From: Patescibacteria group bacterium
Lineage (GTDB): Bacteria > Patescibacteriota > Minisyncoccia > Phycocordibacterales > UBA918
Direction of reading: 5' to 3'
Assembly: GCA_019752815.1 (NCBI GenBank)
Contig: JAIELQ010000005.1
Coordinates: forward strand, 140,816 to 204,815
Length of the DNA: 64,000 bases
In this document: piece after piece, positions 1-64,000 of the stretch
Numbering within the stretch: position 1 is the first letter of the stretch
How the letters are laid out: every line of letters starts with the position of its first letter
Notes under the pieces: generated by a model
Told to the model about the DNA's origin: nothing
Databases searched by the model: none
The model's input: the letters and a program-made list of their open reading frames with translations, nothing else
Made by a program: the position numbers and the translations under genes

Positions 1-426
1 CTCCCAGCCGAAGTCATGGTGAGAAAATGCTTTATGAGCTTTCACCGTGAGTGTGGTATTAAGTAGCAATACCCCTTGGTCAGCCCAGCGCTCAAGATTG
101 CCGCTTTGGGGGATTGGCTGATCTAAATCAGACGCAAGTTCCCTGTATATATTTAAAAGTGACGGTGGAATCGCAGTACCATCGGGTACCGAAAATGCCA
201 GACCGTGTGCTTGACCAGTATTGTGATAAGGGTCTTGTCCCAAAATAACCACTGACACTTGGTTAAACGGGCAATGTTGCAGGGCATTAAACACTAATGG
301 TGAGGGAGGGAATACGGTGGTCGTGAGGTACGCTTCGTCTACCTTTAACGTGAGTGACTGGAAATACTCTTTGGTAAATTCTGGCGCAAGCATTTTTTTC
401 CAAGAATCTTCAATCTTGATATCCAT
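1..426 (-). CDS. ung: Uracil-DNA glycosylase (family 1). N-terminal portion with start at 426; the C-terminus runs off the window edge.
   Basis: Reverse-strand translation from ATG at 424-426 gives MDIKIEDSWKKMLAPEF...VVILGQDPYHNTGQAHGLAFSV...LLLNTTLTV, including the GQDPYH catalytic motif. Not in the ORF track because it is edge-truncated. Confidence 0.8.
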   Translation of the reverse strand, partial: MDIKIEDSWKKMLAPEFTKEYFQSLTLKVDEAYLTTTVFPPSPLVFNALQHCPFNQVSVVILGQDPYHNTGQAHGLAFSVPDGTAIPPSLLNIYRELASDLDQPIPQSGNLERWADQGVLLLNTTLTVKAHKAFSHHDFGWE

Positions 427-521
427 ATGCAGTACTATACTAAAAATGATAGTACTTGGCATGTTATGTAAAAAACAAAGCCACCCTGGTAGGGTAGCTT
501 TGCCGAGTTGGTTTAGATAGT

Positions 522-932
522 TTAAACAAACTGGCTAATGATCGAGATGTTTTGCAAGAGCAACCTAGTGGTGCTGGTTAATGCAAAGTGTCTCGTGTTG
601 TGAATTGTGGTCCAACCGAGGGCATCAATTTCTTTGTAATCAGGCCTCATTTGATGCGTATTTTCTGCATATCCACGGAAACATTCAATTTCCTCAATAT
701 GGTCTGGCCATATGATTGTTTCGGTGTGTATCCATTCCAACTTTGAGCAGAAAACATGGGCTTCCTGCCTTGCCTCACGTAGCAGGGCTGCTTCTGGACT
801 CTCTCCTTTTTCAACTCCTCCACCAATCATGTGCCATAGTCGCCGTTTCGCTTGCCGTCCTAAAAGAAGTTTTTGTTCCTCATTGAGCAAAACGAGCCGG
901 GAAAGCTTTTTAATAGGTGTTCTTTTTGCCAT
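522..932 (-). CDS. NUDIX hydrolase
   Basis: Nudix box GGGVEKGESPEAALLREARQEAHV (GX5EX7REUXEEXGU-like). Confidence 0.8.
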   Translation of the reverse strand: MAKRTPIKKLSRLVLLNEEQKLLLGRQAKRRLWHMIGGGVEKGESPEAALLREARQEAHVFCSKLEWIHTETIIWPDHIEEIECFRGYAENTHQMRPDYKEIDALGWTTIHNTRHFALTSTTRLLLQNISIISQFV

Positions 933-1000
933 CGCCGTTGATCCTTTTGCTATCCATCACTACAGTAGCATAGTGAAGGTATGGAGTATAATTATGGTAT

Positions 1001-1600
1001 ATGTTAATTATTGATATTGAAGCCACTGGTACCAACGCCCACAAACACTCCATTGTATCTATTGGCGCTGTTGATTTACAAAATCCTACTAATCGTTTTT
1101 ATGGTGAATGTCGGATGTGGGGTGGGGCCCATGTGATGGATGAAGCACTTGTTGTTAATGGATTTACGGAAGCGGAAATTACTGACCCTGCCAAACAAAC
1201 CGAAGCTGAACTCGTGACATCGTTTATGGAATGGACACACGGACTGGCAAACCGGACTCCGGCCGGACAAAATGTGTCGTTTGATAGAGCCTATTTAGAA
1301 GCTGCGTGTGGTAGGGCGGGTATACAATTTGATTTACCATTTCGGACTATTGATGCCCACACACTCGGGGTTATGCATATGACGAAACGCGGACTCATCC
1401 CTCCATTTGATGTCGAGCATAAACACAGTGCACTCAATCTCGATGGAGTCATGAACTATTGCGGTATCCCTGATGAACCTGATCCGCACAATGCACTCAC
1501 GGGCGCACTCTCACATGCCGAAGTCGTGTCACGATTGCTGTTTGATAAAAAACTTCTCCCCGAATTTTCACAATTCGAAATCCCTTGGCACAAGGCGTGA
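1001..1600 (+). CDS. DEDD-family 3'-5' exonuclease (DnaQ/RNase T-like)
   Basis: Exo I motif IDIEATG at the N-terminus, Exo II-like NVSFDRAYL, and a C-terminal H-containing motif HNALTGALSHAE. Confidence 0.7.
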   Translation: MLIIDIEATGTNAHKHSIVSIGAVDLQNPTNRFYGECRMWGGAHVMDEALVVNGFTEAEITDPAKQTEAELVTSFMEWTHGLANRTPAGQNVSFDRAYLEAACGRAGIQFDLPFRTIDAHTLGVMHMTKRGLIPPFDVEHKHSALNLDGVMNYCGIPDEPDPHNALTGALSHAEVVSRLLFDKKLLPEFSQFEIPWHKA

Positions 1601-1618
1601 TGATACAATGAACTAACT

Positions 1619-2374
1619 ATGGTTAAAAAAATGTTAGGTCTAGGAAAAAAGAAAGTTACTAAAAAAGCTAATGACAATCTCAGTCACTGTCGGATAGTGA
1701 CTGATTTGCTCGACCCCAAGGGTACCGATGGTGATGCAATTCAGTCATGGCGTGTATTTCGGATTATGTCCGAGTTCGTTAGTGGTTTTGAACTTTTGCG
1801 TAATCACGGACTAGCGGTAACATTTTGGGGAAGTGCTCGTATTGAGCCGGGTAACCCCTACTACAAAGCAGCCGAAGAGCTGGCAGCCAAACTCGCCAAA
1901 AAGGGATTCTCGGTTATCTCAGGCGGTGGTCCCGGTATTATGGAGGCGTCAAATGTAGGAGCATTTAAAGTGGGTGGTAAATCAGTCGGTTTGAATATTC
2001 AGTTACCGTTTGAGCAAAAGCTTAATCCGTATGTCACTGAAACCCTCAGTTTTGATTTCTTTTTCTCGCGCAAAGTAATGCTCACGTTTGCGTCTGAAGC
2101 GTATGTCTATTTCCCAGGTGGTTTTGGTACGCTTGATGAATTGTTTGAAATACTCACCCTGGTGCAAACTAAAAAAATCTCACCATTGCCGATTGTATTA
2201 ATCGGTTCGGATTTTTGGAACCCGCTGTTAACGTGGTTTGAAAAAGACCTCCTAAAAAAACACAAAGTAATTAGTAAAGAAGATCTGGAATTGTATAAAG
2301 TGTTTGATTCAATTGAAGAAGCGTATAAGTATATTTTGAAGAATGTCGACTGCAACAATACGCGCCAGCTGTAA
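1619..2374 (+). CDS. LOG family protein (TIGR00730-type cytokinin riboside 5'-monophosphate phosphoribohydrolase-like). The true start may be the internal Met MSEFVSG.
   Basis: Motifs TFWGSARI, VISGGGPGIMEA and PGGFGTLDELFE (PGGxGTxxE). Confidence 0.8.
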   Translation: MVKKMLGLGKKKVTKKANDNLSHCRIVTDLLDPKGTDGDAIQSWRVFRIMSEFVSGFELLRNHGLAVTFWGSARIEPGNPYYKAAEELAAKLAKKGFSVISGGGPGIMEASNVGAFKVGGKSVGLNIQLPFEQKLNPYVTETLSFDFFFSRKVMLTFASEAYVYFPGGFGTLDELFEILTLVQTKKISPLPIVLIGSDFWNPLLTWFEKDLLKKHKVISKEDLELYKVFDSIEEAYKYILKNVDCNNTRQL

Positions 2375-2376
2375 GT

Positions 2377-3225
2377 ATGAAAAACGCACACATTGTATTT
2401 GATATTGGTGGCACTAAAACTCGGGTAGCAATCTCAAGTGACGGAGAGAAGCTTGATGAAGTTGCTAGTTTCCATACGCCGTATGATCCAAAAGAAGGTG
2501 TCAAAAAAATTATTGAGACTATTACCGAAATTGCTCACGGTGTTGAAATTACCACTATCGCCGGTGGTATCCGTGGAGTATTAAGTGAAGAGCGTCGCGG
2601 CATTGTGCATGATGATGTATTAACTGATTGGGTCGATTTTGATGTTGTAGAGGCTCTGGGCAAAAAGTACTCGGTACCGATGTATCTGGAAAATGATGCT
2701 GCGCTCGCAGGCTTAGGCGAAACACATTTTGGTGCCGGGGTTGGTGTAGATTTGGTTGTGTACCATACGGTGAGTACCGGGGTAGGTGGTGTGCGAATTT
2801 CTAATGGCCGGATTGATGCTGCCTCATCTGGTTTTGAACCAGGACATCAGGTGCTTGATATTGATCGCACTATTTTGGGCGATGATATTGAACCAACTTT
2901 GGAGAATCTAGTTTCTGGAACGGCGCTTGAAAAACGCATGGGAGTGAAGCCGTATGATATCCCGCAATCAGATGTAATTTGGGATGAGCTTGCCGGGTAC
3001 TTGGCTCAAGGTTTGCGCAATACTATTTTGTATTGGTCACCCGAAGCTATCATTTTGGGTGGCTCGATGATTATTGGAGATCCAAAAATCCCGATTGAAG
3101 CGATTCGTAAAGCCACGGTTGAAGTCCTCGATGATTTTGTTGAATGTCCGTTTATTACGACGGCCAGTTTGGGGGATGAGGCGGGACTGTATGGAGCACT
3201 CGCTCTCATTCGTCAGCACTCCTAG
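2377..3225 (+). CDS. ROK family sugar kinase (glucokinase-like)
   Basis: N-terminal VFDIGGTKTRVA ATPase motif with an ENDAALAGLGE sugar-kinase core; length about 280 aa. Confidence 0.75.
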   Translation: MKNAHIVFDIGGTKTRVAISSDGEKLDEVASFHTPYDPKEGVKKIIETITEIAHGVEITTIAGGIRGVLSEERRGIVHDDVLTDWVDFDVVEALGKKYSVPMYLENDAALAGLGETHFGAGVGVDLVVYHTVSTGVGGVRISNGRIDAASSGFEPGHQVLDIDRTILGDDIEPTLENLVSGTALEKRMGVKPYDIPQSDVIWDELAGYLAQGLRNTILYWSPEAIILGGSMIIGDPKIPIEAIRKATVEVLDDFVECPFITTASLGDEAGLYGALALIRQHS

Positions 3226-3392
3226 AGAAGGCTTCCAAAAACGGCGAACTTCTTTGTCAGGCTACGGTAAAAGTTTTCTCACCGTACGTTGGGTACGGCT
3301 CGTAAACTTTTCCTTGCCTTTCGCGAATTTCACTCGTTTTAGAAAGCCTATCGGTTAGTTAGATATTTATATTTTGAAAATTTACAAATAGA

Positions 3393-3422
3393 AAAGCGGC
3401 ACCTGAGGGGTGCCGCTTTTTG
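3393..3422. terminator. Bidirectional rho-independent terminator between the ROK kinase and the convergent minus-strand ORF
   Basis: AAGCGGCACC-TGAGG-GGTGCCGCTT hairpin followed by a T-run; an A-run lies on the other side. Confidence 0.65.
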
Positions 3423-3423
3423 G

Positions 3424-3780
3424 TCATCGGGCGATTTTGACCATTACCGAATCTTGTTCATTTAGATGACGTGAATATTGGCAGAAAATATCGACAGAGA
3501 TCGGTCTTGCCATGAACAGTTGTTTTGAAACTTTTACATAGGCTACCCGTTTTTTCCACCAGTGCGGGTAGACAGTTTGACAATCTTGTTCGGTATCAAA
3601 TTCAACTTTCAGATACCAACCTAAAAGAGTATGTTCTCCAGGTTTGAGGAACTTTTTGACCGATGCAGATCTCAAATGGTGTTTTTGTCCCAAGAATTCA
3701 GGAACAAATATGCATCTGAGCCATTGTTGCCAGCTTGAGAGTTGACGGTTTTCCAGGGTAGGTATTGTCATGTATGACAT
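3424..3780 (-). CDS. Hypothetical protein
   Basis: 118-aa ORF with no recognisable motif, convergent with the ROK kinase and sharing its terminator. Confidence 0.35.
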   Translation of the reverse strand: MSYMTIPTLENRQLSSWQQWLRCIFVPEFLGQKHHLRSASVKKFLKPGEHTLLGWYLKVEFDTEQDCQTVYPHWWKKRVAYVKVSKQLFMARPISVDIFCQYSRHLNEQDSVMVKIAR

Positions 3781-3828
3781 CGAGGGACCCTTTTCAATGA
3801 GTTTTCTAAAACCGATACTACCACAATT

Positions 3829-3856
3829 TTGCAGACTGTCACATCTATCGTATAAT
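3829..3856 (+). promoter_or_regulatory. Candidate sigma70-type promoter for groES-groEL
   Basis: TTGCAG-N16-TATAAT about 85 nt upstream of the groES ATG. No CIRCE inverted repeat (TTAGCACTC-N9-GAGTGCTAA) is present. Confidence 0.4.
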
Positions 3857-3941
3857 ACCCTCGCTCGGGGAGTTTTCTATTTTTGTACAGATCTTTGAGT
3901 AATTGAAATTTTTATCATTCGCTTAACTTGTAAACACATAT

Positions 3942-4274
3942 ATGTCAGAAAATCCAAATCAAAGCGTTTCGCCGATACGACCATTAGGAGATAGAGTTAT
4001 TGTTCGACCGCTTACTGATGCCGAAGCCGGAACGCTGTCAGCCTCAGGAATTATCATTCCTGATTCCGCCAAGAAAGAAAAACCCGAACAAGGAATTGTT
4101 ATAGCGGTAGGGAATGGGAAATGGAATGAAGACGGCGATAAACGAATTGCCATGGAAGTAAAAGTTGGAGATAAAGTTATCTTCTCAAAATACGGTTTTG
4201 ACGAAGTTAAAGTTGACGGAAAAGAATATTTTATTGTCGGAGAAGCCAGTATCTTGGGTATTTTTACTAACTAA
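3942..4274 (+). CDS. groES: Co-chaperonin GroES
   Basis: IRPLGDRVIVRP...GIIIPDSAKEKP..GIVIAVGNG; 110 aa, immediately upstream of groEL. Confidence 0.95.
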   Translation: MSENPNQSVSPIRPLGDRVIVRPLTDAEAGTLSASGIIIPDSAKKEKPEQGIVIAVGNGKWNEDGDKRIAMEVKVGDKVIFSKYGFDEVKVDGKEYFIVGEASILGIFTN

Positions 4275-4290
4275 TCTAAATTATTAACAT

Positions 4291-5946
4291 ATGGCTAAAC
4301 AAGTAATTTACGGAGAAGAAGTAAAAAAGAAATTGCAAAAAGGTGTTGATACGGTAGCCAATGCGGTAAAGGTAACACTAGGTCCCCGCGGACGTAACGT
4401 TATCCTCGACAAGGGCTACGGTGCGCCAACGATAACGAACGACGGTGTGTCAATCGCCAAAGAAATTACCCTCAAAGACAAATTTGAAAACATGGGGGCA
4501 GAAATCATCAAAGAAGTTGCCAACAAAACGAATGAACTGGCTGGAGATGGTACGACTACCGCAACGGTACTAACGCAAGCATTGGTGAGTGAGGGCCTCA
4601 AGCAAACTACCATGGGTCTCAACTCAATGGCGGTGCGTAATGGTATGGAACACGCCTCAATTGATGTGGTGGCAGCTTTGCGCGCGATGGCAACACAGAT
4701 TACTTCTGTTGATGAGATTAAACAGGTAGCCACTATTTCAGCTGAAAGTGCAGAACTTGGAGAAAAAATTGCCGAAACGATCGACCGCGTTGGTAAAGAT
4801 GGGGTAGTAACGGTTGAAGAGTCTCAAAGTTTTGGTATTGAAACCGAACTGACCGAAGGTATGCAATTTGACCGCGGGTACGTATCACCATACATGGTAA
4901 CCAACCCAGAGCGAATGGAGGCTGCCTACAAAAATGCCCATATATTAATTACAGACAAGAAAATTTCTTCAGTTCAAGAAATTTTGCCGTTGCTTGAGAA
5001 AATTGCCGCCACGGGTAAAAAAGAATTAGTGATTATCGCCGACGATATTGAAGGCGAGGCGCTGGCAACATTTGTGGTAAACAAACTTAAAGGAGGATTC
5101 TCAGTATTGGCGGTTAAGGCTCCGGGATACGGTGACCGCAAAAAGGAAGTATTGGCTGATATCGCGGTTACAACGGGCGGACAACTCATTACCGATGATG
5201 TGGGTCTAAAGTTAGAAACGGTAGAAATTGCTGATTTAGGAAAAGCTGATCGCGTTGTATCAACCAAAGACACCACCGTAATTGTAGGCGGGGCAGGGAC
5301 CAAAGAATCAATTGATAATCGCGTTAAGGCCCTTAAGGCACAGCTTGAAAATACCACTTCAAAATATGATGGTGCCGAAATTGAAAAACGGATTGCCAAA
5401 TTGACGGGGGGAGTAGCAGTGATCCGTGTTGGTGCAGCCACCGAAACTGAAATGAAGTACCTGAAGCTCAAAATTGAAGATGCGGTTAATGCGACCAAAG
5501 CCGCCGTTGAAGAGGGGATTGTGCCGGGTGGTGGAATCGCCTTAGCATTAGCTGCAGGCATTGTAGGTGAAAAAGCTCCTGGTTTAAAAACAACTGAAGA
5601 GCTGATTGGCTACAGCATTGTTTTAAAAGCATTAACTGCACCACTTAGACAAATTGCTGATAACTCAGGATTAATGGATGGATCGGTTGTATTAGAAAAA
5701 CTTAAAGAGGCTATCAAGAAAGATCCTAAATCAAGGATTGGCTACGATGCTGCCAAAGGTGTGATGGTGGACGATATGATTAAAGCGGGAATCATCGACC
5801 CAGTTAAGGTGGAGCGAGCCGCGGTACAACACGCAGTATCAGCTGCCGCCATTCTCCTTACTTCAGAATGTGCGATTGCAGACGAACCAGAACCAGAGAA
5901 ACCGGCCATGCCAGATATGGGGGGAATGGGCGGAGGAATGTACTAG
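4291..5946 (+). CDS. groEL: Chaperonin GroEL
   Basis: AKQVIYGEE...LGPRGRNVIL..., DGTTTATVL, and the GGM-rich C-terminal tail GGMGGGMY. Confidence 0.97.
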   Translation: MAKQVIYGEEVKKKLQKGVDTVANAVKVTLGPRGRNVILDKGYGAPTITNDGVSIAKEITLKDKFENMGAEIIKEVANKTNELAGDGTTTATVLTQALVSEGLKQTTMGLNSMAVRNGMEHASIDVVAALRAMATQITSVDEIKQVATISAESAELGEKIAETIDRVGKDGVVTVEESQSFGIETELTEGMQFDRGYVSPYMVTNPERMEAAYKNAHILITDKKISSVQEILPLLEKIAATGKKELVIIADDIEGEALATFVVNKLKGGFSVLAVKAPGYGDRKKEVLADIAVTTGGQLITDDVGLKLETVEIADLGKADRVVSTKDTTVIVGGAGTKESIDNRVKALKAQLENTTSKYDGAEIEKRIAKLTGGVAVIRVGAATETEMKYLKLKIEDAVNATKAAVEEGIVPGGGIALALAAGIVGEKAPGLKTTEELIGYSIVLKALTAPLRQIADNSGLMDGSVVLEKLKEAIKKDPKSRIGYDAAKGVMVDDMIKAGIIDPVKVERAAVQHAVSAAAILLTSECAIADEPEPEKPAMPDMGGMGGGMY

Positions 5947-5966
5947 ATTAAAAAATTTCGTATGAA

Positions 5967-5998
5967 AAAAGCGGGCCAATTCATTGGCCCGCTTTTTG
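5967..5998 (+). terminator. Rho-independent terminator after groEL
   Basis: AAAGCGGGCCAA-TTCA-TTGGCCCGCTTTTT. Confidence 0.75.
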
Positions 5999-6007
5999 GT
6001 TATGAGG

Positions 6008-6361
6008 TTATTCTTTGTGCCAACGGCGATTGAGATAGTAGCCCATACCATACTCAGCCATAATGATGTTGGTATATCCTGTGGCGTCCTTGATCTTCTT
6101 TTTTATTCTTGAAACATACGCGTCAATCGACCGAAGTCGTTGCCTTCCACGTTTGTACGGGCCGTGTTTCTGGGCTTCTAGCAAAGTTTCCCGGCTGAAA
6201 ATTGTATCCGGCTTAGACAAAAGCAGGCTAAATATCATCATTTCTCGCACGGTGAGTGCAACTGGCGTTCCTTTTATGTATACATCAATTTCACTACACC
6301 AGATGTCTTTGACGAGGGGCTTTGTCTTCCGGTCGGGTACGATATTGCTATGCTGAAGCAT
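6008..6361 (-). CDS. Stand-alone OmpR/PhoB-type winged-helix DNA-binding protein (trans_reg_C domain only, no receiver)
   Basis: 117 aa; LTVREMMIFSLLLSKPDTIFSRETLLE...IDAYVSRIKKKI...GMGY matches the OmpR C-terminal effector domain pattern. Confidence 0.6.
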   Translation of the reverse strand: MLQHSNIVPDRKTKPLVKDIWCSEIDVYIKGTPVALTVREMMIFSLLLSKPDTIFSRETLLEAQKHGPYKRGRQRLRSIDAYVSRIKKKIKDATGYTNIIMAEYGMGYYLNRRWHKE

Positions 6362-6423
6362 GAACCACTGTCTCCTGGGTGAACTATTTGTCAGTAGTAT
6401 GTCAGGGAATCTATTGTTGTCAA

Positions 6424-6451
6424 TAAAAAACGCGGACCAGGTTGGTCCGCG
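6424..6451 (-). terminator. Terminator downstream of the response-regulator-like gene (minus strand)
   Basis: CGCGGACC-AGGTT-GGTCCGCG hairpin with a T-run on the minus strand. Confidence 0.55.
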
Positions 6452-6460
6452 GTATTCATA

Positions 6461-7144
6461 TTAGATTTCTGTATTTGTGGTGGTGTTGGCAACATCAATT
6501 TTATCTAAATCAATGCGGTAACCAAAACCACTGCCAGTGACGATCATGTGTGGTGACAGACCGCTCTTCTTAAGCTTTTTCCGTAAACGCTTCACGTGAC
6601 TATCGATGAGTCTATCGTGATACTCACCACGTAGTCCGATGACATCCAACAGCTGTTGACGATTGAGGTATCTGCCTTGAGCTGCTAATAACCCTCTAAA
6701 GATACGTATTTCCGTAACGGTGAGGACTGTGGTAACACCATGTATGTTTACGCAATTATCTGTTATATCGATACCTTTAACACTCTGCTTCTCTTTTATT
6801 TCAATTGAGATTGGCGTAGAGAAAAGATTTGCCAGCTCTGTTGGCGTAACTTCACCAGCCAGATATATTACTCCTTGCTCCCAGTAGGTAATAAACTGAC
6901 TGGCTCTGTATTCCGCAGAATAGACTATCACCTTGCTTCGTGGCACTAACTTTCTCATAAGTGTCGGAGAAAGCTTCGTGCCATCCATTTCCTCTATGCA
7001 CGTAACACATTGATCTGGAAGATACTTGCCGTACACAATATCTTCTACAACATCCTCAAGTGTAGTCATGATGAGTTCATAACCTCTTGTCGCTTGCTGA
7101 AACAAATTAGTGATTTTTGGGGTGTTCGAGATAATAAAGAACAT
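6461..7144 (-). CDS. OmpR-family response-regulator-like protein with an atypical receiver domain. The ORF extends to 7237; the likely start is 7144.
   Basis: C-terminal trans_reg_C (TEIRIFRGLLAAQGRYLNRQQLLD...DSHVKRLRKKL...GFGYRI). The N-terminal receiver-like fold lacks the acidic pair (IISNTPK) and the phosphoacceptor Asp (VTCIEEMDG). A strong RBS GGGAGAG lies before the Met at 7144. Confidence 0.6.
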   Translation of the reverse strand: MFFIISNTPKITNLFQQATRGYELIMTTLEDVVEDIVYGKYLPDQCVTCIEEMDGTKLSPTLMRKLVPRSKVIVYSAEYRASQFITYWEQGVIYLAGEVTPTELANLFSTPISIEIKEKQSVKGIDITDNCVNIHGVTTVLTVTEIRIFRGLLAAQGRYLNRQQLLDVIGLRGEYHDRLIDSHVKRLRKKLKKSGLSPHMIVTGSGFGYRIDLDKIDVANTTTNTEI

Positions 7145-7261
7145 GGTAACTCTCCCTGAGTTTTGATTTGACTGTCGGTAGTATGCCAGTAAAGAACTAT
7201 GTGTCAATGGTGAGGGTTTATGATATAATTTGAACATTAATTAATTGGTAATTATTTTGTT

Positions 7262-7840
7262 ATGACTTGGATTATTTTAGGAATGGTGGCTGTCTTCTTG
7301 TTGTACTGTGTATTTATGTATAACCGATTTGTGGCGCTAACCCAACGCACTAAAGAAGCGTGGGCGGATATTGATGTACAGCTCAAGCGTCGGTATGACC
7401 TTATTCCAAACTTAATTGAAACAGTAAAAGGGTATGCTGCTCATGAACGTGCCGCCCTTGACGCGGTGACGGAAGCCCGGGCCAAGGCCACCTCAACCCA
7501 CATTGATGCCGGAGGAATTACTCCCGCCATGATGGAGGCGATGGCCGGAGCTGAAGCGGCATTGGGTGGTGCGCTCGGCAAACTCATTGCCGTGGCCGAA
7601 GCGTACCCAGATCTAAAAGCCAACCAGAACTTTGCCCAATTACAAACTGAACTAGCTGATACAGAAAATAAAATTCAGGCCGCTCGTCGTTTCTACAACG
7701 GTAATGTGCGTGACCTCAAAATTGGTTTGCAATCATTCCCAGGAAACGTGATTGGTAACATGTTTAAATTTAAAGAAGAACCATTCTTTGAACTACCAGA
7801 AAATAGTGTTGAACGAGAAGTAGTGAAGGTGGCGTTCTAA
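7262..7840 (+). CDS. lemA: LemA family protein
   Basis: N-terminal TM helix, then NRFVALTQRTKEAWADIDVQLKRRYDLIPNLIETVKGYAAHE. Confidence 0.85.
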   Translation: MTWIILGMVAVFLLYCVFMYNRFVALTQRTKEAWADIDVQLKRRYDLIPNLIETVKGYAAHERAALDAVTEARAKATSTHIDAGGITPAMMEAMAGAEAALGGALGKLIAVAEAYPDLKANQNFAQLQTELADTENKIQAARRFYNGNVRDLKIGLQSFPGNVIGNMFKFKEEPFFELPENSVEREVVKVAF

Positions 7841-7841
7841 A

Positions 7842-8795
7842 TTGAATATGAAAACTCCTATCATTATTGGGGGACAAAAAATTGGTCGTCTACGTGCCAG
7901 TTTTTTGTTATTTAAGGAGTCCTGGCGATTCCTCAAAGCAGACAAAGAACTGTTGCTGGTACCAATATTCTCAACAGTCTTCTCAGGTATTCTCATTGGT
8001 CTGTTAACGTTGGTGCTCATTACGTCCTCTTCTTCATATGACAAGCTAGTTACTGGAAACGAAGGATTGGGATACTCTGAATATATTTTTATGTTCGGTG
8101 TGTATGTCGTGAGTGCTTTTTCGCTCGCTTTAGCGCAAGCCATCATTGTACACATTGTGTATGTGCGGGCTCATGGAGGTAATGCTACGTTAGGAAACGG
8201 TATTGCTCGTGCCTTTGCAAACTGGGTGCCACTCTTACTATGGGCGGTCATTACGAGTACGGTTGGTATGGCACTACGATTTATTTCTGAGCGTTCGGCT
8301 CTCGTTGGACGCATCGTGGCGGGACTACTTGGGGCTGCGTGGTCTATCCTGACATTTTTTGTGGTGCCAATACTGATACTACAAAAGAAAACACCTTTTA
8401 CCGCCGTGTCTGCTTCGGCTACATTGTTCAAGAAAACCTGGGGTGAAACTTTGGTAGCGAATGTAACACTTGGTTTGGTATTTATGGTGGCTCATCTGGT
8501 TGTACTAGCATCTTTTGTCGGTTTGCTTATTTACGGAGTGTCAACACAAAATGCGGTTTTGTTAATAAGTTCGATTGTTGGTGTATTACTTTGGCTTCTT
8601 ATTGCTACATTAGTATACTCTGCTTTGCAGGGAATCCTTAAAACACTGTTATACATTTATGCAGCTGAGGATGTGGTGCCGGAAAACTTTAACCGGGAAC
8701 TACTCGAAAGTATGCTCGAGCGTAATACAACAACCTTGCCGACGGCATCAACGCTAGTGGACGCACCAGTTTCAGATGTTACTTCTAAACCGTAG
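7842..8795 (+). CDS. Polytopic membrane protein, family unknown
   Basis: 317 aa with about 7 hydrophobic segments; starts 2 nt after the lemA stop. Confidence 0.5.
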   Translation: MNMKTPIIIGGQKIGRLRASFLLFKESWRFLKADKELLLVPIFSTVFSGILIGLLTLVLITSSSSYDKLVTGNEGLGYSEYIFMFGVYVVSAFSLALAQAIIVHIVYVRAHGGNATLGNGIARAFANWVPLLLWAVITSTVGMALRFISERSALVGRIVAGLLGAAWSILTFFVVPILILQKKTPFTAVSASATLFKKTWGETLVANVTLGLVFMVAHLVVLASFVGLLIYGVSTQNAVLLISSIVGVLLWLLIATLVYSALQGILKTLLYIYAAEDVVPENFNRELLESMLERNTTTLPTASTLVDAPVSDVTSKP

Positions 8796-8798
8796 TCT

Positions 8799-9170
8799 AT
8801 GGCAAAAATCTATTACAACAAATTAGTCCGTGATGGAATAAAAGAAAAAATTGAACAAAAAGGTGAGGGGTGTTCAGTGCGGGTAATAGTCGATGAAGCT
8901 GAGTTTGAACAGGAGTTGCTTAAAAAGGTTGTTGAAGAAGCGAATGCTTTGGCCCATGTGCGTACTCGTGCCGACTTTTTGTCAGAGTACTGCGATTTGA
9001 TGGTGGTATTAGATGCACTGACCCACAAGCTTGAAATCTCAGAAGCAGAAATAAAGTTAGCTATGACAGATAATGTATCTAAAAAAGGTTTATTCAAATA
9101 TCATCATTTTCTCGAATGGTCTGAAGATTCTGACTATAAAAGTAATGAAACACCCCAAGGTCTCAGATGA
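8799..9170 (+). CDS. MazG-like / HisE-like all-alpha NTP pyrophosphohydrolase family protein (tentative)
   Basis: N-terminal YNKLVRDGIKEKI motif typical of the small NTP-PPase family; 123 aa; overlaps the next gene by 4 nt. Confidence 0.4.
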   Translation: MAKIYYNKLVRDGIKEKIEQKGEGCSVRVIVDEAEFEQELLKKVVEEANALAHVRTRADFLSEYCDLMVVLDALTHKLEISEAEIKLAMTDNVSKKGLFKYHHFLEWSEDSDYKSNETPQGLR

Positions 9171-10858
9171 AATCAATTTTCACCACGGTTATAAAAATAT
9201 GCTGCGTCGTTGTTTTTGTGACGATTGGTTCTGTGGTGCAGGCAGAAATGATTACTAAATTTGAAGCTGACTATTCGGTATTGGACAGTGGGGAGGTGTC
9301 GGTAGTGGAAACAATCAATTATGATTTTGGCGCCAATGAGCGTCATGGAATTTTTCGTACCATTATTAATACCCATCCTCAGCCAGCTTCATCCTGGTAT
9401 AAAAACCGTACGATAGAATTGGAGGTCTTGGGTGTGACACGAGACGGTAAAGTCGAACCCTATACCGTAAACAACGGGAGCGGTGAGTCTGAAATAAAAA
9501 TTGGAGACCCTGACGCTACGTTAATGGGGTTGCAAACCTACGTCATTACGTACTCGTTACGTGGGGCACTGTCGTACGGTGAGGCCGGTGCGGAATTTTA
9601 TTACAATGTCACCGGGAATGATTGGGAAGTCCCCATTGCACTCGCCGTTGCGCGGGTGAGCGGAGAGTTGCTTATGGGTAGATACTATTGCTACCAGGGT
9701 GCTTCAGGAGCAACTGATACGTGTACCAACAGCATGAAAGATAATGGTATCGTCACGTTTACCGCGAACAATATTAACCCAGGTGAGCAATTCACAGTCG
9801 CGACTGAACTCGATGCAACTAAGGTGGCCTACGCATTACAAGAGGAAGTAACCTGGTTACTATTTGGGTATACACTTGCCGGTATGTGGTTGATAGGCCT
9901 TGCTAGCTACGTGTACCGTTTTCGGTATGCACACTACGTTCCTAAATCAGTGGTGGCCCAGTATGAGCCGTACCAAGATTTTTTACCAATGTACACCGGG
10001 TATTTGTTTGATAACATACTTGACCCCAAGGACATTACAGCCGGGATTTTGTATTTAGCGGAGCAAGGTTTTATAAAAATTACCCGCACCGAAAAGAAGG
10101 TGCTACTTATTTTTCCCACCACTGACTATGTTCTTACTTTGCAAAAACCACTTAGTGAAATACCGTCAAAGTTTTTAACAAAGGTTTCTGAATTGTTATT
10201 TGTCGACGGAGCAGCAGTTGGAACAGAAGTCCCTATCTCGACACTCGCCAATGAACGAGCTAAAAATGCTGAACGTATCATGTATCTTAAGCGTGATTTA
10301 GGTGAAGATTTAAAACTAAATGGTTTTCTCGAATCAACGTTCCCACTTCTGTCAGCTAAAATACCACCGGTCTTGATTGGATTGTTTGTAGTTTTTGGAG
10401 GATTTGTATTTGCACCAAATGGCATTATTTTGATTGTACTGATGTTTGCAGTCACTATTGTTCTCGGGTTGATACTGCTTATTCCGCGCAAAACTGCCAG
10501 TTGGTATGAAGCCCGAAATCATATTGAAGGGTTTAAACTATTTCTGTCAGTGACTGACAAGGAACGATTCGATTTTCACAATGCACCAGAGAAAAGTCCC
10601 GAGTTGTTTATGCAGTACTTGCCGTATGCGGTGGCGCTTGGTGTCGAGGAAAAATGGGCCAAGGTCTTCGAGGGTATTACCATTCCGCAACCTGATTGGT
10701 ATGAAGGCGGAAATATCGCCGCCTTTAGCACCGGAACCCTCACGAGTGACCTCGGCGCATTCTCAACCGCGTTGTCGACCAATTCAGGAGTGAGTGGAAG
10801 TTCAGGTGGGGGGAGTTCAGGAGGGGGTGGAGGGGGTGGAGGTGGCGGCAGCTGGTAG
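9167..10858 (+). CDS. DUF2207-like membrane protein with a C-terminal Gly/Ser-rich tail
   Basis: Signal peptide, N-terminal beta-rich ectodomain (FEADYSVLDSGEVSVVETINYDFGANERHGIFRTI), central TM helices, and C-terminal GGGSSGGGGGGGGGGSW. LemA + DUF2207 is a recurrent gene pair. Confidence 0.65.
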   Translation: MKSIFTTVIKICCVVVFVTIGSVVQAEMITKFEADYSVLDSGEVSVVETINYDFGANERHGIFRTIINTHPQPASSWYKNRTIELEVLGVTRDGKVEPYTVNNGSGESEIKIGDPDATLMGLQTYVITYSLRGALSYGEAGAEFYYNVTGNDWEVPIALAVARVSGELLMGRYYCYQGASGATDTCTNSMKDNGIVTFTANNINPGEQFTVATELDATKVAYALQEEVTWLLFGYTLAGMWLIGLASYVYRFRYAHYVPKSVVAQYEPYQDFLPMYTGYLFDNILDPKDITAGILYLAEQGFIKITRTEKKVLLIFPTTDYVLTLQKPLSEIPSKFLTKVSELLFVDGAAVGTEVPISTLANERAKNAERIMYLKRDLGEDLKLNGFLESTFPLLSAKIPPVLIGLFVVFGGFVFAPNGIILIVLMFAVTIVLGLILLIPRKTASWYEARNHIEGFKLFLSVTDKERFDFHNAPEKSPELFMQYLPYAVALGVEEKWAKVFEGITIPQPDWYEGGNIAAFSTGTLTSDLGAFSTALSTNSGVSGSSGGGSSGGGGGGGGGGSW

Positions 10859-11244
10859 ACGGACACGCAAAAATGGTCCACTTCGTTGTTGCTCTGCACA
10901 AAATGACACTCATCGTACAGATGTACGCCTCGCGCCATTTCGCTTGAGCGCCTAGAATTGAACTCATTTTTTCGCGTCCGTAAGTGCTATTTTTAATTTA
11001 TCTTCACAAAAAAATACCCAGGTCAGCAAAAGCAAACCTGGGCAGCAGCACTGCACATCACGTCTAAGTGAGGCATTAGGCGATTACGCTTCAGGCTTGG
11101 CTGCATCCTGATACGACGTCTTTATCACGCATCGTAAATATATATTTGTATTAACATTATGTCAATGTGGCAACATTTTAATCTAAAAATTCAACACCCA
11201 TAACATGATTCAAAAATTTGTAAAATGTTGTATAATACACGTCT

Positions 11245-12147
11245 ATGGCAACAACAATTTATACACAGCAGGGGAGTAATATCGCTAAAACATGGCTTTT
11301 GATGGGAACTTTTCTCATTATGGTTATTGCTATTTCCTATGGAGTAGCGTTTTATCTGGGGAATCCATCTATTCTCTACATTGGGGTCGCCTTTGCGCTC
11401 ATTATGAACGTGGGTAGTTACTGGTTCTCGGACAAGCTGGTCTTGAGTATGACCAACGCCAAGCCAGTAGCAAAACAAGATGCTCCGGAGCTCTATAACA
11501 TTGTTGAAAATCTCGCGATTACTGCTGGTCTGCCAATGCCAAAAGTCTATATCGTTAATGATCCAGCACCAAACGCCTTTGCTACTGGACGTAACCCCGA
11601 ACATGCGGTTGTCGCAGTGACAACCGGGCTTTTGGCGATACTTGATAGAAATGAACTAGAAGGAGTAGTCGCCCATGAAATGGCACACATTGGTAATCGC
11701 GATATGTTAGTGATGACCGTGGCTGTTGTGCTCGCAGGGTTTGTGGCAATTATTGCTGATTTCTTTTCTCGAGCACTGATGTTTGGTGGTGGTGACAGGG
11801 ATAACAAAGTGGGAATCCTGTTTTTGATTTTAGGAATTGTGGGAATTATTCTAGCTCCGATTGCTGCACAATTAATGCAGATGGCTATTTCTCGTCGTCG
11901 TGAATATTTGGCTGATGCGACTGGTGCGCTTTTGACTCGGTACCCAGAAGGACTGGCTTCAGCACTAGAGAAAATTTCTGGCTACGGTGGGCAAATGAAA
12001 TCAGCGAGTCATGCCACCGCCCACTTATTTATTGCCGACCCCTACGGCCCGCAAAAACGTTCAATTGGTCAAAAAATAGGCGGTTTGTTCCAAACCCACC
12101 CTCCAGCCGCTGATCGCATCCGAATGTTGCGCGAAATGGACGTTTAA
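11245..12147 (+). CDS. htpX: Zinc metalloprotease HtpX (peptidase M48)
   Basis: HEMAHIGNRD HEXXH motif, 4 TM segments, C-terminal ...FQTHPPAADRIRMLRE. Confidence 0.9.
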   Translation: MATTIYTQQGSNIAKTWLLMGTFLIMVIAISYGVAFYLGNPSILYIGVAFALIMNVGSYWFSDKLVLSMTNAKPVAKQDAPELYNIVENLAITAGLPMPKVYIVNDPAPNAFATGRNPEHAVVAVTTGLLAILDRNELEGVVAHEMAHIGNRDMLVMTVAVVLAGFVAIIADFFSRALMFGGGDRDNKVGILFLILGIVGIILAPIAAQLMQMAISRRREYLADATGALLTRYPEGLASALEKISGYGGQMKSASHATAHLFIADPYGPQKRSIGQKIGGLFQTHPPAADRIRMLREMDV

Positions 12148-12164
12148 TTCGTAAATTTAATTCT

Positions 12165-12614
12165 ATGCCTGAACTAAAATCGTTACTGATGTTGCTCGCG
12201 GTTACGGTGGTAGCAGCCGGCGCTACTTGGTATATCAAAGATCAGATCTATCACATGCATCATGTCACTGATAACGTAGCTACTACCTCCACCATCACCA
12301 TCATTGATTCAGAAGTTGAAACTCCAATCGAAGAATCTAGCATAGTCGTGCAACCCCCGGCAGAACCCGTAGTAAAACCTAATCCACCAGTAATGCCACC
12401 TCCGGAAAAGCCAGTGTTGGCCGGTGCCTGTGTAGTTGGCGGATGCAGTTCACAACTGTGTGGGGAAGCGAGTGAGATGGATGGCATGGTTACTACCTGC
12501 GAGTATCGAGAAGAATACGCCTGCTACCAAACTGCCAAATGTGAACGTCAAGCCACCGGCAAATGTGGCTGGACTGAAACCCCAGAGCTTCTACAATGTA
12601 TTAAAAATTCATAA
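12165..12614 (+). CDS. Secreted or membrane-anchored Pro- and Cys-rich hypothetical protein
   Basis: N-terminal TM/signal segment, Pro-rich linker (PPAEPVVKPNPPVMPPPEKP), C-terminal module with 8 Cys. Confidence 0.45.
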   Translation: MPELKSLLMLLAVTVVAAGATWYIKDQIYHMHHVTDNVATTSTITIIDSEVETPIEESSIVVQPPAEPVVKPNPPVMPPPEKPVLAGACVVGGCSSQLCGEASEMDGMVTTCEYREEYACYQTAKCERQATGKCGWTETPELLQCIKNS

Positions 12615-12623
12615 TTCAAAAAC

Positions 12624-13067
12624 ATGCAAATTACCAAATCACAATTCAAAAAACTGATACTTTTCCAAGCGGTACTACTTTTTGTGTATGTCATTGCGAG
12701 CTTCTTTACGCCAGCTTTGCTTCCTGCAGAACTACAGACATATCTTGATTCTGTTTATGAGCAGGATTTATCAATATACGAAATTATTACCGCCGTTTTG
12801 GCCTTACCGCTTCTAGTATGGATGTTGCAAAACTTGGTAGCCTTATATCAGTTCAGGTCATATGCCCCAAAACATTTGTTATATATAACTATGATTAGTG
12901 TTTTGCTGTACATCTCTATTCCAGGAGCAATTGTCTATACAGTAATTGATTCTTTCCTTAATGACCTACTCTTTTTACTAGCTGGGTTTACATTAGCGAT
13001 AGTATTTTATTCTAATATTGCTGACGAGTTTAAGAAGCCAGTCGAAAAGAACACCCCAACCGTGTAG
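12624..13067 (+). CDS. Hypothetical membrane protein (4 TM)
   Basis: Hydrophobic segments only. Confidence 0.4.
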   Translation: MQITKSQFKKLILFQAVLLFVYVIASFFTPALLPAELQTYLDSVYEQDLSIYEIITAVLALPLLVWMLQNLVALYQFRSYAPKHLLYITMISVLLYISIPGAIVYTVIDSFLNDLLFLLAGFTLAIVFYSNIADEFKKPVEKNTPTV

Positions 13068-14304
13068 CTTTTGTTCTATGAGTCACGTTTCTAAAACTAC
13101 AAAACAAACGTGCTTATATTGTGGTAATAATCCAATTTCACACCGCATGTCAAAAATAGACTCGGTGCTGTTTTTGACACTTGATCCGATCGGGCAGTGG
13201 TTCCTTCGTACGTGGTTTGGGCGCGGTATTCTCTGGGGTGTAGACCGATTATTCGCTTTGTTTCTCTGGCTCGGTACAAAATTTGGGTTCATGTATTTTG
13301 CACCAGTGCCCGACACGATTGATTCCGATAGAGGTAAGGTATTAATGGACGAAGCCAAAGCCCGCGGCTACAAAACCGAAGTTCTCATCGTGTTCGGAAA
13401 AATACACGATACGTATCGCGTCACCTTTGCAATTGGCAAAGCAATCATCTTTGAAGGGGTGCCGCGATTATCGAGGTTAAATGCCATGACCTCAGCCTGG
13501 CTTGATGATAAGGCAAAAATGAAACAATGTTTACTCGCGCACAATGTCCCAGCACCAAAAGGCGCTGCGGTATCATCATGGCGTGCCGCCAAAAAACTTT
13601 TTGATACGTTACAAAAACCAGTCATCATCAAACCCCGTTTTGGTTCTCGCGGACGACATACAACTACTCACATCAACAATCTAACTGATTTTAAAATTGC
13701 GTACGAACGAGCCAAACAATTATGTGTACAGGTTATAGTCGAGGAACATTATGTCGGCAGTGTCTATCGTGCCACGTGCGTGGATGGTAAATTGGGTGGT
13801 GTGCTCGCCGGTGACCCACCGCGTATTACTGGCGATGGAATTGCTACCATTGTGCAATTAATTGAACGGAAAAATGATACGAGACCAGCGCGGGTTGGAT
13901 TGGTACGTATTACCGAAAAACACCTGGATTTTTTGCGCGCCCAGGGTTATACCTTCGAGACAGTTTTGCCTGCTGGTCTGACTATTGATATTAGTGAAAA
14001 AATTGGTCTTAGTTACGGTGGATGCAGTCGTGAGGTGACAGATGTGACCCATCCAAAATTAGTGAGTGAACTCGAGCGAGCCGCAGTAGCCACCGGGGAC
14101 CCGTTAGTAGGGTTTGATTTTATTACCACGAGTGTTGAGGCCGACCCGGATACCGTCAGGTGGGGAATTATCGAATGTAACTCAGTACCATTTATCAATT
14201 TACATCACGACCCATTAATTGGTACTCCAGTAAACGTAGCCGCCAGGGTGTGGGATTGGGTAGAGGAGGGTAGTAAAATATCTTCATTTAAAAAAATAAT
14301 ATAA
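13018..14304 (+). CDS. ATP-grasp protein resembling the N-terminal domain of cyanophycin synthetase. The true start is probably downstream of the ORF start, near 13081-13150.
   Basis: [15 protein letters not shown]...[25 protein letters not shown]...[20 protein letters not shown]...[15 protein letters not shown]...GFDFIT...IIECNSVP matches the CphA-type ATP-grasp pattern. Confidence 0.55.
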
Positions 14305-14308
14305 CTCG

Positions 14309-14797
14309 ATGAACAAAAAAATTGTTTTAGCCGGAGGGTGCTTTTGGGGGTTAGAAGACCTTCTCCGTGACCAAAAGGGAGCTGTTACAACAGAAGTAGG
14401 GTATACCGGCGGTACCAACGAAAACCCAACCTACCAATTCCATCCCGGTCACGCAGAAGCCGTTGAGATTACCTACGACCCAGAGCAAATAACATATAAA
14501 CAATTGCTCGATTTCTTTTTTCAAATTCATAATCCGACAACTCTAAATCAACAGGGTAATGACCGTGGCACCTCCTACCGGTCGGCTATTTTCTATGGAA
14601 ATGAAGAAGAGAAAGCAATAGCCACTGAAATGATAGCGATTGTAAACGCATCAAAACGTTGGTCAGATCCTGTTGTAACTACATTGGAACCTCTCACAAC
14701 ATTTTGGGTAGCAGAAGGATATCACCAGGACTATTTACTAAAAAATCCGGGTGGTTACACCTGTCACGCTATTTATTTTTCTAGCTACCTGGACTAA
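14309..14797 (+). CDS. msrA: Peptide methionine sulfoxide reductase MsrA
   Basis: Active-site motif GCFWG in [13 protein letters not shown]. Confidence 0.9.
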
Positions 14798-14833
14798 TTT
14801 AGGCCTTATTCGTGACTGCTGTATACTTAGTCT

Positions 14834-15484
14834 ATGAAAGCATTAGTTTTAGTTTTGATCGTGGTGGTGGTTGTGAGTGCGTATTTTTATTATGATTTTT
14901 CGCCGGCTGATACACCAACTGAAGTACCGGTAGTCGAGATTGAAGAAATTTCTAAAACTCCACTTCCTCCGACAACTGCTCCGGCCCAAATCGCTGTGTT
15001 TGAAAACAGTGATTATAACTTCACCTTTAACTACCGCATCAAGCCCTATGGCTACTCAATGTTTGAAAATACGCTCGATCAGAATATTGACATGGGTACG
15101 CTATTTGGCGTGACGCTAATGCGTTCCGATGACTACAATGCGGTGGTTAAAGCCGCAGCCGAAGGTAACGCCATGGACGGACCACCATCAATGTCAGTGT
15201 ATGTGTATAGCGCCTCTAAAATTACTGATCTAGAAGCCTGGTTGATTGATAACAAAATGATCACCAATTGTATGGATGGGGAAGTGACAAATACGATGCT
15301 GGCTGGCAACGACGCCAAAAGTTGTTTGTGGGATGGATTGTATCCCGGTGTAACCGTGGCGCAAATTAGTGACAATAAAATCTATCTCCTAGTAGGTACC
15401 AGAGAATCAATGGAGACCGAAGGTGGCTTCTCATATGAAAAAGATTTTAATGAGCTGGTGACAACGTTTACCATTACTCCGTAG
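14834..15484 (+). CDS. Membrane-anchored hypothetical protein
   Basis: N-terminal TM helix (LVLVLIVVVVVSAYFYY) followed by a soluble domain. Confidence 0.45.
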   Translation: MKALVLVLIVVVVVSAYFYYDFSPADTPTEVPVVEIEEISKTPLPPTTAPAQIAVFENSDYNFTFNYRIKPYGYSMFENTLDQNIDMGTLFGVTLMRSDDYNAVVKAAAEGNAMDGPPSMSVYVYSASKITDLEAWLIDNKMITNCMDGEVTNTMLAGNDAKSCLWDGLYPGVTVAQISDNKIYLLVGTRESMETEGGFSYEKDFNELVTTFTITP

Positions 15485-16370
15485 TAAGTAGTCCTTCAGC
15501 AGTTAAGTAATTAATAATCCCATTGGCAATACCCTCAGCAATGAGGGCTGGTTGGGTGGTCATGAGTGTGCGGTCACTGGCATTGGTGAGAAAACCCATT
15601 TCAACAATGGCTGATGGGGTCTGCGGGTGAACCGCGTGATCATAGCGTCTCCAGTTAAACGCATAGTACCCACTCATTCTCCGAGTGAAGGCCTCATCTC
15701 GTTTAAGGCCGGTTGCTTGTTCATAGGTGGGGTACATGGCATCTACTAGTCGTTGTGCTTTTCCAGAATAATCTGTGCGTGGTGGGGCAATTTTAAAACC
15801 AGAGATTGAAGTGTCAGTGTTGCCATCAGCATGAATGGAGATAAACGCGTCTGCTAAATAATCAATGGGTACGGTCACCGGCAATAGGGTAACTTCAATC
15901 CCGGCATTAGTGAGCAATTTAACTACTTCCTCGGCGACCGCCAGGTTCACTTCTGTTTCAGTGTAGCCTCCAGCGGTGGCACCACTACTGCCTGTTAATC
16001 CCGATAATTCATTGGGCAAATTTTCACGTTGCCAGTGACCTGCCTGAATACCGACTCGTGGGGGACCAGCCGGTCGAGTTGTTGGGCCGTACACGGCGTA
16101 CTCTTCAGCATTCATTGGTTCCCAGTACGCTGCCCAACGAGTACGCCCATCAGGATTTGTTGGTTCGGGAATCGGAGGTAGGTAGGTGACTGATGTTGAG
16201 GCTTCTGGGTAATCAGTCGGTTCAGTGATAACTGAACGGGTAGTGTCCGCATCATCTATAAATTCCATTTCGTCATTGTGTGAATCACGAAATGAAAATT
16301 GCCCGGCAGCATTCAGCCACCAAATTCCGATACCAACGATTACGAGTGCACCAAATACAAAATATTTCAT
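15474..16370 (-). CDS. N-acetylmuramoyl-L-alanine amidase (Amidase_3 family)
   Basis: N-terminal TM, GIQAGHWQ..., ...FISIHADGN..., ...IVEMGFLTNASD motifs. Confidence 0.7.
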   Translation of the reverse strand: MKYFVFGALVIVGIGIWWLNAAGQFSFRDSHNDEMEFIDDADTTRSVITEPTDYPEASTSVTYLPPIPEPTNPDGRTRWAAYWEPMNAEEYAVYGPTTRPAGPPRVGIQAGHWQRENLPNELSGLTGSSGATAGGYTETEVNLAVAEEVVKLLTNAGIEVTLLPVTVPIDYLADAFISIHADGNTDTSISGFKIAPPRTDYSGKAQRLVDAMYPTYEQATGLKRDEAFTRRMSGYYAFNWRRYDHAVHPQTPSAIVEMGFLTNASDRTLMTTQPALIAEGIANGIINYLTAEGLLTTE

Positions 16371-16405
16371 ACGGTATGCGCATTATACAGGATTTGTGTA
16401 TGGCT

Positions 16406-16527
16406 GCGGAGAGAGGGGATTCGAATTTTACAAATTCAGTACAGGTTATCGCTATTTTTCCAAAATAGCTGGTAACCTTTTCGAATCCCTACGTAAGTGA
16501 CGTCGAGTCACTTACTCTCCCTCCGCG
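16406..16527 (-). other. tRNA-like fragment or pseudo-tRNA. Its 3' 20 nt nearly duplicate the 3' end of the adjacent tRNA-Ser.
   Basis: GCGGAGAGAGGGGATTCGAA (16406-16425) matches the tRNA-Ser 3' end at 16567-16587 with a single-G difference. An acceptor-like pairing is possible, but the interior is a perfect 9-bp hairpin (GTAAGTGAC-TCGAC-GTCACTTAC) rather than D/anticodon arms. ATTCGAA occurs twice, flanking a roughly 55-nt insert. Confidence 0.4.
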
Positions 16528-16530
16528 AAC

Positions 16531-16559
16531 AAAAAAGGCGCCAAGAGGCGCTCTGTTTT
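16531..16559. terminator. Short terminator hairpin between tRNA-Ser and the tRNA-like fragment
   Basis: AAAAAAG-GCGCC-AAGA-GGCGC-TCTGTTTTG. Confidence 0.45.
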
Positions 16560-16566
16560 GTATTCG

Positions 16567-16653
16567 CGGAGAGAGGGGGATTCGAACCCCCGAGGAGCTT
16601 TCACCCCTGCTACCTTTCCAAGGTAGTACATTCAACCACTCTGCCATCTCTCC
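16567..16653 (-). tRNA. tRNA-Ser (anticodon GGA), class II with a long variable arm; no encoded CCA
   Basis: Minus-strand GGAGAGATGGCAGAGTGGTTGAATG...CTACC-TTGGAAA-GGTAG (anticodon loop, GGA)...long variable arm...GGGGGTTCGAATCCCCCTCTCTCCG. Confidence 0.85.
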
Positions 16654-16744
16654 TGATGGTGCTTGTGGAAAGCGTTGCTATCATAACGTAAATGGACCGG
16701 GGCGGGAAGTGATGCTATGCTTGTAGGTACTAAATAAACATTTT

Positions 16745-17296
16745 ATGAGTGGTCACGGACACGCGAAAAAAGAATATAAAGCATCAACCCAAGACTGGGG
16801 GATAATGATCATTACCTTTGTTGTTGGGGTAGTGGCGGGGTTTTATCTCTATGCCACAGCGTTTGCGCCACAATTTGATGAGCTACTAGGGCAAACGGAA
16901 GAAGTATATGAAGACTTTGTGCTCGAGGGTACACAGTACGGAGGAGATCGGATGGGTGGTACCGCACCGTCGTTCCAGGTACTCGAAAATGGCTCATATC
17001 GCTATCTGCCATACGCTGCCGAGGGTGAAATTGCTGAAGCACGAGAGGGGCTGATTCCGCGGGCACTCTTGAATGAAGTACAGCAAACACTGACGGTGGA
17101 AGCGCTTGAAATCTCCTCACAAATTGTCACTCGGGGTGATTGTATGTCCTATGTTGACGGGCGAGACTACAGCTATGAGGTTACGCTCGATGGCGTGGAA
17201 TACACCCTTGATACCTGTACCACAGCGTTAAGTAGCGGCAGTATCATAAACACTACTCTAGACAAACTGTGGAACTATTTTGAAACTTTAGAATAA
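16745..17296 (+). CDS. Membrane-anchored hypothetical protein
   Basis: N-terminal TM (WGIMIITFVVGVVAGFYLY). Confidence 0.45.
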   Translation: MSGHGHAKKEYKASTQDWGIMIITFVVGVVAGFYLYATAFAPQFDELLGQTEEVYEDFVLEGTQYGGDRMGGTAPSFQVLENGSYRYLPYAAEGEIAEAREGLIPRALLNEVQQTLTVEALEISSQIVTRGDCMSYVDGRDYSYEVTLDGVEYTLDTCTTALSSGSIINTTLDKLWNYFETLE

Positions 17297-17325
17297 ACGA
17301 AATAAGTTACTAGAGGCGACGTATT

Positions 17326-17373
17326 AATAAAGGCAAGAAAGACACAATGTCGCTCTTGCCTTTATTATTCTTT
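17326..17373 (+). terminator. Rho-independent terminator
   Basis: 13-bp stem AATAAAGGCAAGA...TCTTGCCTTTATT followed by T-rich sequence. Confidence 0.6.
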
Positions 17374-17440
17374 AAATTTGAAATACAGCTATGTCCTATG
17401 CATTACTGACCTTTGCAAATTCTAACTTTGAAATAACTGT

Positions 17441-18109
17441 ATGAATTCAAAATCATTGCTGATTGCTATTGCTGCTTTGGCCCTTACTGCAACGGGCGCG
17501 CAAGCATTTAGTAGTAGCGCACTCATTACGGCCGGCTTAAGTGAAGAACAGCAAGCGGCGTTTGAGGTAGCGCGCGAACTTCGCCAGGAGGGAGATTTAA
17601 CGGCCGCTCGAGATGTATTAGTTGAAGCGGGAATTGATGCTGAGACCTTAGAAAAGGTACGCAGTGCGATGCGTGATGAGCGCGATGCACATAAAGCAGC
17701 TATTAAATCAGCGCTTGATGCGAACGACTTTGACGCCTTTACTAAAGTAATTGCAGGTACACCACTGTCTGATGTGATCACAACCGAGGAAGATTTTCAA
17801 AGTTTTAAACAAGCCCACGCACTACGTGACTCAGGTGACAAGGCTGGTGCCAAAGAAATTTTTGCTGAACTCGGACTTCCTTCAGGTAAGGATAAGGAGG
17901 GATTACATCCGGGACATGGCACGCACGGGCGCCATGGTGAGCCACTGTTTCTTGATGAGTTAACGGAAATACAGAAAGCGGCGTTTGCGGTCGCGCGGCA
18001 AGCCAATGATCGTGATGCTATGGAGGCAATATTGGATGAAGCCGGCATTGTAAAACCAACCAAAGGTGATAGTCCAAAATTTCTAAAAGATGGTCGGGAG
18101 TTAGATTAA
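17441..18109 (+). CDS. Secreted hypothetical protein with an internal repeat
   Basis: Signal peptide (LLIAIAALALTATGAQA). Repeat EEQQAAFEVARELRQEGDLTAARDVLVEAGID versus TEIQKAAFAVARQANDRDAMEAILDEAGIV. Confidence 0.5.
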   Translation: MNSKSLLIAIAALALTATGAQAFSSSALITAGLSEEQQAAFEVARELRQEGDLTAARDVLVEAGIDAETLEKVRSAMRDERDAHKAAIKSALDANDFDAFTKVIAGTPLSDVITTEEDFQSFKQAHALRDSGDKAGAKEIFAELGLPSGKDKEGLHPGHGTHGRHGEPLFLDELTEIQKAAFAVARQANDRDAMEAILDEAGIVKPTKGDSPKFLKDGRELD

Positions 18110-18143
18110 ATAAACTACCCACCAAAACCAAAATTGAGATCCA

Positions 18144-18178
18144 AAACGTGTCCTTGTTAAGTCAGGGCACGTTTTTGG
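18144..18178 (+). terminator. Rho-independent terminator
   Basis: ACGTGTCCT-TGTTAAGTC-AGGGCACGT followed by TTTTTGG. Confidence 0.5.
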
Positions 18179-18202
18179 TTAATTTGGTACAATAGAACTA
18201 AC

Positions 18203-18865
18203 ATGAAGACGGTTTATTATTTTGCGCTTGTGCTCCCAGTCATATTCGGTGCATCTGTAGCTTCTGCATTTGATGCGGTGCTGGAAACTGTCCCAACACA
18301 GTACGAGGTGATCACTATTCAAAATCCAGAAACAGAACAATTGATTCTGGGTGAATTACAAGATTTTCCAGAAATGTTTGAAATTGTTTCCGAAAATCCT
18401 TTTATCCTCAGTATGGAAATACGGGGGGTGCCTGACAATAGTCTTGATACAGCACCACAATTAAACGGTATTATTATTAAACAAAAAGAAGTCCGTGGGG
18501 TAGAAGAAATTGCTCGCTTGAACGCGATAGATAGTACCTGGGCACTCGTCACCGATAAGGTAACTGGTTTGCGGTATCAGGCCGGAACATTTTTTAGTGA
18601 AGAGGTAGAAGCTGGAACGTATCGCATTGAAATTAGTAGTCCGAATAATCAAGGTAAGTACATGCTCCTTGTAGGTACCAACACCGATGATAATGGATAT
18701 TTTGCATCACTGGCTGATACAAAATTGGTGTATCAATTTTATGGACTCAGTACACTCCGAATGTTTAGTTCGCCGTATGTTCACTATCCATTAGGGATAC
18801 TCGTTCTCATTGGATTAATCGGTGGTACCTGGTACTGGCAACGTAATCAAAAACTCCATGCTTAA
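18203..18865 (+). CDS. Secreted hypothetical protein with a C-terminal TM anchor
   Basis: Signal peptide, and a C-terminal hydrophobic segment [16 protein letters not shown]. Confidence 0.5.
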
Positions 18866-18963
18866 ACTACTGGTTGTTATCATGGCGGCGTGTATTTTTG
18901 CCTGGTTTGTCTATCCGCAGTTTGCTAACGGACAATCATTACTTGATGGCCTCAGATATTGGT

Positions 18964-19224
18964 ATGGCAGCTAGATGGTATGTCTATATCTTGCGTTGTT
19001 CTGATAATTCGTTATATACCGGAGTGACAACTGATGTTGAACGTAGGGTAAGGGAGCATAACGGGGAGGGGGTAAAGGGCAAAGGAGCAAAATACACCAA
19101 AGCTCATCGCCCGGTGAAGTTGGTATATCAAGAAATAGTCACTAGTCGTAGCGAAGCCCAAATCCGAGAAGCGCAGTTGCGGAAGCTTTCAAAAATAGAA
19201 AAGGAGAAATTGTTAAATACATAA
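18964..19224 (+). CDS. GIY-YIG domain protein (UPF0213-like). The ORF extends upstream to 18874; the Met at 18946 or 18964 is the likely start.
   Basis: [29 protein letters not shown]...GAKYTK. Confidence 0.7.
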
Positions 19225-19309
19225 TTGAAAATGCACAGGCAAGACCTGTTCAAAAATCTTAAATTACTAGACAAAACCCCTAAAAAGCGGTATTCTAGTC
19301 ATGTTTTCG

Positions 19310-19345
19310 GGCGCGCCCATTTTATCGCGCGCCTTTCTCTGTTTT
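19310..19345 (+). terminator. GC hairpin terminator or attenuator in the typA leader
   Basis: GGCGCGC-CCATTTTATC-GCGCGCC then TTTCTCTGTTTTA, 30 nt before the typA ATG. Confidence 0.45.
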
Positions 19346-19377
19346 ATAAGGGCGAAACGTTTAATTATTACTTTATT

Positions 19378-21162
19378 ATGTCAAAAGAAATCCGCAATAT
19401 TGCTATTATCGCTCACGTAGACCATGGGAAAACCACCCTCACTGACGCTCTCATGGAGCAAACGGGTGCTCGTGAAAAAGACGCCTCAATGGATAGTAAC
19501 GCCCTCGAACAAGAACGGGGAATTACTATTTATGCAAAAAATACGTCAATCGAGTACAAAGATACTAAAATCAATATTGTGGACACACCAGGTCACGCGG
19601 ACTTTGGTTCTGAGGTAGAACGGGTATTGCGTTCAATTGACTGTGTACTTTTGGTAGTAGACGCGCAGGAAGGGCCAATGCCACAAACACGGTTTGTGCT
19701 TAAGAAGTCACTTGAACTTGGTCTCAAGCCAATTGTTGTATTAAACAAAATCGACAAACCAGCAGCAGATATTCCACGAGCCGAAGAGCAAGTACTGGAA
19801 CTCTTCCTTGAACTTGGTGCAAATGATGAACAATGTGATTTCACAACGGTTTACGCCATTGGACGCGAAGGTAAGGCCAAGCGCAAAGTAGAAGACGAGA
19901 TGGTTGATCTGTCACCACTTTTGGATGTGATTCTAGAATTGGTACCACCAGCGCGTGCGTATGTACCAGGCGAAGCGCTCCGCGCACAGGTATTTAACCT
20001 TGGCTACGATAACTTTCTCGGACGACTAGCGATTGCACGTGTCTATGAAGGTTCAGTAAAGGGTAATCAGCAATTGATTGTTAAACATGAAGGTCAAGAA
20101 AACCGAAAAGGTAAAGTAGTTAAGCTCAATACATTCAAAGGGATTTCAAAAGTAGAAACTCCAGAAGCGTTTGCCGGAGACATCGTGATGATTGCTGGGT
20201 TTGAAGACATTAACATCGGCGACACCTTAACTGACTCTGATGCGGCTGAACCATTGCCAGCTATCAAGGTAGACGAACCAACCATCGCCTTGCAGTTTAT
20301 GCCAAACAGTTCTCCGTTTGCCGGACGTGAAGGGAAGTACGTAACCAGTCGTCAAATCAAAGAACGTTTGGAAAAAGAACTCGAAGTAAACGTTGGGCTC
20401 CAGGTAAACTTTGACCAAGGTGATAGTTTTGAAGTTCGTGGACGGGGTGAAATGCACATCGCGATTTTGCTCGAAAACATGCGTCGTGAAGGGTATGAGC
20501 TCGCCGTGTCACAACCACAGGTAATTATCAAAGATATCGACGGTGTAAAATCTGAACCGTTTGAAGAAGTAACCGTAGATATTCCGTCAGAATTCCAAGG
20601 TGCAGTTATTGAACGATTGGGTACCCGTGGTTTTACCATGACCAATATGATCATGCACGAAAACCAAGTGCGTATCATGCTCGAAGGACCAACTCGTGGG
20701 CTCCTTGGATACAAAAACCAATTTGTGGTTGATACCAAGGGTGACGGTATCTTGGCCTCACGTGTGCTCGGTTTCCGTCCATACGCTGGTGAAATCAAGA
20801 AGCGCCAAGTAGGTTCAATGATTTCAATGATTCAAGGCAAGGCGCTTGGATTTGCACTCTTTAGTCTCCAGGACCGTGGACAACTCTACATTGGTGCTGG
20901 TACCGAAGTGTATGAAGGAATGGTGATTGGTAACACCAGTAAAGGTGAGGAAATGACCGTAAACCCAACCAAGGGTAAGCAGCTCACCAACATGCGTGCT
21001 TCTGGTTCTGATGATGCGATTGTGCTCATTAATCCTCGAGTTATCTCTATCGAAATTGGTCTCGAAATTATGGCTGACGACGAATACCTCGAAGTGACTC
21101 CACAATCAGTCCGTCTGCGAAAAGCCAAGTTGAAAGAAGGCGACCGCAAACGAGGGAGTTAA
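19378..21162 (+). CDS. typA: Translational GTPase TypA/BipA. The ORF opens at 19225 but the conserved N-terminus starts at 19378.
   Basis: [26 protein letters not shown]..., [13 protein letters not shown]; about 595 aa from 19378. Confidence 0.9.
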
Positions 21163-21180
21163 TACTCATAAACTTAAACT

Positions 21181-21209
21181 AAAAACAGTCACTCATGGTG
21201 ACTGTTTTT
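21181..21209. terminator. Bidirectional terminator after typA
   Basis: AAAAACAGTCAC-TCATG-GTGACTGTTTTT. Confidence 0.7.
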
Positions 21210-21269
21210 AGTTTTTGCAAAACAATGTTTCTGCTATACTTATTATAGATATGAAGAGGGAGGGGAATT

Positions 21270-21449
21270 ATGTCAGTTCTAAACCTGTTACTAAAATTGT
21301 GCGCCATTGATTGGTACTTTGTAGAGGGTAACGCTCTGCGTTCACAAGGGCAGTTTGTCTATCCGCCAGAAATTGTAAAAGCGGTGGCAGATAATGAACA
21401 AGTCCAGGTACCACATTTGGTATTCATAATAAGGTGTGAAGAAAAGTGA
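21270..21449 (+). CDS. Small hypothetical protein (59 aa)
   Basis: ATG preceded by one of the few clear RBS (GAGGGGAA, 5-nt spacing); bracketed by two terminators. MSVLNLLLKLCAIDWYFVEGNALRSQGQFVYPPEIVKAVADNEQVQVPHLVFIIRCEEK. Confidence 0.3.
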   Translation: MSVLNLLLKLCAIDWYFVEGNALRSQGQFVYPPEIVKAVADNEQVQVPHLVFIIRCEEK

Positions 21450-21453
21450 AAAG

Positions 21454-21481
21454 AAACAGCGCCTGTCGAGGCGCTGTTTTC
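21454..21481. terminator. Bidirectional terminator shared by the small ORF and the convergent pseudouridine synthase gene
   Basis: AAACAGCGCC-TGTCGA-GGCGCTGTTT. Confidence 0.65.
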
Positions 21482-22191
21482 TATTGGACGTTAATGAGTT
21501 GTAGAAATTGTTTCAGTTCAGGACCAACAATTTTTCGGTATTGATTTGGTTTGATGTTTTTCAGTTCAATGTTGGCAATGCGTACGCGTTTGAGGTTTTT
21601 AACTTGGTAGCCTAGCGCGGCACACATGCGACGGATTTGGTGCTTCTTGCCCTCAGTCAACGTAATATTAAATTTGTGTTCGTTTTTGGTTGACGGGACA
21701 ACTACGGTTGGTTTGGTTTGGTAGCCTTCGATATCAACGCCGTTTTGCATAAGGTGCACAAAAAGAGTGGAGATTTTTTTGTCGACTTCTACCTGATACT
21801 CTTTTTCAATACCAGATTCAGGTGACAGGAGGGGGCCAGTAATCCGACCGTCGCTGGTGATAATAATTAGTCCTTCTGAAGCTTTGTCTAAACGTCCCAC
21901 TGGTGACATGTTGGTAATACCAAAATCTTTTTCAAGCCTCATCACAATATCTACTTCTTTTTCACCTGGTGAATGGGTAATCGTGCCACGTCCTTTGTAG
22001 TAGGCGAGGTATTGTTTTTCCTTGGTGGTGCCTTTTACTTCAACTTTGTCACCTTCGTTTACTTGTGATCCGGGCACGGCTTTTTTGCCGTTAATCAGCA
22101 CTTGGCGTTTTTCAACCAGCACATCAGCCTCGCGACGTGACGCAATACCGATGTGGGCGAGATATTTATTAATACGCATTGGGAATTCCAT
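21481..22191 (-). CDS. Pseudouridine synthase, RsuA/RluB family (S4 domain + catalytic domain)
   Basis: MRINKYLAHIGIASRREADVLV (S4 domain), and GRLDKASEGLIIITSDG (catalytic Asp motif). Confidence 0.8.
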   Translation of the reverse strand: MEFPMRINKYLAHIGIASRREADVLVEKRQVLINGKKAVPGSQVNEGDKVEVKGTTKEKQYLAYYKGRGTITHSPGEKEVDIVMRLEKDFGITNMSPVGRLDKASEGLIIITSDGRITGPLLSPESGIEKEYQVEVDKKISTLFVHLMQNGVDIEGYQTKPTVVVPSTKNEHKFNITLTEGKKHQIRRMCAALGYQVKNLKRVRIANIELKNIKPNQYRKIVGPELKQFLQLINVQ

Positions 22192-22242
22192 AGGTTAAAA
22201 TTATATCACAAAAATCTAGATTTGCAATATTTATGTAATACT

Positions 22243-22275
22243 AAAAAACCATGGATGGAATGTCCATGGTTTTTT
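22243..22275. terminator. Bidirectional terminator
   Basis: AAAAAACCATGGA-TGGAATG-TCCATGGTTTTTT. Confidence 0.65.
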
Positions 22276-22285
22276 GCGTTGATAA

Positions 22286-22858
22286 TTATTTTAGACTAAT
22301 CTCAGATGTTTTATATGATTCGAGCTCCTCAGCACTGAGTCGAGCTGCGGTTTGTTTTCGTCCATCCACCATGGTGAAGGGGAGGGAAGTTATCTGGAGG
22401 GAGATGTCGTCTTTTACTGATGCGGTACGCATATCCACGAGGGCCACCAGGGTAAACGTTTGTGATTTACCTTTTGGTAGGTAGTATTGATTGTCTTTGA
22501 TGTCAGCATCAGACACTACAATGGCTTTGGCTTTACCTGGTAACACACTGTAGTTAAGGCTAAAGCTTTGGTCGTTGCTTTTCATTACTGTTGAGGTGGC
22601 TTTTGCTTCAGTTTGGTCATTAAATAAAATACTGTATTTCACATCCGATCCTTTGTCAGTGAATTTGGTGTTACGGCTTGCTTCAATCGGCATGTACATT
22701 TCACGGTTCAAAAAGCCAAATTTATACGTCACAGTGAAAAGTGCATAACCATTCCCAAGGTCTTTAGCTGAAGTGTCAGTCACCGAATAGGCCTGTGAGG
22801 CGCTGGGAAGGATAAGAGTTCCTAGTAAAAGAGCACTAAAAAGAATATTTGATTTCAT
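22286..22858 (-). CDS. Secreted hypothetical protein
   Basis: Signal peptide MKSNILFSALLLGTLILPSASQA, then a beta-rich domain. Confidence 0.5.
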   Translation of the reverse strand: MKSNILFSALLLGTLILPSASQAYSVTDTSAKDLGNGYALFTVTYKFGFLNREMYMPIEASRNTKFTDKGSDVKYSILFNDQTEAKATSTVMKSNDQSFSLNYSVLPGKAKAIVVSDADIKDNQYYLPKGKSQTFTLVALVDMRTASVKDDISLQITSLPFTMVDGRKQTAARLSAEELESYKTSEISLK

Positions 22859-22928
22859 GTTTATATTTTACTATATCTTATAGGCATTTCAAAACTGAAA
22901 TTTTTTAATGCTATAGTACGTAATACAC

Positions 22929-23528
22929 ATGTTGGGCACCGAGATACCACAAGAGCTAACAGATGCACAAGTAGTCGCGCAATCACTAGTTGACCGCAGC
23001 TATTTTGCGCTCATTGTGGAACGGTACGAAGACAAACTGATGCGCTACATTAGGCGGCTCGGCGTTAGTTCTCATGAAGACCGGCAAGACATTCTCCAGG
23101 AAATTTTTTTAAAAGTGTATAAAAACCTTAACGGTTTTGATAGTGGATTATTGTTTTCGTCTTGGATATACCGGATTGCACATAACGAAACAATTTCATG
23201 GTATCGTAAGCAAAACGTTCGCCCCGAAGGGCACCTCATCAGTGACAATGAAGAGCTCTTTTTATATATTCCTGATGGTGGTGCATCAGCAGAACAGCTG
23301 GTTGATGAAGCAATCGATGCCAAACGTTTACGGCAGGCACTTTTGGTGCTCGACGCCAAATACCGTGACCCCATCATTTTGCGTTTTTTTGAACATAAAG
23401 AATACGATGAAATTTCTGATATTTTGAAAATCCCTATCGGTACGGTTGGTACCTTAATCTCTCGGGGAAAGATGAAGCTGCAAATGATACTGACGAATGA
23501 AGAAACAACTAGTACGAAACAACCATGA
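22929..23528 (+). CDS. RNA polymerase sigma-70 family factor (ECF-like)
   Basis: Region 2 (ILQEIFLKVYKNL...WIYRIAHNETISWYRK), and region 4 (LRQALLVLDAKYRDPIILRFFEHKEYDEISDILKIPIGTVGTLISRGKMKL). Confidence 0.8.
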   Translation: MLGTEIPQELTDAQVVAQSLVDRSYFALIVERYEDKLMRYIRRLGVSSHEDRQDILQEIFLKVYKNLNGFDSGLLFSSWIYRIAHNETISWYRKQNVRPEGHLISDNEELFLYIPDGGASAEQLVDEAIDAKRLRQALLVLDAKYRDPIILRFFEHKEYDEISDILKIPIGTVGTLISRGKMKLQMILTNEETTSTKQP

Positions 23529-24445
23529 CAAACGACTCATCACAACAAAATAACCATCAAAAAGACTCCTCTACGGTCGATCGTCTTTTTGAACGGATTG
23601 AAGCAGAATCTATTACCCCAACACCAAAAATAAAGTTTGTAGCGGCACAATGGGGGTTGTGGCTCGTCTGGGGGTTAACGGTATTTTTTGGAGCTGCTGC
23701 GCTCGCGATTAGTGGCTATGTAACGATGAGTGCTCAGTACGCCCTCTATGAAGCAACCCATGAAAACTTTTTGACGTTTATGGTAGCTATCATGCCGTAC
23801 ATTTGGTTAGTGCTGTTTGCTCTGATGACCTATATTTCAGTGTACGAGATCAAGAATACCAAACGAGGCTATCGCTATAGTACGATTGTTGTTCTTGGCA
23901 GTAACGTAATCTTTACAATTCTCGGAGCCGTGTTGTTACATTGTCTGGGGTTAGGGTACACCCTTGATCAGAAATTAGGTGAGCAAATTGGTATGTACAT
24001 GTCGCTTGAAAAACGAGAACAGTCACTGTGGCAGAAGCCGGTTGAGGGACGGTTGGTGGGAATATTAGAACCAATCGCAACACCAGTTACTGGGGAAGTA
24101 GCGATCCTGAATTTTAAAGATAGTACCGGTGTCTTATGGCGTCTCAGTGTCGATGAGTTAAATGAGCGCGAGCGTTTACTACTCACCCGGGCGCTACCGG
24201 TACGATTACTTGGTACGACTACCAGCGATTTTAGCTTCCATGTTTGTGGGGTATTTCCGTGGGCTCAGGGGAGAGCGATGCCACGCAGGGAAATGCGTGA
24301 ACATCGTGCTGAATTTGACGCCATGATGCTTGATAAAATGGAGAAAATTGAGGACTGGGGCAGAGAATTAGGCCCAAGAACCCCACTAGAGAGACCAGAA
24401 ACCAGTCTCTGCGCCACTTTGCCAATAATGAAACGCATGCGGTAG
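23525..24445 (+). CDS. Membrane protein overlapping the sigma factor stop by 4 nt; its position suggests a cognate anti-sigma factor
   Basis: ATGA overlap with the sigma gene; cytoplasmic N-terminus followed by multiple TM helices. Confidence 0.4.
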   Translation: MTNDSSQQNNHQKDSSTVDRLFERIEAESITPTPKIKFVAAQWGLWLVWGLTVFFGAAALAISGYVTMSAQYALYEATHENFLTFMVAIMPYIWLVLFALMTYISVYEIKNTKRGYRYSTIVVLGSNVIFTILGAVLLHCLGLGYTLDQKLGEQIGMYMSLEKREQSLWQKPVEGRLVGILEPIATPVTGEVAILNFKDSTGVLWRLSVDELNERERLLLTRALPVRLLGTTTSDFSFHVCGVFPWAQGRAMPRREMREHRAEFDAMMLDKMEKIEDWGRELGPRTPLERPETSLCATLPIMKRMR

Positions 24446-24520
24446 GTAATACCTAGAGACAGAGTAAAAAGAACGTGTTGTATATTACAAAACTTATTGT
24501 ATCGTAAGACAATGTTGCTA

Positions 24521-24548
24521 AAAAATGGCTCTATTGAGCCATTTTTTT
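24521..24548 (+). terminator. Rho-independent terminator after the sigma/anti-sigma pair
   Basis: AAAAATGGCTC-TATT-GAGCCATTTTTTT. Confidence 0.65.
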
Positions 24549-24581
24549 AATGCTTTTACCCTTGATTTAGAGGGTAAGTGT

Positions 24582-24610
24582 TTGACATTACAGTCAAAAT
24601 ATGCTATAGT
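24582..24610 (+). promoter_or_regulatory. Near-consensus sigma70 promoter TTGACA-N17-TATAGT with an adjacent inverted repeat
   Basis: TTGACA (24582-24587), 17-nt spacer, TATAGT (24605-24610). Immediately upstream is the inverted repeat TTTACCCT-N8-AGGGTAAG (24556-24578). Confidence 0.5.
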
Positions 24611-24722
24611 ATTAAAACCAGCAAAGTTGTGATAGGATATTGCGGTTACAAGGTATCAGCTTGTATTTATAACTTAAGACAATTGGCTTATTATATCCAC
24701 TGTAATCCTCGCTGTACTCTCT

Positions 24723-25139
24723 GTGTCGACCGCTTATGCAGTTCCAGAAAGTGCCGCGTACGGACATATTGTGACTGAGTCTGAGGCAGTAGTAGCGGCT
24801 GAAACGAACGCACATGTACATTCAAATACAGAAGCAATCGTTCGAGACTACTTCAAAGACATCCCAGTCATGATTCAGGTGGCTCGTTGCGAGTCTACCT
24901 TCCGCCATACTCTGGCGGATGGTTCAGTCTTGCAAGGATTGGTTGATAATGCTGACACGGGAGTAATGCAAATTAACAAGCGTTACCACCTTGAAACTGC
25001 AACTAGTCTCGGGCTCGACCTATACGATATTTATGACAACATGGCGTATGCCCGACATCTCTATGAGAAACAGGGCTTGCAACCATGGAGTGCGTCGTCT
25101 CCTTGTTGGGGACAGACACTTGCCATGAATACTCAATAA
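24723..25139 (+). CDS. Small lytic-transglycosylase (SLT)-like protein; tentative. Start is GTG.
   Basis: ARCESTF (catalytic E-S) ... GVMQIN (GLMQ-like) ... AYARHLY pattern; no signal peptide detected. Confidence 0.4.
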   Translation: MSTAYAVPESAAYGHIVTESEAVVAAETNAHVHSNTEAIVRDYFKDIPVMIQVARCESTFRHTLADGSVLQGLVDNADTGVMQINKRYHLETATSLGLDLYDIYDNMAYARHLYEKQGLQPWSASSPCWGQTLAMNTQ

Positions 25140-25275
25140 TAGAATAGTTCTAAAACTCCTAGCTACTACGCTTACTGCGTCGAGAATATGTTCACCGTAC
25201 AATTAGTACGGCTCACACATTCTCTCCTGGTCGCCTTGTATCTAGAAGTTCATTGGAACTATTCTGTCTCCACTA

Positions 25276-25302
25276 CAAAAAACTCCCTTCGGGGAGTTTT
25301 TT
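25276..25302. terminator. Bidirectional terminator, a member of the recurrent AAAAAACTCC...GGAGTTTTTT palindrome family
   Basis: AAAAAACTCCC-TTCG-GGGAGTTTTTT. Confidence 0.7.
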
Positions 25303-25325
25303 GTATCTGCTATAATTGAATAACC

Positions 25326-25790
25326 ATGACAAAAACGACTAATTACTGGATTATGAAATCTGAACCGCATGAGTTTAGTATTGATGATCTTAAGAAAAAA
25401 GACGTCTCAATCTGGGACGGAATTCGTAACTACCAAGTACGGAATATGATTCGGGATGTGATGGGGGTAGGGGACCGAGCTTTTTTCTATCATTCCAGTA
25501 GCAAAGAAATTGGAATAGTGGGGGAGATGGAGATAATTAAAAGTGCCTATCCAGATCCAACACAGTTCAAAGCAAATAGTAGATATTTTGATAAAGGTTC
25601 TAAAAAAGACGCTCCGCGCTGGTTGTCAGTGGATGTGAAATTTGTAGCCAAATTTCCACGTACACTAACGTTGGCGGAAATTAAACTCAACCCAAAATTT
25701 GAATCACTACCACTCGTGAAGAAAGGGAATAGGCTATCAATTATGCCGATTAGTAAAGCGCACTACGATTTGATAAAGAAAACAGTTTAA
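25326..25790 (+). CDS. EVE domain (PUA-like) protein
   Basis: YWIMKSEPHEFSIDDL...WDGIRNYQVRNMIRD...GDRAFFYHSS...AYPDPTQF. Confidence 0.8.
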   Translation: MTKTTNYWIMKSEPHEFSIDDLKKKDVSIWDGIRNYQVRNMIRDVMGVGDRAFFYHSSSKEIGIVGEMEIIKSAYPDPTQFKANSRYFDKGSKKDAPRWLSVDVKFVAKFPRTLTLAEIKLNPKFESLPLVKKGNRLSIMPISKAHYDLIKKTV

Positions 25791-25828
25791 GCTTTCAGTG
25801 AACTGAAAGTTACATATTTAACATACAT

Positions 25829-26116
25829 ATGGCAAAAGTAACCAAAGCGTCTGATGCTAAAAAATTTACTGATATCCCAAACGTCGGGAAGGCGGTAGCA
25901 CAAAAACTCATAATGCTAAATCTAAAATCTCCGTCTGATTTAAAAACCAAAGATGCCTATGCGCTCTATACGAAACTAAATAAATTAACAGGCATGCGCA
26001 ACAATCCGTGCCTCCTCGATACCTTTATTGCTGCGATAGACTTCATGAACGGCGCTCCCTCCAGATATTGGTTTTATTACACCAAAGACCGGAAGAAACA
26101 ATATCCAAAATTATAG
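25829..26116 (+). CDS. Helix-hairpin-helix DNA-binding domain protein (Cdd1/TfoX C-terminal-like)
   Basis: FTDIPNVGKAVAQKLIMLNLKSPSDL HhH-like segment; 95 aa. Confidence 0.45.
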   Translation: MAKVTKASDAKKFTDIPNVGKAVAQKLIMLNLKSPSDLKTKDAYALYTKLNKLTGMRNNPCLLDTFIAAIDFMNGAPSRYWFYYTKDRKKQYPKL

Positions 26117-26119
26117 TTC

Positions 26120-27061
26120 TTATTTTTTCAGTGGATGGAACTCCTTGTGGGTTGTTTCCGCGTATCTGTCAGACGCATGGACGTAACGGGAAGTAGTTTC
26201 GAGTGACTCGTGACCTAACAGAACCTGGATGGCGGCGGGGTTGGCGCCTTGTTCGGCGAGGTATGTCGCAAAACCGTGACGCAATGAGTGGGCGCTCGTG
26301 GGGATGCTGATACCTAACATCTCACGGTACCATTTAATTTTCATTTGCAGGTAGTTAGCCGAAATATGTTTCTTAACATTTTTAGCATTAAGTCCCCGTT
26401 GGGCCACAAATATATAGGGACAGTCATCATCACGCATTTTGAGATATGTACGAATGTAACCTTCAGCTCGAGCAGTCAGGTAAATGAAACGTTGTTTACG
26501 ACCCTTACCTAAAATGTAAATTTTACCGGTCTGATCAAGCTGACTGATTTTGAGACTAATCAACTCCGAGATACGCATACCGCTCGCAAATAACGTCTCC
26601 AGTAATGCCCGGTTACGAGCCGCGACGAACTCGTCTTTTTCCAAGGTAGTAGGGGATTCAATTAATTTGATGAGTTCGTTTAGTTCAAGGAGCTGTCCGG
26701 TAGGTTTTTGCATCCGAAGCAATTTGATAGCGGTCGGCGCAACCGGCACCGGTTCATCCATATCCATCAGGAACCCCAGGTAACGCCTGAGGGAAGTGAG
26801 GTGCCGATTAATGGAACCACTTTTTAATTTAACTTCGGACTCGGCTCCACCCGAGGTCTTGCGAGTAGGGGAGTTGAGGTACGCTTTGTATTGCTCCAGC
26901 GTTCGTTTGGTCACTTTATCAAATGGCACTCCTTTTAATTCATTCTGTAAAAAATTTGCAAACGTATCGAGGTCACGCTCGTAGTTATACAAAGTTTCCG
27001 GGGAATAATTATTCGCCTGGATGTGTAAAAGAAAATCGTCGATGAGAGGGAGGGTATTCAT
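26120..27061 (-). CDS. Tyrosine recombinase, XerC/XerD family
   Basis: N-terminal SAM-like core-binding domain (LYNYERDLDTFANFL). C-terminal catalytic domain with R...HSLRHGFAT...LLGHESLETTSRYVH (the Y nucleophile). Confidence 0.85.
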   Translation of the reverse strand: MNTLPLIDDFLLHIQANNYSPETLYNYERDLDTFANFLQNELKGVPFDKVTKRTLEQYKAYLNSPTRKTSGGAESEVKLKSGSINRHLTSLRRYLGFLMDMDEPVPVAPTAIKLLRMQKPTGQLLELNELIKLIESPTTLEKDEFVAARNRALLETLFASGMRISELISLKISQLDQTGKIYILGKGRKQRFIYLTARAEGYIRTYLKMRDDDCPYIFVAQRGLNAKNVKKHISANYLQMKIKWYREMLGISIPTSAHSLRHGFATYLAEQGANPAAIQVLLGHESLETTSRYVHASDRYAETTHKEFHPLKK

Positions 27062-27111
27062 AATTGATATTTCTATTATATATTGATAGCGGGGTACTTC
27101 CCGTTAGGTTA

Positions 27112-27150
27112 TTAATAACTGAGTATAATAACTCTAATACTCAGTATTAT
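27112..27150. repeat. Inverted repeat about 50 nt upstream of the recombinase start
   Basis: ACTGAGTAT-N11-ATACTCAGT embedded in AT-rich sequence. Confidence 0.4.
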
Positions 27151-27756
27151 ATCAATAATAAAGGTTTATTACACATCCGGCTGTTTATAACCATAAAGAC
27201 CTTCTGCCCCAGGCTTATTAAAATTTTGAATTAATTATTGAGTTTAGTTTCGGTATTTAATTTCCCGTATGTTTTTTCCAGATTTCTCTCTTTTAAATTT
27301 TATGTTTATTTCTCTGTAAATCAGTTTCTGGATACTTTTTATGCATATTTACCTATGTCTGAGCTTTTTTACAAATTGTGTAGATTTACCATTTTGAGAC
27401 TTTTTGACCACTGGTACCCCAGTATCTCTTTTTTACTACTGGAGGCCATTCTACGAAGCTCAAAATTCGATTTTAAGGCCGATGCATATTTTAAGACGAC
27501 ATCTACATCATGTGAAAATTTACGCGAGTATGAGTGTATGATGCTAGGTGTGAAAAATGTTCTGTGTCAGGCGAGTTTTGATATGAGATACACAAGAGTA
27601 GATTACTAGATGAAGCAGGTATCATCTATAGGTGTGTGAGGGCGGGTAAATTGTAAATGTGCACAGCTTGGATCATTTTTAAAAAATTTAAAATTAACAG
27701 GGGAGTCAGATATCATAAAAATATTTTCTGCTCCCCCGCTGTTGTAAAAAGTTTTT

Positions 27757-27786
27757 GCTCCGCCAAAATTTTTTGGCGGAGCAATT
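27757..27786 (-). terminator. Perfect 14-bp-arm palindrome acting as a terminator after the minus-strand ORF 27786-28097
   Basis: TTGCTCCGCCAAAA-TT-TTTTGGCGGAGCAA, overlapping the stop codon. Confidence 0.55.
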
Positions 27787-28097
27787 CATCTTACAATTTT
27801 AAGGTGAGAGTTTTCATTTGCTGGTGGGACTTCCTCGTCCTCAAGACCATCATCGATGCAGTGACTGAACTCCTCAATCATTTTTGGATCAATTTTAAGA
27901 ATGGTTGCTCCACCAGTCAACTTCCAGCCAGCTTTACCATACTTTGATTCGGTATGCTTTACAATAAATCCCTTTGTCGCTTCCCTCTTGCTTGTAGGAT
28001 GGTCATAGATCATTGTGCGCATAAAAACACCTTCAGCAATTGTATTGCCCTCGTTGTCTTCAAGGTACTGCAAACAACTAAAGACATAGTACGTCAT
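27786..28097 (-). CDS. Hypothetical protein (103 aa)
   Basis: ORF with an acidic C-terminus and no recognisable motif. Confidence 0.4.
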   Translation of the reverse strand: MTYYVFSCLQYLEDNEGNTIAEGVFMRTMIYDHPTSKREATKGFIVKHTESKYGKAGWKLTGGATILKIDPKMIEEFSHCIDDGLEDEEVPPANENSHLKIVR

Positions 28098-28176
28098 AAG
28101 TGACCTCCCTGCTCGTGTATGTTTCTATTTCAATACTATTCCCTCCTAATAAAATGTCAATTTAGTTTTTTATAAT

Positions 28177-28776
28177 TTAAGTTGCCTTAAAGAACGTGGG
28201 TGGTTCGGCGTCAAATTTTACCTCGGGTAAACTACCTACAGTCTCATGCTCTTTAAGGTGAGGATACTGCGCGCGGTACGCTACCATGACGTCGCCAAAT
28301 ACCGAATCATTCCAGTCGAGGTTCAGTAACAGGCTCAGATGTTGTAGAGTCGAAGTATCTGGTCCTTCGATTTCAATATACGGATTAAGCCATGGCCAGA
28401 CATCAAGCACAATTTCGCAACCTCGGAACTCCCAGGTCTCACGCATAGATTCCTGGAATGATAAAACTTCCAGACCAGCTGCTTCAAATATTTTTATTGT
28501 ATTTTCAAATGAATCTACCGTCGTGGTTATTTCCTTAGCACCATCAACTGACAGTGACTGAAACTGTTTAAACGTTAGAGTGGTAGCATCACCTTCGTCG
28601 CGCACCCGAATAAATGAGTTGCTGGTGCCAGTTTGTAATCTTCTGTCCGGGTAATCAATAATTGCCCGTCGCATCAGCCGCATTGGTTTAGTGCAAGTAG
28701 CATCAAGTCCACGCAATTTGGCACGGATGTCGTCATGGTCTATATTTAAAAATTTCACCTCAATTTCTGTTGTCAT
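28177..28776 (-). CDS. CYTH domain protein (triphosphate tunnel metalloenzyme; CyaB/ThTPase-like)
   Basis: N-terminal EIEVKF (ExExK signature), with further conserved R and E residues along a roughly 190-aa domain. Confidence 0.7.
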   Translation of the reverse strand: MTTEIEVKFLNIDHDDIRAKLRGLDATCTKPMRLMRRAIIDYPDRRLQTGTSNSFIRVRDEGDATTLTFKQFQSLSVDGAKEITTTVDSFENTIKIFEAAGLEVLSFQESMRETWEFRGCEIVLDVWPWLNPYIEIEGPDTSTLQHLSLLLNLDWNDSVFGDVMVAYRAQYPHLKEHETVGSLPEVKFDAEPPTFFKAT

Positions 28777-28782
28777 AGAAGA

Positions 28783-38893: not shown

Positions 38894-40339
38894 TTAGTAG
38901 GTCTCCAGCCATTTAATAAGTAATCGTACTGGTTCGCCAGTTGAGCCTTTAGCTAGTTTATCGCTCGGGATGCTGTCCATACGTGGCGCGATATCGAGGT
39001 GGGCCCAGGGGACATTTTTTGGCGCAAAGGCATCAAGGAACATTCCGCCCTCGATCGCTCCGCCCCAGCGGGCAAAATTAGTGGCGATGTTACTGATATC
39101 AGCCCGGGCGCTTTTAAGCGGTGATTTGTATTCATCCCAGAGTGGTAGTGGCCACACGAGGTCACCGGATTCTTCACCGAGGGTGCGGAGGGTTGTTTCG
39201 AGATTTAGATCGCGGGTCATAACAGCGCTCGCCTGTTGACCGAGGGCGACTAACGCTGCTCCCGTGAGTGTGGCGACATCAATAATGGCTTTGGGTTTGT
39301 AGCGCTCACTGTATGTCAGTGCGTCAGCGAGCACGAGGCGGCCCTCGGCATCAGTGTGGAGGATTTCCACCGTGGTACCGTTCATTGCCGTCACTATGTC
39401 TCCGGCGCGCATACTGCGGCTACTAATCGCGTTTTCAGCTGCTGGAATAAGTGCTACGATGTTTTTCTTCAGTCCCAGTTTACTCGCTGCGACTATTGCT
39501 GCCATTACACTACTCCCGCCTGACATGTCCATGTGCATATCGTGCATTGAGCCTGACGGTTTAACATTGAGTCCCCCAGTATCGTAGGTAATACCTTTGC
39601 CAATTAAAACCAATGGCTTGTTTTCGTCACTTACTTTTCCATTTTCCATCTTCAATTTTCCATTTCCCTTCCCCCAATATTCCATCACGATAAATTGTGG
39701 TTCATTGTGTGAACCTTTCCCTACTGCCTCCACTAAATTCATTTTTAGTTTTTTAATTTCTGTAAGGCCGAGAATTTTAACCGTTACTTTTGTGCCAGTT
39801 GCTAGTTTCTTGGCAGCGGCAGCGAGGGCTTTGGGTGTTAGATCATCGCCATGGGTGTTGGCGATATCACGGGCACTATTGGTGTAGTGCGCAACCACAC
39901 AACCGCGCGCAAATCCTGCTTTTGCACCTGCAGAATTCTGATTCAGAATCACGATTTCCTTGAGTGTATGTTTTTCATCTTTTTTTGATTTGTAGACAGT
40001 GTAGTCGTAGGCGGCGAGTGCGAGGTTCTCAGCAATAGTTGAGGTGAACCACGCTTCGTCGTATTGCTGTAGTTTTGGAAAATCGGTGTAGTTTAGTGCA
40101 ATGCTCGCAAATTCTACCTTGTGAGATTTTAAGGACTGCACAAGACTGCGTACTAGCGTACGAAATGTTCGAGGTGTGACCTCGCTCCACTTCCCTGCTC
40201 CTTGGCGGTATTCGGTGTGACCATCTGCTGTTTCTACAAAGCGGTGGTGACCGAGGGATTCTTCTGTAACAACAATCCGCGTATATTTTGTATCAAGTGT
40301 GGCAACGTCTTTGGCAGACAGGGTAATTTTAGTAGACAT
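38894..40339 (-). CDS. pepA: Leucyl aminopeptidase (peptidase M17)
   Basis: NTDAEGRLVLADAL signature; Zn-ligand region. Confidence 0.9.
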   Translation of the reverse strand: MSTKITLSAKDVATLDTKYTRIVVTEESLGHHRFVETADGHTEYRQGAGKWSEVTPRTFRTLVRSLVQSLKSHKVEFASIALNYTDFPKLQQYDEAWFTSTIAENLALAAYDYTVYKSKKDEKHTLKEIVILNQNSAGAKAGFARGCVVAHYTNSARDIANTHGDDLTPKALAAAAKKLATGTKVTVKILGLTEIKKLKMNLVEAVGKGSHNEPQFIVMEYWGKGNGKLKMENGKVSDENKPLVLIGKGITYDTGGLNVKPSGSMHDMHMDMSGGSSVMAAIVAASKLGLKKNIVALIPAAENAISSRSMRAGDIVTAMNGTTVEILHTDAEGRLVLADALTYSERYKPKAIIDVATLTGAALVALGQQASAVMTRDLNLETTLRTLGEESGDLVWPLPLWDEYKSPLKSARADISNIATNFARWGGAIEGGMFLDAFAPKNVPWAHLDIAPRMDSIPSDKLAKGSTGEPVRLLIKWLETY

Positions 40340-40436
40340 GGTTGTAATTATAGCAGAACAAATCTACTGAAGATTGTTATAGACAAAATTAAATATGTAA
40401 TGTACAGTAAATTAAGATCTAGAGAAAGGAACTGTC

Positions 40437-40700
40437 ATGATTAAGCATTTCGTGAGATTGGTGCACGCTACAACAAGTCAGGTTCTATATAAGCTGATTA
40501 CCTTACCTATGACTCCCCGAGAAAATGATTCTATTGAATTTGAAGTTCTCGGTATCGTAGTGAAACGCAAGGTCAAATACGCTGGGTTTAAAGATAAAAG
40601 CCCCAACATATGCCTAGTTGTCGAAAATGATGTTGTGTCGGATAAGCAGTTTGAGAGCTTGAAAAATGACCCCGACAATCTTTTTGGTTCTGATCCATGA
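40437..40700 (+). CDS. Small hypothetical protein (87 aa)
   Basis: Good RBS (AGAAAGGAA, 7 nt before ATG); no recognisable motif. Confidence 0.4.
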   Translation: MIKHFVRLVHATTSQVLYKLITLPMTPRENDSIEFEVLGIVVKRKVKYAGFKDKSPNICLVVENDVVSDKQFESLKNDPDNLFGSDP

Positions 40701-40751
40701 TTAACAACGCTCCTGAAGCCGTCCAACTAGGGCGGTTTCTTTTTGTAATAT

Positions 40752-40779
40752 AAAATCCCTCAGCTAGCTGAGGGATTTT
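40752..40779. terminator. Bidirectional terminator after aspS and the small + ORF
   Basis: AAAATCCCTCAGC-TA-GCTGAGGGATTTT perfect palindrome. Confidence 0.7.
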
Positions 40780-40791
40780 GCAATATCAATA

Positions 40792-42141
40792 CTAAGATTC
40801 TTTTTCGGCTCCTGAGAGAAGCATGTCAATTCTGTTCATATCCCGCGGGAACATAGTGGCCTCACGAATATTTTTGAGACCCAGAATTTGCATCGTCATA
40901 CGTTCGGCACCAAAGGCGAATCCACCTTCTGGAGGGACGCCATATTTGAAGGCCTCCAAGAACATCGTGATTGCGTTCGGGTCCATGCCCCATGTTTTGA
41001 CGTGTTCACATAGTTGATTGTAGTCATTGATGCGTCGACCTCCAGAGAGCCATTCAATCCCTCGACATAATAAGTCCATACCTTCATTGAATTCAGGTTT
41101 TTCTGGATTTGGAAATACATAAAATGGTTTTTGACGTGTTGGGTAGCCATATACGTACACAAAATCAGAATCAGTTTCCTTTTTAACGATGTCGCACAGC
41201 GTCCGTTCGTCTTCAGGATTAAGATCTTTTTCACCACGAACATCACGGCCTGTTTTTTCAAAAATCAATTCTTGAGCTTCAGTGAGTGAATATGTTGGTG
41301 TATTTTCAAGAAGTTTTGGTAGTGTGGCATTGAGAAGCTGTAACTCCGATGAACATTTGCGTTCAACTTCAGACAAAATATATCGAACCGTTTTTTCTGA
41401 CATATCTCGAACATCTTTCCAGGAGTCAATAAATCCCATTTCTGCATCCAGAGAAACGATTTCTGTGATGTGACGCGTGGTTGCGCTCGGTTCAGCCCGG
41501 AATACTTTGTTAACAGAGAATACGCGTTCAAACGCAGTCATTACAATTTGTTTGTAGAGTTGCGGTGATTGAGTGAGGTAGGCTTTTTTATCAAAGTAAT
41601 TAACTTGAAATACCTCAGCTCCACCTTCTGCCGTTGCTGGTGTAATACTTGGTGCTTGGAATTCGAAAAATTCCTCACGTTTCATAAATTCACGGAATGA
41701 ATCAATGATGACACTTTGCACCTTGAATATAGCCTGGAGTCTCGGGTGGCGTAGCGTGAGCGCTCGGTGATCTAGTTCTGTTGTAAGGTCTAGATTGTAT
41801 CCATCAAGCGACATATCAAATGGAAGTGACTCGGCTTGTGCGAGTACAACAATTTTTGTTATTTCGAGTTCAATGGTTCCGTTTTCAGCATTTGGGTTTA
41901 CCATTTTTTCTGGTCGAGCATGCACAATACCATGCACTTCAACCACCCATTCTTGCTTAAGTTGTTGTGCTACTTCTAATACTTCAGGTTTCCCAAAAAC
42001 AACTCCTTGAATTTTTCCTGAACGGTCTCTGAAATCAAAGAAAGCCATTTTTCCTTGAATTCGTGCCACATCTACCCAACCTTTAATGGCTACTTCTTTT
42101 TCAAGATTTTGCTTCAGGTCTCGAATTAGTGTTCGTTCCAT
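40792..42141 (-). CDS. aspS: Aspartate--tRNA ligase, type 2 (archaeal/eukaryal-like class IIb; probably non-discriminating)
   Basis: ATAEGGAEVF, YLTQSPQLYKQ, FRAEPSATTRHITE, KYGVPPEGGFAFGAERM, NIREATMFPRD all follow the archaeal-type AspRS pattern (compare FRAEEHNTTRHLNE and PPHGGFGLGAERL). Confidence 0.85.
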   Translation of the reverse strand: MERTLIRDLKQNLEKEVAIKGWVDVARIQGKMAFFDFRDRSGKIQGVVFGKPEVLEVAQQLKQEWVVEVHGIVHARPEKMVNPNAENGTIELEITKIVVLAQAESLPFDMSLDGYNLDLTTELDHRALTLRHPRLQAIFKVQSVIIDSFREFMKREEFFEFQAPSITPATAEGGAEVFQVNYFDKKAYLTQSPQLYKQIVMTAFERVFSVNKVFRAEPSATTRHITEIVSLDAEMGFIDSWKDVRDMSEKTVRYILSEVERKCSSELQLLNATLPKLLENTPTYSLTEAQELIFEKTGRDVRGEKDLNPEDERTLCDIVKKETDSDFVYVYGYPTRQKPFYVFPNPEKPEFNEGMDLLCRGIEWLSGGRRINDYNQLCEHVKTWGMDPNAITMFLEAFKYGVPPEGGFAFGAERMTMQILGLKNIREATMFPRDMNRIDMLLSGAEKES

Positions 42142-42154
42142 ATTTATAAATTAA

Positions 42155-42425
42155 TTTAATTTGAGTTGGAGAAACAAAAAATCGCCTCTCCACAAATATT
42201 ATTACTAATACATGTGCAGGGGCGATCCAAAAATATTTGCTCGCGGTGCCACCCTACTTCCCTGCGGCGTATGCGCAATCAGGGCCCTCTTAGATACGCA
42301 ATAACGGGCGTTCCCGGAGACGGTTGTCTCAGGCCTCGGCAGGTGTCAGCTGCGTCGTTGGTTAAATACAGTATGCCAGTAACTAGATAGTTGTCAATTA
42401 TGTTTCGAAGCGATTACATTTGTCA
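42155..42425 (-). promoter_or_regulatory. T-box riboswitch leader controlling aspS
   Basis: On the minus strand: T-box motif AGGGTGGCACCGCG (revcomp of 42242-42255), then a terminator hairpin ATCGCCCCTGCAC...GTGGAGAGGCGAT + TTTTTTG (42161-42218) immediately before the aspS ATG. A GAC-A triplet in the upstream stem region (CUGACAC) could be an Asp specifier. Confidence 0.75.
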
Positions 42426-42435
42426 CTTCTTATTA

Positions 42436-43386
42436 TTAAATTGTAATACCTATTACATCCCGCACTCGACCCAGCATGTCATTTGAAACTAGTTTGGCTT
42501 TCCGTGCCCCTTCCGCTAATACCCCTTTTACATCGTCATCACTAATTGCAGCCCGTTTAGCGCGCATTGGTTCGATAAATGCATCAATATCTTCGATTAG
42601 CGCCTCTTTGAGATTTTTGTACTTTCCGGCATTTTCAGTGTAGAGAGTTTCTAGTTCGGCTTCGGTTCGGAATAGTTTGTGAATGGCGTAGACATTTTCT
42701 GGCCGGTCGCCGGTACTGTCGGTCACGATACTCATCACCGCCTTTTGGATATCTTCGCGACTGCCAAATAGTGGAATGGTGTTTTTGTAGCTTTTACTCA
42801 TTTTGGCACCATCGGTTCCAGGCACTACACCCACTGCTTCGAGAATGAGTTCTTTTGGTTCTTTTAATACCTCACCATAAGCGTTATTGAATTTGGCGAC
42901 TGCCTCTCGGGTATATTCCAGGTGTTGTCGTTGGTCTTCCCCTACTGGTACCAAATCAGTCCCATAGAGCAAAATATCCGCTGCCATGAGCATTGGGTAC
43001 GTAAATAGTCCGGCGTTCGCTTCGAGGCCTTTGGCCACTTTGTCCTTGTATGAGTGAGCTAACATCAAAAATGGTACGGTCACCATACAGTTGAGGACCC
43101 AACCCATTTCGGTGTGGTCTGGATTATCTGATTGGCGGAATAATGTTACTTGTTCAGGGTCTACGCCAACGGCTAGGTAATCACGAACGGTGTTGTAGAT
43201 ACTTGCCTTAAGAGCTTCTCTATCTCGCACCGATGTCAGCGCGTGGTAGTCAGCCACCATGAGGTAAAAGTTGGCGGAATCTTTTTTATCGTTGTACAAA
43301 TCCAAAAATGGCTTCATCGCGCCAAAATAGTTTCCGATATGCAGGTCTCCCGATGACTGTAGTCCCGTTAATATAGTTTGTTTCAT
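42436..43386 (-). CDS. trpS: Tryptophan--tRNA ligase
   Basis: TGLQSSGDLHIGNYFGA (HIGH), and KMSKSY. Confidence 0.92.
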   Translation of the reverse strand: MKQTILTGLQSSGDLHIGNYFGAMKPFLDLYNDKKDSANFYLMVADYHALTSVRDREALKASIYNTVRDYLAVGVDPEQVTLFRQSDNPDHTEMGWVLNCMVTVPFLMLAHSYKDKVAKGLEANAGLFTYPMLMAADILLYGTDLVPVGEDQRQHLEYTREAVAKFNNAYGEVLKEPKELILEAVGVVPGTDGAKMSKSYKNTIPLFGSREDIQKAVMSIVTDSTGDRPENVYAIHKLFRTEAELETLYTENAGKYKNLKEALIEDIDAFIEPMRAKRAAISDDDVKGVLAEGARKAKLVSNDMLGRVRDVIGITI

Positions 43387-43407
43387 AGGTTGTGTAATAG
43401 TAACAAA

Positions 43408-43830
43408 TTACCGAGCATTTCCAAAATACTCTCTCATTTTAGTGCAGGCGGCGATAACTTCAGCTAAAAGTTCGTCTGTCACCTCTAAATTCTGGGCATG
43501 TTCCATAATTGGTCTTACTGATTGAATTTTGCGACCAAATGGTTCCATCCATTCATGTCGTGGAAACATCCAGAGATGAAAACCATGCTGAGTATCTTCA
43601 TTTTGGAATAAGTAGACGTCATTAATGCTGAGCACTTCAGACATCGCTTTACGAACTTTGGTAATTATTTGTCCAAATTCCATTGCCTCAGCCTCGGTAA
43701 ATTCACCTACTGAACGAGTAGTTCTTTTGGTGGATAGGATAAAGAAACCGACAATAGGCACTTCCCAATCTTGCGCTACAATAAAATTTTTGTTCTCAAG
43801 GATAACTTCGTTGGGAAATAAAATCTTCAT
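43408..43830 (-). CDS. HIT-like (histidine triad-related) protein with a degenerate triad
   Basis: HIT-like fold. The triad position reads TQHGFHLWMFPRH (H-x-x-H-x-W instead of HxHxHxx). Confidence 0.45.
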   Translation of the reverse strand: MKILFPNEVILENKNFIVAQDWEVPIVGFFILSTKRTTRSVGEFTEAEAMEFGQIITKVRKAMSEVLSINDVYLFQNEDTQHGFHLWMFPRHEWMEPFGRKIQSVRPIMEHAQNLEVTDELLAEVIAACTKMREYFGNAR

Positions 43831-43836
43831 GATGGA

Positions 43837-45513
43837 TTAACTCACCAGTGGCAGTGTGAGTACAAACGTTGAGCCACGTTGCTCACCTGCTGAACTACAG
43901 GTAATGTCACCACCCATCGCGCGGGCCATTTCTCGGGCCACAAATAGTCCCAATCCGGTGCCGTTAATGTTTACACTGTTAGCATTTTTAGCCCGACTGA
44001 ATTTCTGGAAGAGGTCATTAATAGTTTCAGGACTCATACCAATACCAGTATCAATAACATTTACAAATAACTGCTTGCGCCCAATATCATCGTACACAAA
44101 TACAGTGATACTTCCCTTTTGGGTGTACTTAAGTGAATTGTTGATGAGGTTATGGAGTATCTGTTGGGTTTTTGAAATATCAGCGTGCACAATACCTTGT
44201 CCCCGCATATCGGACTTAAAGAGTAACAGTAGTCCCGATCGGGTGGCTTCAGGACGCAAGTCGTCAACGATATGTTCGGCTTGCTCCCGGAGATTAAAAT
44301 CAGTATATGTGTACTTCATATTGCCAGATTCGATACGTGAGACATTAAGGAAGTCTTCAATCGAAAACGCCATCAATTTGGCTGATTCATGAATCCGTCC
44401 CAACACCTCGGTCATTTTTTCTGGTGCAGGCCCATAGTTGCCATCAAGAATCATTGACGTATAGCCACGAATAGCCGTCAGTGGACTCCGGAGTTGGTGC
44501 GAAGCAATCGACACAAATTCTGATTTTTGTTGGTCCACAATCCGTAATCGTTCGTTGGTTGATTCCAGATTAGTCGCGAGTTTCTCAATTTCTTCACGTT
44601 GGGTCACTTCACTGCGGACACTTTTGATTAAGAGTGTGCCGAGTACCGAGAAGAACAAAATAGTTCCCACTGCAATAATCTGCGCATTTTCAATTGACCG
44701 CACCAAGAGTAGTGAACACAACAAAATCAACTGTCCGGCCATCAAGGCCTCGGTCGCAAGGAGCTTAATTTTAAATGTTTGATACCGTACGAGGATGTAC
44801 CCCAAAAATGCTACAAATATTGGCATCCCAAATAAACCAATCTGTCCCGATTCCCAGTCACCGTAGAAGCTTCCGATGATGTTGCCAATTGAGAATGAGA
44901 GTAAAAATAACAAGATGCCTGCGGCAACAAGAATGGTCTCACGACGTTCCCGGCGCTTGAGTCTCACTTCTGCAATCGTGAGTAACAAGATTAATCCTAC
45001 AAATAAAAATTCAAAACCGTACACGTAGTACTGCCACAAAGGTCCTTCGGTGGCGTAACGTAAACAGTTGGTAAAATCAAAGTTTACTAGATTTAGTTTG
45101 GTGTGTCCGAATAAAATCAGAGGTAAGAACATTACAAAGATACCCAACTCAACTTTAAATGGTGGAAAAGATTTATTAAAGAAGGCGTATATGAAATAGA
45201 ATGCTCCGACGTACATCAAAAGCTCAAAGTATATTAGCGTGGACCAGACAAACATAATCACGTCCGATCGTTCTGAGGCCCAGATAATGAGGTCAAGGAA
45301 ACACCAAATAGCGAACATCACGGTGGTAAACAGGAGTGCCTGAGCTGCTTTATTGCGCACGTTGGCACGTAATACAAAAATTGCAATAATTAATCCCGAT
45401 ATAGATGGTAAAAAGTGTGCGTAGTACTGGAAACTCCCAATCAGGTTTTCTGACAGAATTAAGTAGGTGGCAGTACCCCAGGAACAAATTGTGGGATCAA
45501 CGATGTTTAGCAT
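43837..45513 (-). CDS. Sensor histidine kinase with a multi-TM N-terminal sensor domain (HK-1)
   Basis: About 7 N-terminal TM helices, a coiled coil, H-box FVSIASHQLRSPLTAIRGYTSMILDG, and HATPase N/G boxes (LINNSLKYT..., IDTGIGM, GTGLGLFVAREM). Confidence 0.85.
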   Translation of the reverse strand: MLNIVDPTICSWGTATYLILSENLIGSFQYYAHFLPSISGLIIAIFVLRANVRNKAAQALLFTTVMFAIWCFLDLIIWASERSDVIMFVWSTLIYFELLMYVGAFYFIYAFFNKSFPPFKVELGIFVMFLPLILFGHTKLNLVNFDFTNCLRYATEGPLWQYYVYGFEFLFVGLILLLTIAEVRLKRRERRETILVAAGILLFLLSFSIGNIIGSFYGDWESGQIGLFGMPIFVAFLGYILVRYQTFKIKLLATEALMAGQLILLCSLLLVRSIENAQIIAVGTILFFSVLGTLLIKSVRSEVTQREEIEKLATNLESTNERLRIVDQQKSEFVSIASHQLRSPLTAIRGYTSMILDGNYGPAPEKMTEVLGRIHESAKLMAFSIEDFLNVSRIESGNMKYTYTDFNLREQAEHIVDDLRPEATRSGLLLLFKSDMRGQGIVHADISKTQQILHNLINNSLKYTQKGSITVFVYDDIGRKQLFVNVIDTGIGMSPETINDLFQKFSRAKNANSVNINGTGLGLFVAREMARAMGGDITCSSAGEQRGSTFVLTLPLVS

Positions 45514-45527
45514 GTAGTAGTAATAAA

Positions 45528-45677
45528 TTAATTAGGATTTTTTTCAGGCCCAGACGGATTGGTCATAACATCGTAGTCTTTTTCTACAATATAGACGAAA
45601 TACATCAAACAAATTGAAATGGTGATGCAAAATGCCAGTATGATGCGCATGATGGTGGCTTTGGTGCTGTCGTGCAT
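45528..45677 (-). CDS. Small single-TM peptide (49 aa) immediately upstream of HK-1
   Basis: MHDSTKATIMRIILAFCITISICLMYFVYIVEKDYDVMTNPSGPEKNPN. Shares the motif Y-x-x-I-(I)-VEK-(N/D)-(F/Y) with the small ORF upstream of HK-2. Below the 60-aa ORF-track cut-off. Confidence 0.3.
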   Translation of the reverse strand: MHDSTKATIMRIILAFCITISICLMYFVYIVEKDYDVMTNPSGPEKNPN

Positions 45678-45692
45678 AGAATGAAATAAGTT

Positions 45693-47354
45693 TTAAATAA
45701 GTGGCAGTGTAATCGTAAAGGTGGAACCGAGACCTTCCCCATCTGACGTTACCGTAATATCGCCACCCATCGCGCGAGCCATTTCTCGGGCGACAAATAA
45801 TCCTAATCCGGTACCCATGATGTTCGCTGAACTGGCCACTTTGGCGCGAGCAAATTTACCAAACAGTTTTTGCAGACTTTCTGGACTTAGTCCGAGGCCG
45901 GTATCGATGATATCGACATACATCTTTTTGGTTTTAACATCGTCGTGGGCATAGACTGTAACACTTCCTTTCGGCGTATACTTCAACGCATTGTTGATAA
46001 GATTATGCAGTATCTGTTGTGTCTTCCCCGCGTCCGCATGAACCATTCCGGTGCCAGTCATATCAGATCGGAACATAAGCAACAGTCCACGACGCACCGC
46101 GTCTGCCCGCAGGTCATCAACTACATGCTCGGCCTGTTCCTTGAAATTCATATCCTTGTAGTCGTACTTCATGTTACCTGATTCAATCCGAGACACCTCC
46201 AAAAAGTCATCAATCGACGATGCCATAAACACTGTTGATTCAGCAATTCGCCCCAGTGCCTCGTTAGCTTTATCCGGCAACTTCCCAAAACTCCCCTCCG
46301 TCATCATCGACACATATCCCCGAATAGCTGTAAGCGGACTACGTAATTGATGTGAAGCAATCGAAACAAACTCCGATTTTTGTTTGTCCAAAATCTGCAA
46401 CCGTTCATTGGCTTTTTCCAGCCCAACAGCCAAGCGTTCAATTTCTGCTTTTTGTTCAAGTTCACGACGCATGACTCTGGAAAGAATTATTCCTAGAAAT
46501 CCAAAAATGATAACAGTAATAAAAATAATTGGGCGTGCGTAACTCATGTCACGAAATAGCAACATTGAAAACATTAGTATCCATAATGCTGAAATAAGTA
46601 TTTCAGTAAATAGAGTTTTTGTGTGAAAGGCACGGTATTTAATTATTGAGTACGATACAAGGCCGGCAAATAATGGCATTCCAAAGAGTTTGTATTGTTC
46701 ATAATAAGGACCAAGGTCAAAGAATAGCGTGAAGTTACCTGCAGTAAAAAATGCTAAAAATATAAACGTAGAAATACCAATGAACAGAAGCTGGCGGCGT
46801 TCGGTTTTCTTTTCTATCCTGCTCAAGCCTTTAATTATAAATAGTACAACTATAAAAAGTAGAAAAACTTCTACAAAGTACATGTATTGAATTACAATCC
46901 CCTCGAATGCCCCTGTGTCACAATCTGGTGACAAGCCAATCACGTTCAAACTTGTATGAGCAAATAATAGAATCGGAACAAGAAGTAGTGAGAAACAAAC
47001 TTTCATCCATGTAGGCATATCAACTTGCCTGTTACTAAAGAGGTATACCAAGTAAACGGCAGAGAGGTACATTAAAAGCTCAACTGGAACAATCAGTGAC
47101 CAGAAAAACACCACCATTTCAGGTGTCGGTGAGGCCCATAAGATTAAGTTAAAGTATACCCATGTCGCAAATAGAACTGTTGTAACAAAGAGAACTCTGT
47201 TCGCAAGCTCTTTTGGATTACTGATAAGGACCTGGAAACCTAAAAACAATGAAATAACAAGTGGTAGTACATGTGTGTAGTAGATAAGCTTACCGACGTT
47301 TTCAGAAAATATGAGTAGGGCTGCGCTCCCCCATTCGCAAGGATTATCTATCAT
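45693..47354 (-). CDS. Sensor histidine kinase, paralog of HK-1 (HK-2)
   Basis: Same architecture; H-box FVSIASHQLRSPLTAIRGYVSMMTEG; N/G boxes LINNALKYT, IDTGLGL, GTGLGLFVAREM. Confidence 0.85.
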   Translation of the reverse strand: MIDNPCEWGSAALLIFSENVGKLIYYTHVLPLVISLFLGFQVLISNPKELANRVLFVTTVLFATWVYFNLILWASPTPEMVVFFWSLIVPVELLMYLSAVYLVYLFSNRQVDMPTWMKVCFSLLLVPILLFAHTSLNVIGLSPDCDTGAFEGIVIQYMYFVEVFLLFIVVLFIIKGLSRIEKKTERRQLLFIGISTFIFLAFFTAGNFTLFFDLGPYYEQYKLFGMPLFAGLVSYSIIKYRAFHTKTLFTEILISALWILMFSMLLFRDMSYARPIIFITVIIFGFLGIILSRVMRRELEQKAEIERLAVGLEKANERLQILDKQKSEFVSIASHQLRSPLTAIRGYVSMMTEGSFGKLPDKANEALGRIAESTVFMASSIDDFLEVSRIESGNMKYDYKDMNFKEQAEHVVDDLRADAVRRGLLLMFRSDMTGTGMVHADAGKTQQILHNLINNALKYTPKGSVTVYAHDDVKTKKMYVDIIDTGLGLSPESLQKLFGKFARAKVASSANIMGTGLGLFVAREMARAMGGDITVTSDGEGLGSTFTITLPLI

Positions 47355-47527
47355 ATATTGTTGTTATGAAAATAGAAGTCTAATGCACTTGGCTCCTCCT
47401 CGTCTGCTGTAAATTGTTTGAAATTCTTTTCAACAATAATATTTACATATGTAGCACCGACAGATAAAAGAATAAAAAAGACAAGAAAAAAATAAAATAT
47501 TAAGCTATTTTTTTCGTGTCGGTTCAT
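47351..47527 (-). CDS. Small single-TM peptide (58 aa) translationally coupled to HK-2 by an ATGA overlap
   Basis: MNRHEKNSLIFYFFLVFFILLSVGATYVNIIVEKNFKQFTADEEEPSALDFYFHNNNI. Its stop TGA overlaps the HK-2 ATG; it starts 4 nt after the SET gene stop. Confidence 0.35.
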   Translation of the reverse strand: MNRHEKNSLIFYFFLVFFILLSVGATYVNIIVEKNFKQFTADEEEPSALDFYFHNNNI

Positions 47528-47531
47528 ATCA

Positions 47532-48014
47532 TTATGTTACAGACAACTTTTTACTCCTCAGTTTCTTGAAAAACGTTGGAATGTATGGAAGGTGGCTCCT
47601 ATACACTTTCTCAGGTAGTCTTTGTATTGAATGAATTTTCTTTCTGCATGAATGAGTTTTGCAGGCGCAAGACATTTCCCAGAGCAAATCACCGTCACTC
47701 ATCGAATAGTCAAAAGTTAGCTCTGTGTCTGGAGCGATACTCTTTAATGCAATGACTTTTTTTCTACCAACAATAGCAGTATTAGGTTCACAGCTATGGT
47801 TAAAATACCTCCAGATCGTATTTTTAGGATCTAGCCAAATAGTATCTGTAATTCCATACCATAAAGGGATACTCGAAGCTTCCTTGGCTGTTTGGGTTTT
47901 CTTCCTGACTAACTCACCTTCTAGGAAAGCGATGTGTTCCCCTTTCTTAATTTTCTCTGAAGAAAATATCCCCTTTCCCTCAATCCTACTTTTTCCGACA
48001 TACAGCTTTTTCAT
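47532..48014 (-). CDS. SET domain protein (putative protein-lysine methyltransferase) with a Cys-rich post-SET region
   Basis: GKGIFSSEKIKKGEHIAFLEGEL (N-SET/GxG), NHSCEPN (the canonical SET NHSCxPN pseudoknot motif), ELTFDY, and post-SET CACKTHSCRKK. Confidence 0.8.
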   Translation of the reverse strand: MKKLYVGKSRIEGKGIFSSEKIKKGEHIAFLEGELVRKKTQTAKEASSIPLWYGITDTIWLDPKNTIWRYFNHSCEPNTAIVGRKKVIALKSIAPDTELTFDYSMSDGDLLWEMSCACKTHSCRKKIHSIQRLPEKVYRSHLPYIPTFFKKLRSKKLSVT

Positions 48015-48019
48015 GGTTC

Positions 48020-48856
48020 TTAAATTGTAGCATGAACATTTTTTGAATTATGATTAATCCCACGTTTTGCCCTCAATGCAAAAATACCTACTAATGCATG
48101 TAAAAAGGCATTGCTTAATGGGTAAAACATTAATGGATGCCAAAGTGCATCATGTGTGATGAATGTTACGATTCCCAGTAGTGCGTATGCCAGAGCCCAA
48201 ATAAACCAAGGTGAAGCAGCTTCGGTGTAATCAGAGTTATAGGTTGTGCGAAGTATTGGGTAAAAGGCTGGAAATGTTGATAGGTTAGATAAAAATAAGA
48301 ACAGAACAACAAATGTTTCTTTTGTTTCAATTTCTAAATTTCCGAACAAAATTAAGAACCATATAGAAACATAGCCAATGGTAATTACTATGTCAGAAAC
48401 AAATGAAAACTTGTCATATTTATCATTAGGCCACCAATCTTCTGGCCACCAATTTGTCGGATCATTTTTTCTGGCTCTTACCCAGCATCTATAAGAAACA
48501 ATGATTGCAAATACAGCACAGACTGACGGTAGAATAAGTTCTGGAAAAGTGGCGTCAGTATCCCATTCGAGAATTGTCAGAATGGCGGTACCATAGGCAA
48601 ACATGAACCAGGTAACCGGATTAGGGTCAATGTCTTCATGAAGTATATAAATTAGGTAACCGACGACTTGTAAGATGCCGGCAATAATACCCAGGAGAAG
48701 TAAAATTGAGATACTGCTTAATGCTTCTGTAGAAGAAAGTTTGTAGAACGCATATGTTCCGATACCATACAGCGTTGTAAAGGTAATAAAAAAGTAAACT
48801 AAAAAACGCACCGGAAACTCAAATGCGAAATTAATTACTTTGGCCACTAGGTTCAT
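48020..48856 (-). CDS. Trp-rich polytopic membrane protein, paralog A (family unknown)
   Basis: 8 TM; motifs TWFMFAYGTAILTILEWD, WWPEDWWPND, NLSTFPAFYPILRTTY. AT-rich codon usage like the rest of the window. Confidence 0.55.
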   Translation of the reverse strand: MNLVAKVINFAFEFPVRFLVYFFITFTTLYGIGTYAFYKLSSTEALSSISILLLLGIIAGILQVVGYLIYILHEDIDPNPVTWFMFAYGTAILTILEWDTDATFPELILPSVCAVFAIIVSYRCWVRARKNDPTNWWPEDWWPNDKYDKFSFVSDIVITIGYVSIWFLILFGNLEIETKETFVVLFLFLSNLSTFPAFYPILRTTYNSDYTEAASPWFIWALAYALLGIVTFITHDALWHPLMFYPLSNAFLHALVGIFALRAKRGINHNSKNVHATI

Positions 48857-48967
48857 TTCTACAGTATAGAGTATTTTATCAATATATTTTGAAATGTGCG
48901 GGGATTTACATATTTAGAAAATAAAAAATTCACCCGACGCCATATTGTTATGGCGTCGGGTGGTGTT

Positions 48968-49744
48968 TTACTCGGCAGGGTTCATTACCGCCGGTTTTGG
49001 TTCTCTTCCGGCAAAGATGGCCATGAGACCATGCATTACGGTGTTGATGACCGGATAGGACATCAGCGCCAAGAATGCATAGAAGCTGACGTCCCAAGTA
49101 AGCGGCGAAGCGCTTATCGGCCAGACCATGCCGTCGCTTCCATGTACCCAGGTGGGTACGAGGAGTAATGCATAGGCCACGGCCCAGATTGTCCACGGAC
49201 GAGCATCCTCTTTTTCCGGATGGGCCCAGGCCTGCCGCAGGATTGGCACGAAGTTCGGAAACGTCGTCAGGTTTGACGCAACCAGGAAGGCAATAACCCA
49301 CCACAGGTGCGTGTTCCCTTCTGTCGTTCCAAACAGAGTGAAGATCCAAAGAACGGTGTAGCAGATGGTCAGCGCGATGTCAGCGGCAAATGCCTTGCCA
49401 TCGGTTTCCTTCCACTCGACTTTCCATTCTTGTGGCCACCACTCCCCCGTCAGACGGAGGTTTGCGCGCCAGATTCCAACTGCCACCCCAATGCCCCCGA
49501 GGGAACAAATGATAGGCAGCAACAGAACACTGAATACATTCATCCACGAAACATCGGCAGCCGCTTCCTTCCACATGGAGTCAAGCTCCATGACGGTCAG
49601 AAGTGCTGTTCCGTACGCGAACATGAACCACGTCAGCGGTTCTGCTTCCTTGCCTTCCTTACGGATGACAAGGATATAGTAAGCGATGTATCCAGCAAGC
49701 TGGAAAATTCCGGCCGCAAGGCCAAAGTAAGTCGCATCGACCAT
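48968..49744 (-). CDS. Trp-rich polytopic membrane protein, paralog B, encoded in a GC-rich block
   Basis: Shares the motifs TWFMFAYGTALLTVMELD, WWPQEWKVEWKE, NLTTFPNFVPILRQAW with paralog A at moderate identity. DNA composition is markedly GC-richer than the flanks. Confidence 0.55.
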   Translation of the reverse strand: MVDATYFGLAAGIFQLAGYIAYYILVIRKEGKEAEPLTWFMFAYGTALLTVMELDSMWKEAAADVSWMNVFSVLLLPIICSLGGIGVAVGIWRANLRLTGEWWPQEWKVEWKETDGKAFAADIALTICYTVLWIFTLFGTTEGNTHLWWVIAFLVASNLTTFPNFVPILRQAWAHPEKEDARPWTIWAVAYALLLVPTWVHGSDGMVWPISASPLTWDVSFYAFLALMSYPVINTVMHGLMAIFAGREPKPAVMNPAE

Positions 49745-49837
49745 TTCGGCCTCCTATTGTTTTTTGACCAGACTGTCAATACTATAGCATACTTTAACAA
49801 AAAAAGTAAACCCCACACCCCAAAACCTGTTGATAAA

Positions 49838-50320
49838 TTAGTTTTCTATAATAATCACTCTCTCACTTTCAGTTGGTTCCTCAAATGCATCGATTGTTTG
49901 CTGAACTAACTCCCTACTAACTTTTGATCTTGTTGGATTCAGGTTGTTTTCTTCCCAACGTTGCCAAATTGTTTCGGTAGATGTTTTTACATAAATCACC
50001 TTACACTCAACATTGTTAGCTCTTGCTATCGCACGCAGTTTATCCCGACTAGCTACAGTATGATTGGTAGAATCATACAAAACCGACTTCCCTGCTTGTA
50101 GCGCACCAGCTGTCAGCTCATAGGAGGTATTAAATATCACATCCCACTCCTGTGTATCAGGAAGCTTGTTGTCATCCCAGCTAAAACCATTTGATTCAAA
50201 CAGCGAGTCAATACTTATCAGTTCAATATCAGTTTCAGCTACAATTTGTCGAGCAAGATAAGACTTCCCGGAATATGGATGTCCGCATAAGATAAATAGA
50301 GTACATTTTGAGTGCTGCAT
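49838..50320 (-). CDS. P-loop NTPase, predicted small kinase (AAA_33/zeta-toxin-like fold)
   Basis: Walker A CGHPYSGKSYLA at the N-terminus; 160 aa. Confidence 0.55.
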   Translation of the reverse strand: MQHSKCTLFILCGHPYSGKSYLARQIVAETDIELISIDSLFESNGFSWDDNKLPDTQEWDVIFNTSYELTAGALQAGKSVLYDSTNHTVASRDKLRAIARANNVECKVIYVKTSTETIWQRWEENNLNPTRSKVSRELVQQTIDAFEEPTESERVIIIEN

Positions 50321-50338
50321 TTTTTGAAACAGTAAAGT

Positions 50339-51172
50339 CTATTTTAGTTTAGTCGTCTTAACGAATTCTTTAACTTTTTTAACATCAATTCTTTGTTCAA
50401 ATCCTTTTACGTTTCTTTCACCAGCCTTATTTGTGCCTGACTTTAAAGCCGTGCTCACAATTGCTCCATTTGAATTTTCCAATAAACCTTTAATGTTATC
50501 AACGCTCGCTCCACTGCCAACCAAAATTGGGAAATCTTGAATATTCTTACGTAGTTTAGAAACGGTCTCAGCAGTAGGTGCTTGTCCTGTCCAGTCGCCT
50601 GTAACTATTACAGCATCTGCCCCAGCTTTGATTGCTTTTTTACTTGCCGCTTCAAGCGTGTGAGTCGTTATGTGTTTTGAGTGCTTAACTAACACATCAG
50701 CAAATAGAGCGACATTATTTGCTAGATACAGTTTTTGAATCGCTTTAACATGCTTTGGATTTCCTGTGATGACACCACAATATGGTTCAACCGTATCGAC
50801 AAATACTGGAATACGAATAAATTTTAAATCATATGTATGAGCAAGAGCAAAAGCAACCTCATAATCATTCCAAAGGACGCTGGCACCGAGCGGTAATCTT
50901 GTATGTTTTTTTAGCTCGTTTATGAGATAACCCATTGCAATAGCTACTGAGGAATCAATTTTTTCTTTTGAAAGTCCGTAGTTATTCTCAATAAAAATAC
51001 CGTCAACCCCACCTGCTTCAAAGGTCTTTAAGTCAGCAATAGCGTATTTAAGTGCATGCTTGTATCCTGCGAAATCATCAAATCCCAACAGTGGTGGAAA
51101 ATGTAAAGCTCCAATAACTATATTTTTGTCTTTTTTAAAGATTTTTTTAAGAGGGTTTACCATGCTGCACAT
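50339..51172 (-). CDS. BtpA/SgcQ family TIM-barrel protein
   Basis: IVIGALHFPPLLG, FIENNYG, VLVKHS, AVIVTGDWTGQAP, LVGSGASVDNI, NGAIVSTALK follow the BtpA family pattern. Confidence 0.6.
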   Translation of the reverse strand: MCSMVNPLKKIFKKDKNIVIGALHFPPLLGFDDFAGYKHALKYAIADLKTFEAGGVDGIFIENNYGLSKEKIDSSVAIAMGYLINELKKHTRLPLGASVLWNDYEVAFALAHTYDLKFIRIPVFVDTVEPYCGVITGNPKHVKAIQKLYLANNVALFADVLVKHSKHITTHTLEAASKKAIKAGADAVIVTGDWTGQAPTAETVSKLRKNIQDFPILVGSGASVDNIKGLLENSNGAIVSTALKSGTNKAGERNVKGFEQRIDVKKVKEFVKTTKLK

Positions 51173-51190
51173 TATAGCGCATTATTTAAG

Positions 51191-51961
51191 TTACAGCTTT
51201 TGCGCTTTAAATCCGAGAATATCTTTATATCTATTATTTCCAAATAGTATTGGATAAAAGTCTTCTTCTGCGATGATTTCTTCATTTGAGTTTGTTGTAC
51301 AAACGACTTGACCCACATTTATTTGTTTAAAGTTTTCAATTTCTTTAGACAAAACGTAGTCTCCTTCAAAATTCTTTTTAAATGCATCGTACACGTCATA
51401 TACAGAACTTGTTGATACTTCGCGTGGATTAGAAAAAGGATTTTGATTAATTAGTCCGTAACTCATTAGAATAGCAGCTATATCATGAACTGTTGCATTC
51501 ATAACGGATTCACTATCATCTAGCCCGTACTCAAACGCAATGCCAATTTTTGCTTGTGAGACTAGAGCATTGTCGCTCTTGTGTCTCATGATTAATACTT
51601 TTGGAGGAGAAATTAACTCAAGCACTCGTTTAGTCTCTTCATCATATTTTGTAACAATAATCATTGAGTTCTCACCCAAATCAGTTGTTTTTGTAGAATG
51701 TATATCAATCACTAAATCAGCCTGTAAAATTTTTTCAGATAGTTCAAATGCCCTTCTCTCCTCATAATTACCATCCGGTTTACCAGGAAAAACACGATTG
51801 AGATCCCCTTCAGTAAAAGGCACCCCTAGTTCAGAAGCTTTTGGATTACCAACAATAAATTCAACTTGGTTAGGGTACAAGTTTAACTTTCGCAATTCTT
51901 CAATAACCTGAAGTCCAATTCTTTCATGTCCATGAGTCGACCCAATAATTAAAATTTTCAT
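51191..51961 (-). CDS. Succinylglutamate desuccinylase/aspartoacylase (AstE/AspA) family zinc hydrolase
   Basis: MKILIIGSTHGHERIG (the HxxE zinc site), DLNRVFPG, DLVIDIHST. Confidence 0.75.
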   Translation of the reverse strand: MKILIIGSTHGHERIGLQVIEELRKLNLYPNQVEFIVGNPKASELGVPFTEGDLNRVFPGKPDGNYEERRAFELSEKILQADLVIDIHSTKTTDLGENSMIIVTKYDEETKRVLELISPPKVLIMRHKSDNALVSQAKIGIAFEYGLDDSESVMNATVHDIAAILMSYGLINQNPFSNPREVSTSSVYDVYDAFKKNFEGDYVLSKEIENFKQINVGQVVCTTNSNEEIIAEEDFYPILFGNNRYKDILGFKAQKL

Positions 51962-51983
51962 TTTAGATTTACGTGATTGTAAT

Positions 51984-52508
51984 TTAATTTAAATACAAAA
52001 AGACCATTGGGAGGAGGAGCCACCAGAAGAACCATTCTTTGGGTGAAAACAGTGATGCTATCGGGGTGCCGGGGGTGACGAATTCCGTGACGGGTAAGAC
52101 GTGAAAACTGTAGGCCATAATGAGGATGGTGCCAGCGAGTGCGAGGAGGATTTTTTTGAAGAAACTCTCGAATTTTTTCTCCCGATAGGCGTCGGGCATG
52201 ACGCGGGCAACTAATATTGTGGCGATGGTAGTGAATATGGCAAACAGCACCATCTTCCCTACAGCCAGACTATGTTCGCTCGCGTTATTCGGGAGGAAGG
52301 TGTCGTAGTATGGGAACTCGAGTGAAATCAAGAGCGCCAGGTACAATCCAAAAATGATATTGATGAGGGACTGCCGCCCACGCACAATGGCCCACACGAT
52401 GAAGAATCCAAATACACAAAAGAGGTAGATTAATTCCTGAAGCAGACTAAGAACGTAAGCCGTGTCCATGTCTTTATATTCTATACCCCATCCGACAATT
52501 TGTACCAC
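51984..52508 (-). CDS. Hypothetical membrane protein (5 TM)
   Basis: Hydrophobic profile only. Confidence 0.45.
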   Translation of the reverse strand: MVQIVGWGIEYKDMDTAYVLSLLQELIYLFCVFGFFIVWAIVRGRQSLINIIFGLYLALLISLEFPYYDTFLPNNASEHSLAVGKMVLFAIFTTIATILVARVMPDAYREKKFESFFKKILLALAGTILIMAYSFHVLPVTEFVTPGTPIASLFSPKEWFFWWLLLPMVFLYLN

Positions 52509-52522
52509 TGAGCTGTGGTGTA

Positions 52523-53213
52523 AATCTTAGGGGTTAAACCCCTAAGATTGTTATACTTAAATTAATGCCACGAAAAATAATCCCACTTATTACTGGTGAT
52601 ATATATCATGTGTACAATCGGGGTGTAGATAAACGTGAAATTTTTTTAGATAAAGAAGATTACCTCAGATTTTATATATCGTTGGATTTCTTTAATGTTA
52701 TTGAGCCTGTGATAAATTTTGATAGTGCAAAAGTAAGAAAAGATAGAAATCTTAAGGAAGATAAATTAGTTGAAATTCTCGCATATTCCCTGTTACCAAA
52801 TCACTTCCATTTAATATTGCAACAAAATGTAGATAGAGGAATAAGTGAATTTATGAAGCGAATTTCTGGTGGGTATACTAGTTATTTTAATTCAAAACTT
52901 GAGAGATCGGGTTCCTTACTTCAAGGTACATTTAAAAAAGTACCAGTTCAGAGTCAAGAACAATTACAGTATTTAATGGCTTATGTAAATGAAAATCATT
53001 TTGTGCATGGTATAGAAATTAAACGTGAAATTTGTCACTCGAGCTCACTGCACTACCAAGGTCTTAATAAAAGCAAAATAATTAATCAATCAAATGAGAA
53101 GTATAACTTTGAAAGTAATGTACTTCTAGCAAAAGACATCTACCAAAAAAGACGAAGTTTAAAGTACTCAGATTTAATGGAAAACTAATCTTAGGGGTTT
53201 AACCCCTAAGATT
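52523..53213 (+). mobile_element. IS200-like/RAYT transposase unit: a HuH tyrosine transposase gene flanked on both sides by near-identical palindromic hairpins
   Basis: Left hairpin AATCTTAGGGG-TTAAA-CCCCTAAGATT (52523-52549). Right hairpin AATCTTAGGGG-TTTAA-CCCCTAAGATT (53187-53213) overlapping the transposase stop. No other copies seen in the window. Confidence 0.7.
52565..53188 (+). CDS. IS200-like / REP-associated tyrosine transposase (RAYT, TnpA_REP)
   Basis: GDIYHVYNRGVDKREIFLDKEDYLRFY..., then HuH motif LPNHFHLILQ, and downstream Tyr-containing YLMAYVNENH. Confidence 0.7.
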   Translation: MPRKIIPLITGDIYHVYNRGVDKREIFLDKEDYLRFYISLDFFNVIEPVINFDSAKVRKDRNLKEDKLVEILAYSLLPNHFHLILQQNVDRGISEFMKRISGGYTSYFNSKLERSGSLLQGTFKKVPVQSQEQLQYLMAYVNENHFVHGIEIKREICHSSSLHYQGLNKSKIINQSNEKYNFESNVLLAKDIYQKRRSLKYSDLMEN

Positions 53214-53222
53214 AGGGCGTTG

Positions 53223-53642
53223 TTAGGTGAGGTTATCTAGGGCGTGTCTGGTGGCGTCTTGGAGGTGTTTGAAACGGTCACCCATTAGTTTGGTGCCACC
53301 AAACCACCTTGTGACACATACGATGCAGTTGGTGACGTCATAGGTCTGCATCACACGTAGTATGACCATGCCGGCGCCGGTTTCGCCGTCGTCTGATTTT
53401 GTTTCGTAGACAGCGCCCTCGTGTGTGATGCGGGCGGCCCAGCTATTGTGGTCGGCTTTTTGATATTGTTTTTTGGATTTTAATTGTTTAAGAAACGCTT
53501 TGATATTGTCACGACCTTCTACCCTGCCAAAGCTTGCACTATATTTACTACCGCGGTCCTCGATGATGTATTCAAACAATTCAAAGGAGCTGGACGGTTG
53601 TTTGCTATCGCCAAAATCAAATGACGTGGATTGTTTGGGCAT
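53223..53642 (-). CDS. YigZ/IMPACT family protein (UPF0029). The ORF extends to 53678; the Met at 53642 is likely.
   Basis: IIEDRGSKYSASFGRV..., HNSWAARI...DDGETGAG..., CIVCVTRWFGGTKLM. Confidence 0.75.
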   Translation of the reverse strand: MPKQSTSFDFGDSKQPSSSFELFEYIIEDRGSKYSASFGRVEGRDNIKAFLKQLKSKKQYQKADHNSWAARITHEGAVYETKSDDGETGAGMVILRVMQTYDVTNCIVCVTRWFGGTKLMGDRFKHLQDATRHALDNLT

Positions 53643-53699
53643 GTTGACAGTATGATACCAAAATTGTAGTGTAAGCAATAGTTTGGGAAAGGAAAGCTA

Positions 53700-53912
53700 A
53701 TGTCACAGTCAGAAACATCTAAGGCTGAGTACAAGAAGTACAATCCTCCGATTATTTTTATCTACCTGTGGCCGACCATTATGACGATGGTGGTGTTTTA
53801 TCTGCTACATTATGATGTAATTGTTGTGCTGTGTATCGGAATTGCTGTATATGGTTTTCTCAATTACCTTCAGTACTTGGCAAATTATATTGTGACTGTG
53901 CTGAAGAAATGA
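53700..53912 (+). CDS. Small two-TM membrane protein (70 aa)
   Basis: RBS GGAAAGGAAAG before the ATG; an upstream TTGACA-N17-TAGTGT; two hydrophobic helices. Confidence 0.4.
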   Translation: MSQSETSKAEYKKYNPPIIFIYLWPTIMTMVVFYLLHYDVIVVLCIGIAVYGFLNYLQYLANYIVTVLKK

Positions 53913-53920
53913 AACAAAAA

Positions 53921-53950
53921 AGGGCGCCAGCGATTGGTGCCCTTTCTGCT
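53921..53950. terminator. Bidirectional terminator between the small membrane protein gene and dnaJ
   Basis: AGGGCGCCA-GCGAT-TGGTGCCCT flanked by an A-run and a T-run. Confidence 0.6.
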
Positions 53951-53957
53951 GTCCCTG

Positions 53958-55022
53958 TTAGATTCCTTCAGCGCGGAGTTCCTCGACTAGTTTTTTGGCT
54001 TTTTTGCTGAGGCTCTTTGGATTGGCGATTTCAATTTTGATTAAGAAGTCACCGCGGCGGGTGCCGTCAACGGGGACGCCTTTGCCTTTAATCCGAAGGA
54101 GTTCACCGTGGGCGATGCCGGCTGGAATGTTGACTGATACTTCCCCATCGAGGGTGACGATTTTGTAGGTTGCACCAAGTAAGGCATCGGTTAACTTAAT
54201 TGGTTGCTTGGTGTAGAGGTTGGCACCGTCGCGTTTGATGGTATTGTGGGGTTCTACCTGGACCTTGATGTAGAGGTCGCCGGTTTGGCCGCCTTTGATG
54301 GCTTCACCACGGCCGGTCATGCGGATGACTTCGCCGTTTTGAATACCGGCGGGGACTTTGATTTGAATTTCCTCTTGGGTACGGGCGACACCGGCTCCGG
54401 CACAATTGGTGCAGCGTTCTTTGGGGATCTTGCCGGTACCGTTACAGGTACTACATTCACGTACCGTTGAGAAACTGCCCATGACGGTCTGACGAGCTTC
54501 ATGGATTTTACCGGCACCGTTACAGGTACTGCAGGTGGTGACATCAGTTCCCTTTTTGGCACCACTACCTTCACAGACAGTACAAGTAGCGTTTTTGGTA
54601 ATGAGGACTTTGCGCGTTACACCGAAGATCGATTCTTCGAAGTTGAGGTTAATATCAATCGAGATGTCGCGACCGCGAGATTGTTTGCGGCCACCACCGA
54701 AACCGAAGTTTTCAAAGATATCACTAATATCAAATTCGAAGTTCGCTCCCCCTCCGCCCTGCTGGAAGTCTGCCCAATTGAATCCACCAAAACCGCCACC
54801 TGGTTGACCGCCACCGTTAAATGAGTGGCCGTAGGTGTCGTATTCAGCTTTTTTCTTTTCGTCACCTAACGTGGCGTAGGCTTCGGTAATTTCTTTGTAC
54901 TTGGCCTCATCACCGGTTTTTTTGTCAGGATGGTATTGGGCAGCAAGTTTACGAAATGCCTTTTTTACTTCGTCACGTGAGGCGCCTTTTTGGAGTCCGA
55001 GAACTTGGTAGTAGTCTTTCAT
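53958..55022 (-). CDS. dnaJ: Chaperone DnaJ
   Basis: J-domain [22 protein letters not shown] region, four CxxCxGxG zinc-finger repeats. Confidence 0.95.
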
Positions 55023-55098
55023 AAGATGATGTTTGCAATTATGTCACAAGGATACAACAATCGCAAAAGCTTTGCTTTTGCGATTGTTGTAATTTGTA

Positions 55099-56988
55099 TT
55101 ACGCGTTCTTTTGATCATCTTCAACATCGGCGTCACGTACATTTCCTTCGGCACTTTCAGTTGGCGTTTCAGTCTTTGGCTCCTCTTGGTGCTTGGCCAT
55201 CTCTTCGCCAATTTTCTGCATAGCGGTACTTAAGGCCTCACTGGCGTTTTTGATAGCTTCAACATCATCTTTGCTCTTGGCTTCGTTCACTGCGGCCATC
55301 TTGGCAGTGACATCATCCTTGATTTCTGGAGGGACTTTGTCACCGTGATCTTTGAGGGCTTTTTCGGCAGTGTACACCATTTGTTCAGCGAGGTTGCGGG
55401 TGTCGATAAGTTCTTTCTTTTTGGCGTCTTCACCGGCATGTTCCTCGGCTTCACGCTTCATGCGTTCGATATCAGCATCAGTGAGCCCTGAAGAGGCTTC
55501 GATTTTAATTGATTGTTCTTTGCCGGTTGATTTGTCTTTGGCGGTTACTTTAAGTACACCGTTACTGTCGACATCAAACACTACTTCAATTTGTGGGACA
55601 CCGCGGGGTGCTGGTGGAATACCATCGAGGACAAATCGTCCGAGTGATTTGTTGTCACTCGCCATTGGGCGTTCACCCTGAGTGATGTGAATTTCAGTTG
55701 ATGTTTGGTTGTCAGCGGCAGTTGAGAATACTTGCTCCTTTTTAGTTGGAATGTGCGTATTTTTCTCGATGAGTTTTGTAGCTACTCCACCCATAGTTTC
55801 GATACCAAGTGATAGTGGAATTACATCAACAAGCGTAATGTCTTGCACATCACCTTGGAAGATACCGGCTTGAATCGCGGCACCAAGAGCCACTACTTCG
55901 TCGGGGTTGATAGTTTTATTTGGTTCTTTGCCAAACAGTTCTTTTACCGCGGCGATAATTGCCGGCATACGGGTTTGTCCACCGACTAAAATTACTTCGT
56001 CGATATCTGCGAGCTTGAGTCCTGAAGCTTCCATGGCGCGCTTGGTAATTTCGATAGATTTGTCGATAAATTCGTGGGCGAGTTCTTCGAGTTTGGCCCG
56101 AGTGAGTTTAATCGCGAGGTGAACTGGTCCGTCGGTACCTTGGGAGATAAACGGAATGTTAACTTCGGTTTCGGCAGTAGTTGAGAGCTCCAATTTTGCC
56201 TTTTCAGCGGCTTCATCGAGTCGTTGGAGGGCAAGCTTGTCTTTACTGAGATCAATGCCGTCTGAGGCCTTAAAGGTGGCAATCAGGTGACGGATGATGG
56301 CTTGGTCAATATCACGACCACCCATGTGCGCGTCTCCGTCGGTTGATTGGACTTCAATCACGTCATCCCCTACTTCGAGCACTGATACGTCAAATGTTCC
56401 ACCACCAAAGTCGTACACGACGATTTTCTCGTCTTTCTTTTTATTAAATCCGTAGGCGAGCGCCGCGGCGGTTGGTTCATTGATGATTCGTTTTACTTCT
56501 AGTCCAGCGATTTTACCCGCGTCTTGGGTGGCTTTACGTTGTGAGTCGTTGAAGTAGGCCGGTACCGTGATAACGGCTTCGGTAATTTTTTCTCCGGTTT
56601 TTGCTTCGGCGTCGGCTTTGAGTTTTGAGAGAATCATCGCGGACACTTCCTCTGGTCGGTATTCTTTTCCGTCCATTACCACAACTGCCCCACCGTCTGT
56701 ACCTTTTTTAATTTCGTACGGAACGATGTTTTTGTCTTTTTGAACTACTTCCTCATCGAAACTGTGTCCCATGAAGCGTTTGATACCGTAGATGGTATTG
56801 GTCGGGTTGGTGACCGCCTGACGCTTGGCAATCTGCCCTACGAGTCGTTCTCCAGTTTTTGAAATAGCGACCACTGATGGTGTGGTGCGAGCGCCCTCAA
56901 TATTTTCAATAATGGTTGGTTCGCCTGCTTCAATAATAGCCATGGCGGAGTTAGTTGTTCCAAGATCGATTCCTAAAATTTTTGCCAT
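55099..56988 (-). CDS. dnaK: Chaperone DnaK (Hsp70)
   Basis: [27 protein letters not shown], and an acidic C-terminus. Confidence 0.97.
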
Positions 56989-57003
56989 AATAAGTAATGT
57001 AAA

Positions 57004-57612
57004 TTAGCTAGTATATTCTCCTACTGTTACTCGAGCCGGACGAATTAGTTCTTTGTTACCGTCAACGTCAATTTCGTATCCCTGCTGTATAACCGACAGT
57101 ACCTTGTTGTTCTGCGTTTCATCAGTCACTGGCACCTGTGCCAAGGCTTCGTGTCGGTTGTGGTCAAATTCTAGTCCTGTTGGGTCAAACGAGGTAACTT
57201 TATACCCTGATAAAACACTATTGAGTTGCGAGAGAATTCCCTCAACCCCCTTGCGCCATTTCTCGTCTGCTTTGGCCCAGGTTTCTTTATCGAGCATCGC
57301 CAGGTAGAAACTGTCACACAGTGGCAGTAGTTTTTCTACATGACTGATGGTCAGGCGAGCTTTGTCACGGATGCGGTCTTCTTCTAATCGGCGTTTTCCG
57401 TTTAAGAAGTCGGCTTTGCTGCGTTGGAGTTCTTCGAGTAAATTTCGGTTCTTTTCTTCGCTTTCTTTTAACTTCGTCTTTAAGGTTTTTAATTTATTAT
57501 CTTCGTCGTTTTCAATTTCGTACAGTTCAGGGTCATGAGTTTCGGTCGTATCGGTATCGTTGGTGATTTCTAGATCGTCCTGAACTTTGTCTGTATCATT
57601 TTTGTTCACCAT
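57004..57612 (-). CDS. grpE: Nucleotide exchange factor GrpE
   Basis: Acidic N-terminus, coiled coil, then the GrpE core ...RLEEDRIRDKARLTISHVEKLLPLCDSF... Confidence 0.85.
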   Translation of the reverse strand: MVNKNDTDKVQDDLEITNDTDTTETHDPELYEIENDEDNKLKTLKTKLKESEEKNRNLLEELQRSKADFLNGKRRLEEDRIRDKARLTISHVEKLLPLCDSFYLAMLDKETWAKADEKWRKGVEGILSQLNSVLSGYKVTSFDPTGLEFDHNRHEALAQVPVTDETQNNKVLSVIQQGYEIDVDGNKELIRPARVTVGEYTS

Positions 57613-57650
57613 GTCAGCATTATAACGCGGAAAAAGAGTGGTGTCAAAAA

Positions 57651-57677
57651 GAGGGTCACCGTAAGACAGTGACCCTC
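57651..57677 (-). terminator. Perfect 9-N9-9 palindrome upstream of grpE; a terminator for the preceding minus-strand gene and possibly an operator
   Basis: GAGGGTCAC-N9-GTGACCCTC with a T-run on the minus strand. It has CIRCE-like geometry (9-N9-9) but not the CIRCE sequence. Confidence 0.5.
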
Positions 57678-57702
57678 AGTGAGACTATGTAAATATTTAG
57701 AA

Positions 57703-64000: not shown

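What the first reader, a model, noticed from the sequence alone, without database searches (positions are those of the whole stretch)
42142..42435. T-box riboswitch in front of an archaeal-type aspartyl-tRNA synthetase
Seen in sequence: on the minus strand, the conserved T-box element AGGGTGGCACCGCG is followed by a terminator hairpin and T-run just upstream of the aspS start. A candidate GAC-A specifier lies in the upstream stem region. From known T-box biology, this is the classical tRNA-sensing antitermination architecture. Inference: the regulated enzyme here is a type-2 (archaeal-like) AspRS, probably non-discriminating, so the leader would sense tRNA-Asp charging. T-box leaders are typical of Firmicutes and a few other phyla, so finding one here is taxonomically informative.
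Basis: partly seen in the sequence, partly recalled or inferred. Interest (0 to 1): 0.6.

Follow-up and report, generated by a model that had tools for sequence, protein, structure and literature searches.

The report
Minimal T-box leader controlling aspS
The 294-base gap in front of the aspartyl-tRNA synthetase gene of this candidate-phyla-radiation bacterium holds a real tRNA-sensing T-box transcription attenuator, but a stripped-down type whose Asp codon sits in the end loop of a four-base-pair hairpin, a design reported so far only for translation-controlling ileS leaders of Actinobacteria.

Summary
On the minus strand, AGGGTGGCACCGCG (42255-42242) sits in a 7-nt-bulge antiterminator. Its 3' strand is shared with a long terminator hairpin (42227-42180) followed by a U-run, about 30 nt before the aspS ATG. 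GAC-A is present at 42347-42344.

Rfam RF00230 does not reach its gathering score (38.2 against 93 bits). The hit is still significant (E 5e-7 for the region, 6e-5 for the whole window).

About 30 related leaders upstream of AspRS homologs in Patescibacteria MAGs and metagenomes share the architecture, with clear covariation.

The "classical architecture" reading is only half right:
- Stem I is ultrashort: a K-turn, 4 bp, and a terminal loop CUGACAC. It has no distal tRNA-elbow platform.
- Stem II is cut to a 5-bp stub without the S-turn.
- The helix A2 sensor pair is G-C, not G-U.
- The IIA/B pseudoknot, RRRNG-Stem III-AA motif and T-box bulge (UGGC) are kept.

The gene is an archaeal-type aspartate--tRNA(Asn) ligase by NCBIfam.

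Best reading: a tRNA-Asp-sensing transcription attenuator, and a new variant of the T-box kind. The apical-loop specifier was previously tied to translational ileS leaders of Actinobacteria. The host is CPR, not Firmicutes. tRNA binding and the cognate tRNA sequence are untested.

The parts
42370..42397 (-). Promoter-like site: TTGACA, 16 nt, CATACT with an upstream TG. It places the transcript start a few bases before the leader.
   Evidence: 10 of 12 matches. The same TTGACA...CATACT/TAATAC arrangement is seen by eye at the same distance in L081, L077 and L024. Function is inferred.
42354..42362 (-). K-turn, 5' strand: C-stem ACC, 3-nt bulge AAC, then G-A (and C).
   Evidence: The C-stem covaries with the 3' strand in 27 distinct leaders (92.6% paired; AU/GC/UA and CG/GC/AU types).
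42339..42353 (-). Ultrashort Stem I: GCAG / CUGC (4 bp) closing the 7-nt terminal loop CUGACAC. The specifier GAC is at 42347-42345 and the conserved purine A at 42344.
   Evidence: All 4 pairs show changes on both sides and 97.2% of cells are paired. RNAalifold recovers the hairpin independently on a plain MAFFT alignment.
42333..42338 (-). K-turn, 3' strand: C, G-A, then GG(C), which pairs with the 5' ACC.
42317..42330 (-). Stem II reduced to a stub: GAGAC-AACC-GUCUC. The S-turn (AGAA... / AGUAGAA) is absent.
   Evidence: 21 Rfam model positions are replaced by 8 nt; about 38 alignment columns are deleted relative to relatives that carry GAGAAGAA...AGUAGAAC. L081 (AspRS 97% identical) has the same stub with a different loop.
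42296..42316 (-). Stem IIA/B pseudoknot: CGG-GA-ACGC-CCG-UUAUU-GCGU. IIA is CGG/CCG and IIB is ACGC/GCGU. It includes the F-box-like CCGUUA.
   Evidence: matches the Rfam consensus CGguuauuucCGUUA; 95.2% paired against 88.3% in shuffles, and the two outer IIB pairs change on both sides.
42258..42291 (-). Discriminator flank: AAGAG (RRRNG), Stem III (GGCCCUG...CAGGG with inner GCG/CGC), then AA.
   Evidence: The motif is defined in PMC7583486 and PMC7778990. The inner helix changes from GCG/CGC to GUG/CAC in L081 and L077.
42216..42257 (-). Antiterminator: helix A1 GUAGGG/CCCUGC, 7-nt T-box bulge UGGCACC (UGGC at 42251-42248), helix A2 GCGA/UCGC, 15-nt loop.
   Evidence: A1 and A2 predicted by RNAalifold with compensatory changes.: -11.6 kcal/mol for the bare helices.
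42172..42227 (-). Intrinsic terminator: a long imperfect hairpin, GAUCGCCCCUGCACAUGUAUUA-GUAA-UAAUAUUUGUGGAGAGGCGAUU, followed by UUUUUUGUUU. Its 5' arm contains the antiterminator 3' strand.
   Evidence: terminator fold -28.4 kcal/mol against -21.3 with the antiterminator enforced; the script found a 37-52-nt hairpin ending at a U-run, with its 5' arm on the antiterminator 3' strand, in 22 of 31 leaders.
42159..42175 (-). Post-terminator segment GUUUCUCCAACUCAAAU, complementary to the terminator 3' arm (42197-42182). It offers a third alternative hairpin, possible only in read-through RNA.
   Evidence: -14.4 kcal/mol against -6.8 +/- 2.1 for shuffles (0 of 200). Complementarity is kept with different sequences in 11 other lineages at p <= 0.025. 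Also chosen in the MFE fold. Function unknown.
40792..42141 (-). Regulated gene: archaeal-type (type 2) AspRS, 449 aa.
   Evidence: NF003483 aspartate--tRNA(Asn) ligase 461.8 bits (cut-off 353); TIGR00458 aspS_nondisc 377.9 bits (cut-off 368.4).
42436..43386 (-). Upstream neighbour trpS. It has no T-box of its own and marks the 5' limit of the intergenic region.

Best explanation
The leader is a T-box-type riboswitch that controls aspS by transcription attenuation in response to the charging state of tRNA-Asp.

Proposed mechanism:
1. Transcription starts a few bases upstream of 42362.
2. The GAC triplet, presented in an anticodon-loop-like terminal loop (C-U-GAC-A-C) of a 4-bp Stem I on top of a K-turn, pairs with the GUC anticodon.
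3. The UGGC of the 7-nt T-box bulge pairs with the free 3' GCCA end of uncharged tRNA. This stabilises the weaker antiterminator, so RNA polymerase reads into aspS.
4. Charged tRNA cannot be accommodated. The more stable terminator, which shares UCGCCCCU with the antiterminator, then forms and stops transcription at the U-run.

Shown here: all sequence and structure elements, their conservation and covariation, their mutual exclusivity and their energy ranking.

Inferred: tRNA binding, the identity and discriminator base of the tRNA, and the regulatory outcome.

The decoding half is a reduced design. It has no distal Stem I platform and no Stem II S-turn. tRNA capture must therefore rest on the loop-loop codon-anticodon contact, helped by the K-turn and IIA/B pseudoknot scaffold, plus the discriminator.
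For: - RF00230 hit of 38.2 bits, E 5e-7 for the region and 6e-5 for the window, aligned end to end over model positions 1-219.
- The T-box 14-mer is unique in the window; 0.07 expected.
- The terminator fold (-28.4 kcal/mol) is more stable than the antiterminator fold (-21.3), and they share a strand.
- The custom model R1 detects 19 leaders that were not in its training set, all upstream of AspRS homologs, at E between 4e-20 and 2e-7. It gives only one hit in the 64-kb window at E <= 1.
- Stem I and K-turn covariation: 95.2% of cells paired against 70.3% in shuffles; 39 cells changed on both sides against 9.8; 0 of 500 shuffles reach this; slid registers give 21-50%.
- Pseudoknot covariation.
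- RNAalifold recovers Stem I, IIA, A1 and A2 independently, with 8 compensatory pairs.
- The loop triplet is GAC in 27 of 28 leaders. It is AAC (Asn, the second substrate of a non-discriminating AspRS) in L044.
- UGGN is UGGC or UGGU throughout, and both can pair with a G73 discriminator.
- A terminator plus U-run is conserved.
- There is no Shine-Dalgarno sequence inside the hairpin, and the ATG lies about 30 nt beyond the U-run.
Against: - The score is far below Rfam's gathering threshold.
- No tRNA-Asp gene is available in the window or in loci L001-L120, so the anticodon and discriminator could not be checked.
- The literature states that transcriptional T-boxes generally need the long Stem I elbow-binding platform. 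It also states that truncated Stem I RNAs barely bind tRNA without the Stem II S-turn (PMC7583486). This copy has neither, so its function cannot be taken for granted.
- The base pair of helix A2 that normally acts as the G-U aminoacyl sensor is G-C here.
- About three quarters of sampled relatives have no T-box upstream of aspS.
- There are no experimental data.
Confidence: 0.85

Rival explanations
1. A classical (class I) T-box leader with a long Stem I and the specifier in an internal loop.
For: The discriminator half (RRRNG-Stem III-AA, T-box bulge, A1/A2, terminator) is canonical.
Against: Only 15 nt lie between the two K-turn strands, which leaves no room for a distal Stem I. cmscan deletes 74 Stem I model positions. 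The hairpin with a terminal GAC loop is supported by covariation in 27 distinct leaders. The score of 38.2 bits is far below the gathering score of 93.
Confidence: 0.02
2. A decaying, non-functional T-box relic. Having lost the elbow platform and the S-turn, it no longer binds tRNA. The terminator then acts constitutively (leaky) or is bypassed by read-through from trpS.
For: Loss of the two modules that the literature describes as needed for tRNA affinity. Relatives form a reduction series, down to Stem I plus a roughly 25-nt linker plus the antiterminator (L135, L085, L065). Most relatives have lost the element altogether.
Against: The specifier loop, K-turn, T-box bulge and terminator are kept across lineages whose AspRS is only 51-97% identical, and compensatory changes maintain the helices. 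The triplet remains GAC, or AAC in L044, and so matches the enzyme. A relic would not keep covariation.
Confidence: 0.08
3. A translational T-box, like the ultrashort-Stem-I ileS leaders of Actinobacteria. The 3' hairpin would act as a sequestrator of the ribosome-binding site rather than as a terminator.
For: The apical-loop specifier is otherwise reported only in translational T-boxes.
Against: The hairpin is followed directly by UUUUUUGUUU. The ATG lies about 30 nt further on, in an AU-rich stretch, and no Shine-Dalgarno sequence lies in the hairpin. Where relatives have a clear AGGAGG (L064, L065), it lies downstream of and outside the hairpin. The hairpin plus U-run is conserved.
Confidence: 0.04

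Closest known systems
Class I transcriptional T-box leaders (Rfam RF00230; e.g. Bacillus subtilis tyrS, glyQS)
   Same: K-turn at the base of Stem I; codon followed by a purine; IIA/B pseudoknot with F-box-like CCGUUA; RRRNG-Stem III-AA; UGGNACC bulge between helices A1 and A2; a competing intrinsic terminator that is more stable than the antiterminator; an aminoacyl-tRNA synthetase gene downstream.
   Different: No long Stem I, AG bulge, distal loop or double T-loop platform. The specifier is in a terminal rather than an internal loop. Stem II is cut to a stub without the S-turn. The base pair of A2 is G-C instead of G-U. The score is 38 bits against a gathering score of 93. The host phylum is Patescibacteria.
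Ultrashort-Stem-I (US) T-box leaders of actinobacterial ileS (Mycobacterium smegmatis / M. tuberculosis; Sherwood et al. 2015; structure 6UFG, as cited in PMC7583486 and bioRxiv 10.1101/2023.02.28.530422)
   Same: A short Stem I helix on a K-turn with the specifier in the terminal loop; no elbow-binding platform; a IIA/B pseudoknot follows.
   Different: Those leaders are translational (SD sequestrator). According to the 2023 preprint, all regulate ileS and respond to tRNA-Ile. They depend on a Stem II S-turn. Here there is a terminator with a U-run, aspS, a GAC specifier, a Patescibacteria host, and no S-turn in the window copy.
glyQS-type T-boxes without a Stem II domain
   Same: They do without the Stem II S-turn. 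The review explains this by the strong GGC/GCC codon-anticodon duplex; GAC/GUC also has two G-C pairs.
   Different: glyQS leaders keep the long Stem I with the elbow platform and lack the IIA/B pseudoknot. The window copy is the reverse.
T-box control of a non-discriminating AspRS / gatCAB operon in Clostridium acetobutylicum. One of three aspS genes is T-box-regulated according to PMC2494555. The Asn specifier is from my own recollection of Saad et al. 2012 and was not checked here.
   Same: A T-box in front of an AspRS that also serves Asn-tRNA synthesis. L044 in this family carries an AAC (Asn) triplet.
   Different: That one is a classical long-Stem-I leader in Firmicutes. Here the specifier is Asp in nearly all members, and the architecture is minimal.

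Membership tests
T-box leader (RF00230) | Conserved T-box sequence forming a 7-nt bulge (UGGNACC) between helices A1 and A2 | tested here: met
   AGGGUGGCACCGCGA at 42255-42241. A1 is GUAGGG/CCCUGC and A2 is GCGA/UCGC.
T-box leader (RF00230) | Terminator hairpin with a U-run, mutually exclusive with the antiterminator and more stable than it | tested here: met
   Shared strand UCGCCCCU; -28.4 against -21.3 kcal/mol; conserved in relatives.
T-box leader (RF00230) | Specifier codon matching the regulated gene, followed by a purine | tested here: met
   GAC-A at 42347-42344 in front of aspS. GAC in 27 of 28 aligned leaders and AAC in one.
T-box leader (RF00230) | K-turn (GA motif) at the base of Stem I | tested here: met
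   ACC-AAC-GA ... GA-GGC arrangement; the C-stem covaries. The three-dimensional kink itself is not testable here.
T-box leader (RF00230) | Long Stem I with AG bulge, distal loop and double T-loop platform that stacks on the tRNA elbow | tested here: not met
   74 Stem I model positions are replaced by 5 nt. Only 15 nt lie between the K-turn strands.
T-box leader (RF00230) | Stem II with S-turn (present in most non-glycine T-boxes) | tested here: not met
   The window has GAGAC-AACC-GUCUC only. Relatives such as L057, L083, L084 and L079 do carry AGAA.../AGUAGAA.
T-box leader (RF00230) | Stem IIA/B pseudoknot | tested here: met
   CGG/CCG and ACGC/GCGU, with covariation in the outer IIB pairs.
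T-box leader (RF00230) | RRRNG-Stem III-AA purine motif | tested here: met
   AAGAG-[Stem III 42286-42260]-AA, read directly from the sequence. The motif definition is from PMC7583486 and PMC7778990.
T-box leader (RF00230) | G-U wobble at the base of helix A2 (aminoacyl sensor) | tested here: not met
   G-C in the window (ACC-G...C-CCC) and in most relatives; A-U in L064 and L065; G-U in L155.
T-box leader (RF00230) | Reaches Rfam's gathering score | tested here: not met
   38.2 bits against 93. Six relatives score 31-52 bits, and L135 is not detected at E <= 0.01.
T-box leader (RF00230) | Binds uncharged cognate tRNA; N of UGGN pairs with the discriminator base | not testable with these tools
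   No tRNA-Asp gene in the window or in L001-L120. That tRNA-Asp carries G73 is general knowledge, not checked for this organism.
Ultrashort-Stem-I (US) T-box class | Short Stem I with the specifier in the terminal loop and no elbow platform | tested here: met
Ultrashort-Stem-I (US) T-box class | Translational control by an SD sequestrator | tested here: not met
   Hairpin plus U-run; no SD in the hairpin.
Ultrashort-Stem-I (US) T-box class | Regulates ileS and responds to tRNA-Ile (all known members, per bioRxiv 10.1101/2023.02.28.530422) | tested here: not met
   aspS downstream; GAC specifier.
Non-discriminating archaeal-type AspRS | Matches the curated equivalog models for aspartate--tRNA(Asn) ligase | tested here: met
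   NF003483 461.8 bits against 353; TIGR00458 377.9 bits against 368.4.
Non-discriminating archaeal-type AspRS | Genome lacks asnS and has gatCAB; the enzyme charges tRNA-Asn | not testable with these tools
   No GatA- or GatB-like ORF was recognised in the window: 10 of the larger ORFs were scanned with Pfam and 4 others with NCBIfam, and the two histidine kinases were judged by eye. The rest of the genome is not available. The AAC specifier in L044 is indirect support.

The most novel reading that the evidence does not exclude
Patescibacteria (CPR) carry a previously undescribed class of minimal transcriptional T-boxes dedicated to the archaeal-type AspRS gene. In this class the tRNA anticodon is read by an anticodon-loop-like terminal loop on a 4-bp Stem I. 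The elbow-binding platform is absent, and Stem II, the pseudoknot and Stem III are dispensable to different degrees: a stub in the window, all absent in L135, L085 and L065. If these leaders work, a transcription-terminating T-box does not need the Stem I platform or the S-turn. That contradicts the current generalisation, and some of these RNAs would be the smallest natural T-boxes (about 100 nt).
Probability: 0.5. Interest if true: 0.7.

Novelty: new variant of a known kind. Interest (0 to 1): 0.6.

Why it matters
Reviews of T-box structure state that transcriptional T-boxes need the long Stem I platform to capture tRNA fast enough. They also state that short Stem I RNAs need the Stem II S-turn. 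The apical-loop "ultrashort" class is described as translational and ileS-only.

This conserved, covarying family breaks all three associations: it has a terminator, it precedes aspS, and S-turn loss is tolerated. It sits in CPR bacteria, a group absent from the T-box surveys I could read.

It offers small natural constructs for testing what is minimally required for tRNA decoding and aminoacylation sensing. It also shows that Rfam's gathering threshold misses the whole family: members score 31-52 bits against 93. Annotation of reduced genomes therefore under-reports tRNA-sensing regulation.

Tried and rejected
- Rfam at the gathering threshold found only a tRNA.
- The built-in terminator scan found nothing, because of its loop limit. 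I replaced it with explicit folding.
- I looked for tRNA-Asp or tRNA-Asn genes to test the anticodon and discriminator. There are none in the window or in 120 loci.
- I looked for gatCAB or asnS in the window and recognised none.
- I looked for further T-boxes in front of the window's trpS and gltX, and anywhere in 1.09 Mb of related loci, using a regular expression and the custom model. All real hits lie upstream of aspS.
- Literature searches for T-box together with candidate phyla radiation, Patescibacteria, Parcubacteria or Saccharibacteria returned nothing. Sherwood 2015 and Vitreschak 2008 are not held, so their content is cited second-hand from PMC7583486 and a 2023 preprint.
- A plain MAFFT alignment of the Stem I region (A1) put some rows out of register. 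I replaced it with an anchor-based, N-padded alignment (A2). That alignment was partly guided by eye, so I cross-checked it with RNAalifold on an untouched MAFFT alignment.
- I considered and rejected the other reading frames of the loop (UGA, ACA). GAC-A is the aligned, conserved triplet plus purine, and it matches the gene.

Full report
**Observation**

The 294-nt gap between trpS (42436-43386, minus strand) and aspS (40792-42141, minus strand) was read on the minus strand. It contains the following:
- AGGGUGGCACCGCGA at 42255-42241. This is the only match to AGGGTGGNACCGCG in 64 kb with up to one mismatch; 0.07 are expected.
- A long hairpin at 42227-42180.
- UUUUUUGUUU at 42181-42172.
- The aspS ATG at 42141.
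- GAC-A at 42347-42344.

**Rfam**

At the gathering threshold the window gives only a tRNA-Ser. With E-value reporting, RF00230 (T-box) matches 42215-42367 on the minus strand. The score is 38.2 bits against a gathering score of 93, with E = 5e-7 for the region and 6.3e-5 for the whole window.

The alignment runs end to end through the model but shows three departures:
- 74 model positions of Stem I are replaced by 5 nt.
- 21 positions of Stem II are replaced by 8 nt.
- The consensus G-U at the base of helix A2 (CGU-CCC) is G-C here (UCGC-CCC).

The IIA/B element (CGGGAACGCCCGUUA), Stem III and the T-box/antiterminator align well.

**Anatomy of the window copy**

| Element | Coordinates (minus strand) | Sequence or note |
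|---|---|---|
| Promoter-like site | 42397-42370 | TTGACA-16-CATACT with TG |
| K-turn, 5' strand | 42362-42354 | ACC-AAC-GA-C |
| Stem I | 42353-42339 | GCAG/CUGC closing terminal loop C-U-GAC-A-C |
| K-turn, 3' strand | 42338-42333 | C-GA-GGC |
| Stem II stub | 42330-42317 | GAGAC-AACC-GUCUC |
| IIA/B pseudoknot | 42316-42296 | CGG/CCG and ACGC/GCGU |
| Discriminator flank | 42291-42258 | AAGAG, Stem III, AA |
| Antiterminator | 42257-42216 | A1 GUAGGG/CCCUGC, bulge UGGCACC, A2 GCGA/UCGC |
| Terminator and U-run | 42227-42172 | long imperfect hairpin, then UUUUUUGUUU |

The terminator's 5' arm contains the antiterminator's 3' strand, so the two folds exclude each other. The terminator fold is the minimum-energy structure (-28.4 kcal/mol). 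With the antiterminator enforced the energy is -21.3. For the bare helices the values are -17.8 and -11.6. This is the energy ranking expected of a T-box, where uncharged tRNA must tip the balance.

No Shine-Dalgarno sequence lies in the hairpin. The ATG follows about 30 nt after the U-run, in AU-rich sequence. Attenuation of transcription, not sequestration of a ribosome-binding site, is therefore the indicated mode.

**Host and gene**

The AspRS (449 aa) passes both curated NCBIfam cut-offs for aspartate--tRNA(Asn) ligase: NF003483 at 461.8 bits against 353, and TIGR00458 at 377.9 bits against 368.4. This is the archaeal-type, non-discriminating class.

Its closest homologs in species-representative genomes are MAGs labelled Candidatus Kaiserbacteria (94% and 91% identity), Paceibacterota, Nomurabacteria and similar groups. 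All belong to Patescibacteria/CPR. A metagenome contig, LNFM01001005.1, is 97% identical.

The window also holds gltX (31131-32678) and trpS. Neither has a T-box. No GatA- or GatB-like ORF was recognised in the window.

**Comparative evidence**

A search for the T-box core upstream of the AspRS homologs, followed by a custom covariance model, gave these results:
- The element is present in 17 of about 75 genome loci with usable upstream sequence.
- It is present in about 20 further metagenome loci, some of them duplicates.
- It is always upstream of aspS and never elsewhere in 1.09 Mb.

Model R1 was built from 9 leaders, including the window. It detects 19 leaders outside its training set at E between 4e-20 and 2e-7. 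It gives a single hit in the 64-kb window at E <= 1.

Loci without the element mostly have aspS close behind an upstream gene. The median gap is 46 nt, against 276 nt for loci with the element.

Rfam scores of six relatives are 31-52 bits. The most reduced one, L135, is not detected at E <= 0.01. The whole family therefore lies below Rfam's threshold.

**Covariation**

I built an anchor-based alignment of the K-turn and Stem I from 28 leaders, 27 of them distinct (A2). On it:
- 95.2% of cells are paired, against 70.3% in shuffles.
- 39 cells are changed on both sides, against 9.8 in shuffles; 0 of 500 shuffles reach this.
- Slid registers give 21-50% paired.
- All four Stem I pairs and two of the three C-stem pairs show compensatory change. 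Examples are GCAG/CUGC, CCAG/CUGG, CCGG/CCGG, GCCG/CGGC and GUGG/UCAC.

This alignment was partly made by eye. As a cross-check, RNAalifold on an untouched MAFFT alignment of 9 full leaders recovers Stem I, IIA, A1, the 7-nt bulge and A2, with 8 compensatory pairs. It also shows the window and L081 lacking about 38 columns of Stem II.

The IIB pseudoknot helix shows changes on both sides in its two outer pairs: 95.2% paired against 88.3% in shuffles, with 2 of 500 shuffles reaching the count of double changes. A second subfamily shows UAAUC/GAUUA, CUGCA/UGCAG and ACC/GGU by eye.

The loop triplet is GAC in 27 of 28 leaders and is followed by A in 26. L044 has AAC-A, the Asn codon, which fits a non-discriminating AspRS.

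UGGN is UGGC in most leaders and UGGU in some. Both can pair with G73.

The script found a 37-52-nt hairpin whose 5' arm starts on the antiterminator 3' strand and which ends at a U-run in 22 of 31 leaders. Most of the others appear by eye to be script mis-parses at U-runs inside the hairpin loop, or weaker U-tracts.

**Comparison with what is known**

According to the review PMC7583486:
- Transcriptional T-boxes generally require a long Stem I with the double T-loop platform.
- Apical-loop specifiers occur in short Stem I's.
- Truncated Stem I's barely bind tRNA without the Stem II S-turn.
- A G-U wobble at the base of helix A2 is the main sensor of the aminoacyl group.

A 2023 preprint (10.1101/2023.02.28.530422) states that the ultrashort class is translational, and that all its members regulate ileS and respond to tRNA-Ile.

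[quoted passage not shown] An early survey lists Firmicutes, Actinobacteria, Chloroflexi, Deinococcus-Thermus and two Proteobacteria (PMC2494555).

I found no paper in the held library that links T-boxes with CPR groups. That is absence of evidence only.

Against this background, the window element works like a T-box and has the canonical discriminator. Its decoding half combines features not reported together:
- ultrashort Stem I with an apical specifier;
- an intrinsic terminator;
- an Asp specifier with aspS downstream;
- loss of the S-turn;
- G-C in place of the sensor wobble pair.

I file it as a new variant of the T-box kind. It is not a member of the classical class I or of the US class, because defining features of each were tested and not met.

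**Mechanism and its weak point**

The shown parts support tRNA-Asp-dependent antitermination. How such a reduced decoding module captures tRNA within the time window of transcription is open.

One inference is offered here. The loop C-U-GAC-A-C has the format of a tRNA anticodon loop: pyrimidine 32, U33, a triplet, purine 37. The contact with the tRNA-Asp anticodon loop could therefore be a loop-loop complex, which is more stable than a triplet in an internal loop. GAC/GUC has two G-C pairs, the argument the review uses for glycine T-boxes that lack Stem II. This is untested.

The main rival is a decaying relic. The maintained covariation and the conserved specifier make it unlikely, but it is not excluded for the window copy specifically.

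**Limits**

- No tRNA sequence is available.
- There are no expression data.
- The covariation alignments of short elements were anchored by hand.
- E-values of R1 are rough, and the window was in its training set.
- Novelty rests on a literature search of an incomplete library.

Noticed in passing
window 42159-42197 (-); also L081, L001, L006, L024, L077, L087, L044, L062, L150, L157, L159: The ~17-20 nt immediately after the terminator U-run are complementary to the terminator's 3' arm. In the window the duplex is -14.4 kcal/mol against -6.8 +/- 2.1 for shuffles. Complementarity is kept by different sequences in different lineages. This allows a third alternative hairpin that can form only in read-through RNA. 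Its function is unknown.
   Followed up: partly
L135:2010-2106, L085:1254-1355, L065:3864-3945: These are extremely reduced relatives: K-turn, 4-bp Stem I with a GAC loop, a roughly 25-nt purine-rich linker (..AAUGAGACAAAAGU..) and the antiterminator/terminator. They have no Stem II, no pseudoknot and no Stem III. L087, L157 and L159 keep Stem III but lack Stem II and IIA/B. Together with the window they form a stepwise reduction series.
   Followed up: partly
L044:3787-3930: One leader in front of an AspRS homolog carries AAC-A (Asn) instead of GAC-A in the specifier loop, together with a UGGU bulge. This fits regulation of a non-discriminating AspRS by tRNA-Asn.
   Followed up: partly
L138-L141 (e.g. 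L138:2136-2255), L148/L149: This is a more distant AspRS clade (53-55% identity) with weak R1 hits. They have a GAC terminal loop and a IIA/B pseudoknot, but an AUGGCAC bulge or loop nested inside a helix GACCC...GGGUC that is itself followed by the U-run. The terminator/antiterminator topology is therefore different, and the switching logic is unclear.
   Followed up: no
L083:~720-1030, L085:~1420-1750, L135:~2170-2500, L066:~3360-4000: In several relatives a small ORF of unknown function (about 90-210 aa, not similar across all) lies between the T-box terminator and aspS. It would be co-regulated with aspS.
   Followed up: no
window 43837-45513 and 45693-47354 (-): Two tandem paralogous ORFs (558 and 553 aa) look by eye like multi-pass membrane sensor histidine kinases. 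They lie just upstream of a 140-aa ORF with no NCBIfam match (43408-43830) and of trpS.
   Followed up: no
window 16514-16667 (-): tRNA-Ser(GGA) lies at 16566-16653. The sub-threshold Rfam hits sX4 and Plastid-psbl-rps4 overlap this tRNA and are most likely spurious.
   Followed up: no
window 31131-32678 (-): A GluRS gene (gltX) has no T-box or other Rfam hit upstream. Of the three aminoacyl-tRNA synthetase genes in the window, only aspS has a leader of this kind.
   Followed up: partly

Follow-up and report, generated by a model that had tools for sequence, protein, structure and literature searches.

The 13 open reading frames at positions 42436-52508, all on the minus strand, most plausibly form part of a long co-directional chromosome backbone and are neither one operon nor one mobile cassette (probability roughly 70%). 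They lie in a 64-kb stretch of DNA, here called the window, from a host that appears to be a Kaiserbacteria-like, ultra-small member of Patescibacteria. As a candidate operon or island the array is ordinary, and the main interpretation of a first-pass annotation, which had offered either a single regulatory unit or an accessory cassette upstream of trpS, fails; yet the array holds two uncharacterised conserved associations, one joining a membrane protein family to a SET gene and a sensor kinase, the other linking BtpA to trpS.

Results

The gene positions of the first-pass annotation were borne out for 13 of 13 ORFs, as were its domain calls by Pfam and NCBIfam profile matches. Its spacing of 3-111 nt is corrected to a measured range of -4 (an overlap) to 111 nt, and its ten-kilobase bounds are an arbitrary cut, the minus-strand run extending over at least 38 kb (about 26.1-64 kb). 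GC3 is mosaic across the array (window mean 0.40). Such GC3 differences could instead reflect expression level or amino-acid content, not gene origin.

Collinearity with relatives carries the backbone reading. The order GrpE-DnaK-DnaJ-(Impact)-(RAYT)-TM161-Wrich-SET-small TM-HK-TrpRS-T-box/AspRS-peptidase-ScpA is common to ~30 related contigs, with identities of 78-88% for DnaK and 40-70% for Wrich; the relatives compared are metagenomic contigs of one lineage and not independent samples. The same order, continued by ScpB, would be ancestral in this lineage. The first backbone gene after DnaJ/Impact/RAYT encodes TM161 (51984..52508, minus strand), a polytopic membrane protein with four hydrophobic segments by hydropathy, a GC3 of 0.606 and no Pfam match; its ORF spans 174 aa from GTG, and its true start is probably an internal ATG at 52469, giving 161 aa and matching relatives, of which ~25 carry homologs of 158-164 aa in the same position. 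To this order the window adds AstE-BtpA-kinase between TM161 and Wrich, a second small-TM/HK pair with both variants in tandem, and a divergent HIT-like gene between HK1 and trpS. The TM161-Wrich slot is empty in four relatives (L094, L100, L120, L122) and carries different cargo in five (L086, L089, L006, L050, L128). The synteny comparison called for by the first-pass annotation divides the array: the backbone genes travel together, with Wrich-SET-small TM-HK-trpS kept in ~30 contigs, whereas AstE-BtpA-kinase and the HIT-like gene are variable.

At the upstream edge of the array lies a RAYT-type Y1 transposase region (52523..53215, plus strand; gene 52565-53188), whose product matches Pfam Y1_Tnp (31.1 bits, cutoff 23) and which is flanked by inverted palindromes (52523-52549 and 53185-53215). 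Together with the uneven composition and the changing place of BtpA among relatives, this element would suit the proposal that the ten kilobases are one accessory cassette, inserted upstream of trpS and delimited by the RAYT. We consider this very improbable, as ~30 relatives, whether or not they have a RAYT, keep TM161, Wrich, SET, small TM, kinase and trpS in line with DnaK/DnaJ and AspRS/ScpA, and only AstE-BtpA-kinase and the HIT-like gene vary. The RAYT itself, described in the first-pass annotation as an insertion, is not a recent one: L006, L050, L086 and L093 have it in the same place, encoded on the opposite strand, with 52-62% identity, and its palindrome has no copies in the 64-kb window besides its two flanks. 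Its place at the array edge is a coincidental boundary.

What survives of the cassette idea is the 2.7-kb AstE-BtpA-kinase segment, 7 kb from trpS, which shows some features of a genomic island (a variable slot and a low GC3 of 0.24-0.32, with 0.241 for AstE and 0.27 for BtpA) that the whole 10 kb does not show; no flanking repeats were found around it. AstE (51191..51961, minus strand, 256 aa) is an AstE/AspA-family zinc deacylase (Pfam AstE_AspA_cat 51.6 bits, cutoff 25), with N-acetyl-diaminobutyrate deacetylase and AstE/AspA proteins as closest solved relatives and with H-G-H-E and D-I-H-S motifs, aligned by eye to the known zinc ligands (HxxE ... H). BtpA (50339..51172, minus strand), a BtpA/SgcQ-family TIM-barrel protein encoded by a 277-aa ORF that probably starts at Met4 (51163), matches Pfam BtpA (PF03437; 161.7 bits, cutoff 30) and TIGR00259 (163 bits, cutoff 153.4). 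Because it scores 163.7 bits against the cyanobacterial photosystem-I BtpA equivalog, below the cutoff of 400, the photosystem-I function is not implied. Its AlphaFold model (pLDDT 86) is a phosphate-binding TIM barrel, for which a structure search returned generic phosphate-binding TIM barrels only, without telling the families apart. There is also a weak sequence match to TrpA (E 6e-4), which is not decisive. The third gene (49838..50320, minus strand, 160 aa) encodes a small AAA_33/KTI12-like P-loop kinase (Pfam AAA_33 76.5 bits, KTI12 58 bits) belonging to a ~170-aa family in Patescibacteria, its closest solved relative being the kinase domain of seryl-tRNA(Sec) kinase (E 2.7e-4). The trio had been described as recurring-looking; its members recur as pairs, AstE adjoining BtpA in L050, L067 and L070 and the kinase in L128 and L129, where the kinase overlaps the AstE end by 4 nt, and the full trio was seen only in the window.

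Signals inside the array argue for several transcription units. The promoter and terminator scan was at chance overall (29 promoters against 32.8 expected and 11 terminators against 11.5 expected from shuffles), and only sites backed by position or conservation are used here. In the 111-nt gap after WrichA, whose fold energy is -32.5 kcal/mol, an intrinsic-terminator-like hairpin of 14 bp with 9 G-C pairs precedes AATTTTTTAT (48931..48962, minus strand); the hairpin is conserved in six relatives, with compensatory double changes at three pairs and a T-run following. Terminator prediction, which the first-pass annotation had suggested as a check, thus yielded one conserved hairpin with a T-run inside the array, the scan as a whole being at chance. 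Upstream of WrichA stands a leadered promoter-like site, by consensus match only (49781..49810, minus strand), composed of TTTACT, 18 nt and TG-TATAGT. Besides the AGGAGG ribosome-binding site that comes after it, the array has no Shine-Dalgarno-like sequence. Further -10-like boxes lie next to start codons: TAGAAT 8 nt upstream of the internal ATG of TM161, TATAAT 7 nt upstream of Met4 of BtpA, TATACT 6 nt upstream of the ATG of WrichB (likewise in L086 and L088) and TGcTACAAT 9 nt upstream of the ATG of SET. An extended -10-like box, TGTTACTAT (43397..43405, minus strand), ends 10 nt upstream of the trpS ATG, and 12 of 17 relatives have the same TGnTAnnnT element at a distance of 6-10 nt before trpS; judging from this sequence, the box would act as a promoter. 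Across the window, 28 of 68 genes carry such a leaderless-type signal, the -10 boxes peaking at -11 to -6 from the ATG. The organism thus seems to use promoters that abut start codons and leaderless-type mRNAs. Roughly half of Parcubacteria are reported to lack the anti-SD motif (PMC9297842), and our literature search on leaderless translation in Patescibacteria found nothing relevant beyond that observation.

The same signals bear on whether the array is one long operon, with a promoter close to its RAYT side and transcription continuing to trpS. Such an operon would agree with the single strand and the gaps of -4 to 111 nt, with the presence of just one strong terminator-like site on the minus strand, and with the conserved order of Wrich-SET-small TM-HK-trpS. 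However, short gaps say little about operons here because promoters appear to abut start codons, and with the same -10 signal at 28 of 68 genes tight spacing is uninformative. The conserved hairpin after WrichA, the promoter-like and ribosome-binding sites of that gene, the start-proximal -10 boxes at BtpA, WrichB, SET and trpS, and a gene content upstream of Wrich that differs among relatives render one long operon improbable. Given these signals and the mosaic content, order and GC3, the single regulatory unit of the first-pass annotation is not supported. Within the backbone reading, we infer probably about six transcription units: TM161-AstE; BtpA-kinase; WrichA, which would carry a promoter, a ribosome-binding site and a terminator of its own; WrichB; SET-sTM58-HK2-sTM49-HK1-HIT; and trpS, after which the T-box-controlled aspS would follow. 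Read-through of the hairpin and internal promoters may occur, and the order of Wrich-SET-small TM-HK-trpS is so constant that this part may be co-regulated.

The Trp-rich membrane proteins belong to a tightly kept part of the array. WrichA (48968..49744, minus strand, 258 aa) and WrichB (48020..48856, minus strand, 278 aa, the backbone gene) were correctly recognised as paralogs, with 38% identity (E 4e-46) and Trp contents of 6.6% and 4.0%. WrichA has no Pfam match, and none of the 235 homologs of WrichB, which is 100% identical to NCBI K2P47_02015, contains a Pfam domain. Membership in the PQ-loop/SWEET/KDEL-receptor fold was judged by a seven-helix 3+1+3 core with a significant structural match; the AlphaFold model of WrichB (pLDDT 84) has ten helices and weak fold matches to the KDEL receptor and SWEET. 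The GC3 of WrichA, 0.637, is the highest in the window, and recent horizontal acquisition, considered on account of this value (0.64), was rejected as the sole explanation, as WrichA/WrichB tandem pairs are kept in seven relatives (L086, L088, L089, L094, L099, L100 and L102). Directly after Wrich, in 31 of the 32 relatives with enough sequence, comes the gene for a SET-domain lysine methyltransferase-like protein (47532..48014, minus strand, 160 aa; Pfam SET 51.4 bits) with a post-SET Cys cluster; among solved structures the protein comes closest to MLL-type SET domains (E 5e-9). A literature search returned no conserved linkage of SET to a membrane protein and a kinase, and nothing on SET with kinases in Patescibacteria.

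Two pairs of a small membrane protein and a histidine kinase follow. The single-pass sTM58 (47351..47527, minus strand, 58 aa) overlaps by 4 nt the start of HK2 (45693..47354, minus strand, 553 aa), in which ~8 TM segments precede HisKA and HATPase_c (Pfam, hydropathy), and the single-pass sTM49 (45528..45677, minus strand, 49 aa by translation) lies upstream of HK1 (43837..45513, minus strand, 558 aa; Pfam HisKA and HATPase_c). Each small peptide has one hydrophobic helix, as the first-pass annotation had proposed; the two show no BLAST similarity to each other, and a shared motif is visible by eye only. Both kinases exceed the Pfam cutoffs for HisKA and HATPase_c and are paralogs (50% identity). 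HK2 shares 63-68% identity with the only kinase in L093-L096 and L103; HK1 shares 72% with the kinase of L006 and 52-64% with the only kinase in most relatives. As for the small proteins, L093-L096, L103, L113 and L116 carry homologs of sTM58 in front of the kinase, and those of sTM49 (36-52% identity) precede HK1-type kinases in many relatives; the gap between small ORF and kinase has a median of -4 nt (n=17), and the L003 kinase bears the small TM as a fused extension at its N-terminus. The small protein would then be the detached N-terminal helix of the kinase's membrane sensor. No response regulator or receiver domain was found in the 64-kb window by tblastn and a four-seed profile search with filters off, and the kinases may pass phosphate to a response regulator encoded outside it. 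The fixed partner of the kinase in this putative module would be a lysine methyltransferase, not a response regulator.

The two most downstream genes differ in their constancy. The HIT-like gene (43408..43830, minus strand, 140 aa) encodes a protein that itself scores under the Pfam HIT cutoff (E 0.024; 15.7 bits, cutoff 21.5), and the call of the first-pass annotation holds at the level of the family profile, as a divergent superfamily member: the gene product has 231 representative homologs, its family profile reaches solved HIT proteins at E 5e-7, and Pfam HIT is matched by 9 of 26 members. The family motif HFHxW reads GFHLW in the window, the histidine triad HxHxHxx being incomplete. No tblastn match to this gene was found in the first 85 loci, including the backbone relatives L003, L006, L050 and L067, nor among backbone loci L086-L124. 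The backbone gene trpS (42436..43386, minus strand), for a tryptophanyl-tRNA synthetase of 316 aa (Pfam tRNA-synt_1b 185.9 bits; TIGR00233 equivalog 266 bits, cutoff 176.75), has orthologs of 61-85% identity after the kinase in relatives. Promoter-like sites, matched by a consensus scan (42370-42426), precede a candidate reduced T-box leader (42215..42367, minus strand), downstream of which lies aspS (40792-42141). The leader was recovered solely by local search (Rfam RF00230, 38.2 bits, E 3.8e-7, gathering score 93) and core-motif search; no T-box appeared at the Rfam gathering threshold in the window, or at E 0.001 in a 59-kb search of three relatives. In nine relatives the T-box core GGGTGGNACCRCG precedes AspRS by about 100 nt, and the core AGGGTGGCACCGCG, conserved upstream of AspRS in nine relatives, is present in the window leader.

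The position of trpS had struck the first-pass annotation as odd, and there is some basis for this in BtpA: the adjacency of BtpA and trpS is far above chance across CPR and DPANN. In a survey of 82 CPR/DPANN loci, reaching up to 10 kb from BtpA, a TrpD-like gene was found in 54 of 82 and class-Ic synthetase genes in 38 of 82, both strongly enriched; true trpS accounts for 39 of 45 synthetase ORFs, 14 of these being of archaeal type. Further recurrent neighbours are a Trp repressor, a PLP decarboxylase and a chorismate-mutase/methyltransferase fusion. The TrpD-like neighbours score 120-154 bits against a trpD cutoff of 199 (NCBIfam). Their assignment as AMP/nucleoside phosphorylases of the pentose-bisphosphate route was tried and rejected, the nearest NCBIfam model being trpD and the AMP phosphorylase scores negligible. 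The canonical trp genes (TrpA, B, C, E, F, G) are absent among the recurrent BtpA neighbours. The signal may partly be general clustering of synthetase genes, because TyrRS, HisRS and AspRS are also nearby. Our literature search returned no publication tying BtpA to TrpD or to CPR/DPANN lineages.

These frequencies, the recurrence of true trpS and the Trp repressor, and the location of BtpA near the backbone trpS or aspS in the window and three relatives (L003, L067, L126), though in different slots, would fit the view that BtpA, together with AstE and the kinase, lies close to trpS for functional reasons, within a tryptophan-linked metabolic or salvage system that CPR and DPANN retain beside trpS, the membrane, SET and kinase genes being bystanders. 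We consider this reading doubtful, since the 64-kb window contains no TrpD-like, PfkB, HAD, Trp repressor or chorismate-mutase gene, BtpA is missing from the block in most backbone relatives, canonical trp genes do not recur beside it, and the fold search does not discriminate between TIM-barrel families.

Discussion

Placing the array in a co-directional backbone leaves its two associations to be considered on their own terms. In the backbone reading, AstE, BtpA and the kinase would come from a metabolic gene pool that clusters elsewhere in CPR/DPANN with a TrpD-like enzyme and trpS. More tentatively, BtpA may be a fragment of an undescribed CPR/DPANN tryptophan-linked pathway beside trpS and, separately, Wrich-SET-small TM-kinase a new membrane signalling module. 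The putative pathway would join the BtpA TIM barrel to a TrpD-like phosphoribosyltransferase, a PfkB- or KTI12-type small kinase, HAD phosphatases and deacylases of the AstE/M20 kind, with a Trp repressor controlling it in some cases. To our knowledge, the BtpA family has no established biochemical function outside cyanobacteria, and its linkage to a TrpD-like enzyme and trpS in CPR and DPANN provides a testable metabolic hypothesis for hosts thought to lack amino-acid biosynthesis. The Wrich-SET-kinase genes tie a membrane family that has no Pfam model to a SET gene and a split sensor kinase in all relatives examined but one, and they provide a defined module that can be tested in organisms with hardly any known signalling. 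For this lineage, in which Shine-Dalgarno sites are nearly absent and promoters appear directly on start codons, same-strand genes with short gaps are no evidence of an operon, which bears on operon-based inference in such genomes.

Gene neighbourhoods conserved on a scale larger than the operon are known as 'uber-operons', and small streamlined genomes have co-directional gene runs. The array resembles both in that functionally unrelated genes keep one strand and a common order within a lineage, with local insertions and swaps, and differs in that its Wrich-SET-small TM-kinase part is tighter than ordinary backbone synteny. The RAYT resembles REP-associated tyrosine transposases in having a single Y1_Tnp gene with inverted palindromes on both sides, inherited at a fixed site, and differs from them in its lack of further palindrome copies in 64 kb. 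The SET protein is like bacterial and archaeal SET-domain lysine methyltransferases, a small SET plus post-SET protein closest to MLL-type structures. Related CPR/DPANN loci resemble TrpR- or T-box-controlled trp/trpS clusters in that BtpA adjoins trpS, a TrpD-like gene and, in some cases, a Trp repressor; in contrast, these TrpD-like proteins fall below the trpD cutoff, TrpA, B, C, E, F and G are lacking among the recurrent neighbours, and the window has only BtpA and trpS, 7 kb apart, with its putative T-box controlling aspS and not trpS. PhoQ, with MgrB or SafA, exemplifies sensor histidine kinases with small membrane-protein partners, and the 49-58 aa single-pass peptides just upstream of, or overlapping, polytopic HisKA/HATPase_c kinases here are similar. 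However, given a kinase fusion in one relative, the peptide looks like a split-off sensor helix and not a feedback inhibitor; further unlike PhoQ, no response regulator lies within 64 kb, and the constant upstream neighbour is the SET gene.

Gene content and organization of the array

Comparison with related genomes indicates that the array at 42436-52508 consists of a conserved backbone and a small variable insert and is probably transcribed as several units. The first-pass annotation was essentially correct in its observation of the array, and 13 consecutive minus-strand ORFs are indeed found; its reading as a single regulatory unit or a single accessory cassette upstream of trpS is unsupported. 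The interest of the array lies in two conserved, uncharacterised associations exposed by the comparison.

Nearly all of the original gene labels are upheld by domain searches. The minus-strand products include TrpRS (PF00579; TIGR00233 266 bits, cutoff 176.75), two histidine kinases with HisKA and HATPase_c domains each (mutual identity 50%), a protein matching the SET domain, a small AAA_33/KTI12 P-loop kinase (49838-50320), BtpA (161.7 bits) and AstE (AstE_AspA_cat, 51.6 bits). The intergenic gaps, described as 3-111 nt, are confirmed at the upper end, but the real minimum is -4 nt, an ATGA overlap. WrichA (48968-49744) and WrichB (48020-48856) are paralogous membrane proteins (38% identity, E 4e-46) of unusually high tryptophan content (6.6% and 4.0%), and sTM58 and sTM49, the small peptides encoded upstream of the histidine kinases HK2 and HK1, contain a single hydrophobic helix apiece. 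A long antisense ORF at 49307-49909 on the plus strand is spurious, being produced by the high GC of WrichA. The HIT-like 140-aa protein, with 231 representative homologs, falls under the Pfam HIT cutoff (15.7 versus 21.5 bits). The profile of its family aligns with solved HIT proteins at E 5e-7, and Pfam HIT recognizes 9 of 26 members; the protein therefore appears to belong to the HIT superfamily as a divergent form whose histidine triad is incomplete.

Conservation of the backbone

The nearest genome matches of the window are Candidatus Kaiserbacteria; the WrichB product is identical to NCBI K2P47_02015, and the small kinase is likewise identical to an NCBI protein of the same Patescibacteria MAG. 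Loci (L numbers below) were fetched around homologs of BtpA, the Trp-rich protein and the kinase, and the window proteins were mapped onto them by tblastn. The backbone GrpE-DnaK-DnaJ-(Impact)-(RAYT)-TM161-[WrichA]-WrichB-SET-small TM-HK-TrpRS-leader/AspRS-peptidase-(HD)-ScpA-ScpB, in which TM161 is a polytopic membrane protein (51984-52508), is common to ~30 contigs, with identities to the window of 78-88% for DnaK, 61-85% for TrpRS and 40-70% for Wrich. Wrich is followed by SET in 31 of 32 informative loci, and the small TM ORF abuts or overlaps the kinase (median gap -4 nt, n=17). In nine loci trpS lies 36-89 nt downstream of the kinase, and in five a 1.3-5 kb insertion separates the two. 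Relatives hold one kinase set only: HK1-type, with an sTM49-like peptide, or HK2-type, whose peptide is sTM58-like and whose SET is closer. The window holds SET-sTM58-HK2 and then sTM49-HK1. The synteny comparison called for at first pass finds the backbone genes travelling together, but not the AstE-BtpA-kinase trio or the HIT-like gene. For the latter, which separates HK1 from trpS, tblastn detects no counterpart among the fetched relatives.

Additional class-Ic synthetase-like genes occur in this region in close relatives (L050:3062-4219, L126:287-5569, L128:3978-4982). One extra synthetase-like gene is a very divergent 385-aa paralog directly upstream of a TrpD-like gene (trpS model 49.7 bits, cutoff 176.75), and a further relative contig carries three consecutive tRNA-synt_1b genes.

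The Trp-rich family is characterized by invariant tryptophans and a WWPEDWWPED-like loop, and its genes in this lineage always lie a few genes upstream of trpS, possibly by coincidence. No Pfam domain is found among its 235 detected homologs, nor does the family match any solved structure by sequence. The AlphaFold model (pLDDT 84, ten helices) weakly resembles KDEL receptor and SWEET folds (E 0.07-0.3, TM 0.4-0.5), a modelled likeness that we treat as a lead and not as a classification. In one relative (L003:2837-4648) the small TM peptide is fused to the kinase and forms the N-terminus of a 603-aa protein; the peptide is accordingly best interpreted as a sensor helix that has split away. The SET protein is similar to SET domains of the MLL type, and no receiver domain is found within the 64 kb. 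As a proposed mechanism, the polytopic kinase with its detached helix would sense a membrane or envelope signal, and the kinase would signal to an unlinked regulator.

The AstE-BtpA-kinase insert

In the window, AstE, BtpA and the small kinase are encoded between TM161 and WrichA. The TM161/Wrich slot is empty in four relatives (L094, L100, L120, L122) and elsewhere carries a saccharopine-dehydrogenase-like gene (L086), an AdoMet decarboxylase gene (L089, L006) or, in L050 and similarly in L128, 7-9 kb with GNAT, synthetase-like, TrpD-like, TyrRS, glycosyltransferase, HIT, AstE and BtpA genes. The GC3 of the three inserted genes (0.24-0.32; window mean 0.40) is the lowest of the region and that of the flanking TM161 (0.61) and WrichA (0.64) the highest, giving a sharp contrast between adjacent genes.

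The trio had been described as recurring-looking. Pairs do recur, but the full AstE-BtpA-kinase combination is seen in the window only. An AstE-family gene, frequently adjacent, lies near BtpA in 10 of 82 loci, and the window's kinase type in two. The closest BtpA relatives stand beside TrpD-like and HAD genes (L125, 93%) or HIT and AstE genes (L050, 94%). The genes of the kinase's two nearest relatives (79% and 86% identical; L128:7231-8516 and L129:6372-7657) overlap the AstE 3' end by 4 nt, and BtpA does not intervene; in this arrangement the kinase appears to be translationally coupled to AstE. Among solved proteins the small kinase is closest to the kinase domain of seryl-tRNA(Sec) kinase (KTI12 family), of which it lacks the tRNA-binding half; given its synthetase-rich neighbourhood, its substrate may be aminoacyl- or tRNA-related.

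Transcription signals and the aspS leader

Five nt past the WrichA stop codon lies a G+C-rich 14-bp hairpin followed by AATTTTTTAT; it recurs after WrichA in six relatives, with three base pairs preserved by double changes. Upstream of WrichA lie TTTACT-18-TG-TATAGT and the array's only AGGAGG. TATAAT-like hexamers (five or more of the six positions matching) end 6-11 nt before the ATG in 28 of 68 window genes, against a background of ~0.4 per position (e.g., 51164-51169, 48863-48868, 43397-43405, 40347-40352). Together with the near absence of Shine-Dalgarno-like sequences across the window, consistent with a published report that roughly half of Parcubacteria 16S rRNAs lack the anti-SD motif (PMC9297842), their position suggests that leaderless or near-leaderless mRNAs are widespread in this organism. 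Start-proximal -10-like boxes are present upstream of TM161, BtpA, WrichB, SET and trpS; the BtpA box sits before Met4, a start that also agrees with homolog lengths, and trpS is preceded by TGnTAnnnT in 12 of 17 relatives. Taken overall, the generic promoter/terminator scan yields no more sites than expected by chance. The sequence signals described above lead us to infer approximately six transcription units ahead of the T-box/aspS unit, with read-through possible between them.

The aspS leader (42215-42367, minus strand) appears to be a reduced T-box; the absence of most of stem I puts its score, 38 bits, far under the Rfam threshold of 93. The canonical T-box core is present, and nine relatives have it as well, ~100 nt ahead of AspRS; the AspRS downstream is archaeal-type (449 aa). 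Since no T-run follows the downstream hairpin (about 42165-42190), T-box control of aspS may be translational.

Boundaries of the array

The RAYT insertion and the T-box-aspS unit, originally taken as bounds, do not delimit the array. Minus-strand genes extend from ~26.1 kb to the window end, with RAYT nearly the sole plus-strand gene among them; the array is one segment of this co-oriented stretch, which measures at least 38 kb. RAYT, a Y1_Tnp protein with inverted palindromes on both flanks (52523-52549 and 53185-53215), occupies the identical site in four relatives (L006, L050, L086, L093; 52-62% identity) and is missing from others; the element is a long-standing resident of the site, not a recent arrival. 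Its palindrome occurs nowhere else in the 64-kb window, which therefore shows no sign of a dispersed REP family. Gene orientation is mostly plus over 1-25.8 kb and nearly all minus over 26.1-64 kb; with the switch at ~25.8-26.1 kb, the two runs converge, at what may be a replication-terminus-like point.

BtpA neighbourhood and tryptophan

We called and clustered ORFs in 85 CPR and DPANN loci around BtpA, recovering the BtpA ORF in 82, and annotated the neighbour clusters within 10 kb with Pfam and NCBIfam. The neighbourhood is strongly conserved. A TrpD-like Glycos_transf_3 protein, whose closest family is trpD (120-154 bits against a cutoff of 199) and whose gene is usually immediately upstream of BtpA, is found in 54 of the 82 loci and class-Ic synthetase genes in 38, followed by a chorismate-mutase/methyltransferase fusion and a HAD phosphatase (16 each), a short PfkB-like kinase (15), the AstE family (10), a PLP decarboxylase (9), an M20 peptidase (8) and a Trp repressor (5). 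Most synthetase ORFs (39/45) match trpS at E<=1e-50, 14 of them archaeal type, and trpS lies near BtpA in about 35 of the 82 loci, compared with a roughly estimated chance rate of ~2% of loci for a given single-copy gene (20-kb span, ~1-Mb genome). Canonical trp genes are absent from the recurrent neighbours in these loci, of the BtpA partners, no TrpD-like, PfkB, HAD, Trp repressor or chorismate-mutase gene is present in the window itself, and the searched library returned no literature tying BtpA to TrpD or to CPR/DPANN lineages. The BtpA/TrpD-like/trpS association is a lead worth following and does not explain the array of the window. Among solved proteins, the best sequence match of the BtpA profile is TrpA (E 6e-4), and the fold search returned all phosphate-binding barrels alike.

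Follow-up and report, generated by a model that had tools for sequence, protein, structure and literature searches.

A cassette of a SET methyltransferase, a PQ-loop-fold membrane protein, one-helix peptides and multi-pass histidine kinases conserved in CPR bacteria: a possible membrane signalling module

Genes and edges of the cassette

It is on the minus strand of the 64-kb stretch of Patescibacteria DNA analysed here, called the window in what follows, that the cassette is found, beginning with TM278 (48020..48856), the gene of an eight-helix membrane protein that joins a seven-helix (7TM) domain resembling those of PQ-loop, SWEET and KDEL-receptor proteins to one extra N-terminal helix. 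After a gap of 5 nt comes the gene of a cytoplasmic SET methyltransferase of 160 aa (47532..48014), carrying a post-SET cysteine cluster and a conserved C-terminal extension, and 4 nt beyond its stop codon starts pep58 (47351..47527), encoding a 58-aa single-pass protein predicted to lie with its N-terminus inside and its C-terminus outside. The stop codon of pep58 overlaps by 4 nt (ATGA) the start of its partner HK-2 (45693..47354), a histidine kinase of 553 aa with about nine TM helices, the N-terminus outside, a coiled linker, and the HisKA and HATPase_c domains. A second pair follows at 15 nt, consisting of pep49 (45528..45677), a 49-aa single-pass paralogue of pep58, and, 14 nt further on, its partner HK-1 (43837..45513), a 558-aa paralogue of HK-2 with identical architecture, after which the cassette continues into HIT-like and trpS genes, set 6–21 nt apart. 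A sequence-only reading had already described the SET gene, the 58-aa ORF, HK-2, the 49-aa ORF and HK-1 in this order on the minus strand, and our ORFs and junctions match that layout; its five genes do form part of the operon, although the operon does not start at 48014, as that reading had it, because TM278 belongs to it too.

Upstream of TM278 there is a strong bidirectional hairpin (48930..48963, assigned to neither strand) with a stem of 14–15 bp, nine G-C pairs and T runs, which is likely a terminator marking the upstream edge of the cassette and parting it from TM258 (48968..49744, minus strand). The latter is a TM278 paralogue of 42% identity without a SET gene of its own, related to the cassette yet probably transcribed separately, and this type of two-copy arrangement is also found at the related loci L003, L042 and L048. 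The locus exposes several gaps in the existing annotation: pep58 is missing from GenBank (the accessions of HK-2 and SET are consecutive, and its exact sequence is absent from the collection), pep49 is entered as hypothetical protein K2P47_02000, HK-1 is named only “hypothetical protein”, and the TM278 family has no Pfam model.

Properties of the cassette proteins

The assignment of the first enzyme to the SET family, claimed earlier from its motifs, passes the Pfam profile search (PF00856, 51.4 bits against a cut-off of 22.4, E 1.6e-13, with the full profile 1–105 covered), and all the catalytic motifs are present as GKG, NHSCEPN, ELTFDYS and CACKTHSC; across 55 copies of this SET family the GxG, NHSCxPN, ExxxDYS and post-SET CxCxxxxC motifs are kept. 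No TM segment is predicted in the protein. Its nearest solved relatives are the SET and post-SET domains of MLL/KMT2/SET1 (5e-9), with its motifs aligning with those of the MLL1 SET/post-SET region, and BurB is also a detectable relative (9e-5). Judging from profile and motifs, the window SET would belong to the lysine methyltransferase family; the transfer to a protein lysine is inferred, and a small-molecule substrate is not excluded. It resembles Chlamydia cpnSET, Methanosarcina Go1-SET, Legionella RomA and BurB in being a minimal prokaryotic SET protein whose motifs for SAM binding and catalysis are intact. cpnSET, Go1-SET and RomA act on histone-like or host proteins, and none of the four is known to be membrane-tethered or to have its gene within a sensor-kinase operon. 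A SET-anchored metagenome scan, in which the C-terminal extension was also present in SET proteins outside the cassette, returned mostly unrelated bacterial SET genes of 27–43% identity, and no recurrent neighbour emerged around these. As a control we took the surroundings of other bacterial SET genes, where TM protein, peptide and kinase were present at only 1 of 80 loci (L058), and therefore the link between SET and cassette is specific to the SET subfamily of the window.

TM278 meets the 3+1+3 seven-helix arrangement of the PQ-loop/SWEET superfamily, and its closest folds include the transporters cystinosin, SWEET and the mitochondrial pyruvate carrier, with the KDEL receptor, which has the same fold without being a transporter, scoring equally. 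At the sequence level it has no PQ motif, no Pfam PQ-loop or MtN3 match even at E <= 10, and no NCBIfam match. It differs from cystinosin, the SWEETs and the KDEL receptor in being bacterial, in carrying the extra N-terminal helix in this genome, and in being partnered with or fused to a SET domain, a pairing of which we found no report in the literature for any PQ-loop-fold protein. We also considered a tryptophan-rich cytoplasmic loop of TM278 (WWPEDWWP) as a dock for SET and rejected it, given that the loop is restricted to close relatives of the window and is absent from all three TM-SET fusions examined but also from 39 of 48 unfused members. A linkage between heliorhodopsin and kinases has been described in Patescibacteria (PMC8612252), and TM278 is not such a protein, having no match to the Pfam Heliorhodopsin profile and a PQ-loop/SWEET rather than a rhodopsin fold.

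Both kinases gave clear Pfam matches to HisKA (7e-16 and 5.6e-17) and HATPase_c (7e-23 and 2e-24), and their paralogy, proposed before, is borne out by 50% identity over 555 columns. Among 56 kinase sequences, the residues of the H, N, G1, F and G2 boxes (H335, N451/N455, D484-G486-G488, F498, G516/G518) are at least 90% conserved, so that with every catalytic residue kept the kinases are presumably competent, an activity that we infer from the alignment alone. The same level of conservation is reached in the predicted outside half by C6, W8, Y25, Y26, H28, W65, W73, W85, C145, E151, G152, Y159 and E162, and the most conserved kinase surface, on the predicted topology, faces outward with the N-terminus and the outer loops. 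The model of the TM domain, a GPCR-like bundle, is of moderate confidence (pLDDT 70). As in HisKA_7TM proteins and other 7TM-receptor histidine kinases, a multi-pass helical sensor domain stands directly before the DHp/CA core; unlike them, the window kinases have about nine helices in this domain, a Cys pair (C6/C145) on the outside and a split-off first-helix subunit. HK-2 reaches HisKA_7TM (PF16927) with 16.5 bits against a gathering threshold of 28.6 (E 0.0078, residues 31–244 on profile positions 5–221 of 224), HK-1 has no match to it, and one relative has a weak precomputed match, all of which points to distant kinship with that family and not to membership. Seven relatives in a word-indexed protein search with the sensor domain had suggested that the family is very rare, an idea ruled out by an exhaustive profile search that yielded about 1090 clusters at 50% identity. 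Membership in anti-phage defence was likewise discarded, given that PADLOC returned only generic matches over the HATPase_c region (PDC-M43B at 1e-6) and none for the peptides, SET or TM proteins.

Each of the two small proteins has one hydrophobic helix with a basic N-side and an acidic C-side, and the motif that the sequence-only reading had noticed after the helix is real, being YVNIIVEKNF in pep58 and YFVYIVEKDY in pep49. Their similarity is found through the family profile, which pep58, itself one of its seeds, matches at 8e-26, but not by BLASTP alone, which detects none between them. The 46 members of the family align nearly gapless over the core and are 41–70 aa long. Their N-region is basic, their hydrophobic stretch runs over about 20 residues, and their acidic C-terminal tails vary among lineages; the conserved part is the helix with its juxtamembrane motif and not the tail. 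Comparison with Kaiserbacteria orthologues gave a pN/pS of about 0.2 and a dN/dS of 0.15 (pN 0.18 and pS 0.855 for pep58, and dN/dS 0.149 for pep49, against the orthologues at L003), a pattern of purifying selection; the small ORFs are thus conserved in relatives. The juxtamembrane lysine seen in family members as KKSK is unsupported as a SET target, since it is R in several members and absent from both window peptides; the position behaves as a positive-inside topology signal.

We detected no receiver domain in the window. Neither phmmer searches with CheY, OmpR, Spo0F and NarL nor a REC profile, which does detect REC genes at other loci with values from 1e-8 to 1e-48, found any within the 64 kb, and the classical two-component arrangement of kinase and receiver genes in one operon is therefore not met here. 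The earlier statement that no receiver gene is adjacent thus holds for the entire window, and the description of the kinases as orphans stands as far as an adjacent regulator is concerned but needs qualification, because REC-only proteins adjoin the cassette in five relatives (REC within 8 kb at 5 of 57 related loci, L015, L023, L025, L028 and L034). Two Trans_reg_C proteins of the window (6008–7237) were considered as partners and set aside, being 37 kb away with nothing to indicate a link; a receiver is lacking in one of them, while the second has a degenerate receiver-like N-terminus that lacks the usual acidic pocket.

Conservation and gene fusions across CPR genomes

The gene order of the cassette recurs in about 50 CPR genomes, and at most of 57 CPR loci SET, small ORF and kinase follow each other on one strand. 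Upstream of the 62 family kinase genes at these loci we found TM protein, SET and peptide in 36 cases, TM protein and SET in 11, and SET only in 7, with no detectable SET for the kinases of L015, L016 and L024. An improved peptide profile recovered five further short peptides, and at six loci without a short peptide a longer Cys-rich cassette protein shares the N-terminal helix and motif of the peptides. When the TM protein served as the anchor of a look-up, the same cassette came up in three of three cases. None of the three outcomes that would have overturned the sequence-only reading has thus come about, since the SET assignment survives the profile search, the small ORFs are conserved and the gene order is shared with relatives. 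The four genes keep their contiguity and order even where kinase identity has fallen to about 30%. About 20 loci hold the cassette within a dnaK-dnaJ ... trpS-aspS neighbourhood, and the block is intact without these usual flanks at others (e.g., L009, L012, L020, L021 and L023, and further L030, L039, L044, L050 and L055). No metabolic genes are conserved around it.

Some of the genes have been fused in nature. TM protein and SET form a single ORF in at least three lineages (L005, which is P0128, L029 and P0129), and the peptide forms the N-terminus of a single-ORF kinase in at least five (L048, P0186, P0222, P0235 and P0246), with P0176, P0255 and P0278 judged by eye to be fused likewise. 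These fusions define two pairs of physically coupled parts, one being a SET enzyme tethered to the membrane and the other a kinase whose extra helix can be detached. No fusion links either member of the SET/7TM pair with the kinase or the peptide. The peptide had been proposed as a kinase subunit, and these natural fusions, together with the duplication of peptide and kinase as one unit (also suspected earlier, and present at L003 too), strongly back this association, which remains inferred without a binding assay.

Small proteins that act on a membrane kinase are known in MgrB and SafA with PhoQ (reviewed in PMC8534201 and PMC12648545; for MgrB, PMC8404706), which, like the cassette peptides, are single-pass proteins of about 50 aa and which work through the membrane or its outer face, as the cassette peptides may do. 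MgrB and SafA belong to the regulon, have their genes apart from phoQ and are unfused, whereas the cassette peptide is translationally coupled to its kinase, co-duplicated with it, and in some lineages its first helix. The cassette peptides have no sequence similarity to MgrB or SafA.

A possible signalling module and its alternatives

The reading that we favour, tentatively and at a little under an even chance, is that of a membrane signalling module of four components that has been passed down throughout the Paceibacteria/Parcubacteria portion of the CPR, with its sensor half duplicated in this genome. The one-helix protein would be a detachable extra TM helix (“TM0”) of the kinase, in the predicted N-in/C-out orientation, placing its juxtamembrane motif TYYxxxVxKDFxIFTxEE on the outer face beside the outside N-terminus and outer loops of the kinase, with all topologies being predicted and not measured. 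The SET protein would be a cytoplasmic methyltransferase that the 7TM protein of PQ-loop fold keeps at the membrane, and the kinase would have to pass its phosphate to a receiver encoded elsewhere, the adjacent receivers of relatives being REC-only. We consider these three steps, taken jointly, quite probable. A further step would unite both pairs in one complex, where SET may methylate a lysine of a component (the kinase, in one of its cytoplasmic loops or domains, or else its REC partner or the 7TM protein) and so set or adapt the kinase output in a CheR-like way, while the 7TM protein would tether SET and might also bind a ligand as a co-sensor. This last step is doubtful. The wiring of SET to the kinases, as the sequence-only reading had put it, finds support in the conserved gene order, but as biochemistry it is only inferred from that order; the link between the SET/7TM pair and the kinase/peptide pair rests on conserved adjacency only, with no SET target shown. 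No strictly conserved cytoplasmic lysine stands out in the cassette proteins, conservation being about 75% for K118 and K246 in the loops of the kinase. Also counting against the module are the ability of SET domains to methylate small molecules, the prevalence of transporters among PQ-loop-fold proteins, and the few loci whose kinase has no detectable SET beside it. CheR/CheB offer a functional analogy only, in that a methyltransferase gene accompanies those of a membrane sensor and a histidine kinase and its product serves covalent adaptation; CheR belongs to the class I methyltransferases and modifies glutamate, whereas the cassette has a SET protein, a lysine-type enzyme, and no demethylase, MCP, CheW or CheA.

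The same genes could instead serve transport-coupled chemistry, with a PQ-loop-fold transporter, SET at its cytoplasmic mouth methylating a small transported amine or thioether (candidates are the free amino acid lysine, methionine, polyamines and lipid head groups), and the kinase-peptide pair sensing the compound or its flux. PQ-loop-fold proteins are mostly transporters, and transporters are paired with multi-pass kinases in UhpC/UhpB and BceAB/BceS. The transporters among the closest TM278 folds, the C-terminal SET fusions that put the enzyme at the cytoplasmic face of the 7TM domain, and a conserved kinase outer face with many W, Y, H and acidic residues, fitting a site for a cationic ligand, all agree with this. 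So does BurB, a sequence relative that methylates free methionine and thereby shows that small-molecule substrates of SET enzymes exist (PMC12542666). We nevertheless find this explanation unlikely, because the cassette SET, with its post-SET region intact, is nearer to the protein-lysine enzymes MLL/SET1 than to BurB, TM278 lacks the PQ motif and the Pfam matches of the transporters while the KDEL receptor scores as well as they do, and conserved metabolic neighbours are missing. Another alternative, quite unlikely in our judgement, takes the two pairs as unrelated co-travellers under vertical inheritance, with TM-SET methylating a non-signalling target such as a nucleoid or ribosomal protein, for which the Chlamydia and Methanosarcina SET proteins are the comparison, and the peptide-kinase pair being an ordinary orphan sensor. 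The substrates known for SET enzymes of prokaryotes are proteins that bind DNA; the shared chaperone and tRNA-synthetase neighbourhood of some 20 loci, the equally close spacing of the unrelated HIT-like and trpS genes on the same strand, and the lack of a fusion bridging both pairs would all be expected of mere co-travel. What speaks against it is the persistence of the four-gene order despite differing flanks and far kinase divergence, the position of SET between the 7TM gene and the peptide-kinase pair, which interleaves the pairs with the sensor rather than merely placing them side by side, the absence of such neighbours from other bacterial SET genes, and the permanent membrane attachment of SET in the fusion lineages, which fits a nucleoid substrate poorly.

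Very unlikely, in our view, is quorum sensing of the ComQXPA/Agr type, where the small ORF would be a precursor with a signal-like N-terminus, modified by SET and exported or processed by the 7TM protein, with the kinase sensing its C-terminal peptide. The order of modifying enzyme, small ORF and multi-pass kinase does recall comQ-comX-comP (enzyme, small ORF, kinase), just as agrB-agrD-agrC is made up of a membrane protein, a small ORF and a multi-pass kinase, and the size, basic N-region, hydrophobic stretch and variable acidic tails of the peptides could suit a precursor. The similarity to ComQXPA and AgrBDCA is one of order only, without homology of any component: no ComQ-, AgrB-, ComA- or AgrA-like gene and no adjacent regulator accompany the cassette. 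Moreover, the peptide-kinase fusions argue for permanent association and against release, the hydrophobic stretch has the length of an anchor, it is the helix and juxtamembrane motif that are conserved instead of the tail, and the outer face of the kinase is its most conserved part, precisely where pherotype systems diversify.

In summary, the signalling module remains the reading that we prefer, and its parts are small enough for heterologous expression to be possible, so the hypothesis is directly testable. We found no description of a SET-kinase module in the literature on CPR/Parcubacteria, and, if true, this would be, to our knowledge, the first SET-kinase signalling partnership in prokaryotes, with a bacterial SET protein coupled to two-component signalling and anchored at the membrane through a protein of transporter fold, a context for which we found no report either. 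The full form of the idea, with lysine methylation by a membrane-tethered SET built into a histidine-kinase complex of a GPCR-like 7TM kinase, its TM0 and a KDEL-receptor/SWEET-fold co-receptor, is speculative and rather improbable as it stands. The peptide-kinase pair would by itself offer a clear natural case of the first TM helix of a kinase encoded as a separate small gene, informing the control of kinases by small membrane proteins. CPR/Patescibacteria have tiny genomes with very few regulators, and a module kept intact across the whole class, with sensor identity falling to about 30%, is therefore likely central to how these bacteria sense their surroundings or hosts; if the full form of the idea is true, it would give these ultra-small cells a layer of covalent memory or adaptation, or a non-transcriptional output through REC-only partners.

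A tightly spaced gene string and its surroundings

The cassette occupies the minus strand and begins with TM278 (48020-48856), a membrane protein of predicted PQ-loop/SWEET/KDEL-receptor-like fold, followed by the SET methyltransferase gene (47532-48014, after 5 nt), the one-helix ORF pep58 (47351-47527, after 4 nt), the sensor kinase HK-2 (45693-47354, overlapping pep58 by 4 nt through ATGA), a second one-helix ORF, pep49 (45528-45677, after 15 nt), and the kinase HK-1 (43837-45513, after 14 nt), with a weak HIT-like gene and trpS downstream on the same strand at gaps of 6 and 21 nt. These ORF coordinates bear out the spacing between SET, pep58 and HK-2 claimed in the sequence-only reading. 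A strong bidirectional hairpin with T runs (48930-48963), a likely terminator, lies between the string and TM258 (48968-49744, minus strand), a TM278 paralogue of the same fold without its own SET, and this two-copy arrangement also occurs in loci L003, L042, and L048. Upstream of TM258, outside the conserved cassette, are a KTI12/AAA_33-type small kinase (49838-50320, minus) and a BtpA-family protein (50339-51172, minus).

The DNA belongs to a Patescibacteria MAG, and TM278 is 100% identical to NCBI K2P47_02015, which lies on a 211-kb contig. The GenBank record lacks pep58, the accessions of HK-2 (MBY0538154.1) and SET (MBY0538155.1) being consecutive, and the exact pep58 sequence was not found in a collection of 15 billion proteins; HK-1 is labelled merely “hypothetical protein” and HK-2 “HAMP domain-containing”, with no HAMP found by Pfam. 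At 52523-53215 there is an IS200-like Y1 transposase ORF (52565-53188, plus strand; Pfam Y1_Tnp 2.9e-7) flanked on both sides by the near-perfect palindrome CTTAGGGGTT(A/T)AACCCCTAAG in inverted orientation (52526-52546 and 53190-53210), of which the window has no further copy. Either an IS200/IS605-type element or a RAYT whose ends are REP-like could account for this arrangement.

Recurrence of the cassette

A word-indexed search with the kinase membrane domain gave only seven relatives, for two of which the contig already showed SET followed by a small ORF and a kinase. A one-genome-per-species scan, with an alignment of that domain as the query, gave 54 loci, whose sensor-domain identity is highest in a Kaiserbacteria MAG (88%) and falls to about 30% in the most distant. 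CPR MAGs account for most of them, the informative titles being Paceibacterota, Nomurabacteria, Moraniibacteriota, Komeilibacteria, and Minisyncoccia. Saccharibacteria is the label of many others, and Bdellovibrionales or Nanoarchaeia that of a few (all labels as deposited). When six-frame ORFs of all loci were scanned with small profiles derived from the window plus the first two loci, 36 of 62 kinase genes proved to be immediately preceded on their own strand by the TM protein, SET, and peptide, 11 by TM and SET, and 7 by SET alone, so that the predicted conservation of the SET, small TM ORF and kinase neighbourhood holds in related genomes; a profile rebuilt from 46 peptides recovered five additional short ones. 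The cassette was also found in all three look-ups anchored on TM278 homologues instead of the kinase, where independent gene callers had predicted a small ORF of 56-69 aa, and TM, peptide, and kinase stood beside other bacterial SET genes at just 1 of 80 control loci. About 20 loci share dnaK-dnaJ ... trpS-aspS surroundings, and the block is also unbroken where the flanks differ. An exhaustive profile search placed the sensor domain in 1090 clusters at 50% identity (273 with E <= 1e-30), and therefore the kinase family is common, not rare.

The kinases and their probable small subunits

Pfam confirmed HisKA and HATPase_c in HK-1 and HK-2, whose supposed paralogy is evident at 50% identity. Conservation across 56 kinases reaches at least 90% for the phospho-acceptor His, for every ATP-binding box and, within the half of the membrane domain predicted to face outside, for C6, W8, Y25, Y26, H28, W65, W73, W85, C145, E151, G152, Y159, and E162; C6 and C145 both fall within predicted outside segments and may, by inference, form a disulfide. 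Some family members, P0235 (755 aa), P0254 (740 aa), and P0163 (665 aa) among the kinases, carry 100-200 extra residues between the membrane domain and DHp, possibly a PAS/GAF-type insert.

Each peptide has one hydrophobic helix, basic on its N-side and acidic on its C-side, and the motif said to be common to both is indeed present (YxxxIVEK[ND][FY]); BLASTP by itself finds no alignment between pep58 and pep49. The core of the 46 peptides (41-70 aa) aligns with almost no gaps and consists of KKSKIF, a helix whose centre holds a Ser, and TYYxxxVxKDFxIFTxEE; the acidic tails beyond it vary. Comparison with the Kaiserbacteria orthologues gives pN 0.18 vs. pS 0.855 (saturated) for pep58 and a dN/dS of 0.149 for pep49, as expected of the conserved small ORFs that had been proposed. 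Peptide and kinase were duplicated together as one unit, and L003 has the same two pairs. In L048, P0186, P0222, P0235, and P0246, peptide and kinase share a single ORF, the peptide supplying its N-terminus and a short linker preceding the usual kinase start C-E-W, and P0176, P0255, and P0278 look, by eye, like the same fusion; these fusions fit the predicted topologies, N-in/C-out for the peptide and an outside N-terminus for the kinase. By prediction and comparison, then, both small ORFs are genuine genes and, as was suspected, their products are probably kinase subunits, each a detachable extra helix (TM0) of its kinase.

Six loci without a short peptide have in the cassette a longer Cys-rich protein that shares the peptide's N-terminal helix and its motif (L011 7163-7504, L012 4281-4868, L028 5360-6358, L029 5885-6343, L030 6384-6707, and L034 3683-4261). 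These proteins (about 100-330 aa) are acidic, apparently exported, bear YYxxxVxKDY, have no Pfam match, and may represent the form from which the small subunit descends, with an ectodomain still attached.

The SET enzyme, its probable tether and what the cassette may do

The SET assignment passes profile search (Pfam 1.6e-13), and the family retains GxG, NHSCxPN, ExxxDYS, and the post-SET Cys cluster. TM278 matches nothing in Pfam or NCBIfam, and its homologues, in at least 147 clusters, are all unnamed or hypothetical. In L005 (protein P0128), L029, and P0129, the 7TM domain and SET form one polypeptide with the 7TM first; therefore, the 7TM C-terminus is cytoplasmic and SET works at the membrane. 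Tandem SET duplications occur inside the cassette in L002 (1569-2590), L011, L029, and L034, and P0138 (313 aa) fuses two SET domains, a hint of possible activity as a dimer.

As had been claimed, no receiver gene adjoins the kinases, and indeed searches of the whole 64 kb window detect no REC domain. Its sole regulator-like genes, 37 kb off, encode two adjacent OmpR-type winged-helix Trans_reg_C proteins on the minus strand, one (6008-6361, 117 aa) without any receiver and the other (6461-7237, 258 aa) with a receiver-like N-terminus in which the usual acidic pocket is missing; both may regulate independently of phosphorylation. The only response regulators beside cassettes, at five loci, are REC-only proteins with single or tandem REC and no DNA-binding or output domain (L015 6378-6770, L023 9657-10130, L025 6262-6690, L028 11391-12236, and L034 11197-12033), a small sample that hints at protein-protein output. 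L023 has an additional REC+Trans_reg_C gene 5 kb away.

There is good support for two points, that kinase and TM0 together make a competent membrane sensor and that SET is tethered to a transporter-fold protein. Two unrelated pairs might merely be co-travelling; the gene order, however, is interleaved and context-independent and the coding regions are tightly coupled, which is good comparative evidence, not proof, that the pairs act together. We favour a mechanism in which the tethered SET would tune signalling by methylating a lysine, either in one of the complex components or in the REC-only partner, but only tentatively, because the search for a cytoplasmic lysine that never varies gave no candidate. 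Alternatively, a transporter-enzyme pair would act on a small molecule and the kinase would sense that molecule; by sequence the cassette SET is closest to MLL/SET1-type domains (5e-9), with the small-molecule SET enzyme BurB a weaker relative (9e-5). A ComQXPA-like peptide signal is disfavoured, as the peptide-kinase fusions and the conserved, non-diversifying sensor face of the kinase count against it.

The literature searched describes neither a SET-kinase nor a PQ-loop-SET module, and the cassette is unknown to PADLOC. Small membrane proteins that regulate kinases are already known as a kind (PMC8534201, PMC8404706, PMC12648545), as are 7TM sensor kinases, and it is possible, though less likely than not, that the cassette embodies a truly new signalling principle; the new element is a membrane-tethered SET within a sensor-kinase operon.

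Follow-up and report, generated by a model that had tools for sequence, protein, structure and literature searches.

Genes whose base composition departs from that of their genome are routinely taken as products of horizontal transfer, and acquired DNA is usually AT-richer than its host. Among membrane proteins, the KDEL receptor, PQ-loop, SWEET and PnuC group forms a 3+1+3 bundle of seven transmembrane (TM) helices with the C-terminus in the cytoplasm; no fusion of a member of this group to a SET or histidine kinase domain is known to us. Sensor domains of the 7TMR-DISM, MASE and 5TMR-LYT classes place a polytopic, N-terminal membrane domain before CHASE4–HisKA or other outputs. Minimal bacterial and viral SET methyltransferases combine an MLL-type SET domain with a post-SET region, and free methionine is a methylation substrate of one bacterial SET enzyme, BurB (PMC12542666).

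Here we describe a locus in a 64,000-nucleotide stretch of Patescibacteria DNA (the window), in which two adjacent genes, A and B, encode related 7-TM proteins beside a SET methyltransferase and sensor histidine kinases (Table 1). A first-pass annotation had read B as a xenolog acquired from a higher-GC donor. We do not uphold that reading: the GC excess is common to about 17 loci with B in the same slot, it coexists with saturation of synonymous sites, and B falls in a clade confined to Patescibacteria.

Results

The homology of A and B proposed in the first-pass annotation is confirmed by BLASTP (38% identity over 246 columns, E 4e-46), and all three motifs quoted there occur in both products. 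The B product is identical to database protein K2P47_02020 and is the richer in tryptophan (6.6%, against 4.0% in A). The eight TM helices predicted for both proteins are replaced by seven in the AlphaFold2 model of B (pLDDT 91, pTM 0.88) and by an additional N-terminal helix plus seven in that of A (pLDDT 88). Neither protein matches Pfam (E ≤ 0.1) or NCBIfam, and the family comprises 467 cluster representatives among 1.84 billion. As the annotation had also held, no recent local duplication produced the pair: besides the low identity between A and B, at least eight other genomes have separate orthologs of each gene, arranged in tandem as here. On this comparative evidence, A and B are ancient paralogs within an uncharacterised family of 7-TM membrane proteins. 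In the family tree, built by neighbor joining (NJ) only, with bootstrap, the B clade contains Patescibacteria exclusively (support 100), the wider B group has support 94 and the A clade 86. An alphaproteobacterial donor of B was rejected, as this tree puts the high-GC members from Alphaproteobacteria apart from B; carriage of the family by phage was rejected on a search of IMG/VR viral contigs that found no family member.

Gene B is conspicuously GC-richer than A and the window, as had been noticed at first reading: 0.544 (GC1/2/3 0.548/0.448/0.637), against 0.367 for A (0.416/0.373/0.312) and 0.433 overall. Among sliding stretches of 777 bp, B is the window maximum at 0.548 (mean 0.433, sd 0.034), and its GC3 ranks first among the 73 open reading frames (ORFs) of the window (mean 0.40, sd 0.07; z about 3.4–3.7). 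The block consists of the B coding sequence and its terminator hairpin, GC dropping at the edges to 38% in the 80 nt upstream and 33% in the spacer between B and A. The composition of A equals the genome background or lies below it. Amino-acid usage differs as well, the GARP share being 0.21–0.27 in B versus 0.17–0.22 in A. The surplus ORFs in the GC-rich block had been called spurious, and rightly so: synonymous shuffles yield open stretches at least as long, and those of B are not conserved in ten orthologs, so that we attribute the ORFs to base composition. An overlapping or antisense gene in B was discarded on the same grounds, since none of the five other frames is more open than the shuffles or conserved.

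Table 1. Features of the locus, in window coordinates.
Feature	Coordinates	Strand	Description or basis
Second, paralogous histidine kinase, in tandem	43837..45513	-	Pfam
Sensor histidine kinase	45693..47354	-	Multi-TM N-terminal half, HisKA and HATPase_c; Pfam
Small 58-aa, single-TM ORF	47351..47527	-	4-nt overlap with histidine kinase start
SET-domain methyltransferase, 160 aa	47532..48014	-	Pfam PF00856, E 1.6e-13
Gene A	48020..48856	-	278-aa paralog of B; extra N-terminal helix (1+7 TM)
Perfect 14-bp GC-rich hairpin and T-run	48931..48962	-	Directly 3' of B stop; terminator scan
Gene B	48968..49744	-	258-aa, 7-TM, Trp-rich membrane protein; B-type subfamily
Shine-Dalgarno AGGAGG	49750..49755	-	5 nt ahead of B start codon
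Promoter-like site for B	49781..49810	-	TTTACT, 18 nt, TG-TATAGT, extended -10; consensus scan, predicted function
AT-rich, lineage-specific filling around 174-aa gene	49838..53188	.	Pfam, GC3 values
174-aa membrane protein	51984..52508	-	Ortholog of the '161-aa' gene

The neighborhood is conserved. Downstream of dnaK–dnaJ in a clade of Patescibacteria, about 17 loci share the order dnaJ, '161-aa' gene, B, hairpin, A, SET gene, small ORF and histidine kinase gene. The '161-aa' gene precedes the module in 32 loci; it is separated from B by different inserts in L001, L060 and L062, and by no or other genes in L003, L005 and L063. In the window, AAA_33 kinase, BtpA and AstE/AspA-like genes (GC3 0.24–0.32) lie between the 174-aa gene and B, and an IS200-like gene (GC3 0.22) lies beyond the 174-aa gene as seen from B; these AT-rich genes sharpen the contrast in GC with B. 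Genes of 45–61 aa are called at the position of the small ORF in L001, L003, L005, L060, L062 and L063, and L001 also has the tandem pair of histidine kinases.

The composition of B recurs with its position. GC3 of B exceeds that of its neighbors in 17 of 17 loci and is never below it (+0.09 to +0.47): by +0.12 to +0.47 in ten genomes and, among further metagenome loci, by +0.09 to +0.35 in the seven that allowed scoring, on backgrounds that span 0.30 to 0.64. B is the top-GC3 gene in nearly all of these loci and near the top in the others, with A at background. A regional effect was excluded, since the GC3 of conserved neighbors (DnaJ, DnaK, TrpRS, the histidine kinase and the '161-aa' gene) is not raised; the shift is +0.013 for DnaJ and for DnaK, -0.008 for the histidine kinase, +0.029 for the '161-aa' gene and -0.064 for SET. 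Between the window and L003, L062 and L063, pS of B is about 0.70–0.79 and same-codon identity equals the saturated expectation (z -0.4 to 1.0), and across lineages with saturated synonymous sites B GC3 holds at 0.53–0.81. With synonymous sites fully turned over between the more distant genomes, a composition inherited from a donor would have been erased unless kept up, and the excess is maintained gene by gene rather than being a legacy of one. From one genome group to another, the divergence of B broadly parallels that of A and DnaJ; in several pairs B is slower to evolve than A.

As judged from its flanking signals, B is organised as its own expression unit, with a promoter-like site, a strong Shine-Dalgarno (SD) sequence and a hairpin after its stop codon. 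The CTTTACTTTT...TGCTATAGT/TATAAT arrangement also lies upstream of the B orthologs in L001, L005, L060, L061, L063 and L057. Anti-SD pairing of B is the second strongest among the 73 ORFs (-10.2 kcal/mol versus a median of +0.4), GGAGG is kept upstream of B orthologs, and strong SD matches look uncommon in the host genome. Gene A has no SD sequence, and its stop codon lies 5 nt ahead of the SET start. The hairpin separating B from A, a putative terminator or attenuator, is present at the equivalent site in nine of ten orthologs with differing stem sequences. A dispersed REP-like repeat was dismissed as its source, the element occurring only once within the window.

The B coding RNA folds more stably than expected, with z of -4.8 against synonymous and -6.7 against dinucleotide shuffles, versus -1.0 for A against the latter. 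All 16 B orthologs fold better than their synonymous shuffles, at z -1.5 to -8.4 (mean about -4.1). The average z of eleven A orthologs is about 0, and z spans -2.9 to +1.4 among 15 other genes of the window, two of which, with above-average GC, reach about -2.5 to -2.9. A conserved fold was not found in the B orthologs (RNAalifold -25.6 kcal/mol, covariation term -3.1, over about 1000 columns), and the regions of strongest local folding differ from one ortholog to another. A structured RNA embedded in B was rejected, there being no Rfam match (E ≤ 1) and no conserved covarying structure. Excess folding of this kind, at positions that are not conserved, may arise secondarily from some other cause.

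The partner genes extend beyond this clade. The SET protein carries the GKGIF (GxG), NHSCEPN (NHSCxPN) and ELTFDY (ELxFDY) motifs and a post-SET cysteine cluster, CACKTHSC. Among solved structures it is closest to the MLL/KMT2 SET domains (MLL1, E 5e-9 over residues 6–126), and the match to BurB is weak (E 9e-5). Of 54 loci, about 46 have a SET gene following or adjoining the family gene, and 41 have a histidine kinase gene as neighbor, mostly downstream on the same strand. Both linkages span two phyla, Alphaproteobacteria having 7TM–SET and 7TM–CHASE4(–HisKA) fusions. These arrangements suggest a methyltransferase/kinase module to which the 7-TM family probably supplies the membrane partner. 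PADLOC found no match for A, B, SET or the small ORF, and a defence system was rejected, the kinase giving only weak PDC-M43B matches to its ATPase region. A literature search for an association of SET with PQ-loop or other membrane proteins found nothing relevant.

What fold does the membrane protein adopt? The best Foldseek match of the A model is the KDEL receptor (E 0.018, probability 1.0, TM-score 0.41/0.51), followed by SWEET, cystinosin and PnuC; KDEL receptor chains in the PDB give E 0.018–0.15 and a TM-score of about 0.5 on the target. The B model had no significant Foldseek match. Aligning N-half and C-half profiles with hhalign places helices 1–3 in register with helices 5–7, pairing PNPxTWFMFAYGT with ExxxPWxxWxxAY, at only P 0.04–0.055. 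The family has 24 invariant residues, mostly aromatic or polar, and conserved WWPxxW and PExE loops assigned to the cytoplasmic side. No match was found to the PF04193 PQ-loop, MtN3/SWEET or PF04973 PnuC models (Pfam, E ≤ 0.1), a search of the family profile against PDB sequences returned nothing relevant, and a PQ dipeptide is absent from the equivalent loop. Assignment of the family to a KDEL-receptor/PQ-loop-like 7-TM fold is weak.

Discussion

We propose that A and B are ancient paralogs, that the GC excess of B is kept by selection on its whole messenger, and that the 7-TM protein is the membrane partner of the SET methyltransferase and the kinase; taken as a whole, we regard this explanation as evenly poised between right and wrong. 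We infer that it is selection on the B messenger, not an inherited foreign composition, that sets B apart. Such selection would favor a stable, highly structured, SD-dependent mRNA, holding up the GC content of B and also pulling its amino-acid usage towards GC-rich codons, and the B product would probably be more abundant than the A–SET product. The 7-TM protein would act as a ligand-binding membrane partner of the methyltransferase and the histidine kinase, either a sensor or a transceptor, with B as the constitutive form, bearing enlarged outer loops, and A as the form translationally coupled to SET. A bolder version is tentative, and we lean against it: that B has been kept GC-rich, SD-led and base-paired throughout the existence of the clade, overriding genome composition, as the abundant receptor subunit of a new 7-TM/SET/kinase signaling system.

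How does foreign origin fare against selection on the messenger? The GC of the two genes is clearly dissimilar and A and B are not each other's closest relatives, so neither of the two checks offered with the xenolog proposal refutes it; they are, though, insufficient as tests of it. B is indeed atypical in the manner expected of a xenolog, at 0.544 against the 0.433 of the window, with GC shifted at all three codon positions, amino-acid usage shifted too, and G- and C-ending codons both enriched, which resembles a compositional origin. In an extended form, B came from a higher-GC donor and its alleles have been repeatedly re-imported or exchanged, leaving each resident copy young. Some features fit: near-identical genomes carry B alleles only 44% identical, or B only, or A only. 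Between L062 and L063, DnaJ is 97%, A 86% and B just 44% identical, an allele replacement within the cassette that makes inheritance not strictly vertical; given this exchange among close relatives, B may have some horizontal history. In close pairs, synonymous identity is also better preserved for B (z 6–8) than for A (0–4), which could mean younger coalescence. In addition, L056, a contig of 62% GC, has a B-like gene that shares 75% identity with the L030 copy and matches the background of the contig (GC3 0.68 versus 0.71); its neighbors are a serine recombinase and an ImmA/HTH pair.

Yet this L056 gene is the sole B-type sequence in a GC-rich host; it sits on a mobile element and is nested inside Patescibacteria sequences. 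No GC-rich lineage has a B-type clade, no higher-GC donor lineage was found, and no family member turned up in IMG/VR. B is richer than its host in all 17 loci and exceeds every Patescibacteria background in which it occurs, always occupies the same slot, and diverges in protein sequence in step with DnaJ and A between genome groups. We looked for relatives whose same locus lacks B or has a B of normal GC, as a sign of recent arrival; this is not the pattern, and the few close relatives that differ are L018, without B, and L063, with another B type. Nor is amelioration of GC3 seen: L061 keeps 0.80 on a background of 0.33, next to 0.79 in L003, despite a pS of 0.40 between the two. Folding in excess of composition-matched shuffles is not predicted by foreign origin either, and we consider repeated import improbable. 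We regard GC-biased gene conversion as unlikely too, if a little less so. Here the cassette would be a recombination hot spot in which B is homogenised between lineages and biased repair raises its GC everywhere. The cassette is a hypervariable island within flanks that are 82–87% identical at the DNA level, with two types each of SET and histidine kinase distributed patchily among related genomes; B is its best conserved member, which this account would put down to frequent homogenisation, and synonymous divergence among close relatives is lower in B than in A. The rise in both G- and C-ending codons and the shift towards GARP residues are expected as well. Against it, the A, SET and histidine kinase genes next to B in the island lie at or below background, SET usually being the lowest-GC3 gene of the locus, and the block stops sharply at the B coding sequence. 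Conversion predicts neither the folding beyond composition-matched shuffles nor the conserved SD sequence and hairpin.

Ordinary translational selection, with B highly expressed and using the codons its genome prefers, is the account to which we give least credence. The strong SD, own promoter-like site and terminator speak for it, as do the slower evolution of B than of A in several pairs and a preference for C in NNY codons (ATC, TTC, AAC) that matches the ribosomal-protein/DnaK block and is more extreme in B. In NNR and four-fold codons, however, B prefers G (AAG 0.62, CAG 0.67, CTG 0.44, CCG 0.57), whereas the ribosomal block prefers A (AAG 0.32, CAG 0.27, CTG 0.06), and the ribosomal-protein genes of the window reach a GC3 of only 0.33–0.47. 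Because B favors both C and G, and the ribosomal-protein/DnaK block C in NNY but A in NNR, classical codon adaptation does not explain the composition of B and was rejected as its sole cause. It looks likely that G-ending codons are not the optimal ones in this host; a search of the literature on Patescibacteria codon usage found nothing relevant. As the synonymous shuffles preserve codon usage, codon choice alone does not account for the folding of B either.

The role of the 7-TM protein invites a different alternative, namely that it is a PQ-loop/SWEET/PnuC-type carrier of a small molecule, such as a free amino acid or amine, that SET methylates, the kinase only regulating the operon. Patescibacteria rely on imported metabolites, and such dependence suits a carrier. 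Its structural neighbors other than the KDEL receptor (SWEET, cystinosin and PnuC) are all transporters, the many invariant Trp/Tyr and acidic residues are candidates for a cation-binding pocket, and BurB, which SET weakly matches, acts on a free amino acid (PMC12542666). Set against this, SET is nearer to the protein-lysine MLL-type domains than to BurB, fusion of the 7-TM domain to CHASE4–HisKA sensor kinases fits sensing better, and no biosynthetic genes are conserved around the module. We view transport as possible but doubtful.

What would follow from the proposed model? In its bolder version, a KDEL-receptor-like 7-TM sensor would control a SET lysine methyltransferase and a histidine kinase in a previously undescribed signaling system, shared with Alphaproteobacteria and sometimes fused there into one protein. 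Gene order and fusions across two phyla suggest a membrane-coupled methylation and signaling module, which can be tested in a cultured host, as Caulobacter segnis CC215 carries it (L052). The compositional outlier here is a conserved, gene-specific trait. It persists past synonymous saturation, alongside excess folding and a strong, and rare, ribosome-binding site, so that B offers a clean natural case in which to study how selection may act on a whole messenger in very small genomes, and a warning for methods that call islands by composition.

Compared with described systems, B resembles compositionally atypical acquired islands in being a gene-sized block with deviant GC, GC3 and amino-acid usage. 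It departs from them in that the anomaly is common to same-slot orthologs across a clade and outlasts saturation, and in that it is directed upward in GC and accompanied by excess RNA folding. With the KDEL receptor/PQ-loop/SWEET/PnuC group the family shares seven membrane helices, a cytoplasmic C-terminus and conserved aromatic and polar residues within the helices; unlike that group, it has no Pfam, NCBIfam or PDB sequence match. The neighboring gene has the SET motifs and post-SET cysteines of the minimal methyltransferases, but here the gene is coupled to that of a 7-TM protein, and fused to it in Alphaproteobacteria, and is linked to a histidine kinase. Finally, the fusions of the family are built like 7TMR-DISM, MASE and 5TMR-LYT sensors, from which the family differs in being unrelated in sequence, mostly a separate protein, and most often partnered by a SET domain.

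Results

Genes A and B (Table) encode homologous membrane proteins, 38% identical (BLASTP, E 4e-46), and the motifs on which the first-pass annotation had based their homology occur in both. AlphaFold models place 7 helices in B and 1+7 in A, which corrects the 8 transmembrane (TM) helices proposed for each; Trp accounts for 17 residues of B (6.6%) and 11 of A (4.0%), and, relative to A, B carries two insertions, both in loops predicted to face outward. Exact matches to the two proteins exist as K2P47_02015 and K2P47_02020, hypothetical proteins from a Patescibacteria MAG; Pfam, NCBIfam and PADLOC gave no match for either. The GC excess noted for the second copy is borne out (0.544, against 0.367 in A and 0.433 in the window): B is the most GC-rich 777-bp stretch of the window and has the highest third-position GC (GC3) among its 73 ORFs (mean 0.40, sd 0.07). 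The GC-rich block comprises the B coding sequence and its terminator hairpin, with flanks at 33-38% GC, and, as had been supposed, composition also accounts for the spurious ORFs of the remaining frames.

Features of the A/B locus and other window genes discussed in the text
Feature	Coordinates	Strand	Description
A	48020-48856	minus	ORF, 278 aa, in tandem with B; GC1/GC2/GC3 0.416/0.373/0.312
B	48968-49744	minus	ORF, 258 aa, in tandem with A; GC1/GC2/GC3 0.548/0.448/0.637
Promoter-like site			extended -10 (TTTACT, 18 nt, TG-TATAGT), ~35 nt upstream of B start codon
AGGAGG			5 nt ahead of B ATG
GGCC...GGCC hairpin	49702-49719		~25 nt inside B coding sequence; codons G-L-A-A-G; alignment A3 columns 128-145
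Terminator hairpin			perfect, 14-bp, GC-rich, with T-run, past B stop codon
SET-domain methyltransferase gene	47532-48014		downstream of A, start 5 nt past A stop codon; PF00856, E 1.6e-13
Single-TM ORF			58 aa, after SET; 4-nt overlap with start of next gene
Two tandem paralogous sensor histidine kinase genes	45693-47354 and 43837-45513		after 58-aa ORF
AT-rich genes upstream of B	49838-53188		AAA_33, BtpA, AstE/AspA-like and IS200-like; GC3 0.22-0.32 (174-aa gene excepted)
ORF without Pfam match	37549-37998		149 aa; GC 0.52, GC2 0.56; folding z -2.5 (synonymous shuffles)
Amidase_3 gene	15474-16370		GC 0.48; folding z -2.9 (synonymous shuffles)
ORFs with strong Shine-Dalgarno	27786-28097 and 6008-6361		start codons assigned mechanically

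The pair is not a recent duplication, as the first-pass annotation had also held, because relatives carry it in the same order and A and B fall into separate bootstrapped clades. The order dnaK, dnaJ, (161-aa gene), B, A, SET, small ORF, histidine kinase is common to eight further Patescibacteria loci (L001, L003, L005 and L060-L063, plus duplicate assemblies), across which B identity to the window copy declines from 87% to 48%. In a neighbour-joining tree of 83 family members, bootstrap values were 100 for the B-type clade, 94 for a wider B group that adds the loci L030 and L056 and the proteins P0024 and P0025, 86 for the A clade, and only 34 where the A and B groups join; no alphaproteobacterial high-GC sequences joined B in this tree. 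An old tandem duplication is the simplest origin, given the tandem position and a slot also used by single-copy relatives; an old insertion is a further possibility. Separate tandem pairs from other clades, neither A- nor B-type, precede SET in L027 (5974-7509) and L038 (727-2145), so tandem duplication has occurred more than once in the family.

Upstream of B lie, in order, AAA_33, BtpA and AstE/AspA-like genes, a conserved gene for a 174-aa membrane protein, and an IS200-like (Y1_Tnp) gene. The slot of the AT-rich genes is empty in relatives or holds SpeE and DUF2617, saccharopine dehydrogenase, or PhD/ParE, and it is this block, rather than B, that looks like a recent acquisition.

High GC3 is a property of B-type genes at large. 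In ten genomes they exceed the mean of their locus neighbours by 0.12 to 0.47 (dGC3) and rank first for GC3 in nine, and the adjoining A genes are at background. A metagenome scan added eight B-type genes with comparable neighbours; one (L070) is nearly identical to that of L057, and the other seven are all GC3-rich (dGC3 +0.09 to +0.35), with A-type genes again at background or lower. Backgrounds span 0.30-0.64 and B 0.53-0.81. Conserved neighbours lack the excess (DnaJ +0.013, DnaK +0.013, histidine kinase -0.008, 161-aa gene +0.029). Several single-copy family members from other Patescibacteria clades are also GC3-rich (L028, L030, L058, L026, L037, L032). Third positions of the SET gene are systematically AT-rich (window, L003, L014, L017, L027, L029-L032, L034, L039, L058, L059, L062, L063), the opposite of B: mean dGC3 is -0.064, with negative values at 84% of the 37 loci, and the gene often ranks lowest in its locus.

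Synonymous differences in B and the genes around it approach saturation when the window is compared with L003, L062 or L063 (synonymous difference, pS, 0.70-0.79 in B), and B uses the same codons at identical residues as often as expected of independent draws (z -0.4 to 1.0). Such saturation means that a donor's composition could not have survived, and B's GC excess is maintained rather than residual. L061 shows this most sharply: against a background GC3 of 0.33 its B stands at 0.80 and has not dropped below B of L003 (0.79), despite a pS of 0.40 between the two. Although the first-pass annotation was right to set aside recent duplication, the GC evidence does not show the higher-GC donor it proposed. 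Synonymous identity among close genomes is better preserved in B than in A (z 6-8 vs 0-4), which fits either silent-site constraint or younger coalescence.

Third positions in B are enriched in C (0.35) and G (0.25) over backgrounds of 0.23 and 0.15. B and the ribosomal-protein/DnaK block agree in NNY codons alone, where both prefer C; in NNR codons that block favors A. GC3 of ribosomal-protein genes is ordinary (0.33-0.47), and amino-acid usage is shifted too, GARP residues making up 0.21-0.27 of B and 0.17-0.22 of A. Classical codon adaptation is therefore insufficient as an explanation.

B messengers also fold more stably than shuffles that preserve protein, codon usage and GC: z was negative in all 16 B-type orthologs (-1.5 to -8.4, mean about -4.1; window -4.8), averaged about 0 in 11 A-type orthologs, and ranged from -2.9 to +1.4 in 15 other window genes, of which the 149-aa ORF and the Amidase_3 gene out-fold their own shuffles. 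Against dinucleotide shuffles, the window genes gave -6.7 for B and -1.0 for A. The signal has no fixed position; a ten-ortholog B alignment yielded no conserved covarying structure, and B had no Rfam match. The GGCC...GGCC hairpin near the start of B is kept in 10 of 10 orthologs, with three double changes at the outer pair, and may be a mere consequence of the conserved peptide. We read the excess folding as selection on the B messenger for overall base pairing.

Judged from its signals, B forms a separate, unusual expression unit. The promoter-like site, AGGAGG and terminator hairpin all recur in B orthologs, in which the hairpin stems differ in sequence. Anti-Shine-Dalgarno pairing of B is -10.2 kcal/mol, rank 2 of 73 ORFs (median +0.4, a rough figure given mechanically assigned start codons), and none was found upstream of A, SET or the kinase. 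A recognisable Shine-Dalgarno occurs in few window ORFs, with B and two others (Table) among the strong exceptions. The B-A spacer of several relatives consists of the hairpin alone (27-53 nt), which suggests readthrough into A-SET across a hairpin that attenuates or stabilises. High GC and the requirement for a strong Shine-Dalgarno could belong to a single messenger design, one that might give B mRNA greater stability or output.

Discussion

What alternatives could account for the composition of B? The locus itself is dynamic. Four close relatives (L057, L018, L062, L063; DnaJ 96-98% identical, flanks 82-87% in DNA) differ in content: L057 has B only, L018 A only, and L062 and L063 both, with B genes 44%, SET 40% and histidine kinases 63% identical between these two. 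The interval from the 161-aa gene to the tRNA-synthetase genes is a hypervariable island between conserved flanks. Among related genomes (L001-L063), SET and the adjacent kinase form two co-varying types, patchy relative to the DnaJ tree, a pattern fitting either differential paralog loss or allele exchange, and the metabolic genes lying between the 161-aa gene and B vary by lineage. A 62%-GC contig (L056), labelled as a Xanthomonas sp. MAG, has a B-like gene that shares 75% identity with the L030 one. This gene and a convergent SET gene of 230 aa are flanked by a large serine recombinase on one side and an ImmA/IrrE-HTH pair on the other; the region (1987-8425) is probably an integrative mobile element carrying the module. 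No family members were found in viral contigs. The cassette is thus subject to horizontal replacement, and this keeps alive two minority explanations, that B is a xenolog or that GC-biased gene conversion enriched it. Neither, however, accounts for GC-richness limited to B, for B being always GC-richer than its host, or for folding beyond composition-matched controls.

The family is small, with 467 representatives (E <= 1e-3) among 1.84 billion clusters, in Patescibacteria and Alphaproteobacteria. Of 54 loci, about 46 have a SET gene after the family gene, and 41 have a histidine kinase in the vicinity. In alphaproteobacterial proteins the 7-TM C-terminus is fused to SET (L040, L045, L054, P0185 and others) or to CHASE4 with or without HisKA (L024, L022, P0156); on account of these fusions we infer that the C-terminus is cytoplasmic and that the 7-TM domain works physically with SET/CHASE4 outputs. 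In the cultured alphaproteobacterium Caulobacter segnis CC215, a SET-like ORF comes after the family gene (L052, 5911-7214), which makes this bacterium a possible experimental host.

Twenty-four invariant residues, mostly Trp, Tyr, Gln, Glu, Asp, Asn or His, lie inside helices, as expected of a ligand pocket, and the SET protein retains all catalytic motifs. Our preferred reading is a sensor or transceptor working as partner to SET and the kinase. Its main functional rival is a transporter whose small-molecule substrate is methylated by SET, a reading prompted by BurB (PMC12542666).

Structurally, the A model bears a weak likeness to the KDEL receptor, SWEET, cystinosin and PnuC, and the B model gave no significant match; the SET protein is nearest to MLL-type SET plus post-SET. 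Overall, one paralog of an uncharacterised, SET- and kinase-linked 7-TM family shows a conserved, actively maintained peculiarity of composition and RNA structure, and both gene-specific composition bias and membrane sensor modules are of kinds already known.

Follow-up and report, generated by a model that had tools for sequence, protein, structure and literature searches.

A RAYT-like nuclease gene and its two perfect palindromes at a shared position beside the dnaK genes of Patescibacteria

RAYT/REP systems are the best-known example of a transposase that stays for a very long time in one lineage together with its small palindromes, and to our knowledge almost all work on them so far concerns Proteobacteria, Cyanobacteria and a small number of other phyla. 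A 64-kb stretch of DNA from a Patescibacteria group bacterium, analysed here in full and referred to as the window, carries a gene for a HUH nuclease between two palindromes, which raises the question of whether such a partnership also resides in the reduced CPR genomes or whether an insertion sequence has recently arrived there. The whole hairpin-gene-hairpin unit measures 691 bp, and its features and immediate neighbours are as follows.

52523-52549, no strand: 5' flanking palindrome, AATCTTAGGGGTT-A-AACCCCTAAGATT, with 13-bp arms and one central base
52549-52557, plus strand: TGnTATACT, an extended -10-like element read from the sequence, directly against the 5' palindrome
52565-53188, plus strand: nuclease gene, 207 aa, predicted class-2 TnpA-Y1 (RAYT-like) HUH protein with H80-F-H82 and Y140-x3-N144-x3-H148
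53185-53215, no strand: 3' flanking palindrome, CTAATCTTAGGGGTT-T-AACCCCTAAGATTAG, with a 27-nt core at 53187-53213
51984-52508, minus strand: membrane protein, 174 aa, context outside the unit, divergent from the nuclease gene
53223-53678, minus strand: IMPACT/YigZ N-domain gene (PF01205), context, last in the grpE-dnaK-dnaJ-yigZ run and convergent with the nuclease gene

The two 27-mers, AATCTTAGGGGTTAAACCCCTAAGATT at 52523-52549 and AATCTTAGGGGTTTAACCCCTAAGATT at 53187-53213, are perfect palindromes about a single central base and, as the preliminary description of this DNA had stated, bracket the 207-aa reading frame; they agree at 27/27 positions as reverse complements and at 26/27 as direct repeats, the centre being A in the former and T in the latter. 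The overlap of the right-hand palindrome with the stop codon is likewise real; the 3' palindrome grows to 31 nt (53185-53215), covering the TAA at 53186-53188, and it lies 7 nt past the stop of the convergent yigZ-like gene (12 nt counted from the 21-nt core). As single-stranded DNA, each palindrome is predicted to form a hairpin of 12-14 bp with a folding energy of -11 to -14 kcal/mol (z ~ -6). The 21-nt core, searched with up to 3 mismatches, is present in 2 copies in the 64-kb window, with 0.00 expected by chance (100 shuffles), and even relaxed cores yielded no third copy in the window, in agreement with the earlier count of two. The unit had also been placed at the upstream boundary of the long minus-strand array, which has to be corrected: minus-strand genes lie on both sides, from ~38 kb to 64 kb, and the nuclease gene is the sole substantial plus-strand gene among them.

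Two familiar kinds of palindromic element were considered for these sequences. The window contains 16 other perfect palindromes, mostly of the A-run, GC-stem and T-run type with loops of 2-6 nt and mostly with unique sequences; the two palindromes of the unit are without T-runs, are symmetric to the centre and have a sequence common to each other and to other genomes, and ordinary terminators were rejected on these grounds, although a secondary terminator role may apply to both. CIRCE, the HrcA operator of dnaK operons (TTAGCACTC-N9-GAGTGCTAA), came into question through the TTAG...CTAA ends of the palindromes and the dnaK neighbourhood, and was rejected because the spacing and the core are different, the site is downstream of the operon and the outer bases vary by lineage. 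No Rfam family matched the unit.

To establish the identity of the protein, we compared it with domain models, structures and the E. coli enzyme. Pfam Y1_Tnp (PF01797), which had been named earlier as the family to check, matched the window protein at 31.1 bits against a cut-off of 23 and also matched 44/45 family members; the NCBIfam RAYT equivalog NF047646 gave 35.3 bits, under its cut-off of 80. With the AlphaFold model of the nuclease (pLDDT 91.7) as the query, the top Foldseek match in the PDB was 4ER8, the E. coli RAYT with a REP hairpin (E 6.2e-7), with TnpA structures of IS608 and ISDra2 ranking next (E ~1e-5), and the matches at E <= 0.001 were Y1 transposases without exception. Searching the PDB by sequence, with the single protein or a profile, returned just a marginal ISDra2 match over the HUH region (E 0.2-0.7), and the link to RAYT accordingly rested on the structure model and on an hhalign comparison with E. 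coli RayT from NC_000913.3. In this comparison, which gave ~24% identity over 84 aligned columns, H80/H82 fell on E. coli H59/H61 (H59-M60-H61) and Y140/N144/H148 on Y115/N119/H123, the metal ligands and catalytic tyrosine of the E. coli enzyme (PMC3479197); equivalents of E. coli W94, E100 and H101 are not retained. The RAYT-type identity proposed in the preliminary description is thus backed by both the top structural match and the aligned catalytic residues.

An alignment of 45 homologues with 52-87% identity to the window protein contains 36 invariant positions, among them Y14-H15, N18-R19-G20, N79-H80-x-H82, Y136, Y140, N142-E143-N144, H148 and S160-S161. The HUH motif recognised earlier is present as N79-H80-F81-H82-L-I, with H80-F81-H82 invariant in the 45 sequences and located in strand 80-87 of the model, and the catalytic tyrosine, the lack of which would have spoken against the assignment, is found as Y140, invariant in the 45 homologues and located in helix 131-142. 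The tyrosine motif, Y140-V-N-E-N144-H145 (YVNENH), gives the class-2 signature Y---NP the form Y---NH; this replacement of P by H is seen in at least 90% of the 45 sequences, and remoter relatives of the same profile have YIHLNP. The C-terminal tail of ~60 aa comprises an SS motif and, in the model, a long helix (182-205), and the Pfam search detected no second domain of the HTH or DnaA_C-like kind in the nuclease or its family members. Comparison with the closest relative, 87% identical, gave dN 0.066 and dS ~1.3 (dN/dS ~0.05), indicating that the nuclease is under strong purifying selection. A cluster search among 1.84 billion representatives returned 662 clusters when E was limited to 1e-30 and 9,070 when it was limited to 1e-10; the protein family is large and established, and its members already bear the labels "transposase" or "RayT" in databases; none of the PADLOC defence models matched the unit. 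Collectively, the model and the alignments support the assignment of the protein to the Y1 HUH nucleases of the RAYT branch, rather than the IS200 branch, with an apparently complete active site.

Wherever the sequence of an orthologous locus extends far enough, the nuclease gene has a small unannotated membrane protein as its neighbour on one flank, and on the opposite flank the grpE-dnaK-dnaJ-(yigZ/IMPACT) run comes to its end. We found 16 distinct orthologous loci adjoining dnaJ or yigZ, with 47-87% protein identity and with dnaK beyond dnaJ/yigZ wherever the available sequence extends that far (pairwise identity among the orthologues is 45-87%); the downstream small membrane protein was also seen in 12/16, these 12 being the loci whose sequence extends that far. 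The orthologues were obtained by exact-protein look-up (P0046, P0034, P0079, P0083, P0115, P0110, P0105, P0003 and P0002) or entered through palindrome scans (L004, L018, L022, L024 and L040); L043 is too short to show either flank and L044 shows the dnaJ side only. The arrangement is not rigid in every detail: yigZ is absent beside the unit in L029, L038 and L044, L035 carries the entire unit in reverse orientation with respect to its flanks, and the remoter homologues L006 and L008 reside in other genomic contexts. The gene and its two palindromes share their position across a broad clade of Patescibacteria of the Kaiserbacteria/Paceibacteria type. Its presence at a common place next to the dnaK heat-shock genes of many CPR relatives marks the unit as an old resident rather than a fresh insertion, and its being ancestral to the locus fits a vertically inherited RAYT and excludes recent transposition; ancestral residence at a locus is what RAYT biology predicts (PMC5581495). 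The preliminary description had counted ancestry of the unit, combined with a palindrome occurring nowhere else, against its own reading; the ancestry is borne out, but the palindrome does occur elsewhere, in nine other assemblies.

These observations bear directly on the possibility that the unit is an autonomous insertion sequence of the IS200 type that has recently arrived in the spacer. The TnpA proteins of IS200/IS605 elements (IS608 and ISDra2) have the same HUH/Y1 fold and recognise hairpin ends on single-stranded DNA, and an element of this kind would explain a HUH/Y1 protein with terminal hairpins within an AT-rich island of ~690 bp. However, such elements are multi-copy, with Y-x3-Q, imperfect subterminal hairpins and often tnpB, none of which was seen in the unit. 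Instead, 16 distinct loci, with proteins 47-87% identical, have the unit at this place, the window contains one copy of the nuclease gene, the motif is the class-2 Y-x3-N and not the IS200 Y-x3-Q (table in PMC6006769), the hairpins are perfect and there is no tnpB. A recent arrival is contradicted by this evidence, and we consider it scarcely credible.

The base composition of the gene is harder to reconcile with uneventful inheritance. Across the loci, the nuclease has a GC content of 0.30-0.36 (0.30 vs 0.44 in the window), and its GC3 is 0.20-0.33 vs 0.28-0.68 for the neighbouring genes in 12/12 loci tested. The identity matrices of the nuclease and DnaJ are correlated (Mantel r 0.55, p 0.002), with discordant pairs: the DnaJ proteins of L036 and L039 are 84% identical and the nucleases 52%, with different palindromes, and for L018 and L038 the respective values are 78% and 48%. 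The low GC3 and the partial congruence with DnaJ are awkward for simple vertical descent, and the foreign composition possibly reflects either rapid, AT-biased evolution or the swapping of cassettes at one constant site. In the stronger form of the latter scenario, the unit would be a site-specific mobile cassette, repeatedly replaced or re-inserted by horizontal transfer at a preferred site downstream of the dnaK operon. The composition of the nuclease, maintained in all 12 loci irrespective of host GC3, the two discordant pairs, the inverted unit in L035 and the presence of yigZ beside the unit in some loci and not in others are all in line with such traffic. Yet the nuclease and DnaJ matrices remain positively correlated, no copy was found in the viral contigs or plasmids searched, no empty site was seen in the clade, and the other contexts of the remote L006 and L008 argue against a universal target site. 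On balance, we find the mobile cassette unlikely, and long residence at the locus remains our preferred reading.

The palindromes accompany the gene. Each orthologue has one palindrome 5-27 nt upstream of the ATG (74 nt in L035) and a second one at the stop codon or within 10 nt of it. The 27-mer of the window is identical around the orthologue in L004, L024, L040, L043 and L044, and the flanking palindromes of the window and of other lineages compare as follows.

Window: AATCTTAGGGGTTwAACCCCTAAGATT
L032: AAACTTAGGGGTGaCACCCCTAAGTTT
L029: AAGTAAGGGGTCwGACCCCTTACTT
L035: AAAGTAAGGTGTTaAACACCTTACTTT
L037: AAATTGAGGGGTcgaACCCCTCAATTT
L039: AATATACAGGGGTTwAACCCCTGTATATT
L038: two palindromes, 43-47 nt

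None of 48 aligned copies departs from the core AGGGGT-N3-ACCCCT, and outside it the palindromes change between lineages by paired, symmetry-preserving substitutions. Eleven of the 16 symmetric column pairs change on both sides (109 cells) and the remaining 5 never vary; paired cells make up 89.6% overall, the observed values were reached by 0/500 shuffles, and the covariation signal breaks down once the partner columns are shifted. Even the innermost pair, beside the central base, remains symmetric, having undergone 10 compensatory changes, and G-T intermediates are nearly absent among the 48 copies. Symmetry extending to the innermost pair and the near absence of G-T point to a constraint acting at the level of DNA and not on an RNA hairpin. 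In the 87% relative, both 27-mers are the same as in the window even though synonymous sites are near saturation.

Palindromy that reaches the centre, including bases unable to pair in a hairpin, would be explained just as well by a symmetric dimer that recognises double-stranded DNA. The protein could then be a domesticated dsDNA-binding protein that uses the two palindromes as operators to control transcription of its own gene or of neighbours; the palindromes would be regulatory or terminator sites and the solitary copies described below a small regulon, with no movement of DNA involved. Such a reading draws on a dyad symmetry that extends as far as the central base and is upheld by compensatory changes in even the innermost pair, with G-T nearly absent, on the fixed positions of the 5' copy against the -10 element and of the 3' copy on the stop codon, and on the low copy number of the palindrome. 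It is difficult to reconcile with the full catalytic set (HUH, Y, N and H), which is invariant under strong purifying selection, and its fate depends further on the copies that lie away from the gene.

To locate such copies, species-representative genomes were scanned for CTTAGGGGTTNAACCCCTAAG. The scan returned 28 stretches from nine other assemblies, seven of them CPR, namely four Kaiserbacteria MAGs, Parcubacteria M6-OD1-1, a Paceibacterota MAG and a MAG labelled Saccharibacteria; the remaining assemblies include a MAG recorded without classification as 'uncultured bacterium' and two cases that are probably unrelated or contaminants. The nuclease gene lies between the palindromes in six stretches and the others are solitary, with two to four solitary exact-core copies per related genome. 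Solitary copies are mostly intergenic, within a few tens of bases of gene 3' ends, and their positions are non-orthologous between genomes apart from one shared site (L025/L027). In every examined genome holding both kinds, the solitary copies match that genome's own flanking variant: the outer stem, AAT...ATT or AAA...TTT, is genome-specific, and so is the central base, with A/T in Kaiserbacteria against G/C in M6-OD1-1, as in the nuclease-flanking copies. In Kaiserbacteria GFS_3221 (L024), a copy with A6/T6 flanks directly follows the dnaJ stop, a place taken in the window by an ordinary GC hairpin and a T-run. Several palindromes are located in frame within coding sequences, housekeeping genes among them; in M6-OD1-1 they were found inside uvrA (…NNNLGVEPLSG…), inside the dihydrouridine synthase gene dus (…NQLRGSTPKLRK…) and, twice, inside the nuclease ORF, and the nuclease ORF of L008 contains two as well. 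The solitary and in-frame copies suggest occasional insertion of a palindromic unit of ~23-27 nt.

For the operator reading, these copies cut both ways. Their location mostly just 3' of genes, one of them replacing the ordinary dnaJ terminator in L024, would be compatible with a small regulon, but an operator function is impossible for the in-frame copies in uvrA, dus and the nuclease ORF, which imply insertion events, and the solitary copies occupy differing positions in differing genomes. We therefore regard a purely regulatory, domesticated protein as quite unlikely and return to the RAYT-type system with its cognate palindromes. Within the window, this system looks static, the 64 kb being free of dispersed copies; none of the genes flanking solitary copies in the relatives is found within these 64 kb. 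Since each relative has two to four solitary copies and the window none, dissemination must be either rare or ancient. A metagenome scan for the 27-mer retrieved a single contig, which represents another orthologous locus, and no solitary copies. Viral contigs contained no palindrome and one remote relative of the protein (27% identity), and plasmids gave no DNA match to the unit.

Taken together, the evidence makes it probable that the 691-bp unit is a 'REPtron/TIRtron', that is, a single-copy, long-resident gene for a RAYT-type Y1 HUH ssDNA nuclease with its two cognate palindromes. By analogy with E. coli TnpA-REP (PMC3479197), the nuclease would bind the palindrome hairpin on single-stranded DNA, for example at the replication fork, where Y140 would cut, with the HUH histidines holding the metal, before re-ligation. 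In this way, the palindrome of ~23-27 nt may occasionally be copied to new sites, and, being perfectly symmetric, it would offer the same hairpin from both DNA strands. The palindromes may also affect expression of the gene and its neighbour. The TGnTATACT element ends 7 nt before the nuclease ATG, and TGnTATA(C/A)T is found 5-9 nt before the ATG in L029, L036, L043 and L044, with a weaker TGnTACACT in L037; a two-hexamer promoter scan did not call TGnTATACT. Its closeness to the ATG suggests a leaderless mRNA. The 5' palindrome occupies the place of the -35 against this -10, and binding of the protein there probably self-limits transcription. The 3' palindrome, which was called terminator-like on the minus strand, sits on the stop codon and is convergent with yigZ, and it probably doubles as a two-way terminator.

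How close this unit comes to characterised systems was judged by published motifs and descriptions. The E. coli REPtron, formed by RayT (YafM, TnpA-REP) and its REP/BIME sequences (4ER8; PMC3479197), has the same fold and active-site layout (HUH and Y-x3-N-x3-H), a single gene between cognate palindromes and what seems to be a comparable vertical, single-copy behaviour. The differences concern the protein tail, the ~60-aa C-terminal part being unlike that of E. coli RayT, and above all the palindromes. In E. coli, REPs number in the hundreds and form imperfect hairpins whose foot is a 5' GTAG, whereas the palindromes of the window are perfect, symmetric, without GTAG and, in the relatives, present in few copies per genome. 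The REP-associated signature seen in the preliminary description therefore holds for the gene between cognate palindromes and fails for canonical REPs: instead of GT[AG]G the foot reads AATCTTAG, the hairpin is perfect and the copy number amounts to a handful.

Quentin et al. 2018 (PMC6006769) distinguished, among TnpA-Y1 proteins, class 1 (IS200, Y---Q) from the RAYT-like class 2 (Y---NP). GT[AG]G REPs flank subclasses 2.2, 2.4, 2.5, 2.7 and 2.8, atypical structures flank subclass 2.6 as well as class 3, and subclass 2.1 has neither. Di Nocera et al. 2013 (PMC3733652) described "TIRYT" genes flanked by inverted repeats with GGGGWSAS. These TIRYT/TIRtron units, which correspond to TnpA-Y1 subclass 2.1 and Bertels Group 1, resemble the present unit in having a RAYT-like gene between inverted repeats instead of GTAG REPs and in that the repeat families are small or absent. 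The GGGGWSAS motif fits orthologues (GGGGTGAC in L032; GGGGTCAG in L029, L036 and L038), but the repeat of the window (GGGGTTAA / GGGGTTTA) misfits the WSAS part, and, unlike TIRs, the repeats of the window are each a complete palindrome by themselves. At the protein level, the window family has the subclass 2.1 table motifs NH[YF]H, FQ and tail SS, and differs from this subclass in YVNENH vs Y[IV]HLNP, in length (207 aa vs a median of 238 aa) and in the absence of the C-terminal HTH or DnaA_C-like domain. Subclass 2.4 (Bertels Group 4), known mainly from Cyanobacteria and Bacteroidetes, offers other parallels, including symmetric 'double-foot' palindromes, in-frame palindromes inside the nuclease gene (here in L006 and L008), an NH[IFV]H motif and a similar length (194 aa); its REPs carry GT[AG]G / C[TC]AC feet, unlike the palindromes of the window, and its W and Y motifs are WQ and YIxNNP. 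The unit appears closest to the "TIRtron" and "double-foot REP" variants.

Systems of the RAYT/REP type are already known, and the unit adds a CPR example with non-canonical palindromes; a literature search of partial coverage, which is weak evidence, found no paper on RAYT/REP systems in CPR bacteria. A more far-reaching reading combines several of the above observations: a compositionally foreign cassette with a fixed dnaK-end address throughout a large part of the Patescibacteria, renewed by exchange or flipped in place, the symmetric palindrome of which has been seeded into terminators and in frame into essential genes, would represent a CPR-wide class. This seems doubtful to us; if true, it would signify a distinct CPR-wide partnership of Y1 nuclease and palindrome with a host-level role, such as termination or replication-fork handling in very small genomes. 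On the favoured reading of a long-resident RAYT-type unit, the gene in the window is best annotated as a RAYT-like (class 2 TnpA-Y1) nuclease and not as an active insertion sequence, and the same nuclease-palindrome partnership is found here in reduced CPR genomes. What makes the CPR locus useful is that the gene keeps one chromosomal position even among distant relatives, that the co-variation of the palindrome with the gene can be read directly from alignments, and that the copy number is small enough to trace each gain or loss. The clade hence provides a clean natural data set for studying how a nuclease and its palindromes co-evolve, and whether such palindromes are taken over as terminators.

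Copies of the palindrome that flanks the RAYT-like nuclease gene also lie within coding sequences. In Parcubacteria M6-OD1-1, the palindrome is found in frame within uvrA, a dihydrouridine synthase gene and a 239-aa ORF, the copies being located in three stretches (L-handles denote stretches of other genomes with palindrome copies and/or nuclease gene homologues):

L012 3683-3703, in-gene palindrome copy
L020 6344-6364, in-gene palindrome copy
L016 7178-7198, in-gene palindrome copy

The nuclease ORF itself carries two palindrome insertions, both in M6-OD1-1 and in L008 (ORFs of L006 and L008), and the palindrome inside this ORF encodes the peptide QLRGSTPKL / LGVEPL. Similar peptides were also seen in the remote family members P0125, P0133 and P0137 (protein homologues of the nuclease).

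Among the relatives, the Kaiserbacteria MAG JAYVIL contains, besides the CTTAGGGGTTnAACCCCTAAG type, a second palindrome variant, ATTAGGGGTCnGACCCCTAAT, which may stem from a second nuclease or represent an older generation of copies:

L010 about 3111-3137, second variant
L023 about 6738-6766, second variant

At the orthologous locus L035 (3900-4656), the nuclease gene and both its hairpins lie as one block in reverse orientation with respect to dnaK-dnaJ-yigZ and the membrane-protein gene, which would fit a flip between the two palindromes. In Kaiserbacteria GFS_3221 (L024 2971-2991), a RAYT-type palindrome with A6/T6 flanks immediately follows the dnaJ stop codon; the corresponding place in the window (about 53925-53960, minus strand) is taken by an ordinary GC hairpin with a T-run. 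The L024 arrangement gives the impression of a terminator that was rebuilt with the palindrome at its core.

An identical 21-mer preceded by GGGGTT was found at contig ends of a gut 'Clostridiales' MAG and an Aeromicrobium MAG:

L003 145-165, 21-mer at contig end
L005 7781-7801, 21-mer at contig end
L026 291-311, 21-mer at contig end

These three copies have unrelated flanks, and a search of the three stretches gave no homologue of the nuclease; the copies could reflect contamination or an unrelated repeat.

Perfect palindromes (arm ≥ 10, loop ≤ 6) number 18 in the window, compared with 0.47 expected from shuffled sequences. Three terminator-like ones share the frame ACAAAAAACTCC-n4-GGAGTTTTTTGT; two others are listed with them:

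25274-25305, terminator-like, shared frame
58201-58230, terminator-like, shared frame
58877-58904, terminator-like, shared frame
55053-55091, 39-nt palindrome with 18-bp arms (TACAACAATCGCAAAAGCtttGCTTTTGCGATTGTTGTA) in the short dnaK/dnaJ spacer, T-run absent
40752-40779, loopless 28-nt palindrome AAAATCCCTCAGCTAGCTGAGGGATTTT

Between yigZ and dnaJ, in a spacer of 279 bp, lies a strongly hydrophobic 70-aa ORF (53700-53912, plus strand), which may be a genuine small membrane protein; the equivalent spot in L037 has a plus-strand gene call of 90 aa.

Across the window gene (52565-53188) and 12 orthologous loci, the GC3 of the nuclease gene is 0.20-0.33, as against 0.28-0.68 for its neighbours. 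The nuclease gene is compositionally foreign everywhere, yet its chromosomal position is fixed.
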